NCBI RefSeq assembly: GCF_900095725.1 | Contig: NZ_FMMP01000015.1 | Location: 132,364-164,363, forward strand | Reading direction: 5' to 3' | Length of the DNA: 32,000 bases | Source: Cellulosilyticum sp. I15G10I2 | GTDB taxonomy: Bacteria; Bacillota; Clostridia; Lachnospirales; Cellulosilyticaceae | Shown: in pieces, positions 1 through 32,000 of the stretch | Numbering within the stretch: position 1 is the first letter of the stretch | Layout of the letters: each line of letters begins with the position of its first letter | The notes under the pieces: generated by a model | What the model was told of the DNA's origin: nothing | Databases searched by the model: none | What the model saw: the letters and a program-made list of their open reading frames with translations, nothing else | Translations under genes and position numbers: made by a program

Positions 1-105
1 TGGTCCTACTATAACTAAGATTTCACCTTTTAATAGCTCTAAGTCTACTCCTTTTAATACCTGTATATTGCCAAAGCTTTTGCGTAAACCTTCTATTTTT
101 AGCAT
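1..105 (-). CDS. amino-acid ABC transporter ATP-binding protein; only the N-terminal 35 codons are present (gene runs off the left edge)
   Basis: My reverse-complement translation from the ATG at 105-103 gives [35 protein letters not shown]. This is the standard start of a GlnQ/HisP-type ATPase, ending at the first Walker A residues. An AAGGAGAGGG SD (complement of 110-119) overlaps the permease stop. Confidence 0.8.
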
Positions 106-117
106 AAAACCCTCTCC

Positions 118-780
118 TTACTTATAGTAGTCATACTTCGTTTCAATATGCGTCATGAACTTAGACAGAACATAAGTTAATACAAGGTATACAAAGGCGA
201 TGATGACTAAAGGAAGCAGCGTTGCATCTCTGTTAGAGGCTATCTTACCAACTTTTAGGAGTTCATCGAGTCCTAAGATATACACAAGAGCCGTATCTTT
301 AACTAATGTTACTACCTCATTGCCAACAGGCGGCAATACACGTTTGAGAGCCTGTGGAAATATAATTCTAAAAAAGGTATCTTTACGGGATAAACCAAGT
401 ACTTCAGCCCCTTCGTATTGACCGCCGTCAATAGAATGAATACCCGCTCTAAAAATCTCGGCAAAATACGCCGCATAATTAAGTGAAAAAGCAAAAAGAG
501 CAGCAGGAAGCCTGCCAAACTTAATACCAATCAGCGGAAGTCCAAAGTAAATAAATACAATCTGTAATAAAAGAGGAGTGCCTCTCATTATTAGTATATA
601 GAGCCCAGTAAGTTTATTGAGAATTTTAAACTTAGATAACCGACCCAGTGCAACAATAACGCCGAGTGGGATAGAAACGATTAAAGTAAGTCCAAAGATC
701 TGTAAGGTTACGAGTAACCCATGTAAAACTTGAGGCATAAGCATACTAACGTATTCTAAAAAATGCATCATACTGTCCAA
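118..780 (-). CDS. amino-acid ABC transporter permease (His/Glu/Gln/Arg/opine family)
   Basis: 220-aa polytopic ORF. It has an EAA-loop-like segment (GAEVLGLSRKDTFFRIIFPQALKRVLPPVGNE) and sits between the binding-protein and ATPase genes on the same strand. Confidence 0.9.
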   Translation of the reverse strand: MDSMMHFLEYVSMLMPQVLHGLLVTLQIFGLTLIVSIPLGVIVALGRLSKFKILNKLTGLYILIMRGTPLLLQIVFIYFGLPLIGIKFGRLPAALFAFSLNYAAYFAEIFRAGIHSIDGGQYEGAEVLGLSRKDTFFRIIFPQALKRVLPPVGNEVVTLVKDTALVYILGLDELLKVGKIASNRDATLLPLVIIAFVYLVLTYVLSKFMTHIETKYDYYK

Positions 781-909
781 TCTAACTCCTCCTTATATAG
801 GTTTTGGTCATAGAGAAAGGGCAACTGGAGAATACTAAGATCTCCTTGCGGCCCCATTTTGTTTATTTAAAATATCTATAGCTTATTATGTTCTAAATCT
901 CTATGTAGA

Positions 910-1743
910 TTAATTAGTAATATCTTCAGCAAACCATTTTTCAGAGATTGCTGCAAGTGTACCATCTGCTTTTAGCTCGCCGTAGGCTGCATTAAATGCA
1001 TCTACCATCTTTTGATCATCTTTTCTCATACCCACGCCGTACTCTTCATCACCAAAGTTTTCTTCAAGTACTGCGAACTTTTCTTCACCTTTTAAGGCAA
1101 TGTAGTATCTAAGTAAGATTTCATCAGCTACAACAGCATCTATCCTGCCAGCTTCAAGATCCATTAAGGCTTGGTTATTATCTTCAAAAGTAACGGCTTT
1201 ACCACCTTTAAAAGAGTTATAAAGATCTGCTTCTTTTTCCATAGCAGTAACAGCACTAGATTGATTTTGTGCCCCTACGTTTTTATCTGCTAAATCAGCC
1301 TTAGTCTTGATAGCAGAGTCAGCTAAAGTAACTATAACTTGCTTGTTATTTAAATAAGGAATAGAGAAGCTTACTTTTTCTTTTCTTTCATCCGTAATCG
1401 TATAACCATTCCATATAAAATCAATGTTACCAGAGCTTAACTCAGTTTCTTTCATAGACCAGTCTATCGGTTGAAGCTTAATTTCTTTCCCAAGTTTTTC
1501 GCCGAAAGCTTTTGCAAGGTCTACGTCAAAACCAACAATTTCACCTTTTTCGTCTCTAAAACCCATAGGTGCAAAAGAATCATCAAGTCCAACAATCCAA
1601 ACATTCTTGTCAAGAGTACTTTCACCAGATGTTTCAGTTTTATTATTAACATTACTAGTATTTTGGCCACCGCAGCCAGTAAATCCAAGAGCAAGAACTC
1701 CGGATAATGATAAAAGCAAAGCTTTTTTAATTAAATTTTTCAT
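910..1743 (-). CDS. amino-acid ABC transporter substrate-binding lipoprotein
   Basis: The ORF track gives 910..1788. I start at the internal ATG at 1743 (MKNLIKKALLL...) because GGAGGAT lies just upstream. It has a signal peptide plus lipobox (LGFTGC) and type-3 SBP motifs (GFDVDLAKA, IDFIWNGYTIT, RIDAVV). Confidence 0.9.
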   Translation of the reverse strand: MKNLIKKALLLSLSGVLALGFTGCGGQNTSNVNNKTETSGESTLDKNVWIVGLDDSFAPMGFRDEKGEIVGFDVDLAKAFGEKLGKEIKLQPIDWSMKETELSSGNIDFIWNGYTITDERKEKVSFSIPYLNNKQVIVTLADSAIKTKADLADKNVGAQNQSSAVTAMEKEADLYNSFKGGKAVTFEDNNQALMDLEAGRIDAVVADEILLRYYIALKGEEKFAVLEENFGDEEYGVGMRKDDQKMVDAFNAAYGELKADGTLAAISEKWFAEDITN

Positions 1744-1846
1744 AATATAGATCCTCCGATATAAAAAATATTTACTAATGTAGCACATAACTAGTTTAGC
1801 TCGCTAAAGCGATAAAGTCAATACTTTTTTTATGTTATCTATTTTA

Positions 1847-2803
1847 TTATTCAGAGAGTATATTTGGAGGAAATTCTGTTTCAATATTTTCAATCTTTAA
1901 GAGCGATAAATCAAAATAGGGAATAGTAACAATACTGTTTGACCCATTAACTACAATGTAACATATGTTTTCTTCTTTTATAACATTACCTATAACAGCA
2001 GTTAGTACTTCTCCAGATTTTAATGTGATTTCAGCCGAGAGAGTAGGTGTATCAAATCCATATGCCCTAAGAAGATTAGGGGAAGCTATGTCTGTAATAA
2101 AATTTTTAACTTTGCAAATCTCAAAAAAATCAATGAGATTATTTAAAACCTCGGTATCTAATCCTTCAGACTCAAATAAAGTTGTTTGATCAGCTTGAGT
2201 GGGAAGAAGCGTATAAGTGTTCTCTTTATAAGTTAGAGTTATGTAATCTATATCTTTCTTATCAAAGTTTAAAAGGTGCTTGTCGCGCCATATGGCAAGG
2301 TCAGTATTTATGTTATTAAACGCCGACTTTGGCATAGTATAAATAGTATGTGCCATAGGTGAATAGACATAATAGTTAGATGGATCAGCAAGTGTTCCAC
2401 GCATGAGCTCGTAAGTATGATTATCCTTGGTATAAAGTGTAATACGCCCCGAAAAGTCATCTATACCATAATTTTTTAAATTAACGGGGTCAATGTCAAT
2501 GACCTCAGTTAAAGATGGTTGCTTAAAATTTAAAAGAATACTATAGATTAAAGAATGATCTGCTCTTGCAGCAAGAGGCTGCGATAACTCCCAATCATCT
2601 GCAATTCTTAGCACTTCTATTTGATGGCCCGATTCACTAAATTGGATCTTATTAATATTTACTGAAGACTCAGACCATAATATAGGGGGCAGGCTGGTCG
2701 GAGCAGCAAATGAACGAGAATCTTGGCGCTTTTGATAAAAAATTAATCCTGTTAAAGATATGAAAAAAAATAAGATAGGGACTAACCATCCTTTACGTTT
2801 CAT
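1847..2803 (-). CDS. hypothetical protein with an N-terminal membrane anchor (possibly DUF4340-like)
   Basis: 318-aa ORF with one N-terminal TM helix (WLVPILFFFISLTGLIFY) followed by a soluble domain. No catalytic motif recognised; the DUF4340 suggestion is from memory only. Confidence 0.6.
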   Translation of the reverse strand: MKRKGWLVPILFFFISLTGLIFYQKRQDSRSFAAPTSLPPILWSESSVNINKIQFSESGHQIEVLRIADDWELSQPLAARADHSLIYSILLNFKQPSLTEVIDIDPVNLKNYGIDDFSGRITLYTKDNHTYELMRGTLADPSNYYVYSPMAHTIYTMPKSAFNNINTDLAIWRDKHLLNFDKKDIDYITLTYKENTYTLLPTQADQTTLFESEGLDTEVLNNLIDFFEICKVKNFITDIASPNLLRAYGFDTPTLSAEITLKSGEVLTAVIGNVIKEENICYIVVNGSNSIVTIPYFDLSLLKIENIETEFPPNILSE

Positions 2804-2991
2804 GTGTTCACCTCTGTAGTCTAAGTAGTTTTATACAACATGAGTATTATACCATATGTGACAACATATGGAAGTGCAAATTATTAGGAGGTCAGTAAAA
2901 AATAAAACTAAAATAGATATTTTTTCACTGTATATATCATATAAATAAAAAGACGAGAATTAACTGAATGCGTATTTAAAATGATTATTGC

Positions 2992-4002
2992 ATGAAAAGG
3001 GGGGAGAAAGTGAGACCATTAAATAAAGAGATTATATCTCAATATGATATAAGTGTAAGAAAATACCAATATATACGAAGTGCCTATTATTTAGAAACGA
3101 ATAAAGGTAAATTCTTATTAAGAAAAGTAGATCTGCCTAAAGATCAAATCATATTTGATTATGAGGTAGATACACATCTAAAACATAGTAATTTTAAAAG
3201 TATAAATGCCATATATACTACGAAAAAACGAGTCCCCTATGCTGTTTTTGGAGAACAGTGTTATATCATGCAAGGTTACATAGAAGGTGAAGAAACTGAT
3301 TTTAAGAACTTTGAAGATCTCAAAAATACTATTTATGTCTTGGCAGAATTTCATAGGGCTGCAAAAAATGTTTCAAGTAAGGTAAAAGACATAGATAAGA
3401 TAAGCATTAAAAATATTTATGATTATTATACGAAAAGAAATATTCAAAATACTAAATTAAAAAAAAGTATTACTGCCCTTAAGCAAAAATCAAAATTCGA
3501 AATTTTGTTTTTAGATCATTGTGATGCCTATACATGCCTTGAACAAATGGCATTAGGAGGCATCAATAGAGAATTAGCAGATAGGCTTGTAAGGCGAGTA
3601 AAAGATGAGCAGACGATAGCTCATAAAGACTATACGTATCATACAGTCAATAAAACAAGTATGGGGCAGTACATGATTAATAATCTAGATACATGTAGTT
3701 ATGATATTCAAATTATTGATTTAGCCTATATTCTGGGAAGAATTATGCAAAAAAATGATTGGAATATAGAAATATTGTACGAACTTATTAAGGCCTATGA
3801 TAGTAGAAACACACTATTAAAAGAAGAATTTGAAGTTTTAAAGGCCATGATGATTTATCCAGAGAAATATAATAGCATATGCACCAAATACCTAGGCTCA
3901 AAAAGAAGATGGAATTATAATATGTTTGAGCAAAAATGGCAGAACATGATTGTGTATATGGAGCATCAAATAGAAGCAGCTAAAATTATAAATTCATGGT
4001 AA
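2992..4002 (+). CDS. CotS-family spore coat protein / kinase-like phosphotransferase
   Basis: 336-aa ORF with the size and layout of CotS/YtaA-type proteins, including an HKDYTYHTVN catalytic-loop-like segment and IIDLAY. The start is ambiguous: ATG 2992 or GTG 3010 after a G-rich SD. Confidence 0.65.
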   Translation: MKRGEKVRPLNKEIISQYDISVRKYQYIRSAYYLETNKGKFLLRKVDLPKDQIIFDYEVDTHLKHSNFKSINAIYTTKKRVPYAVFGEQCYIMQGYIEGEETDFKNFEDLKNTIYVLAEFHRAAKNVSSKVKDIDKISIKNIYDYYTKRNIQNTKLKKSITALKQKSKFEILFLDHCDAYTCLEQMALGGINRELADRLVRRVKDEQTIAHKDYTYHTVNKTSMGQYMINNLDTCSYDIQIIDLAYILGRIMQKNDWNIEILYELIKAYDSRNTLLKEEFEVLKAMMIYPEKYNSICTKYLGSKRRWNYNMFEQKWQNMIVYMEHQIEAAKIINSW

Positions 4003-4004
4003 CT

Positions 4005-4033
4005 AAGTCCCTAGCAATAGGGGCTTGTTTTAG
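4005..4033 (+). terminator. rho-independent terminator after the cotS-like gene
   Basis: AAGTCCCTA (4005-4013) pairs with TAGGGGCTT (4018-4026), with one G-U pair and a GCAA loop. GTTTTAG follows. Confidence 0.55.
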
Positions 4034-4145
4034 TGAGGAATGAATGGGAAAGCCAGTAAAATAAGTAAGTTTATTGACATTTCGTACTAACACGTTAAAA
4101 TGAATATAGAGCGTTATAAATCATACCGCAAAAAGGAGTGATTGT

Positions 4146-5516
4146 GTGAGAAGAAACAATAAGACATTTGTTAAGAGTATGATTATTACCTCTATTATAG
4201 GTTTTAGTGTACTTATGGTAATGATGTTTACAGGTATTAAATATTATGTTGATAAAAGTGGTACGAGCTCTCATTTGCAAGCAAGTAATATCATAAATGC
4301 GCCACAACCAAAAGTAGAATATAGTTCTACGATTATTGCGTTAGTAAAAAGAGTCAGTAAAGAAGAACTTGTAGCTTTTGATATAGAAAAAAAACAAGAC
4401 ATCACTAGAAGTATAGCATCCTCAACAAAAATTAGTGATGGATATGGCGGGATAATTCCTTTAAGCTCAATAAAAACAGGCGATTTGGTAGAAGTTATTT
4501 TTCAGCCAGATAAAGAAAATATATTAGCTATTAATAAAACGTTACGCACCTGGGTTAAACCAGAATTAAGTGGTGTAATCATTAATCCTTCTAAAAATGA
4601 AATTATTATTGGTAAAAAGGCATATAACTTTACAGATGACATCATGATGTTTAAAGAGGATGGAAGAGGCATTAAGGCAGCTTTTATAGGTGAATATGAT
4701 ATTTTGGAGCTCCAAGGGGTAGAAGACACTGTGTGGAGTGTACAGGTGCTGCAAAGTGCAGCCAGCATTGAATTAATAGATCTTCCAAGTTTAGAAGGAA
4801 GACTTGAAATAGATAGGACAAGAATGATTGCTTTAAAAGACATTGTAGGACCTATCAGTCTTACACCAGGGAAACATAAACTCCTTGTCGATATTAAAGG
4901 ATATGAGCCTATTACAGAAGAAGTGGAACTTGCTTCAGGAGAGCATCTTGAAATTACTTTAAAAGATGCAAAAGAAGCTTTTACAGAGCTAAATGTTGTT
5001 GTAATGAATCAAGGCGTGGATTATAGTGTACAAGTAGGCGACCAGACATTTAAAAAAGGACAACCCATTTCAGTAAAACAGGATAAGTATACTATTATAG
5101 TAAGCGCCCAAGGTTATAAAACTTGGGAGAGAGAGCTTGAGCTTGATAGAACTGCCTTTGATCTAAATATTACCCTCGAAAAAGAAGAAGATGAGGTTGT
5201 ATCTCCTGTAGGGAGCGAAAGTAATACTTCTAATAATAGTAATAATGGCAATACAAACAATAATAATTCAAGTAGTACCAATAATACAAATACTTCTAAT
5301 AACACATACACCATCAATATTTCTTCAGACCCCTCGGGCGCATACGTTTATATTGGCGGTATCTATAAGGGGCAAACGCCTTTTAAAACAACACTTCCAG
5401 TTGGGGATTATGCGATTTCACTCGAAAAGGCAGGCTATCAAAACTATTATACGAACATTATTATTGACAACAGTGATAATCAGAATAGCTTTTTATATGT
5501 ATTAACACCAGATTAA
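4146..5516 (+). CDS. PEGA-domain membrane-anchored protein with an Asn/Ser/Thr-rich linker
   Basis: GTG start 7 nt after AAAGGAG. One N-terminal TM helix. The C-terminal segment ISSDPSGAYVYIGGIYKGQTPFKTTLPVGDYAISLEKAGYQNY matches the PEGA pattern. Low-complexity N/S/T run at 5214-5306. Confidence 0.6.
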   Translation: MRRNNKTFVKSMIITSIIGFSVLMVMMFTGIKYYVDKSGTSSHLQASNIINAPQPKVEYSSTIIALVKRVSKEELVAFDIEKKQDITRSIASSTKISDGYGGIIPLSSIKTGDLVEVIFQPDKENILAINKTLRTWVKPELSGVIINPSKNEIIIGKKAYNFTDDIMMFKEDGRGIKAAFIGEYDILELQGVEDTVWSVQVLQSAASIELIDLPSLEGRLEIDRTRMIALKDIVGPISLTPGKHKLLVDIKGYEPITEEVELASGEHLEITLKDAKEAFTELNVVVMNQGVDYSVQVGDQTFKKGQPISVKQDKYTIIVSAQGYKTWERELELDRTAFDLNITLEKEEDEVVSPVGSESNTSNNSNNGNTNNNNSSSTNNTNTSNNTYTINISSDPSGAYVYIGGIYKGQTPFKTTLPVGDYAISLEKAGYQNYYTNIIIDNSDNQNSFLYVLTPD

Positions 5517-5572
5517 TAACATAATCTATGTAAAGTAATTAAAGACATGATGATATGGAGGGTGATGTTAGA

Positions 5573-7303
5573 ATGAGCTATAAGAATAAGTATAAAAGTT
5601 GGCTAGAACATGAGTATTTTGATGTAATAACAAAAGATGAATTAAGAAATATTGAAAGCGATGAAAAAGAAATAGAAGATAGATTTTATACAGAACTAGA
5701 ATTTGGGACAGCAGGACTTCGCGGGGTAATCGGTGCGGGCACAAACCGTATGAATATCTATGTTGTAAGAAAGGCTACTCAAGGATTTGCTAATTATTTG
5801 ACCAAAGTAAGAAATAGTAAAGAACCTAAAGTAGCTATTGCGTATGATTCAAGGAATATGTCTTATGAATTTGCAAAAGAAGCTGGCGCAGTATTTGCGG
5901 CCAATGGTATTCATGTTTATATCTTTGAATCCCTAAGGCCAGTACCAGAGCTGTCTTTTGCAGTCAGGGAGCTAAAGTGTCATGGCGGCGTTGTTATCAC
6001 AGCCAGTCATAATCCACCAGAGTACAATGGCTATAAGGTTTATGGAGAAGATGGCGCACAGGTTATTGCACCCTATGACCAGATGATTATAGAAGAAGTG
6101 AATAAGATCACCGATTTTAATGATGTTAAGCATATGTCAGAAGAAGAAGCTGTAGAGGCTGGATTACTTACGTGGATAGGACAAGAAGTTGATGATAAGT
6201 ATATAGAGCAGGTAAAAAAACAGGCGATTAACTTAGAGGTTATTCAAAGGGTAGCAGATGATTTTAAAATCGTTTACACGCCTATTCATGGAACAGGTAA
6301 TAAGCCTGTCAGACGTATATTAAGTGAAGTAGGTTTTAAAAATGTCTATGTAGTTGATGAACAAGCTGAGCCCAATGGAAACTTTCCGACAGTAAAAAGC
6401 CCAAATCCAGAGGATACGAATGCCTTTGCGCTGGCGATAGAACTTGCCAAAAAAGTAGGTGCAGACATTGTCATGGGAACAGACCCCGATGCAGACCGGG
6501 TAGGTGTGCTTATAAGGGATCAAAAAGGTGAGTATGTTGTGCTTACCGGTAATATGATGGGAGCAATGCTTGCCGATTATATCGTATCTCAAAAGAAGTT
6601 AAAGGGAGAACTGGCACCTAATAGTGTTATTATTAAAACGATCGTTACAACAGAAATGACACGGGCTATTGCAAAAAGCTACGGGGCAGAAGTTATAGAA
6701 GTGCTTACTGGCTTTAAATATATTGGTGAACAAATCAGGCTTTTTGAAGAAAAAGGCGATAAGACTTATGTTTTTGGTTTTGAAGAAAGCTATGGGTGTT
6801 TAGCTGGAACTTATGCAAGAGATAAAGATGCAGTAGTCGCTTGTATGCTGTCAGCAGAAATGGCAGCTTATTATAAAGATAAAGGCATGACCCTTTATGA
6901 GGCGCTTATCTCACTCTATGAAAAATATGGTTATTATAAAGAAGGAATCCTATCTATCACATTAAAAGGTATAGAAGGCATGGGTAAGATAAAAGATATT
7001 ATGGGGAACTTGAGAGCGCTTAATATAAGCACGATAAGTTCTTATACAGTGCTTGCTAAAAGAGATTATGAGACAAGTAAGAGATTAGAACAAGATTTAG
7101 GCGAAGAAGACATTTTACTTCCAAAATCCGATGTTCTATATTATGAGCTTGATGATAATGCTTGGGTGTGCATAAGACCATCCGGAACAGAGCCTAAAAT
7201 TAAATTTTATTTTGGGGTAAAGGGCAGCAGTATAGAAGATGCAGATGCCAAAGTAGAAACACTCGAAAACGCTGTAAAACAAATTATAGAACCCTGGTTA
7301 TAA
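5573..7303 (+). CDS. pgcA: alpha-phosphoglucomutase / phosphohexomutase (PgcA-type)
   Basis: I start at the internal ATG at 5573 (MSYKNKY...), not the track start at 5555. It has the phosphoserine loop TASHNPPEYNGYKVY, the metal loop GTDPDADR, the sugar loop GFEESYG and RPSGTEPKIK. Length and motif order match my memory of Bacillus subtilis PgcA. Confidence 0.9.
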   Translation: MSYKNKYKSWLEHEYFDVITKDELRNIESDEKEIEDRFYTELEFGTAGLRGVIGAGTNRMNIYVVRKATQGFANYLTKVRNSKEPKVAIAYDSRNMSYEFAKEAGAVFAANGIHVYIFESLRPVPELSFAVRELKCHGGVVITASHNPPEYNGYKVYGEDGAQVIAPYDQMIIEEVNKITDFNDVKHMSEEEAVEAGLLTWIGQEVDDKYIEQVKKQAINLEVIQRVADDFKIVYTPIHGTGNKPVRRILSEVGFKNVYVVDEQAEPNGNFPTVKSPNPEDTNAFALAIELAKKVGADIVMGTDPDADRVGVLIRDQKGEYVVLTGNMMGAMLADYIVSQKKLKGELAPNSVIIKTIVTTEMTRAIAKSYGAEVIEVLTGFKYIGEQIRLFEEKGDKTYVFGFEESYGCLAGTYARDKDAVVACMLSAEMAAYYKDKGMTLYEALISLYEKYGYYKEGILSITLKGIEGMGKIKDIMGNLRALNISTISSYTVLAKRDYETSKRLEQDLGEEDILLPKSDVLYYELDDNAWVCIRPSGTEPKIKFYFGVKGSSIEDADAKVETLENAVKQIIEPWL

Positions 7304-7356
7304 AATTAAAGCAGCTCGTATAATCGATAGATTGTACGAGCTGCTTTAATTTTATC
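7304..7356 (+). terminator. strong rho-independent terminator after pgcA
   Basis: A 17-bp perfect stem, AATTAAAGCAGCTCGTA (7304-7320) with TACGAGCTGCTTTAATT (7335-7351), followed by a T-rich tail. Confidence 0.85.
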
Positions 7357-7562
7357 ATTGCTATGCTGCCCGCTGCAGACTGTCCAAAAACTGACTCAAG
7401 CCTAAAATTCCCCTGCGGACCTATAGAAAACTATAACAGATAGTTTTCAGTCACTCTAGAGGGATAGAGTGCTTCAAAAGATAAAACCAAAAAAGTAAGA
7501 ATATAACTTACTTCAACATAATAAACATAGTAATAAATGAGCGCTTAAAGAGGTGTAAAACT

Positions 7563-8570
7563 ATGTTCAATATAGGGGATTATGTTGTTAGATTATCCTA
7601 TGGGAAAGATATATTATTTCGTATAACATATATTTCACCCAGTCAAATAGCTCGGTTAAAAGGCATATCTTATAGAGTAATAGCAGATGCCCCAATCAAA
7701 GATCTTGAGCTTGCAGATGGGATGCGATTTACAAATCAAGAGACAAATATCATGAATACTATTCAGCAAAATGTAGAAAGAATCATGAGAGAAAGAGAAG
7801 AAAATAAGAAAGGAAAATTACCTAGATTTCAAAAAACAGGGACAGTTCTCCATATAGATGGAGACGCTTTTTATTTAAACCTATGTCTTAAATACTATAA
7901 AATCTTAGATATACCCGCTATTGGTGAACATGTTATGGAATCAGAGCAACCTAAAAAAGTACGTTATTTACTGGAGAAGTATTCTCCAGATATATTAGTA
8001 CTTACAGGCCATGATTCACTTAATAAGCATTATAAAAGTTTATATGATGTTAATGAATATAGAAATTCTAATTATTTTATAGAGTCTGTGAAAAGAGCTC
8101 GGGCAATAAATCCAAGTATGGATGACTTAATTATATTTGCTGGAGCGTGTCAATCATATTTTGAAGGGATACTTGCAGCAGGTGCTGATTATGCAGCATC
8201 GCCAGGAAGAGTACTTATTCATGCACTAGACCCGGTGTTTATTGTAGAAAAGGCAGCTCAATGTCCATTTCATAAGGTGCTTTCCATAGAAGATGCCCTA
8301 GAAAATACGATTACCAAATTTAATGGATTAGGAGGTTATGAGATTATAGGTAAATGTAGAAGAGGAGGTCCTGTGGTAGAAGAACAAAAAGGAAAAAACA
8401 AGCAAGTAAAGCCAAGTATGAAGGTGGAGTATATTAAGGATCTCGATATTGATAGTATGACAGAAGAAGAACTAGAAAGGGAACTCAAAAAACCTATTTT
8501 CACAGATACAGATAAAGAGTTTGAGGAAAAAATAATGTACTATATGGGAAATACAATACCACTTAAATAA
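7563..8570 (+). CDS. yabG: sporulation-specific cysteine protease YabG
   Basis: N-terminus MFNIGDYVVRLSYGKDILFRI, then HIDGDAFYL, PDILVLTGHD, IFAGACQSYFE, IHALDPVFIV and GLGGYE. These match the conserved blocks of B. subtilis YabG as I remember them. There is an extra lysine/acidic C-terminal tail. Confidence 0.88.
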   Translation: MFNIGDYVVRLSYGKDILFRITYISPSQIARLKGISYRVIADAPIKDLELADGMRFTNQETNIMNTIQQNVERIMREREENKKGKLPRFQKTGTVLHIDGDAFYLNLCLKYYKILDIPAIGEHVMESEQPKKVRYLLEKYSPDILVLTGHDSLNKHYKSLYDVNEYRNSNYFIESVKRARAINPSMDDLIIFAGACQSYFEGILAAGADYAASPGRVLIHALDPVFIVEKAAQCPFHKVLSIEDALENTITKFNGLGGYEIIGKCRRGGPVVEEQKGKNKQVKPSMKVEYIKDLDIDSMTEEELERELKKPIFTDTDKEFEEKIMYYMGNTIPLK

Positions 8571-8571
8571 C

Positions 8572-8597
8572 AAGGACCCCTTAAGGTCCTTATTCTT
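8572..8597 (+). terminator. terminator hairpin after yabG
   Basis: AAGGACC (8572-8578) pairs with GGTCCTT (8585-8591), followed by ATTCTT. Confidence 0.5.
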
Positions 8598-8767
8598 AAT
8601 GATTTCATACAAAAAATTTAAAGAACCGTCCGCAAGAGGAATATTATTAAGTAAGAGAGAATATATATAAAATTAGTAGTAGTTAGTCCAATTTTTAAGG
8701 AAAGTCATATTACTTAGAGATGTATACATAAACTTGTATATATAATGCTATAGGAGGGGGAAATAAA

Positions 8768-10339
8768 ATGTCAGTAGAACTGATAAGAAAGCCAATCACA
8801 TTAGATGAAATGACAAGAAGAGAAAGTGTTCAAGTGATCAAAGAACGTGACATTATTGTACCAGATGGAAAACCTGACATGAAAAGAATACTTCAATTAG
8901 ACGGCAAGGTCAATATAGATCAACTAGATGTAAGTCAAGATAGGATTTTGTATAGAGGTAAAATAGATATTTTAGTGCTTTATACAACAGAGAACAATGA
9001 AAGTAATGTCTATACTATGAAGGGGAATATTCCGCTCGAAGATTTTGTGATCTTAGAAGGTGTAGATAAAGATCAGCGTATAGACTTTGAATATGATATA
9101 GAACATATGAGCTATAACATATTAAATGAGAGAAAGCTAAATGTTAAAGCTATTATGCAGCTTGATGCTGCTGCAACAAGAAGTAAACAGACCACAGTTA
9201 TCTGCGGCATAGATACAGAGGCCCCTATTCAAACAAGAGAAGAAGAAATTGAAGTGATTACTTTAGGTACTGAAAAAGAAGATAGAGTAATAGTCAGAGA
9301 AGACCTAACTGTTATGCAGGCAAAACCTAGTATCGCAGAAATTCTAAAAAGCTATGTTCAAATTCAGGAAGAGCAAGTTAAAAGAACAGAAGCAGAACTT
9401 ATGTATAATGGGATTCTCGAAGTTAGTACAATGTATAAAGCTGGAGGCGGCGAGGATACAATAGAGATTATTAATCATAGAATTCCTTTTGAAGGAAGAG
9501 TAGACCTGCCAAAAGATGATGGGGAAGTTTTTTGGGACTGCACACTAAGTGTTGCGCCCTCTTATATGCAGGTTGCACCAGATTATGATGGCGAAGATAG
9601 AGTGATAGAGTCAGAATTTATTGTTACCGCAAAATACTATAAGTTTAATAAAACTGTTCAGCCAACTATATGTGACTTACATTGTCCGGGCAAAAAAGTA
9701 TCCACGAGTGATAAAGTTTTAGAGTATATGAATCTTCATAATAGAGTGCATCTTTCTATTCCTAAAAAAGAAGCTATTATGATAGAGAATTTTATACCAG
9801 AAAACAATGAAGTCTTTAGTGTAGTAATAAGGCCAAATGTAGAAGAGAAGCTAATAGCAGATGACAAGCTGACAATTAAAGGGGTACTAGAAGTAAAAAC
9901 TATCTACATAGCAAAAGAAGTAGGCAGTGTAATAGATACGGCAGTTAATATTGTACCTTTTGCTCAAGAAATAGAAGTTAAAGGTATCGCAAAGAAGGCG
10001 AGTGTAGTACCTAGAATTATGGCAAAAGATGTTAAAATATATTCTCAAGGTAAAAAAGAAGTCGTAGTAGAATATATGCTCGATAGTACAGCAGAAATAT
10101 ATACAAAAGGTAACCTAAACGTACTTGAAGAAATAAGTCTGGAGGATATGACGAAAGAAGAATTAGATCAATATCCAAGTATGACTGTTTATCAAGTTAA
10201 AAAGGGAGATAGCCTCTGGGAGCTTGCAAAAAGGTTTAACACATCTGTTAAAGATATACAAGAAATAAATGGAATAGATATGCCGGATGCACTTCATACA
10301 GGGCAAAAGATTATCATTCTTAAAAAAGTAAAGTTTTAA
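8768..10339 (+). CDS. sipL: DUF3794-type protein with a C-terminal LysM domain; SipL-like spore morphogenetic protein (SpoVID functional analogue)
   Basis: 523-aa ORF after a GGAGGGGG SD. Clear C-terminal LysM (YQVKKGDSLWELAKRFNTSVKDIQEINGIDMPDALHTGQKIIIL). Size, LysM position and adjacency to yabG resemble Clostridioides difficile SipL (from memory). Confidence 0.65.
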   Translation: MSVELIRKPITLDEMTRRESVQVIKERDIIVPDGKPDMKRILQLDGKVNIDQLDVSQDRILYRGKIDILVLYTTENNESNVYTMKGNIPLEDFVILEGVDKDQRIDFEYDIEHMSYNILNERKLNVKAIMQLDAAATRSKQTTVICGIDTEAPIQTREEEIEVITLGTEKEDRVIVREDLTVMQAKPSIAEILKSYVQIQEEQVKRTEAELMYNGILEVSTMYKAGGGEDTIEIINHRIPFEGRVDLPKDDGEVFWDCTLSVAPSYMQVAPDYDGEDRVIESEFIVTAKYYKFNKTVQPTICDLHCPGKKVSTSDKVLEYMNLHNRVHLSIPKKEAIMIENFIPENNEVFSVVIRPNVEEKLIADDKLTIKGVLEVKTIYIAKEVGSVIDTAVNIVPFAQEIEVKGIAKKASVVPRIMAKDVKIYSQGKKEVVVEYMLDSTAEIYTKGNLNVLEEISLEDMTKEELDQYPSMTVYQVKKGDSLWELAKRFNTSVKDIQEINGIDMPDALHTGQKIIILKKVKF

Positions 10340-10348
10340 CTTCTATAT

Positions 10349-10397
10349 TAAAGAGTTTTAAGTACTTCTATAGTACATTAAAACTCTTTATTTTTTT
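10349..10397 (+). terminator. rho-independent terminator after the sipL-like gene
   Basis: TAAAGAGTTTTA (10349-10360) pairs with the complementary arm ending at 10390, followed by a T7 run. Confidence 0.8.
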
Positions 10398-10475
10398 GAA
10401 ATCTATAGTATATAAAAAAACATTACTAAATAAATAAAGAATAAATGGATTTTGTATACAGTAAATGCATTTTAA

Positions 10476-10505
10476 TTGACTTTAGGATTTAGCTAAGTTT
10501 ATAAT
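10476..10505 (+). promoter_or_regulatory. sigma-A-type promoter for ispE
   Basis: TTGACT (10476-10481), 18-nt spacer, TATAAT (10500-10505). It lies about 35 nt upstream of the ispE SD GAGGGAGGG. Confidence 0.5.
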
Positions 10506-10540
10506 AGAACAAATAAGCAACATACACGAGGGAGGGTGCT

Positions 10541-11446
10541 ATGAACTCAATTATATTAAAAGCAAGGGGCAAAATTAATCTAACATTAGATGTAGTTGGG
10601 AAAAGGGACAATGGCTATCATGACCTACGTATGATTATGCAAACAATAAATTTATATGATACTTTATATATAAGAAAAACTAAGGTATCAGGTATTAGAC
10701 TGCAAGCAAATTATTCATGGCTTCCAACCAATGAAAAAAACATAGCCTATCGTGCTGCACAAGTTTTTTTGGAAGAAGCAAACATTAATACAGGCGTTGC
10801 TATAGAACTTACAAAAAGAATTCCTGTAGCCGCAGGTCTTGCGGGTGGGAGTACAGATGCTGCTGCTACACTTATAGGATTAAATAAGCTATTTAATACA
10901 AGGTACAATAGAGAAAAGCTTATGGAAATGGGGCTTAGGTTGGGTGCTGATGTACCTTTTTGCATATTAAGAGGAACAGTGCTGGCAGAAGGGATAGGAG
11001 AAGTACTAACACCACTTTCACCCATGCCTTATACGCATGTTGTGCTAGTTAAACCGCCTATTAGTGTATCGACCGCTGTTGTCTATAAAAACCTAGACAT
11101 AAATAATATTCATTTGCATCCAAATACAGAGGCAGCGATAAAAGCAATACAAGATAAAAATCTGCACAGTATAGCAACAAATATGGTTAACGTATTAGAA
11201 GGGGTTACAATTCCTATGTATCCAATTATACAAGATTTTAAAGAAGATCTTATAAGACATGGGGCAATAGGGGCTATGATGAGTGGTAGCGGCTCAACAG
11301 TTTTTGGGTTATTTGAAAGTAAAGAAAAAGCATATGCTGCAGCAGGCTATTTTAAACTGCAGCGCAATGTACGCGATGTGTATACAACTACTACTTATTC
11401 TAAAATGCAAAAAGGGGTGCATGTTAATGATAGAAGATACTTATAG
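10541..11446 (+). CDS. ispE: 4-diphosphocytidyl-2-C-methyl-D-erythritol kinase
   Basis: N-terminal KARGKINLTLDV, GHMP-kinase motif PVAAGLAGGSTDAAA, and SGSGSTVFG near the C-terminus. Confidence 0.9.
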   Translation: MNSIILKARGKINLTLDVVGKRDNGYHDLRMIMQTINLYDTLYIRKTKVSGIRLQANYSWLPTNEKNIAYRAAQVFLEEANINTGVAIELTKRIPVAAGLAGGSTDAAATLIGLNKLFNTRYNREKLMEMGLRLGADVPFCILRGTVLAEGIGEVLTPLSPMPYTHVVLVKPPISVSTAVVYKNLDINNIHLHPNTEAAIKAIQDKNLHSIATNMVNVLEGVTIPMYPIIQDFKEDLIRHGAIGAMMSGSGSTVFGLFESKEKAYAAAGYFKLQRNVRDVYTTTTYSKMQKGVHVNDRRYL

Positions 11447-12116
11447 CATGAAAATAAATGAGTATTTACCATTAAGAGATATTGTATTTCAAACACTAAG
11501 AAAAGCAATCTTAACAGGTGAACTAGAACCCGGCGAAAGGCTTATGGAAATACAGCTGGGAGAAAAACTAGGTGTAAGCCGCACGCCTATTAGAGAGGCC
11601 ATAAGAAAATTAGAACTAGAAGGTCTAGTGATTATGGTACCAAGAAAAGGGGCACAAGTTGCGCAGTTTACTGAAAAGGATATACAAGATGTATTAGAAG
11701 TGAGAGCTGCACTAGAAGCGCTTGCTGCTAAAATAGCCTGTAAGAGAATGGATGACCGTGCGTTCTTAAAATTGCAGCTTGCAATAACAGAGTACGATTA
11801 TGCAGCAAGAGAAAAAGATATAGAGACTATGATTGAAAAAGATGTAGAGTTTCATGAGACAATATTTAATGCTTCACAAAATGATAAGCTTATTCAGCTC
11901 TTTAACAACTTAAGAGAACAAGTGCATAGGTACCGTATTGCGTATCTTAAGAATACAGGAGAAAGTGAACTGGTTCACGCAGAGCATTTACAGCTCCTAG
12001 AAGCGCTTCAAAGAAGAGATGAAGTTTTAGCTGAAGAAATAGCAGCTAAGCATATACAAACACAGTGTGTATCTATTATGCGTTTTATTAAAAGTAAAGT
12101 GACAGAAGAAAACTAA
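11427..12116 (+). CDS. GntR-family transcriptional regulator with an FCD (FadR-type) C-terminal domain
   Basis: The track ORF starts at 11283 inside ispE. I start at ATG 11427, 9 nt after AAAGGGG (ATG 11448 is also possible). It has a winged HTH (GERLMEIQLGEKLGVSRTPIREAIRKLELEGLV) and an FCD-like helical domain (LEVRAALEALAAK, FHETIF). It overlaps the ispE 3' end by about 20 nt. Confidence 0.85.
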   Translation: MIEDTYSMKINEYLPLRDIVFQTLRKAILTGELEPGERLMEIQLGEKLGVSRTPIREAIRKLELEGLVIMVPRKGAQVAQFTEKDIQDVLEVRAALEALAAKIACKRMDDRAFLKLQLAITEYDYAAREKDIETMIEKDVEFHETIFNASQNDKLIQLFNNLREQVHRYRIAYLKNTGESELVHAEHLQLLEALQRRDEVLAEEIAAKHIQTQCVSIMRFIKSKVTEEN

Positions 12117-12261
12117 CGATTGTATAAGGGCCATTTTCTATAAAGAAAAATAAGGCTCTTTTTTTATTTTTGGGAATTTATATTATAGAATTATAAGTTA
12201 ATTGGTGTTAAAATGAGGAAGTTAAAAGACTACGATATCTGTGTTTAGGAAGGGGATAAAC

Positions 12262-13983
12262 ATGAATTATAAAGCTATGTATCAAATGTGGACTCAGCAT
12301 GCTGCAGTTGATATTTCAACTAAGAATGAATTAGAAGCACTAACAGATGAAAAAGAGATAGAGGATAGATTTTATAAAAACCTTGAATTTGGTACAGGGG
12401 GCCTTAGAGGTAAGATTGCAGCAGGAACCAATAGGATGAATATTTATACGGTTGCAAAGGCAACAAAAGGACTTGCAGCGTATTTAGTGACTAACTTTGA
12501 GAAACCAAGTATTTGTATTGCCTATGATTCTAGAAATATGTCAGATATATTTGCCGAGACTGCAGCAAAAGTATTAGCAGCAGCTGGTGTTAAGGTGTAC
12601 TTATATGAAAGTCTTAGACCGACACCCATATTGTCTTTTGCCGTAAGATATATGAAAGCAGAAGCGGGGATTGTTATTACAGCTTCGCATAACCCTAAAG
12701 AATACAATGGCTATAAGGTATATGGCAATGATGGTGGACAGATTACAGATCAAGCAGCCAAAGAGGTCTTAGAGTTTATAGATAAAACAGATATTTTTAC
12801 AGATATCAAACAAATGGCATTAGGAGAAGCCGAGGAAAAAGGACTTCTTGTTTACATAGGAGAAGAAGTTGACAAGGCTTATTATGAAAAAGTAGAAAGT
12901 CTCGTTATTAGAAAAAGTCTTGTAAAAGAAAGAGCGAGTGAACTTAAAATCATCTATACGCCTATACACGGAAGCGGCAATGTACCTATAAGAACAATGC
13001 TTAAGAACTTAGGTTTTACAGATGTAACAATTGTTAAAGAACAAGAAGAACCAGATGGCAATTTTCCAACAGCACCTTACCCCAATCCAGAAAACCCACA
13101 AGTATTTAATATTGCAATAGATATGGCAAGGAGAGTCTGCCCAGACCTCATATTTGGAACTGATCCAGACTGTGATAGAATAGGTGTTGTAGTCAAAGAA
13201 GCAAATGGAGAATATAAAGTTTTAACAGGCAATCAAGTAGGGATACTTCTATCAGAATATATCCTTAATGCAAGAGCTGGAGAAGGTATTTTAAGCTCAA
13301 AAGATACGATCATTAAGACGATTGTTACAACAGAGATGGTTAGAAGAATTACAGAGAACTACGATGTTCAGCTTATGGATGTACTGACTGGATTTAAATA
13401 TATAGGAGAAAAAATAGAAGCATTTGAAATGACGGGTTCAAATAATTTTGTTTTAGGCTTTGAAGAAAGCTATGGTTATTTAGCCGGCGGATTTGTAAGA
13501 GACAAAGATGCTGTTATTGCCTCTGTACTTATTGCAGAAATGGCACTTTACTATAAAACAAAAGGCAAGAACCTATCAGAAGCGCTAGAGGATTTATTTA
13601 AAAAATATGGTTACTATAAAGAGCATCTTATCTCTCTTGAAATGGAGGGTAAAGATGGGCAAGAAAAGATTACAAGTATTATTGCCAATCTAAGAGATCA
13701 TGCACCAAGAGTAATCGGGGCTACTAAGATTGTAATATCAGAGGATTATCAGCTTTCTCAAAGATATAATGCAGATGAAAACAGTATAGAACTTATTAAT
13801 CTTCCAAAATCAAATGTTATCAAATTTATTTTAGAAGATAACAGCTGGTTTGTAGTAAGACCATCAGGAACAGAGCCTAAGATTAAGATATATACTTCAG
13901 TCGTAGGCCAAAATCTAGTAGATGCAGAGCAAAAAACAGAGGCATTTGTTAAGGATATCAATAGTTTGCTTAATATGCAGTAA
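12262..13983 (+). CDS. second phosphohexomutase paralogue (phosphomannomutase/phosphoglucomutase), co-transcribed with manA
   Basis: I start at ATG 12262 after AAGGGGA (track start is GTG 12241). It has TASHNPKEYNGYKVY, GTDPDCDR, GFEESYG and RPSGTEPKIK. It aligns end to end with the 5573-7303 product, roughly half identical by eye. Confidence 0.9.
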   Translation: MNYKAMYQMWTQHAAVDISTKNELEALTDEKEIEDRFYKNLEFGTGGLRGKIAAGTNRMNIYTVAKATKGLAAYLVTNFEKPSICIAYDSRNMSDIFAETAAKVLAAAGVKVYLYESLRPTPILSFAVRYMKAEAGIVITASHNPKEYNGYKVYGNDGGQITDQAAKEVLEFIDKTDIFTDIKQMALGEAEEKGLLVYIGEEVDKAYYEKVESLVIRKSLVKERASELKIIYTPIHGSGNVPIRTMLKNLGFTDVTIVKEQEEPDGNFPTAPYPNPENPQVFNIAIDMARRVCPDLIFGTDPDCDRIGVVVKEANGEYKVLTGNQVGILLSEYILNARAGEGILSSKDTIIKTIVTTEMVRRITENYDVQLMDVLTGFKYIGEKIEAFEMTGSNNFVLGFEESYGYLAGGFVRDKDAVIASVLIAEMALYYKTKGKNLSEALEDLFKKYGYYKEHLISLEMEGKDGQEKITSIIANLRDHAPRVIGATKIVISEDYQLSQRYNADENSIELINLPKSNVIKFILEDNSWFVVRPSGTEPKIKIYTSVVGQNLVDAEQKTEAFVKDINSLLNMQ

Positions 13984-13998
13984 TATTTGGAGGAGAAT

Positions 13999-14946
13999 AT
14001 GTTAAAATTAAACCCAGTATTTAAGGACTATATCTGGGGTGGGGATAAGCTCAAAACACTTTATCATAAAAAAAGTGATTTAGAGGTTATGGCAGAAAGT
14101 TGGGAGCTCTCTACCCATAAAGATGGTCAGTGCAAGATAGCAGAAGGGGCACATGAGAAAGAAACATTAGCCAATTGGATTAAGGGCAAGAATTTTCTAG
14201 GGAGCAAAGCTGCCTCACAGGATGATTTACCTATTCTTATCAAGCTTATTGATGCAAAAGATAATCTTTCTGTACAGGTGCACCCTGATGATGACTATGC
14301 ACTCACAAATGAAGGAGACTTCGGCAAAACAGAAATGTGGTATGTCTTAGAAGCTGAAGAAGATGCAAGGCTCGTTTATGGTTTCAAAAAAGATATATCT
14401 AAAGAGGCATTTGAACAGCATATTATAGATAATACCTTAACAGAGGTGCTAAATAGTGTGCCTGTAAAAAAAGGAGATGTGTTCTTCATTAATCCTGGGA
14501 CGATGCATGCAATAGGCAAGGGTATTATGATCGCAGAGATTCAGCAGAGCTCTAATGTCACTTATAGAGTATACGACTATGGAAGAGTAGGTGTAGATGG
14601 TAAGCCAAGAGAACTGCATGTAGAAAAAGCACTCCAAGTAACCCATTTGAAAAAAGCAGATAAAGCCAAGGTAGACTATAACTTAGAAAAACATGAGGGT
14701 TATTCACGAGGTGTTATTGCTGCTTGTAAATACTTTACGGTAGAACTGGTGGAGATTGAAGCTGAAGCTGTAATGCATGCAGACCATACAACTTTTCATT
14801 CACTTTTAATATTAGAAGGAGACGTTAGGATTTATTCGCATAAAGACACATTATATGCTGCAAAAGGTGAGTCTATTTTTATTCCAGCAAGTTATGGTGA
14901 CTATAAGATAGAAGGCAGCAGCAAAATTATTTTATCAACGCTATAA
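13999..14946 (+). CDS. manA: class I mannose-6-phosphate isomerase
   Basis: ATG 13999 lies after GGAGGAG (the track start TTG 13987 is unlikely). It has the cupin metal motifs SVQVHPDD, KTEMWYV and HAIGKG. It begins 16 nt after the stop of the upstream mutase. Confidence 0.9.
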   Translation: MLKLNPVFKDYIWGGDKLKTLYHKKSDLEVMAESWELSTHKDGQCKIAEGAHEKETLANWIKGKNFLGSKAASQDDLPILIKLIDAKDNLSVQVHPDDDYALTNEGDFGKTEMWYVLEAEEDARLVYGFKKDISKEAFEQHIIDNTLTEVLNSVPVKKGDVFFINPGTMHAIGKGIMIAEIQQSSNVTYRVYDYGRVGVDGKPRELHVEKALQVTHLKKADKAKVDYNLEKHEGYSRGVIAACKYFTVELVEIEAEAVMHADHTTFHSLLILEGDVRIYSHKDTLYAAKGESIFIPASYGDYKIEGSSKIILSTL

Positions 14947-14969
14947 ATACATTAGAATCATTAGACATA

Positions 14970-14995
14970 AAGCCACAGTATGCATACTGTGGCTT
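14970..14995 (+). terminator. strong hairpin after manA; possible atypical terminator
   Basis: An 11-bp perfect stem, AAGCCACAGTA (14970-14980) with TACTGTGGCTT (14985-14995). It is followed by an A-run, not a T-run, so it is not a canonical intrinsic terminator. Confidence 0.4.
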
Positions 14996-15046
14996 AAAAA
15001 AATCAAAAGTGTTTAAGAACCTATCTAAAAAGAGAGGAAGTAGGTC

Positions 15047-15967
15047 ATGAAAGATATCTTTCGTTCAGAACAAAGCTTATTTAGGGATGTAGCAAAAGAA
15101 AAGCATAAAAAGCTCTCCTCAACCTTTTTTATTTTGATTATGCCAGTTATTGTACTAGTAATAGGCGGTTTTGGCGCCGCAATATTCATTCGAAGGATGG
15201 GATTATTTTATCTAAAAGACTGGTTTGACCCTGCATTTTACCTGCCAATAGAGTTAATGATTGGCACAGGATTTGCTATTGTATTGGTTTTTTTAATTGT
15301 AAAGTTTAAGGAGAAAAGAAAGATAAGTACACTGGGACTTTCTATCACTACTTATAGTCTGGGGCAGTATTTAAGAGGGTTTGTATTAGGCATAATGATG
15401 TTTGGTAGCTCACTTGCAATTATTGTTTTAAGTACAGATGGCGAGGTAAGTTTTCAAGGTATCAGCTTAAGGAGTATGCTTCCCTTCCTATTTATGCTTC
15501 TGGCGTGGGTGATACAAGGGGCATCAGAAGAGATACTGCTAAGAGGGTATATGCTACCTGCACTTGCCGTAAGAAAAGGAGCAAAATTTGCAATCATTAC
15601 CTCCTCAGTTTATTTTGCAGCACTGCATCTAGGTAATAGTGGGATTAGCTTCATAGGATTTATGAATATTATATTAGTTGGGATCTTTACCACGTTGTAT
15701 GCAATATATGAAGATAGTATCTGGGGAGTCTGCGGCTGGCATAGTGCATGGAACTTCGCACAGGGTAATTTATTTGGATGTTTAGTAAGTGGCATAGAGC
15801 TAGGTGGGAGCAGTTTATTCATAACGTACTTACCAGAAGAGTCCGAGCTGATTACAGGAGGCAACTTTGGCCCTGAGGCGAGTATCATCGTGACGATTAT
15901 CTTTTTGGGTGCTGCTTATAGTCTTTATAGGTTACTTAGAAATGCTGCTTTTATATCATCACATTGA
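15047..15967 (+). CDS. CPBP-family intramembrane glutamic endopeptidase (CAAX protease / Abi family)
   Basis: Polytopic 306-aa ORF with motif 1 (SEEILLRGY), motif 2 (FAALH) and a later WHSAWN histidine motif. Confidence 0.85.
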   Translation: MKDIFRSEQSLFRDVAKEKHKKLSSTFFILIMPVIVLVIGGFGAAIFIRRMGLFYLKDWFDPAFYLPIELMIGTGFAIVLVFLIVKFKEKRKISTLGLSITTYSLGQYLRGFVLGIMMFGSSLAIIVLSTDGEVSFQGISLRSMLPFLFMLLAWVIQGASEEILLRGYMLPALAVRKGAKFAIITSSVYFAALHLGNSGISFIGFMNIILVGIFTTLYAIYEDSIWGVCGWHSAWNFAQGNLFGCLVSGIELGGSSLFITYLPEESELITGGNFGPEASIIVTIIFLGAAYSLYRLLRNAAFISSH

Positions 15968-16115
15968 TACTTTTGATGAATTATAGTGAGAATCCTAAAC
16001 ATGTTTAGAAAAAACCTTTAAATATTTTGAAATATATTATAACACAAGAAGAATGCATGCGTCTTTGTATCTGTAAAACCTTGAGACCTCTAATAGTACA
16101 GACAAAGTAAATTAG

Positions 16116-16316
16116 CTATCTAAAAGGTCGGTTGTAATGCCCACTTGTTGATAGAGGATCAGTATTTGAAGTATTTATATCTGTATCTACATTTTTTAAA
16201 TGATTTGTAGATACAGATGCATTTAAATGCATCTTATTTGAAATTAATTCAACTGAATTATACTTACTTAAATTATTTACCTTAACATCTAATATGTATT
16301 TATAAATATTTTCCAT
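16116..16316 (-). CDS. orphan small hydrophilic protein (66 aa), function unknown
   Basis: Strong SD GAAGGAGAGG about 9 nt upstream of the ATG (complement of 16317-16338). An imperfect hairpin (16063-16075 with 16097-16107) lies just past the stop. No recognisable family, and the ORF contains the palindromes listed next. Confidence 0.35.
   Translation of the reverse strand: MENIYKYILDVKVNNLSKYNSVELISNKMHLNASVSTNHLKNVDTDINTSNTDPLSTSGHYNRPFR
16179..16234. repeat. two abutting palindromic elements inside the small ORF
   Basis: A 12-bp perfect inverted repeat, ATCTGTATCTAC (16179-16190) with GTAGATACAGAT (16207-16218), separated by 16 nt. It overlaps a 20-bp perfect palindrome, AGATGCATTTAAATGCATCT (16215-16234). 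Confidence 0.8.
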
Positions 16317-16748
16317 TTTGAGAAACCTCTCCTTCTATAAATAAAATTATTAGAACTTTATGTAAGTTATATATTATTTTTATAATTAAGTCGAAAAATA
16401 GGAGAATTTATGTATTGATAGAATTTATAGCAAAAAAAGGAATATTTACAATTATATTATAAATTTATACCTTATGTAATTGTCTGTTTACAGAACTATT
16501 TGAAAAAAAGCTACCAATAGTATTTAAGATATATCTTTTGTAAAAGACAATATAAAAAGACTATGCTGATATTAAGAAATGGTAACTGCATTGAGTAGGA
16601 GTCATTCTTTTTAATTCCCAATGATAACGATAGTAATTATAATAAATCATATATTAGTCAATCTCCAAATTTAATTCTTATAGGGCTTTTCAGGATTTTA
16701 TCTTTATTTCATCTTGCTTAGCCTATACTTTTAGTTAATTATACAAAG

Positions 16749-16799
16749 AAATACCCTATAGGATAGACTCTTTATGTCAGTCTACGCTGTAGGGTATTT
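16749..16799. terminator. bidirectional terminator at the left end of the tail element (downstream of the repressor gene)
   Basis: Outer stem AAATACCCTA (16749-16758) with TAGGGTATTT (16790-16799), plus an inner stem TAGACT/AGTCTA. A T-run follows on the plus strand and TTCTTTG on the minus strand. Confidence 0.6.
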
Positions 16800-16823
16800 T
16801 TTATTTAAAATTATTGTTAGCTT

Positions 16824-17204
16824 TCAATCTTTTATATTCTTAATTAATTTTTCCACATCAAATCCCACAGCAGATAAATTCTCTATTAATTTCTCCACTT
16901 CATTAGGTTTTAGATTATGGGGATAGCTCTTGTGAATTTCTATTTCTATAATATTACCATCTTTCATTCCCGAATATATTTTAGAATCTCTATGTTCTGT
17001 ACGTCCTAGTAAGTAGTCTGTTGTACAATTGAAAATATCAGCTAATTTATCTAATGTCACTGTTTCTGGAATTCTATTTCCATTTTCCCAATTTGAAACG
17101 GCAGTAACAGTAACTCCCATTTTATCTGCTAAGTCTTTTTGATTATAACCTTTCTCAAGTCTTAATTTTCTTATATTTTCATGTATTTTAAGCACAATAA
17201 GCAC
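16824..17204 (-). CDS. XRE-family HTH repressor (CI/Xre-like) with a short non-peptidase C-terminal domain
   Basis: HTH segment IRKLRLEKGYNQKDLADKMGVTVTAVSNWENGNRIP. The C-terminal ~55 aa has no S24/LexA Ser-Lys motifs. The track start is GTG 17204; GTG 17195, 6 nt after AGTAGGTG, is more likely. Confidence 0.8.
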   Translation of the reverse strand: MLIVLKIHENIRKLRLEKGYNQKDLADKMGVTVTAVSNWENGNRIPETVTLDKLADIFNCTTDYLLGRTEHRDSKIYSGMKDGNIIEIEIHKSYPHNLKPNEVEKLIENLSAVGFDVEKLIKNIKD

Positions 17205-17220
17205 CTACTTTCTTGTATAA

Positions 17221-17249
17221 ATTATACACTATACAAATAATCAATTCAA
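17221..17249 (-). promoter_or_regulatory. leftward sigma-A-type promoter for the repressor gene
   Basis: On the minus strand: TTGAAT (complement of 17244-17249), 17-nt spacer, TATAAT (complement of 17221-17226). Confidence 0.5.
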
Positions 17250-17262
17250 ATAAAAAGCATAA

Positions 17263-17376
17263 ATAAAGACACATTATAAAGTTATAAAGATAAATAATTA
17301 AAAACTTATTGAAATTTATCTTAAAGATAAGTAAAATATTATCATAAAGATAAATTATGATAATATCTAAAGATAG
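17263..17376. promoter_or_regulatory. array of putative operator repeats in the switch region
   Basis: Four copies of (A/T/C)TAAAGATA(A/G) start at 17284, 17321, 17344 and 17367 (spacing 37, 23, 23 bp). Degenerate ATAAAG copies lie at 17263 and 17276. The copies at 17316-17330 and 17339-17353 are 15-mers of the form TTATC-N5-GATAA. Confidence 0.5.
17309..17337 (+). promoter_or_regulatory. rightward sigma-A-type promoter for the cro-like and activator genes
   Basis: TTGAAA (17309-17314), 17-nt spacer, TAAAAT (17332-17337). Operator 17316-17330 fills the spacer and operator 17339-17353 covers the expected transcription start. Confidence 0.55.
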
Positions 17377-17464
17377 CTACTTCAAATTTCTAGAATAGTA
17401 TGTAAATCATAATGTATATATTATTATCAATTATACTACAAGATAAAAAGGAGAAATATCGTCA

Positions 17465-17674
17465 ATGAATATACTCTATTTACAACAGATAAGAGAGAAA
17501 AAAAAACTTTCTAAGGTGCAATTAAGTTATCAATCAGGCATTGCGAGAGGCTATATTACAGAACTTGAGAATGGAAAATATGATAATCCTAGTGTGAAGA
17601 TAGTATGTAATCTATGCAAGGCTCTAAAAGTCACACCAAACGATTTAATTAATGAGGATTTGTATAAAAGCTAG
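17465..17674 (+). CDS. small XRE-family HTH protein (Cro-like)
   Basis: 69-aa ORF after AAAGGAGA, with HTH LSKVQLSYQSGIARGYITELENGK. It is divergent from the repressor gene. Confidence 0.8.
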   Translation: MNILYLQQIREKKKLSKVQLSYQSGIARGYITELENGKYDNPSVKIVCNLCKALKVTPNDLINEDLYKS

Positions 17675-17750
17675 ATAGAGAATGATGAGAATATATTCTA
17701 TTCTTAAAAAGATTTTACTAAAGAATACAATGTGAAAGAGGGGACACATA

Positions 17751-18194
17751 ATGAAAAAATACAAAGAGATAGAAGATATGTTATATGGATACAATGATAT
17801 CAAAGCGGAGATTAGGGATATTGAACTGGATATAGAGTCATTTGAAAATGAATATACAGGGCTAAGTGCAGGCTGCCTTACAGCTATCAAAGCAAGTACA
17901 AGCACTTACAAGTTTAATAGCATAATAGAAAATGAAGTTATTAATAAGGAACAAAAGTTAAATTATCTTAAAAAACTAAGAAGAGGCAAAGAAATACAGC
18001 TAGAAAAAATAGATAATATGCTGACTATGTTGACAGAAGAACAGTCGGAACTGATAGAACTTAGATATTTTAAAAAATATAAAATAAATACGGTAGCTTA
18101 TAAATTGGATGTAAGTGAAGAAACAGTTAAAAAAAACAGGGTAATCATACTTAATAGACTAAATGATTTTTTATATAAGCGGAGTTATACCTAA
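17751..18194 (+). CDS. late-gene activator with a sigma-70 region-4-like C-terminus (Xpf/ArpU/RinA-type)
   Basis: 147 aa. The C-terminal LTEEQSELIELRYFKKYKINTVAYKLDVSEETVKKNRVIILNRL is a region-4-type HTH. It sits between the switch and the structural operon, like PBSX xpf (pcf). Confidence 0.6.
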   Translation: MKKYKEIEDMLYGYNDIKAEIRDIELDIESFENEYTGLSAGCLTAIKASTSTYKFNSIIENEVINKEQKLNYLKKLRRGKEIQLEKIDNMLTMLTEEQSELIELRYFKKYKINTVAYKLDVSEETVKKNRVIILNRLNDFLYKRSYT

Positions 18195-18395
18195 AAAATA
18201 CCCTATTTTTATATTTTTAGTGTACTGAAAAATACCATTTAGAAGTGATACTATGTTAATGTAGACAAAAACAAATATTAACAGCTAAAATTTTAGTTTT
18301 GTCTTTTATAACTATACATAAGACCTAAAAGAATGGAGTAGTAACAATTCAAATGTGATGCAACCACCTAAAAAGCGTATTGGAGGAAAAGTAAA

Positions 18396-18869
18396 ATGAA
18401 AAAATTATTAGTTGATTTAGGAATAGATCAAGAAATCATTAAAAAAATCATAACAGGTATGAAGCGAGCTAAAGTTTACACCACCTCATTAGAACGAGCT
18501 GATGAGCGATATACTAAACTAAAAAAGCAATATGAACTGTTAAAAAAACAACTAGAATTAGCTAATTCTGAAATAGATAGATGGCAGAAGCTTAATGACT
18601 ATAATGAAATTCTAAAGGCTGAAATAGATGCCTATAGAATGAAGATAGACACAATAAAAATAGACTATGATTCCCAGCTATGCAGTCTTATTTTTGACAA
18701 TGCCCTGAGCAAAAAGCTCGAAGATTTTGATGCTAAATATCATCAACTGCTAATAAACGCATTCAATAAAGATAAACTAGTGTTGGAGGAAGATGGATCT
18801 ATTAAAGGCTTGGATGAGCAATATGAAGCAATCAAAGCAAAGTATGCAGAATTTATTATTACAAGTTAA
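18396..18869 (+). CDS. coiled-coil protein resembling phage GP20-type scaffolding / minor structural proteins
   Basis: 157 aa after a GGAGG SD. It has an N-terminal LGIDQEIIKKI helix, a long coiled coil, and C-terminal DKLVLEEDGSIKGLDEQYEAIKAKY. This is the pattern I associate with PF06810 proteins, from memory and not from a search. Confidence 0.4.
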   Translation: MKKLLVDLGIDQEIIKKIITGMKRAKVYTTSLERADERYTKLKKQYELLKKQLELANSEIDRWQKLNDYNEILKAEIDAYRMKIDTIKIDYDSQLCSLIFDNALSKKLEDFDAKYHQLLINAFNKDKLVLEEDGSIKGLDEQYEAIKAKYAEFIITS

Positions 18870-18939
18870 GCTAATCAACTAAGATTCTAAGAGCTTTAAT
18901 AAAAATAAATATAGCAGGAGAATGGGGTGAATAACCAGT

Positions 18940-19365
18940 ATGATTAGTCAAATTAAGTCATGTATTAGGACAAAGTTACAGATACTGTATCCACAGACAC
19001 CAATATATGATATAGAAATTCCCTCAACTTCCCAAACACCGTCATTTCTAATACAACTAAAAAGTCAAACCTATAAAAAGTTGTTAAACACTAGATTTAG
19101 CAGCTTTTTATCATTTGACATTACTTATTCATCTGATATAGCACAGGATAAAGTGGCTATAGATTTGATTCAATTAACTCTTTTAAAAGAGTTTGATCTA
19201 TTGGAGCAAGATAATTTTAAGGTGAGAATCAAAAATAAGAAGTGTAGCCTGGAAGAAGGAAAAATACACTTTGCATTTGATATCAGCTATACAGAAATGA
19301 TAGAAGAGCCATTAAATCGTATGAGAGATATAGAACAATTTGAACTAAGGAGTGATGTAAAGTGA
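18940..19365 (+). CDS. putative tail terminator / collar protein
   Basis: 141 aa, immediately upstream of the sheath gene with a GTGA stop/start overlap. The N-terminal pattern LQILYPQTPIYDIEIPSTSQTPSFLIQL resembles Firmicutes 'phage tail terminator family' proteins. The call rests on position plus motif. Confidence 0.5.
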   Translation: MISQIKSCIRTKLQILYPQTPIYDIEIPSTSQTPSFLIQLKSQTYKKLLNTRFSSFLSFDITYSSDIAQDKVAIDLIQLTLLKEFDLLEQDNFKVRIKNKKCSLEEGKIHFAFDISYTEMIEEPLNRMRDIEQFELRSDVK

Positions 19366-20408
19366 GTGGAACATGGACTTCACAAAATAAAGTATTACCA
19401 GGGGTATATATTAATTTTTTGACTAATAAGCCACTTTCGATTATGCCAGGGGACCGTGGGACTGTAGCTTTGGCAGTGGAGTTAAGTGTAGGAGAAAAAG
19501 GTGATTTATATTATGAGACAGCTACATCGAGCGAACTTAAAGAAAAAGCACCGACAGCAGCAGACTATGAACTAGTGACTGAAGCACTTAAGTGTGCACA
19601 GTCTGTTATCGTCTATAATTTAGGTGTTTCACATACCATAGAGGACTTGGACGCTTGCCTAAATGTTTTTAAAACAGAAGATTTTAATGTATTTGCTTAT
19701 CCATTTGACGGAGACAACTTTGCAGCAAATAAAGCGACTGTTACTTCATGGGTAAAAGCTCTAAGAGCAGATGAAGGCAAATATGTACAGGCTGTTTTAG
19801 CTAATTATAAAGCAGATGATGAAGCTATCATAAATGTAGTTAATGGGGTTAAACTTTCGGACAATAAGATTTTATCAGCAGCACAGTGTACAGCTTGGGT
19901 AGCCGGAGCGACTGCTGGTGCTAGAATCAATCAGTCTAATACGAACAAAAAATATATAGGAGCTATAGATGCTGCACCTAAAATGACAAAAACTCAGATG
20001 GAAGCAGCAGTTAATGCTGGTGAATTTATCTTTAAATCTGACTTTAACCAAAATGTAACGGCAGTGTATGATATCAACTCGTTTACAACTTTTACAGCAG
20101 ATAAAGCAAAAGACTTTAGAAAAAACAGGGTAGTTAGAATTATTGATAATGTCAATAATGATGTAACAAGCATCTTCGAAGCCAGCTATATGGGTAAAGT
20201 AAATAACAATGATGAAGGCAGAAGTCTTTTAAGAGCAAGCCTTATTGATTATTTCAAGGAGCTTCAAAGACTACAGGCGATTCAGAACTTTACGCCGGAA
20301 GATGTAACAGTCTTGGCAGGGGCGGACACAGATGCCGTTATTATCAATAGTTATATTCAGCCGGTAGACAGTGCTGAGAAATTCTATATTACAGTGAACT
20401 TAAAATAA
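19362..20408 (+). CDS. contractile tail sheath protein (XkdK-like)
   Basis: N-terminus GTWTSQNKVLPGVYINF matches the XkdK-type sheath start. It is 348 aa and lies directly upstream of the tube gene. Confidence 0.85.
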   Translation: MSGTWTSQNKVLPGVYINFLTNKPLSIMPGDRGTVALAVELSVGEKGDLYYETATSSELKEKAPTAADYELVTEALKCAQSVIVYNLGVSHTIEDLDACLNVFKTEDFNVFAYPFDGDNFAANKATVTSWVKALRADEGKYVQAVLANYKADDEAIINVVNGVKLSDNKILSAAQCTAWVAGATAGARINQSNTNKKYIGAIDAAPKMTKTQMEAAVNAGEFIFKSDFNQNVTAVYDINSFTTFTADKAKDFRKNRVVRIIDNVNNDVTSIFEASYMGKVNNNDEGRSLLRASLIDYFKELQRLQAIQNFTPEDVTVLAGADTDAVIINSYIQPVDSAEKFYITVNLK

Positions 20409-20420
20409 GGAGGATAAATC

Positions 20421-20897
20421 ATGGCAGATAATTATGTAAAATTAGTGGACACAATATCTTCTAAAGAAGGCAAAGCATTTATTACAATTAATGGACAAAA
20501 CAGAGAACTTTTTGAGATATCTAACTGCAAAGCACAGTTGGATATGAAAGTACAAAGCAGACAGATGCTGGGGCACAGAATGGCTCAGCACAAGATTGTC
20601 GGAGCTGAAGGTACAGGAAGCATGACAATGTATTTTATGAACTCAGATATGCTGAAATTAGCTATAGAGTATATCAAAAATGGAACTTATGGCGGAATCA
20701 AGTTACAGATTAAGAATGAGGATGCACAAAGCAGTATCGGCAAGCAGGAAGTCATTCTAAATAACATCATACTTGCAACGATCCCGGTAACGGTGCTTGA
20801 TGATCAATCAGAAGATCCGATCACGATTGATACGGACTTTACATTTGATGATATCGAAGGGTTGTCATTTTTTGATTTGCCTGCAAATTTTAGATAG
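20421..20897 (+). CDS. tail tube protein (XkdM-like)
   Basis: 158 aa after AAGGAGG. SSKEGKAFITINGQNRELFEISNCKAQLD...GHRMAQHKIVGAEGTGSMTMY...FTFDD runs parallel to B. subtilis XkdM block by block. Confidence 0.85.
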   Translation: MADNYVKLVDTISSKEGKAFITINGQNRELFEISNCKAQLDMKVQSRQMLGHRMAQHKIVGAEGTGSMTMYFMNSDMLKLAIEYIKNGTYGGIKLQIKNEDAQSSIGKQEVILNNIILATIPVTVLDDQSEDPITIDTDFTFDDIEGLSFFDLPANFR

Positions 20898-20988
20898 AAG
20901 GCGAGGGCCTGGTGGCCCTCTTTTAAAGAATATCAATAAAAGAGGATTGAGTAAATTATAAGCAAAACAAAGGAAGGATAAAAAGTCA

Positions 20989-21387
20989 ATGAAAAGTTTA
21001 AAGGCATTTTTAAATCCAATTCAAGTAGAAAATCAAAAAATTATAGTATCTAAACGTTTTTTAGAAGACGGCAAACCCGTTGAGTGGGAAGTAAAAGCTA
21101 TTACGAGTGAAGAAAATGAATACCTTCTTAAAAAGCATATGAAAAAAGACAAAAAAGGAAATGAAACGTTTGATAAGTTAGCTTATATGAATGAAATGGT
21201 GGCAAGCTGTGTGGTTTATCCAGACCTGCTCAGTGCAGATTTACAGAAATATTATGGTGCAATGGGGGCGACTCAGCTTTTAAATAAAATGCTTCTAGTC
21301 GGTGAATTTGCAGTATTATCACAAGCTGTACAAGAAATTAGCGGATTACAGACAGAAAATGAGTTAATTGAAGAGGCAAAAAACTAA
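20989..21387 (+). CDS. tail assembly chaperone, short product (XkdN-like, gpG analogue)
   Basis: 132 aa with FLNPIQVENQKIIVSKRFLEDGKPVEWEVKAITSEENE, an XkdN-like pattern. It lies between the tube and tape-measure genes. Confidence 0.75.
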   Translation: MKSLKAFLNPIQVENQKIIVSKRFLEDGKPVEWEVKAITSEENEYLLKKHMKKDKKGNETFDKLAYMNEMVASCVVYPDLLSADLQKYYGAMGATQLLNKMLLVGEFAVLSQAVQEISGLQTENELIEEAKN

Positions 21388-21578
21388 TAAAGGAGAGTAA
21401 TGTCGAGTTTGTAATCGCTCATTATGCTCTCCAGAAGCTACATATAGTGCCTTCTCAAATAGTCAATATGACAGCAAGAGAAAGGGCATTTTTTTATGCC
21501 TCTATTTTGCATAGGATTGAGGCCGAAAAGAAAGAACAGGAAAAACTGAAACGTATAAAAAGTTCAAGGAGGAGGTGA
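20989..21578 (+). CDS. tail assembly chaperone, long -1 frameshift product (gpGT analogue); join(20989..21384,21384..21578)
   Basis: The -1 frame is open from the slippery site to TGA 21576-21578 (64 codons: LIKESNVEFVIAHYALQKLHIVPSQIVNMTARERAFFYASILHRIEAEKKEQEKLKRIKSSRRR). It has no SD-preceded in-frame start codon of its own and ends 5 nt before the tape-measure ATG. Confidence 0.55.
21378..21432 (+). promoter_or_regulatory. programmed -1 ribosomal frameshift signal (slippery heptamer plus downstream hairpin)
   Basis: A AAA AAC sits at 21378-21384, in X XXY YYZ register with the chaperone frame and one codon before its stop. After a 7-nt spacer comes a hairpin: GGAGAGTAATG (21392-21402) pairs with CATTA..CTCTCC (21420-21432) with a 2-nt bulge, plus an inner 3-bp extension. 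Confidence 0.6.
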
Positions 21579-21583
21579 TTTAA

Positions 21584-23584
21584 ATGTCAGTACAAAATAA
21601 TATGGCGGTTATTAATAATAAAGCTATTTTATTAGCTGAACAATACAATACAAGCATTAAAAATGTAATTAATGTTTCCAAGCTCTTTGAAAAAAACATA
21701 AACAACATAAATAATACAACCAATCATTTTAATATTCAGTTAGTTAATGCGTCAAATATTACAAATAATTTTAATAATGCCTTAAGTAAAACAGCCAGTA
21801 AAGTGAGTATCTTTGATAAGATGAAAGACAAACTAAAAGAACTCATATCTGTCCAGACCATAGTTAAAAAGGGATTTGAGTTGATGGGTAAAGGCTTAAA
21901 CACAGCCACAGAACTGCAAAAATCAGAACAGTTAATCGGCGCAGTATTAGGTGATACTAAGGTTGGATCAAGGTTATTTAATCATATATCTAAACAAGCA
22001 AAGGGATCTTCCTTAAGTATTGATGAGATGGCTGCCAATACCCAAAAGTTTTTGGGGGTGACACGAAGTGTTGAAGACATAGATCAGCTTAATAGTATGT
22101 CTGAGAAGCTTGCAAAATTAAATATAAGCGGACAGGATGCCAAGGGAGCAGGAGATGCCTTAAAAAAAGCTATGCAGGGAGATTATTCAGATTTAACTAA
22201 AAGCTTTAATATAGACGCAGGGGCGATAAAAGGCAGTGGGCTTGAGAATGCTGTTAGTATGGGGAATATGGCAGAGGCTGTAGACATTTTGGATGATCTT
22301 ATAAGTAAATCCGGCTACTCCCAAGAGGCATTAGATAATATGGTAGGAAATTTATCTATTCAGTGGGGGATGTTTACAAAAAAAATATCAGAAGATTTCG
22401 GTGGTGCTATGAGAATAGTTGCCGATACACTTGCTCCAATAGTTACAAAATTTAATGAGTTATTAAAAAGTGGAGCTTTTCAGCCATTTATAGATATATT
22501 GGTTGGCGGGTTTAATCTCATTGCAATAGGCTTATCATGGCTTGTAAATGGGTTTATATGGCTTGGAGAAGTGATTGGTTCAAATTGGGATATTATACAA
22601 GCAGTGCTTGGCGGCGTCGCTGCGGCTTTAATGGTTATAGGTGTTACATATATCCCCATGCTTATAGGCAAGTTATGGATGATGATACAACCTTTATTAG
22701 TGCAGGCTGCCACATGGATTATGATGAATCTGCCGATATTTATGTTTATTGCAGCAGTAGCCATTGTTATCTATATATTAGGGCAGATGGGTGTGACATT
22801 CGAACAGATTTTTGAAGTTGTAGGCGGGATATTAGGCGTATTTGTCGGATATTTTTACAATAGTTTTATATACCTGTGGAATATAGTAGCTGCATTTATC
22901 AATTTCTTTGGGAATGTCTTTAGTAATCCAGTAGCAGCCGTCCAGAAGCTATTCTATGATTTAGCTGTAAATGTTTTAAGCTTTATAGAAAAAATTGCAC
23001 AAGGCATTGAAGATTTACTTAATGGTATTCCTGGAGTTAAGGTGAGTCTCACATCGGGCATAACAAATCTTAAGAATAACCTGGCAGCTAAAGCAGGCAA
23101 AATAGCTGATGAAAATCAACTAAAGGAATTTGTAAAAAGTAAGGAGTTTGTTGATTACTCTGACGCATTTACCCAAGGAGCTAGTACAGCAGGAGACTTT
23201 TATAAAGGCATCAAAACAGGTTTGGGTAGTATCCTGCCGAATAGTTTAAGTATACAAGATGGTAATCTAACGCTACCTGGGTTAAATAATAAAGATAACC
23301 TGTCAGCTGGCAATCCATTTAATATGACGAACAACGAAAGTATACCGGTCAGTGGACCTAACGGCGGTAATGTACCTGTGGATGTGTCTGATGATGATGT
23401 ACAGTATCTTAAGGATATTGCGGAACGGGATTACATCAATAAATATTCATCGGCGACCCTAGCTCCTAATATTCAGGTGAGCTTTGGGGATGTTAAGGAA
23501 ACCGCTGATGTTGACAAGGTTGCTCAACGTATCCAATATATTTTACAGGAACAAATTGCAATAGCAGCAGAGGGGGCGTATTAA
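21584..23584 (+). CDS. tail tape measure protein
   Basis: 666 aa, the largest ORF of the module, after AAGGAGGAGGTG. It has an Asn-rich N-terminus, helical regions and a central block of 5-6 hydrophobic helices (22478-22933). It sits after the chaperone pair. Confidence 0.8.
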   Translation: MSVQNNMAVINNKAILLAEQYNTSIKNVINVSKLFEKNINNINNTTNHFNIQLVNASNITNNFNNALSKTASKVSIFDKMKDKLKELISVQTIVKKGFELMGKGLNTATELQKSEQLIGAVLGDTKVGSRLFNHISKQAKGSSLSIDEMAANTQKFLGVTRSVEDIDQLNSMSEKLAKLNISGQDAKGAGDALKKAMQGDYSDLTKSFNIDAGAIKGSGLENAVSMGNMAEAVDILDDLISKSGYSQEALDNMVGNLSIQWGMFTKKISEDFGGAMRIVADTLAPIVTKFNELLKSGAFQPFIDILVGGFNLIAIGLSWLVNGFIWLGEVIGSNWDIIQAVLGGVAAALMVIGVTYIPMLIGKLWMMIQPLLVQAATWIMMNLPIFMFIAAVAIVIYILGQMGVTFEQIFEVVGGILGVFVGYFYNSFIYLWNIVAAFINFFGNVFSNPVAAVQKLFYDLAVNVLSFIEKIAQGIEDLLNGIPGVKVSLTSGITNLKNNLAAKAGKIADENQLKEFVKSKEFVDYSDAFTQGASTAGDFYKGIKTGLGSILPNSLSIQDGNLTLPGLNNKDNLSAGNPFNMTNNESIPVSGPNGGNVPVDVSDDDVQYLKDIAERDYINKYSSATLAPNIQVSFGDVKETADVDKVAQRIQYILQEQIAIAAEGAY

Positions 23585-24258
23585 TGAGTTTTAATATATT
23601 TTTTAATTTTAATGAGGATGTTATGCGTCTACCGGTCAATCCACAGGAAATTAAGATAGATAATCCACAGGCTAATGAAAAGTATGAAGTTCTTAAATTG
23701 GGACAGATAGCTCTGCCAACGCACATGGCTAATAGAACCATTCAATTTGAAGCAGAATTTCCCAGTAAGACTTATCATTATGTAAATAATCAAAGAGGCT
23801 TTGATAAAGCGGGGAGCTTCAGAAATGCTAATGGATATCTTGAAATACTCCAAGAATGGCGGAGAAACAACAAGCCTATAGGTTTTAAAGTAAGTGATGG
23901 CATCAATGAAGAGATTAATACACAGATATTGATTGAAAGTATCACGATCACAGAAAAGGCTGGAGAAGAAGGGGATTACTATGTTGATTTCAAGCTTATA
24001 GAAACCGTCAATCTTATTAGGATGGAGGAGGTAAAGGAAGATCCTGTAACAGGGACAATAACCAAACAACAGGTAAAGGGAAATACAGAAAGCCCTAAAA
24101 AGCCGGAGAACTATACCATTGTAAAAGGTGATACATTATGGGGGATTGCAAAAAGGTTTTTAGGAGATGGAGCCAGATGGATCGAACTTCACAAGCTAAA
24201 TGCTACAATCAAAAATCCGAATCTTATTTATCCAGGGCAGGTGATTAAGCTCAGATGA
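23584..24258 (+). CDS. LysM-domain tail protein (XkdP-like)
   Basis: 224 aa with a TAATG overlap with the tape-measure stop. C-terminal LysM: YTIVKGDTLWGIAKRFLGDGARWIELHKLNATIKNPNLIYPGQVIKL. Confidence 0.8.
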   Translation: MSFNIFFNFNEDVMRLPVNPQEIKIDNPQANEKYEVLKLGQIALPTHMANRTIQFEAEFPSKTYHYVNNQRGFDKAGSFRNANGYLEILQEWRRNNKPIGFKVSDGINEEINTQILIESITITEKAGEEGDYYVDFKLIETVNLIRMEEVKEDPVTGTITKQQVKGNTESPKKPENYTIVKGDTLWGIAKRFLGDGARWIELHKLNATIKNPNLIYPGQVIKLR

Positions 24259-25196
24259 GTATACAGTTTTTAGTTACAAACAATATAGATCACAAATTAT
24301 ATGATATCACAAACTTAATTATAAAGATAACATGGACAGATGTACTTAATAATGGCTGCAGCAAGCTTGACTTTAGTCATATAGACGGTTATGCAGAAAT
24401 AGGCAATGGGTCGGTTATACAATTTCTATATGATAATCAAGTGTTATTTTATGGATTTGTATTTAAGACAAGAAGAAATTCCAAAAAAGAAATACAGGTT
24501 ACAGCCTATGATCAGCTTAGATATCTTAAAACCAAAGATTCAATTGTTATAAAAGATATGACATTGGGAGCTTTGATTAAAAATAGTTGTAAGTATTTCA
24601 ACCTTAAATGGGGGATTATAGCCGACACAAAATACAAGCTGATTCCCAGTATTCATACAGATAAAACCTGGCTGGATATTTTTTATAGCAGTATAAAAGA
24701 TACATTATTGGCTACAGGAGAAAAATACTGTGTACGAGATGAAGCAGGCCATATTGCTCTTCGCAATCTAAAAGAGTTGAATCTGTCTTTAGTAATAGGC
24801 GATAGTAGCTTATGTTACGATTATGATTATGAAAAGTCTATAGATGATGGAACCTATAATCTAATCGTATTGACTAAGAAGGATGAAAAAGAGCCTGTTA
24901 TCGCCAAAGATGAAGAATCCTTTAAGGCCTATGGTATTTTGCAGTATTTTGAATCAGTGGATCAAAATGTAAATAACGCCCAGCTTCAGGTAAGGGCCAA
25001 TGAGATGCTTAGATCATATAACCGTGAAAAAGAGACCTTACAGCTAAAATGTATTGGAGATACAAGGGTAAGGGCAGGTAATAGGATTTTTTCAAGTATG
25101 GAAGATCTAAGGATGAATAGGAGATTAGTAGTTGATAAGGTGACGCATACCTTTAAAGAAGGAAGTCATACAATGGATTTGGAGCTTATATTATGA
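24255..25196 (+). CDS. baseplate hub / late-control-D-like tail protein (XkdQ/YqbQ-like)
   Basis: 313 aa with an ATGA overlap. KLYDITNLIIKITWTD...FYGFVFKTRRNSKKEIQVTAYDQLRYLK matches the XkdQ pattern. Confidence 0.8.
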   Translation: MSIQFLVTNNIDHKLYDITNLIIKITWTDVLNNGCSKLDFSHIDGYAEIGNGSVIQFLYDNQVLFYGFVFKTRRNSKKEIQVTAYDQLRYLKTKDSIVIKDMTLGALIKNSCKYFNLKWGIIADTKYKLIPSIHTDKTWLDIFYSSIKDTLLATGEKYCVRDEAGHIALRNLKELNLSLVIGDSSLCYDYDYEKSIDDGTYNLIVLTKKDEKEPVIAKDEESFKAYGILQYFESVDQNVNNAQLQVRANEMLRSYNREKETLQLKCIGDTRVRAGNRIFSSMEDLRMNRRLVVDKVTHTFKEGSHTMDLELIL

Positions 25197-25453
25197 TTAA
25201 TGAGATTAAAAAAATAATAGTTAATTATTTAAACAGTGTAAAGATGACTCAACTGATGATTGGGAGTGTAGAAACGGTTAATCCGCTTTCAATTAAAATA
25301 GGGGATAAACTTATTATTCCTTATGAACTCATTACGGGTAACCAGAAGGCAAACCTGATACACTCTGAACAAATAGGGTCAAGGCTCAGACTTATATGTA
25401 ATTATGGAGGTCAAGAATATTTTATACTTGAGGTGATAAATGATGTTACCTAA
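25193..25453 (+). CDS. small baseplate/spike protein (XkdR-like, DUF2577-type)
   Basis: 86 aa with an ATGA overlap. GSVETVNPLSIKIGDKLIIPYELI is typical of this family. Position matches xkdR. Confidence 0.65.
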   Translation: MINEIKKIIVNYLNSVKMTQLMIGSVETVNPLSIKIGDKLIIPYELITGNQKANLIHSEQIGSRLRLICNYGGQEYFILEVINDVT

Positions 25454-25832
25454 TGAAGCTATAAACATACAAATAGACGAAACGCCTCAAACCAGCAATA
25501 CCTATAGACTGGGTATAGAAACAATACAAGGAATCATTGATGGCGTGGAGGCACTCAAGCAAGCTATCCAAAAGATATTAAATACAGAAAGATATCATTA
25601 TCCAATCTATTCCTTTGACTATGGACTAGATATGGAACAGCTGATAGGCCAGGACATAGAATATGTAAAAATAGCTGTTAAGGGACTCATCAAAGAAGCA
25701 CTTTTATATGATGACAGAATCAAAGATGTCACCAATTTTTATATTGAGAGTAACACCGATCAGCTGATATGTTCTTTTGATGTAATCAGTATTTATGGGA
25801 CAATTACAGCAGATAAGGAGGTGATGATGTGA
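25440..25832 (+). CDS. baseplate wedge protein, gp25/W-like (XkdS-like, DUF2634-type)
   Basis: 130 aa with TYRLGIETIQGIIDGVEALKQAIQKILNTERYHYPIYSFDYG, the XkdS pattern. It overlaps the upstream gene by 14 nt. Confidence 0.7.
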   Translation: MMLPNEAINIQIDETPQTSNTYRLGIETIQGIIDGVEALKQAIQKILNTERYHYPIYSFDYGLDMEQLIGQDIEYVKIAVKGLIKEALLYDDRIKDVTNFYIESNTDQLICSFDVISIYGTITADKEVMM

Positions 25833-26839
25833 ATTATAATGAAATTTTAGAACGTATGATGAGTAAAGTACCAAGTAATGTAGATAAGCGTGAAGGGAGT
25901 ATCATCTATGATGCATTGGCACCTTGTGCTTATGAACTTGCTCAAATGTATTTTAGGCTTGATAACTTTCTTAATCTAGTATTTGTAGACACATCTATAC
26001 AAGAATATTTAACACGTTTTTGCAGCGGATTTGGAGTGGAACGTAAAATGGCCACTAAGGCAATTAGAAAAGGAATATTTAATATAGATGTGCCTATTGG
26101 AAGCCGTTTTTCAATACAAAACATTATCTATAAGATAGTAGAGAAGATAGATGCAGGCGTATATAAACTAGAATGTGAGCAGCCAGGAGTAATAGGAAAT
26201 CAATATAGCGGAAGTATGCAGCCAATAGATAATGTTAGCGGTCTTACTAGTGCTAAACTTACAGATATCTTAATAGATGGAACCGATACAGAAACGGATG
26301 AAGCTCTGAGAAAGAGGTTTTACCTAAGAGTACAAATGCCTTCGACAAGCGGAAATGAATATCATTATAAACAATGGACACTTGAAGTAGAAGGAGTCGG
26401 AGACTGCAAAGTATTGCCCCTGTGGAATGGCAATGGAACGGTCAAGATACTTATCGTGGACAATGAGAAAAATCCTGCAACAAATGCTCTTAAGACGAGT
26501 GTGCGAGAGTATATTGAGAAATTTAGACCTATTGGAGCCACCATTACAATTGATACGCCAATAGCCAAAGAAATAAATGTTGGCAGCATATTAACAATTA
26601 ACAGCAGTGTAACATTAGAAGAAGTTACTACAGAGTTTAGACAAAGATTAGCTGACTATTTAAAAGGAATGACTTTTGAGAAAAACTTTGTAAGTTATGC
26701 AATCGTCGGCAGCTTGCTTTTGCAATGCAAGGGAGTTATAGACTATAATCATTTGACACTTAACGAAAATACTGAAAATATAATAGTAACAGACAGTGAA
26801 GTTCCTAGAATAGGAACTATTTCACTTAGTAAGGGGTGA
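25829..26839 (+). CDS. baseplate J-like protein (XkdT-like)
   Basis: 336 aa with a GTG start 5 nt after AAGGAGGTG and a GTGA overlap. The N-terminus ILERMMSKVPSNVDKREGSIIYDALAPCAYELAQMY is typical of the baseplate J family. Confidence 0.8.
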   Translation: MNYNEILERMMSKVPSNVDKREGSIIYDALAPCAYELAQMYFRLDNFLNLVFVDTSIQEYLTRFCSGFGVERKMATKAIRKGIFNIDVPIGSRFSIQNIIYKIVEKIDAGVYKLECEQPGVIGNQYSGSMQPIDNVSGLTSAKLTDILIDGTDTETDEALRKRFYLRVQMPSTSGNEYHYKQWTLEVEGVGDCKVLPLWNGNGTVKILIVDNEKNPATNALKTSVREYIEKFRPIGATITIDTPIAKEINVGSILTINSSVTLEEVTTEFRQRLADYLKGMTFEKNFVSYAIVGSLLLQCKGVIDYNHLTLNENTENIIVTDSEVPRIGTISLSKG

Positions 26840-27390
26840 GTTGTATGTTAATGGACTACTTACCCCTTTACTATGCTCAAAATAATACAATGCTGGAGCT
26901 GCAGACCATACTTGATCAAGAAGTTACTCTAACGGAAGCACAATTGATTGCTGCAGTTGATAACTGTTTTGTTAAAACTTCCACTGAGTTGTTAAGCAGG
27001 TGGGAAAAGATTTTAGGACTACCTATTGATATTACAAAAAGTAATAACTTCAGAAGAGAACGGATCAAGGCTAAAATATTAGGAGTTGGAACGACTACGA
27101 AACAAATGATAGAGGAAACAGCCAAAGCGTATTCTAATGGTGAAGTAGAAGTTATAGAGGATAGTGAAAACTACCGTTTTATCATTAAGTTTGTAGGAAC
27201 TGTTGGTATGCCGCCTAATATGAGTGACTTAACACAGACACTTAAGGAGATTAAGCCTGCTCATTTAAATTATACTTATGAATATATATTTAAAACCCAT
27301 GGTGGCTTAAAACCATATACTTATAGTTATTTAAAGCAATTTACTCATAGACAATTAAGGGAGAGTGATATAAATGGAAGTAACTCCTAA
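26836..27390 (+). CDS. baseplate/tail protein (XkdU/YmfQ-like, DUF2313-type)
   Basis: DYLPLYYAQNNTMLELQTIL...LLSRWEKILGLP matches the XkdU pattern. The real start is probably ATG 26845, 8 nt after AAGGGG. Confidence 0.7.
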   Translation: MSCMLMDYLPLYYAQNNTMLELQTILDQEVTLTEAQLIAAVDNCFVKTSTELLSRWEKILGLPIDITKSNNFRRERIKAKILGVGTTTKQMIEETAKAYSNGEVEVIEDSENYRFIIKFVGTVGMPPNMSDLTQTLKEIKPAHLNYTYEYIFKTHGGLKPYTYSYLKQFTHRQLRESDINGSNS

Positions 27391-28264
27391 TTTAGGCCTA
27401 AAGAAGCCTAATGACAATGAATATTATGATATACAAGATCAGAATAGCAATATGGACGTTATAGATGAACGAATAAGTGGCTTATCGGAAATTGCTACAA
27501 TATCGAAAAATGGACTTATGTCCAAAGATGACAAAGTAAAATTAAATGCACTAGATAATCAAATAGGTAATTTATCTGCACCTGCGACAGCAAGCAAGCT
27601 TGGGCCTATTAAGGTAGGAGCTAATCTATCGATAACCCCAGAGGGATTATTAAGCAGCTTGGCCGCGTATAGTCATCCAACTACCAAACAGTGTAGTTAT
27701 ACTGCTCCGGTTACCAGTGTAGCAGGTAGAACGGGAGCAGTAACACTAGCAAAAGCAGATATAGGCTTAGGTAGTGTAGAAAACTATGGAATAGCAACTT
27801 TGGCAGAGGCACAAGCAGGAGCCAGTGGGACCAAATATATGACTCCGGAAAGGGTAACGCAAGCAATACAGGCATTAGTTCCTAGTGGGCCTGCATGGAA
27901 TACAATAACTTGGGGAAGCTGTTCATTATCACAAAAACAAGAGGATACACTACCTTTTTCGCAAGTACAAGGTAATGCACATACGACTTATTCTGGCAAT
28001 GTAATAACATTTAAACAAGCTGGTACATATATGATTGCATTTGAGACTAGCTTAGCATGGTCAGGATCGATTGGGTATGGAGAGTTGGATGTTGGACCAT
28101 ATGCATTGTCTATTAAAACAGGCAATACCATTCAAGGGTTTGCATTTGGATTTTTTCCTCTATCTGGGGCAGTTAAGATCTGCAGGTATAATAATTTATC
28201 ATCAGGAACTGGAACCTGTAATTTTGGTGTAACACGTGTATATATAGTCAGGTTGTCCCCGTGA
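27374..28264 (+). CDS. tail fibre / receptor-binding protein
   Basis: 296 aa with common Firmicutes fibre motifs: N-terminal PNLGLKKP, GLMSKDDKVKLNAL, and VTSVAGRTGAVTLAKADIGLGSVENYGIATLAEAQAG...KYMTPERV. The C-terminal ~125 aa (27887-28264) is unrelated to these motifs. Confidence 0.75.
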   Translation: MEVTPNLGLKKPNDNEYYDIQDQNSNMDVIDERISGLSEIATISKNGLMSKDDKVKLNALDNQIGNLSAPATASKLGPIKVGANLSITPEGLLSSLAAYSHPTTKQCSYTAPVTSVAGRTGAVTLAKADIGLGSVENYGIATLAEAQAGASGTKYMTPERVTQAIQALVPSGPAWNTITWGSCSLSQKQEDTLPFSQVQGNAHTTYSGNVITFKQAGTYMIAFETSLAWSGSIGYGELDVGPYALSIKTGNTIQGFAFGFFPLSGAVKICRYNNLSSGTGTCNFGVTRVYIVRLSP

Positions 28265-28440
28265 TAATAAGTTATATATATGAATATAGATATTGTGTAA
28301 GTATATAAGATACATATAACAAAGGCGTACTTTATTATTTTAATATTATATGAATAGAAGCATAACATACGTAATAGTATTAGCAAAATTATATGTAGTT
28401 TTTAAACAGTGGATTTAAAAATGTTTTTATAGAAGACTAG

Positions 28441-28734
28441 GTGATATCTGTGGAACTAGATGACTTCATTATATTTATAGGATTGCTATTAACATGTCTA
28501 AACATAGTAGCCTTTTTTATTGGTCGAGCAAAGGATATTAGGGAGTGTACTAGAGATGAAAATAAAGTCTCTACAGACCTTGAAATTGTAAGACGAGGTA
28601 ACGGTAATATACTTATTAAGCTTGATAAAATAGACACTAAGATGGACAATATGCAGGAAAGATTAGTAAGAGTAGAAGAAAGTACAAAACAGGCACATAA
28701 ACGTCTTGATGAGCATCTTATTCAGGATAAATAA
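28441..28734 (+). CDS. small TM plus coiled-coil lysis-associated protein (XhlA-like)
   Basis: One N-terminal TM helix (FIIFIGLLLTCLNIVAFFIG), then a coiled coil (KLDKIDTKMDNMQERLVRVEESTKQAHKRLDEH). The likely start is GTG 28450, 6 nt after AGGTGA. Position is as PBSX xhlA, but the TM is at the opposite end. Confidence 0.45.
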   Translation: MISVELDDFIIFIGLLLTCLNIVAFFIGRAKDIRECTRDENKVSTDLEIVRRGNGNILIKLDKIDTKMDNMQERLVRVEESTKQAHKRLDEHLIQDK

Positions 28735-28812
28735 GCTAAGTAGCAAAGCTTTAGTGAGAAATTAAATAGAGCACAAACAATAAAATACGATAGTAAAGGA
28801 GAAAGAAAGCTT

Positions 28813-29127
28813 ATGATTGAATTTTTAGAAGCTGATATAGGCAATATTTTAGCACTATTTCTATTTGCAGTAGCTTGCATTCTGCTTATAAAAAATGGCT
28901 ATCGAGAAAAGGTCAGGAAAATACTTTTTTTCCTTGTGTGCAGAGCTGAAGATACATATGGAAGCAAGACAGGAACGCTAAAGTATGCGGCCGTAACGAC
29001 GTGGTTATATGAAAAGTTACCTAGTTTGATTAAACTGATCTTTTCTCAAAATGAAATAGATAGAATGCTCGAACAGGCTGTCGAAGAGATGAAAAAGTAT
29101 CTTTCAGAGATAAGAGCAGATAACTAG
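28813..29127 (+). CDS. putative holin (LL-H-family-like)
   Basis: 104 aa after AAGGAG. It has an N-terminal TM helix (ILALFLFAVACILLI), then GSKTGTLKYAAVTTWLYEKL...IDRMLEQAVEEMKK, which resembles LL-H holins. It lies directly upstream of the amidase. Confidence 0.5.
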   Translation: MIEFLEADIGNILALFLFAVACILLIKNGYREKVRKILFFLVCRAEDTYGSKTGTLKYAAVTTWLYEKLPSLIKLIFSQNEIDRMLEQAVEEMKKYLSEIRADN

Positions 29128-29135
29128 GCGGTGAA

Positions 29136-29954
29136 ATGATGAAAATAATGATTGATCCTGGGCATAGAAATAATATCCTTGATTATGGGGCCTGTGGCAA
29201 TGGACAAAAAGAGTCTTATCTAGCTTTGCAAATAAGCCAAAAACTTAAAAAAGAGTTAGAAAAGCATCATATAATATGCTACATGACCAGAGAAACTGAA
29301 AAACAGACAATAAGCATATTAGAAAGAACCACTAAGACATTGAATCTGAAATGTGATTTATTTGTAAGTATACATATTAATAGTGCAGCTAACAATAATG
29401 CTAGTGGGATAGAAGTACTTTATAAAGGAGAAAAAGAGCTTGCTGAAAGTGTGAGTCAGGCAATGAGCACTTCAACGGGAGCTACAAATCGTGGGGCTAA
29501 GCAGCGAACTGATTTAGGTATATTAAATGGATTTGAAAAAGCTATACTTATTGAATGCGGATTTATCAGTAATGCAAAAGAGTGTAAAAAACTAACAGAA
29601 ACTTCCTATCAAGAGAATCTTATCAAAGCAGTAGCAAATACTATTGTAAAAAAGTATAAAATAGTGATAGATAATATTGATTTAGAGTTAAAAGATGCAG
29701 TTAATAAACTCATTGTAAAAGACGTAAAAATTAATGCTGTATCTTGGAACACACTTGAAAAGATGAACTTAAGGTACACAGAGGCACTGGTGGAAAAAGT
29801 AGGAAGGGCAGTATTTAATACTGGAAATTATGCAGATACAATAGAAAAGCTAAATAATATAGAAGTTATTTCAAATAAAATCCTTTGGACTGAAAAAAGA
29901 TTTACTAAAGAAGCTGTTCGAAGTCTTATAATAAAAGTAGCTAATAAAGTATAA
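29136..29954 (+). CDS. N-acetylmuramoyl-L-alanine amidase endolysin (Amidase_3 catalytic domain plus two C-terminal repeats)
   Basis: IDPGHRN...GNGQKESYLAL...DLFVSIHINS...IECGFISN are Amidase_3 zinc and catalytic blocks. The C-terminus holds two ~40-aa repeats (AVNKLIVKDVKINAVSW...EALVEKVGRAV and TIEKLNNIEVISNKILW...EAVRSLIIKVANKV), a likely wall-binding module. Confidence 0.85.
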   Translation: MMKIMIDPGHRNNILDYGACGNGQKESYLALQISQKLKKELEKHHIICYMTRETEKQTISILERTTKTLNLKCDLFVSIHINSAANNNASGIEVLYKGEKELAESVSQAMSTSTGATNRGAKQRTDLGILNGFEKAILIECGFISNAKECKKLTETSYQENLIKAVANTIVKKYKIVIDNIDLELKDAVNKLIVKDVKINAVSWNTLEKMNLRYTEALVEKVGRAVFNTGNYADTIEKLNNIEVISNKILWTEKRFTKEAVRSLIIKVANKV

Positions 29955-30017
29955 TACAAAAGAAGCTGTCCTAAAAGGTAAATAAAGTTTACTTTTTATA
30001 GGGCAGCTTCTTTTGTA
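29955..30017 (+). terminator. long hairpin terminating the late/lysis operon
   Basis: A 19-bp stem, TACAAAAGAAGCTGTCCTA (29955-29973) with TAGGGCAGCTTCTTTTGTA (29999-30017), with one G-U pair. There is no clean U-tract after it. Confidence 0.6.
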
Positions 30018-30128
30018 GTATAGAGAAAAACAAATCTGATTTAACAAGTTGGAAAATTGATTTATAAGGCAAGGAAGGCTATGGTAAGAATGAAGTATTC
30101 GCATAAAAGTTAATTTTGGAGGGATTAT

Positions 30129-30182
30129 ATGGGATTTATCAAAACAACAATGAATGCTATCGGTGGAGGACGTAAATTTTAA
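30129..30182 (+). CDS. 17-codon micro-ORF (MGFIKTTMNAIGGGRKF), function unknown
   Basis: GGAGGG SD (30118-30123) lies 5 nt before the ATG. A terminator follows within about 20 nt of the stop. No family recognised. Confidence 0.3.
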   Translation: MGFIKTTMNAIGGGRKF

Positions 30183-30202
30183 ATAATAAGCATTAGTCCC
30201 TT

Positions 30203-30241
30203 AAAAAGGCAGCAGAACTAATAAAAAACTGCTGTTTTTTT
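30203..30241 (+). terminator. rho-independent terminator after the micro-ORF
   Basis: CAGCAG (30210-30215) pairs with CTGCTG (30229-30234), extended by A-tract/T-tract pairing and followed by a T7 run. Confidence 0.6.
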
Positions 30242-30386
30242 GTAGACTCATTTAAGTACTATTTGCGCAAAGTGAAAGAGAATAAATGTAATTTTCAACA
30301 TATGTCTAAATCCTTTGACAAATCAAAAAACTAAAGTACAATAAAAAGAGGGGATAAATGTTAAAATAGATGGAGGGTAGAGCATT

Positions 30387-31661
30387 GTGGCTGAATTTAA
30401 TTATAGGATATTGATTGTAGATGATAATCATAACAATTTATTTACGCTTAGGGAACTAATTAAACAGTATATTAATGCAGAAGTAATAGAAGCAGATTGT
30501 GGACAAGATGCACTTAAGCTATTATATAGCAGAACTGTAGATTTAATTATTTTAGATATACAGATGGAAGGGATGGACGGTTTTGAAGTAGCAGCCCTTA
30601 TTAAAAAAAGAAAGAAGACAAAAGATATACCCATTGTATTTCTTACAGCTGCTTATAAAAGTGAGGAATTTAGAAAAAGAGGATTTGAAATAGGTGCAGT
30701 AGATTATTTAGTAAAGCCTATCGATGAATACCAACTTATTAATAGGATTAATGTGTATCTTAAACTTATCGAAAAAGAAAGAAATATGAATCTGATACTC
30801 GAACAGAAAGTCAAAGAACAAACTGAGGAACTTAGGCAGGCAAAAGAACAGGCAGAGGCTGCAAACGAGGGCAAAAGTACATTTCTAGCAAATATTTCTC
30901 ATGAACTCAGAACGCCTTTAAATATTATATTAAGTTCTATACAACTCATAGAGTTATATCTTGATAATGAAACCCCGATAGAAAAGAAAAAGTTTAGAGA
31001 AAAGGTACATATACAAAAGCAGAATTGTTATAGACTCTTAAGACTCGTAAATAACCTTATAGATATTACAAAAATAGATACAGGGCACTTTACGCTCAAT
31101 TTTAGAAGATGTAATATTGTAGAGCTTGTAGAGTCTATTACTATGTCTATTGCTCCCTATATGAAAAATAAAGGGATGAATCTTGTATTTGATACGGATA
31201 TAGAAGAGAAAGATGTATACTGTGATTTAGATGCAATAGAGAGAATTGTGCTTAACCTGCTTTCCAATGCGATAAAGTTTACACCGGTGGGAGGCACTGT
31301 TTATGTGCAGTTAAAGGATATAGGAGATGCTATAAGTATTTCTGTAAAAGATACAGGGATAGGTATACAAAAAGATATGTTAGATAAGGTTTTTGAAAGA
31401 TTTAAACAAGGGGATAATTTGCTCACTAGAAGAAATGAAGGAAGCGGCATTGGCTTAAATCTAGTCAGGTATCTTGTAGAGTCTCATGGTGGTCAAATCA
31501 CAGTAAGGAGTGAGTATCAAGAAGGCAGTGAATTTGTTGTTGAAATGCCTGTAAACGATGACAAGCATAGAGAGACAATGGGTGGAATGAGTTATGATTA
31601 TAAAGTAGATAATAATGTTGTTCAGAAGATTAGCATAGAGTTCTCGGATATTTATATGTAA
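30387..31661 (+). CDS. cytoplasmic hybrid two-component protein: N-terminal receiver domain fused to a histidine kinase (HisKA + HATPase_c)
   Basis: GTG start after GGAGGG. REC domain (ILIVDDN...[14 protein letters not shown]...VKP), a coiled-coil linker, H-box [15 protein letters not shown]-box [10 protein letters not shown]1 DTGIGI and G2 GSGIGL. No TM segment. Confidence 0.9.
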
Positions 31662-31700
31662 TAATACTTAAAACTTAGACAAGAATTAGGAGAGCATATA

Positions 31701-32000
31701 ATGATCAAATTTAAAAATATTAGTATGCAAAGAAGATTAATGATTATTCTTTTGATATGGATAAGCATTTTTATTAGCTTTGGTATTTTTGCGATCAGAC
31801 AGATGAGCTACTTGGGTAATGCAACAAGGTTCATATACAATGACTCACTGCAAGTCTCTAGTGCAGCGATAGAAATAAGAGTAGACATCATTAAAATTCA
31901 AAGAATTACAAGAGACATTATTTTATCAAGAAATGAAGAAGAACTCCAAAAGGGTATAAGTGATATACAGATATTAGATAACAGAATCTTACAGAGTCTG
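31701..32000 (+). CDS. membrane sensor protein, N-terminal 100 codons only (4-helix-bundle MCP/sensor-type N-terminus); runs off the right edge
   Basis: ATG 31701 after AGGAGAG. It has a TM helix (LMIILLIWISIFISFGIFAI) followed by a helical periplasmic-type region resembling 4HB_MCP sensor domains. The output domain is not visible. Confidence 0.5.
   Translation, partial: MIKFKNISMQRRLMIILLIWISIFISFGIFAIRQMSYLGNATRFIYNDSLQVSSAAIEIRVDIIKIQRITRDIILSRNEEELQKGISDIQILDNRILQSL

Follow-up and report, generated by a model that had tools for sequence, protein, structure and literature searches.

A compact contractile tail locus with a relic scaffolding gene in Cellulosilyticum, a probable headless R-type tailocin

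Gene content and control of the tail locus

In Cellulosilyticum sp. I15G10I2 (Lachnospirales), a tail cluster with its regulators and lysis genes spans 16.8–30.0 kb (~13 kb) of the window, the 32-kb stretch of DNA analysed here. A divergent repressor/Cro pair is followed by a RinA/sigma-like activator, twelve intact tail genes in PBSX order, a fibre gene and a lysis cassette. The genes from 18396 to 29954 form a single same-strand run with no break, in which the majority of structural gene junctions overlap or lie just a few bases apart.

16824–17204, − strand: CI-like HTH repressor, 126 aa (PF01381 HTH_3, E 9e-18; phrog_8/4/3 repressors)
17205–17464, no strand: divergent control region with operator-like palindromes (repeat search)
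17465–17674, + strand: Cro-like HTH protein, 69 aa (PF01381, E 2e-11)
17751–18194, + strand: late activator of RinA / sigma-70 region-4 type, 147 aa (PF08281, PF04545, PF07638; phrog_36, E 1e-23)
18301–18337, + strand: conserved non-coding block GTCTTTTATAACTATACATAAGACCTAAAAGAATGGA, 37 nt (cross-locus comparison)
18396–18869, + strand: truncated capsid scaffolding homologue, 157 aa (PF06810, E 1.3e-22; phrog_194 'head scaffolding', E 6e-21)
18940–19365, + strand: tail terminator / collar (PF20765, E 4e-18)
19362–20408, + strand: contractile sheath, short form, 348 aa (PF04984, PF17482)
20421–20897, + strand: tail tube (PF09393, E 2e-38)
20989–21578, + strand: XkdN-type tail assembly chaperone (20989–21387) with −1 frameshift extension (PF08890, E 3e-35)
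21584–23584, + strand: tape measure protein, 666 aa (phrog_1068, E 6e-72)
23584–24258, + strand: XkdP-like baseplate protein with C-terminal LysM (PF01476, E 7e-13; phrog_380, E 1e-52)
24255–25196, + strand: XkdQ/YqbQ baseplate hub protein (PF24032, E 6e-97)
25193–25453, + strand: XkdR-like small baseplate protein, DUF2577 (PF10844, E 2e-6; phrog_579)
25440–25832, + strand: gp25-like sheath initiator, XkdS (PF10934, E 8e-29)
25829–26839, + strand: Baseplate J-like wedge protein, XkdT (PF04865, E 3e-62)
26836–27390, + strand: Mu gp48-like baseplate protein, XkdU (PF10076, E 2e-28)
27374–28264, + strand: tail fibre / receptor-binding protein, 296 aa (PHROG fibre motifs)
28441–28734, + strand: small membrane and coiled-coil protein of the lysis cassette (phrog_1863, function unknown, E 3e-15)
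28813–29127, + strand: putative holin (PF09682, E 4e-4; phrog_15303, E 7e-20; phrog_6918 holin, E 1.6e-4)
29136–29954, + strand: N-acetylmuramoyl-L-alanine amidase endolysin, Amidase_3 (PF01520, E 2e-39; phrog_435, E 2.5e-47)

Every tail component from terminator to fibre is matched by Pfam or PHROG, and all ORFs are intact. The original prediction had described a complete Xkd-order tail module, and all the genes that it listed were found in place with profile support. It was likewise right about the short distance between the activator and sheath genes (1.17 kb, two ORFs) and about the cellular flanks, manA and a CPBP protease on the left and a hybrid REC-histidine kinase on the right. The switch and lysis cassette that it placed around the tail were borne out in part. 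The HTH pair, operator-like sites, activator and amidase (strong) are present; the holin call is weak, as PF09682 scores 21.1 bits against a cut-off of 24.9, and the XhlA-like label failed, the product of 28441–28734 having no match to Pfam XhlA. Its translation starts with a hydrophobic segment. The C-terminal domain of the amidase (~100 aa) carries no family assignment.

As had been predicted, Pfam and PHROG searches of both strands of 15.9–30.4 kb matched no terminase, portal, protease, capsid, adaptor, integrase or replication families; the DNA analysed is 32 kb of a 268-kb contig of a draft genome. The window contains no att-like flanking repeats and no Rfam families, and match counts in sigma-70 promoter and terminator scans of it were not above those of shuffles. 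In the proposed synteny check, syntenic relatives carry other genes and no tail cluster at the equivalent site, and in L102 seven unrelated cellular genes lie between the CPBP and REC-kinase orthologues. A scan of genome contigs returned one distant MAG only.

The repressor shares 36–38% identity with those of L007 and L053, both of them headless relatives. It lacks an S24 peptidase or any other recognisable cleavage domain, and the window holds no ImmA partner or remnant; in these respects it is unlike its relatives. Operator-like palindromes TTATCTTAAAGATAA (17316–17330) and TTATCATAAAGATAA (17339–17353) lie in the control region together with half-sites, and the motif WTAAAGATARNT occurs there in three copies, against 0.65 expected across the whole window. 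The activator falls just short of TIGR01636 RinA (31.3 bits; cut-off 31.9), is 84–86% identical in L007–L011, and shares 37% identity with the 146-aa diffocin protein in the same position. Downstream of it, the 37-nt block is invariant in L007–L011, L018 and L019 and has 3 mismatches in L002, nearly unchanged although the window and L002 have diverged to saturation at synonymous sites. It is a candidate late promoter or activator site ahead of the structural operon.

Among the tail proteins, the sheath matches PDB 3hxl (E 4.5e-80), whereas sequence searches of the PDB gave no match for the terminator or the fibre. The terminator is the positional counterpart of the diffocin collar CD1362, and the tube is 93–95% identical in relatives. 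Direct reading of the chaperone gene reveals a slippery heptamer, A AAA AAC, at 21378–21384, with the −1 frame open to 21578; the extension is 80% identical to a 55-aa ORF of L002, and headless loci, one complete phage and diffocin all carry the slippery site unchanged. The C-terminal knob of the fibre is predicted to be TNF/C1q-like (residues ~170–296, pLDDT 84–93), its modelled fold matching BclA, ExsFA and the cyanophage A-1(L) short fibre (E 1e-6). Only two full-length fibre homologues were found (63–64%). The tail genes are conserved by purifying selection: between the window and L007, dN/dS was 0.02–0.35 in six genes (tube 0.018, chaperone 0.043, sheath 0.044, activator about 0.056, scaffold relic 0.16, terminator 0.35), the values of 0.02–0.06 having been obtained at saturating dS.

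Phage ancestry and the scaffold relic

Related loci belong to a phage family that combines an SPP1-type head with a PBSX-type tail and has complete members as well as three or more distinct headless lineages. The complete phages also have sheaths of 346–349 aa, so we discarded the short sheath as a tailocin signature. Ahead of the terminator they carry TerS–TerL–SPP1 portal–MuF–scaffold–Gp13-like capsid–adaptors, and by comparison the window lacks exactly this block except for the scaffold gene. The same headless layout is found beside different host genes in further contigs, among them a metagenome contig of 179 kb; it turns up in different organisms at different places in the chromosome and is retained by lineages that share only about 60% sheath identity. 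Head genes are absent from the fetched flanks of headless relatives (≤9 kb upstream in L002, about 9.6 kb in L013). A single origin of all headless loci was rejected: in a tree of sheath and tube, the smallest clade that unites any two headless groups also contains complete phages in 100/100 bootstraps, a pattern that tail-module recombination could mimic. The scaffold relic of L041, whose N-terminus is of a different, phage type, also counts against a single origin. The head was probably lost at least two to three separate times within this one family.

One head-module gene survives, as 18396–18869 matches capsid scaffolding proteins. The claim that the locus is headless therefore needs amending: there is no head module, but a truncated scaffolding homologue remains. 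The original prediction depended on 18396–19365 having no head function; the homologue touches this point, yet it is truncated and has lost its motif, and no capsid gene lies in cis, so that it bears witness to descent from a phage and does not amount to a head module. Its phage homologues, of 200–262 aa, immediately precede the major capsid gene. The relic retains the N-terminal coiled coil and has lost the conserved motif of the C-terminus, alignment showing that the KNPWSKEHFNLTEQ... tail of phage scaffolds is missing; the predicted structure is a single 110-residue helix. A word-index homologue search returned 5 matches only, and a sequence search of the PDB returned none.

The relic directly precedes the tail terminator in nearly all headless loci, and in some relatives it carries a nonsense mutation or has broken down to fragments. 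That the ORF is open in the window is weak proof of function, as 7% of neutral simulations stay open; the evidential weight lies with the codon-based test, which gave the dN/dS of 0.16 (window vs L007) at p 1.5e-11. The coiled coil is under purifying selection (dN/dS 0.12–0.21), and the C-terminal region evolves neutrally in one sampled pair. The relic is evidently a leftover of the parent phage's head module whose coiled coil has been retained by selection, and a selected head-module homologue is a feature that a simple tailocin model does not predict. Repeated head loss, a coiled coil kept under selection before the terminator, and loss of the C-terminal motif suggest, tentatively, that the relic is a co-opted working part of the tailocin family and not junk, a reading that we consider doubtful. 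Possible roles would be help in tail assembly, help in operon expression, or service as a decoy that poisons capsid assembly of related superinfecting phages.

Proposed function and rival explanations

We favour the view, at a probability of roughly 0.7, that the locus descends from a temperate myovirus, was domesticated with only its tail retained, and is a functional R-type tailocin. A stress signal would lift repression, and the activator would turn on the structural operon from the conserved 37-nt block. The chaperone and its −1 frameshift product would hold the tape measure while the baseplate (XkdP/Q/R/S/T/U) forms around it; tube and sheath would polymerise and the terminator would cap both. 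Lysis of the producer by holin and amidase would set the particles free. Through its trimeric TNF-like knob, the fibre would bind a surface receptor of related bacteria, whereupon sheath contraction would drive the tube through the envelope and the target would die from loss of its membrane potential.

An inert remnant, left by deletion within a defective prophage and no longer making active particles, would account for the missing integrase and att repeats, the truncated head gene, the nonsense-mutated or fragmented relics of some relatives, and a regulatory module that is unlike those of relatives and lacks ImmA. We consider it unlikely, since 17/17 structural and lysis ORFs are intact with lengths as in complete phages, dN/dS is 0.02–0.06 (at saturating dS) for sheath, tube, chaperone and activator, the frameshift site and upstream non-coding block are conserved, and the headless layout persists across lineages with diverged sheaths. 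Alternatively, the tails might join heads encoded elsewhere, by a split prophage or a capsid-forming satellite, and yield DNA-carrying particles rather than a bacteriocin. A scaffolding homologue under selection, an analysis that covered 32 kb of the genome, and the heads that PBSX-type and clostridial 'R-type' elements usually retain (PMC10538166) fit this idea. The window has, however, none of the head-to-tail adaptors found ahead of the terminator in complete relatives, the relic has no C-terminal scaffold motif, and the fetched flanks of headless relatives, which lie in long host contigs, contain no head genes; trans supply is improbable.

An extracellular contractile injection system of the Afp/PVC kind, delivering a protein payload into eukaryotic or bacterial cells, would share the sheath, tube and baseplate machinery and the lack of a head. 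It is very improbable: no cluster ORF encodes an AAA+ ATPase, a payload or toxin, or Afp-type sheath paralogues, the locus does possess a lysis cassette of phage type, a repressor switch and an XkdN chaperone with frameshift, and the nearest relatives are temperate phages. Capsid and packaging genes of the sort that mark a gene transfer agent are also absent.

If the tailocin reading holds, a compact 13-kb contractile element from a different clostridial order would widen the set available for engineering narrow-spectrum killers; truly headless Gram-positive tailocins are few among those we found described (diffocin, monocin, efagin). According to a recent study of efagins, scarce intermediates hamper the tracing of tailocins from prophages (PMC12713668). 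The window element is accompanied by phage relatives and independently headless cousins, with scaffold relics at varied stages of erosion, and were the relic co-opted, the family would form a rare intermediate series of phage domestication into tailocins.

Comparison with known systems

The Bacillus defective prophages PBSX, PBSZ and PBP180 share with the window the Xkd order from sheath (XkdK) to XkdU, a sigma-like positive control factor and amidase-based lysis, and their tails kill like bacteriocins. PBSX retains its head genes, as the original prediction stated; these are terminase, portal, protease and capsid, and PBSX packages DNA; the window has no genes for such a head module or DNA-packing small heads, the scaffold relic excepted. 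The ancestral head was SPP1/Gp13-like with a PF06810 scaffold, not a PBSX head. R-type pyocins of Pseudomonas aeruginosa resemble the locus in concept: a headless contractile tail with its own regulators and lysis cassette between housekeeping genes. They differ in their regulators and Gram-negative envelope target, and their P2-like tail is of unrelated origin.

The R-type 'tailocin' prophages of solvent-producing Clostridium (C. beijerinckii, clostocin O) are myovirus-type cassettes that give contractile tail particles upon induction, with variants noted in C. phytofermentans, a Lachnospirales species (PMC10538166). These elements are prophages of about 40 kb with a full capsid module, an integrase or resolvase and 20–27 regulatory/replication genes (PMC10538166), whereas the ~13-kb window element has none of their capsid, integrase/resolvase or replication genes.

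The closest architectural match, as originally suggested, is diffocin (Clostridioides difficile CD1359–CD1379), a headless chromosomal cluster proven by experiment to be an R-type bacteriocin (PMC6088184, PMC10996793). Both begin with an opposite-strand repressor, a sigma/RinA-like activator of about 146 aa, a collar/terminator, a short sheath (354 aa in diffocin, 348 aa in the window) and a tube, continue with a chaperone bearing the same AAAAAAC slippery site, a small ORF and a tape measure, and end with LysM/hub baseplate genes, a J-like wedge, a receptor-binding protein and lysis genes. Diffocin lacks a scaffold relic between activator and collar, its 249-nt gap there holding no scaffold remnant (HMM E>1), and the window fibre differs in consisting of one 296-aa protein that carries a TNF-like knob. 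The window sheath is far closer to the prophage sheaths DSY3957 (E 4.5e-80) and Lin1278 than to diffocin CD1363 (E 4.8e-25). The host, too, belongs to another order, and our literature search found no published tailocin from Cellulosilyticum, in keeping with the suggestion of an undescribed element in a different Clostridia lineage. Window proteins are not closely related to those of diffocin (21–39% identity by tblastn against locus L105); given this divergence beneath a gene-for-gene layout, the probable tailocin of the window represents a lineage independent of diffocin and not yet described.

Gene content and chromosomal setting of the tail cluster

Pfam and PHROG profiles back every element listed in the original prediction, which had placed a complete Xkd-order tail module between a regulatory switch and a lysis cassette. 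The cluster, in a host of the Clostridia (Lachnospirales, Cellulosilyticaceae), comprises the following features.

Features of the tail cluster assigned with Pfam and PHROG profiles
Minus strand: HTH repressor
HTH Cro-like protein
17751-18194: sigma-70 region-4/RinA-like activator
18396-18869 (+): scaffold relic (157 aa), a truncated homologue of the phage capsid scaffolding protein
18940-19365 (+): tail terminator
(+): sheath
(+): tube
20989-21387 (+): XkdN chaperone
(+): tape measure
(+): baseplate genes, namely LysM XkdP, YqbQ/XkdQ, DUF2577, gp25-like sheath initiator, Baseplate_J and Mu gp48-like
(+): fibre, after the baseplate
(+): Amidase_3 endolysin, after the fibre

All genes from 18396 to 29954 lie on the same strand, and between terminator and fibre most neighbouring genes overlap or have a few bases between them. 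Longer gaps follow the relic (72 nt) and the tube gene (91 nt), and the lysis cassette has internal gaps of 176 and 78 nt. The label XhlA-like did not hold for 28441-28734, where Pfam XhlA is not matched and phrog_1863 (function unknown) is the sole match; the proposed holin does find a match, at a score under the Pfam cut-off. The left end of the element (16001-18000) is strongly AT-rich, with a GC content of 0.25-0.27 versus 0.31-0.38 elsewhere in the window. No tRNA or Rfam family is present in the window.

The left flank carries sporulation and sugar genes (yabG, sipL, ispE, a GntR regulator, two phosphoglucomutase paralogues, manA and a CPBP protease), and the right flank a hybrid receiver-histidine kinase. 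The two phosphoglucomutase/phosphomannomutase paralogues (5555-7303 and 12241-13983) bracket the yabG-sipL-ispE-gntR block; they are about 51% identical by comparison with relatives, and the arrangement is conserved in two related loci (L098 and L102). Judged by manA (71-76% identity), the nearest relatives available preserve the gene order yabG-sipL-ispE-gntR-pgm-manA on the left flank, and L098, L100 and L102 carry no tail cluster after it. In L102, orthologues of the CPBP protease (55%) and the receiver-kinase (86% over the part present) lie 8.6 kb apart and enclose seven cellular genes, 0/7 of which are found in the window. The CPBP-to-receiver-kinase interval is a variable region, and since the manA relatives lack the cluster and L102 has other genes there, at this site the cluster is confined to the lineage of the window. 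Where the window has the tail cluster, L102 (11162-20948) encodes an ABC transporter, Band_7 and TPM-phosphatase proteins and others. Neither an integrase nor flanking direct repeats of 10 nt or more occur in the window.

Headless relatives and the scaffold relic

Identical or near-identical protein look-ups and sheath-alignment scans yielded about 90 related loci. The layout of the window, with repressor, activator, scaffold relic, terminator, sheath, tube, chaperone and onward, is common to L002, a 179-kb metagenome contig, and to L007-L011, L018 and L019, contigs from several samples; these clusters adjoin other host genes than that of the window. Most genes compared between the window and L007 are close to saturation at synonymous sites, and dN/dS is 0.018 for the tube, 0.044 for the sheath, 0.043 for the chaperone, 0.056 for the activator, 0.16 for the scaffold relic and 0.35 for the terminator.

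Loci with enough upstream sequence divide into two classes. Complete phages encode small and large terminase, an SPP1-type portal, a Mu F-like protein, one or two small ORFs, a PF06810 scaffold (194-262 aa), a Gp13-like capsid and four connector genes, followed by the same terminator, a 346-349-aa sheath and an Xkd-order tail (Pfam check: L031). In headless loci, a host gene comes first, then ImmA and the repressor, both encoded on the opposite strand, then a sigma-like activator, up to two small ORFs and a scaffold homologue directly before the terminator (Pfam check: L053). The original prediction had counted two small ORFs between activator and sheath; one of them, 18396-18869, is a homologue of the PF06810 'phage capsid assembly scaffolding protein' (E 1.3e-22) and also matches phrog_194 'head scaffolding protein'. 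Its homologues in phiCp-D and phiCD24-1 (200-211 aa) lie directly upstream of the major capsid gene. The window therefore lacks the terminase-to-MuF and capsid-to-connector blocks and has kept the gene between them. L069 (8704-11311, IMG/VR 2508501001_000004) encodes a long sheath (441 aa) with a PF06810-type scaffold homologue about 0.6 kb upstream; L071, from the same record, is a complete phage, and L069 may be a further headless derivative, on a different branch, that shares a genome with a complete relative.

Phage copies of the scaffold end in a conserved C-terminal motif, KNPWSKEHFNLTEQGKLLKENPELA, which by analogy with other phage scaffolding proteins would be the capsid-binding end. 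This end is missing in the window, L007 and L002, degenerate in L034, L048 and L053, and replaced in L049 and L050; the L062 relic has an internal deletion, and only the first 62-76 residues are left in L013, L015 and L055. Because the window and L007 are truncated at the same point, their entire divergence post-dates the truncation. In relics from three independent samples (L009, 3347-3691; L010, 940-1413; L011, 2027-2371), position 115 has turned from TAT into the nonsense codon TAG, and the neighbouring genes are 97-100% identical to those of L007; one sublineage thus appears to have lost the last 43 residues recently. In both main headless groups, the first 160 relic codons evolve under clear purifying selection (dN/dS 0.16, 0.12 and 0.21; binomial p 1e-8 to 1e-12). 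For the remaining C-terminal codons, the best-measurable pair, L049/L050, gives a dN/dS of 1.3, indistinguishable from neutral, and other pairs are mostly not significant. The relic is predicted to fold into a single 110-residue helix, a hairpin and a short helix. In our reading, selection kept this coiled coil in most headless lineages, and it is dispensable in some; a head-assembly gene has outlived the head in the window's lineage.

In a neighbour-joining tree of sheath plus tube (100 replicates), the window clade is monophyletic (100/100), and a second headless group (L013, L034, L048, L049, L053 and L055) contains no phages in 91/100 replicates. In 100/100 replicates, complete phages also descend from the common ancestor shared by any two headless groups. 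The relic of a third headless locus, L041, departs from those of both other groups in having the N-terminal sequence type of complete phages close to it. Two accounts fit, a loss of heads on at least two to three occasions or an exchange of tail modules, and distance trees do not separate them. Module exchange does occur, given that L002 and the window are 82-93% identical in the sheath-tube-chaperone block and only 38-45% in the baseplate genes; this mosaic, at L002 13117-20105, indicates that lineages have exchanged the distal tail module. The L002 fibre has 980 aa.

Regulatory sites, chaperone frameshift and fibre

The repressor/Cro intergenic region contains two 15-bp palindromes, TTATCTTAAAGATAA and TTATCATAAAGATAA, at a spacing of 23 bp, plus half-sites. 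In L002, L007-L011, L018 and L019 an ImmA protease adjoins the repressor, whereas the window lacks ImmA and has a Cro-like gene in its place; the regulatory module has therefore been exchanged, and induction may respond to another signal. The ImmA-type (Peptidase_M78) and repressor pairs lie at L002 6199-7093 and L007 4889-6105 and were compared with window 16116-17204, where a 66-aa ORF (16116-16316, minus strand) matches nothing. Between activator and relic, about 60 bp upstream of the latter, a 37-nt non-coding block (18301-18337) is identical in L007-L011, L018 and L019. L002 has only three mismatches, although its coding sequences are far more diverged and synonymous sites saturated; the block was not found in other headless groups or in phages. 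It is the foremost candidate for the late promoter or activator site. The preceding stretch (18200-18312) holds a hairpin-like AGACAAAAAC...GTTTTGTCT with a T-run, and GAAAAATACC direct repeats.

Tail assembly chaperones classically occur as two products. Near the end of the chaperone gene, one codon before the stop and in the correct phase, lies a canonical -1 slippery heptamer, A AAA AAC (21378-21384), and the -1 frame stays open for 64 more codons, to 21578, in a conserved extension 80% identical to a 55-aa ORF of one relative. The site (motif GCAAAAAACTAA; GTAAAAAACTAA in L053 and the C. difficile diffocin locus, L105 ~7040-7060) is invariant across headless loci, one complete phage and the diffocin locus. 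This putative two-product arrangement argues that the tail assembly pathway is intact. The C-terminal 125 residues of the fibre form a TNF/C1q-like jelly roll in a high-confidence structure prediction, a fold shared with BclA, ExsFA and the receptor-binding domain of a cyanophage short fibre; only two full-length fibre homologues exist in the protein collection searched.

The tailocin reading and known systems

The tail cluster itself is real, and the tailocin interpretation in the original prediction stands as the best-supported reading: gene content, intactness, selection, conserved cis elements, the recurring headless layout and the diffocin parallel make the locus a probable tailocin (roughly 0.7).

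The headless R-type bacteriocin already established in a clostridial species is diffocin (PMC6088184, PMC10996793, PMC13324602). We fetched its locus from IMG/VR with a fragment of the diffocin sheath CD1363 rebuilt from a PDB alignment. Three minus-strand genes, among them a repressor homologue, open the locus. Next comes a protein of 146 aa that shares 37% identity with the activator of the window; across a gap of 249 nt, the order continues with collar (147 aa), sheath (354 aa), tube, chaperone, an ORF of 55 aa, tape measure and baseplate. Diffocin proteins share 21-39% identity with those of the window, identities on which we rejected the window as a diffocin orthologue. A scaffold remnant is not detectable in the 249-nt gap, whereas in complete C. 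difficile myophages near the diffocin sheath a PF06810-type scaffold precedes the sheath by about 3 kb. Diffocin would thus appear to be a reduction of this kind taken to completion in a sister phage group.

According to a 2023 review, R-type structural cassettes occur across the solvent-producing clostridia as well as in C. phytofermentans; it stresses that these Gram-positive elements, of roughly 40 kb, keep a full capsid module (PMC10538166). The tail-like bacteriocin of Brevibacillus resembles PBSX and has terminase genes close by (PMC9406221). In full-text literature searches on tailocins of Lachnospiraceae and Clostridia, on tailocins with a scaffolding protein and on prophages of Cellulosilyticum, neither the tail lineage of the window nor a retained scaffold gene turned up. 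The tailocin of the window would be a further example of an already known type of system; what it adds is evolutionary, one phage family with complete, headless and partly eroded forms.
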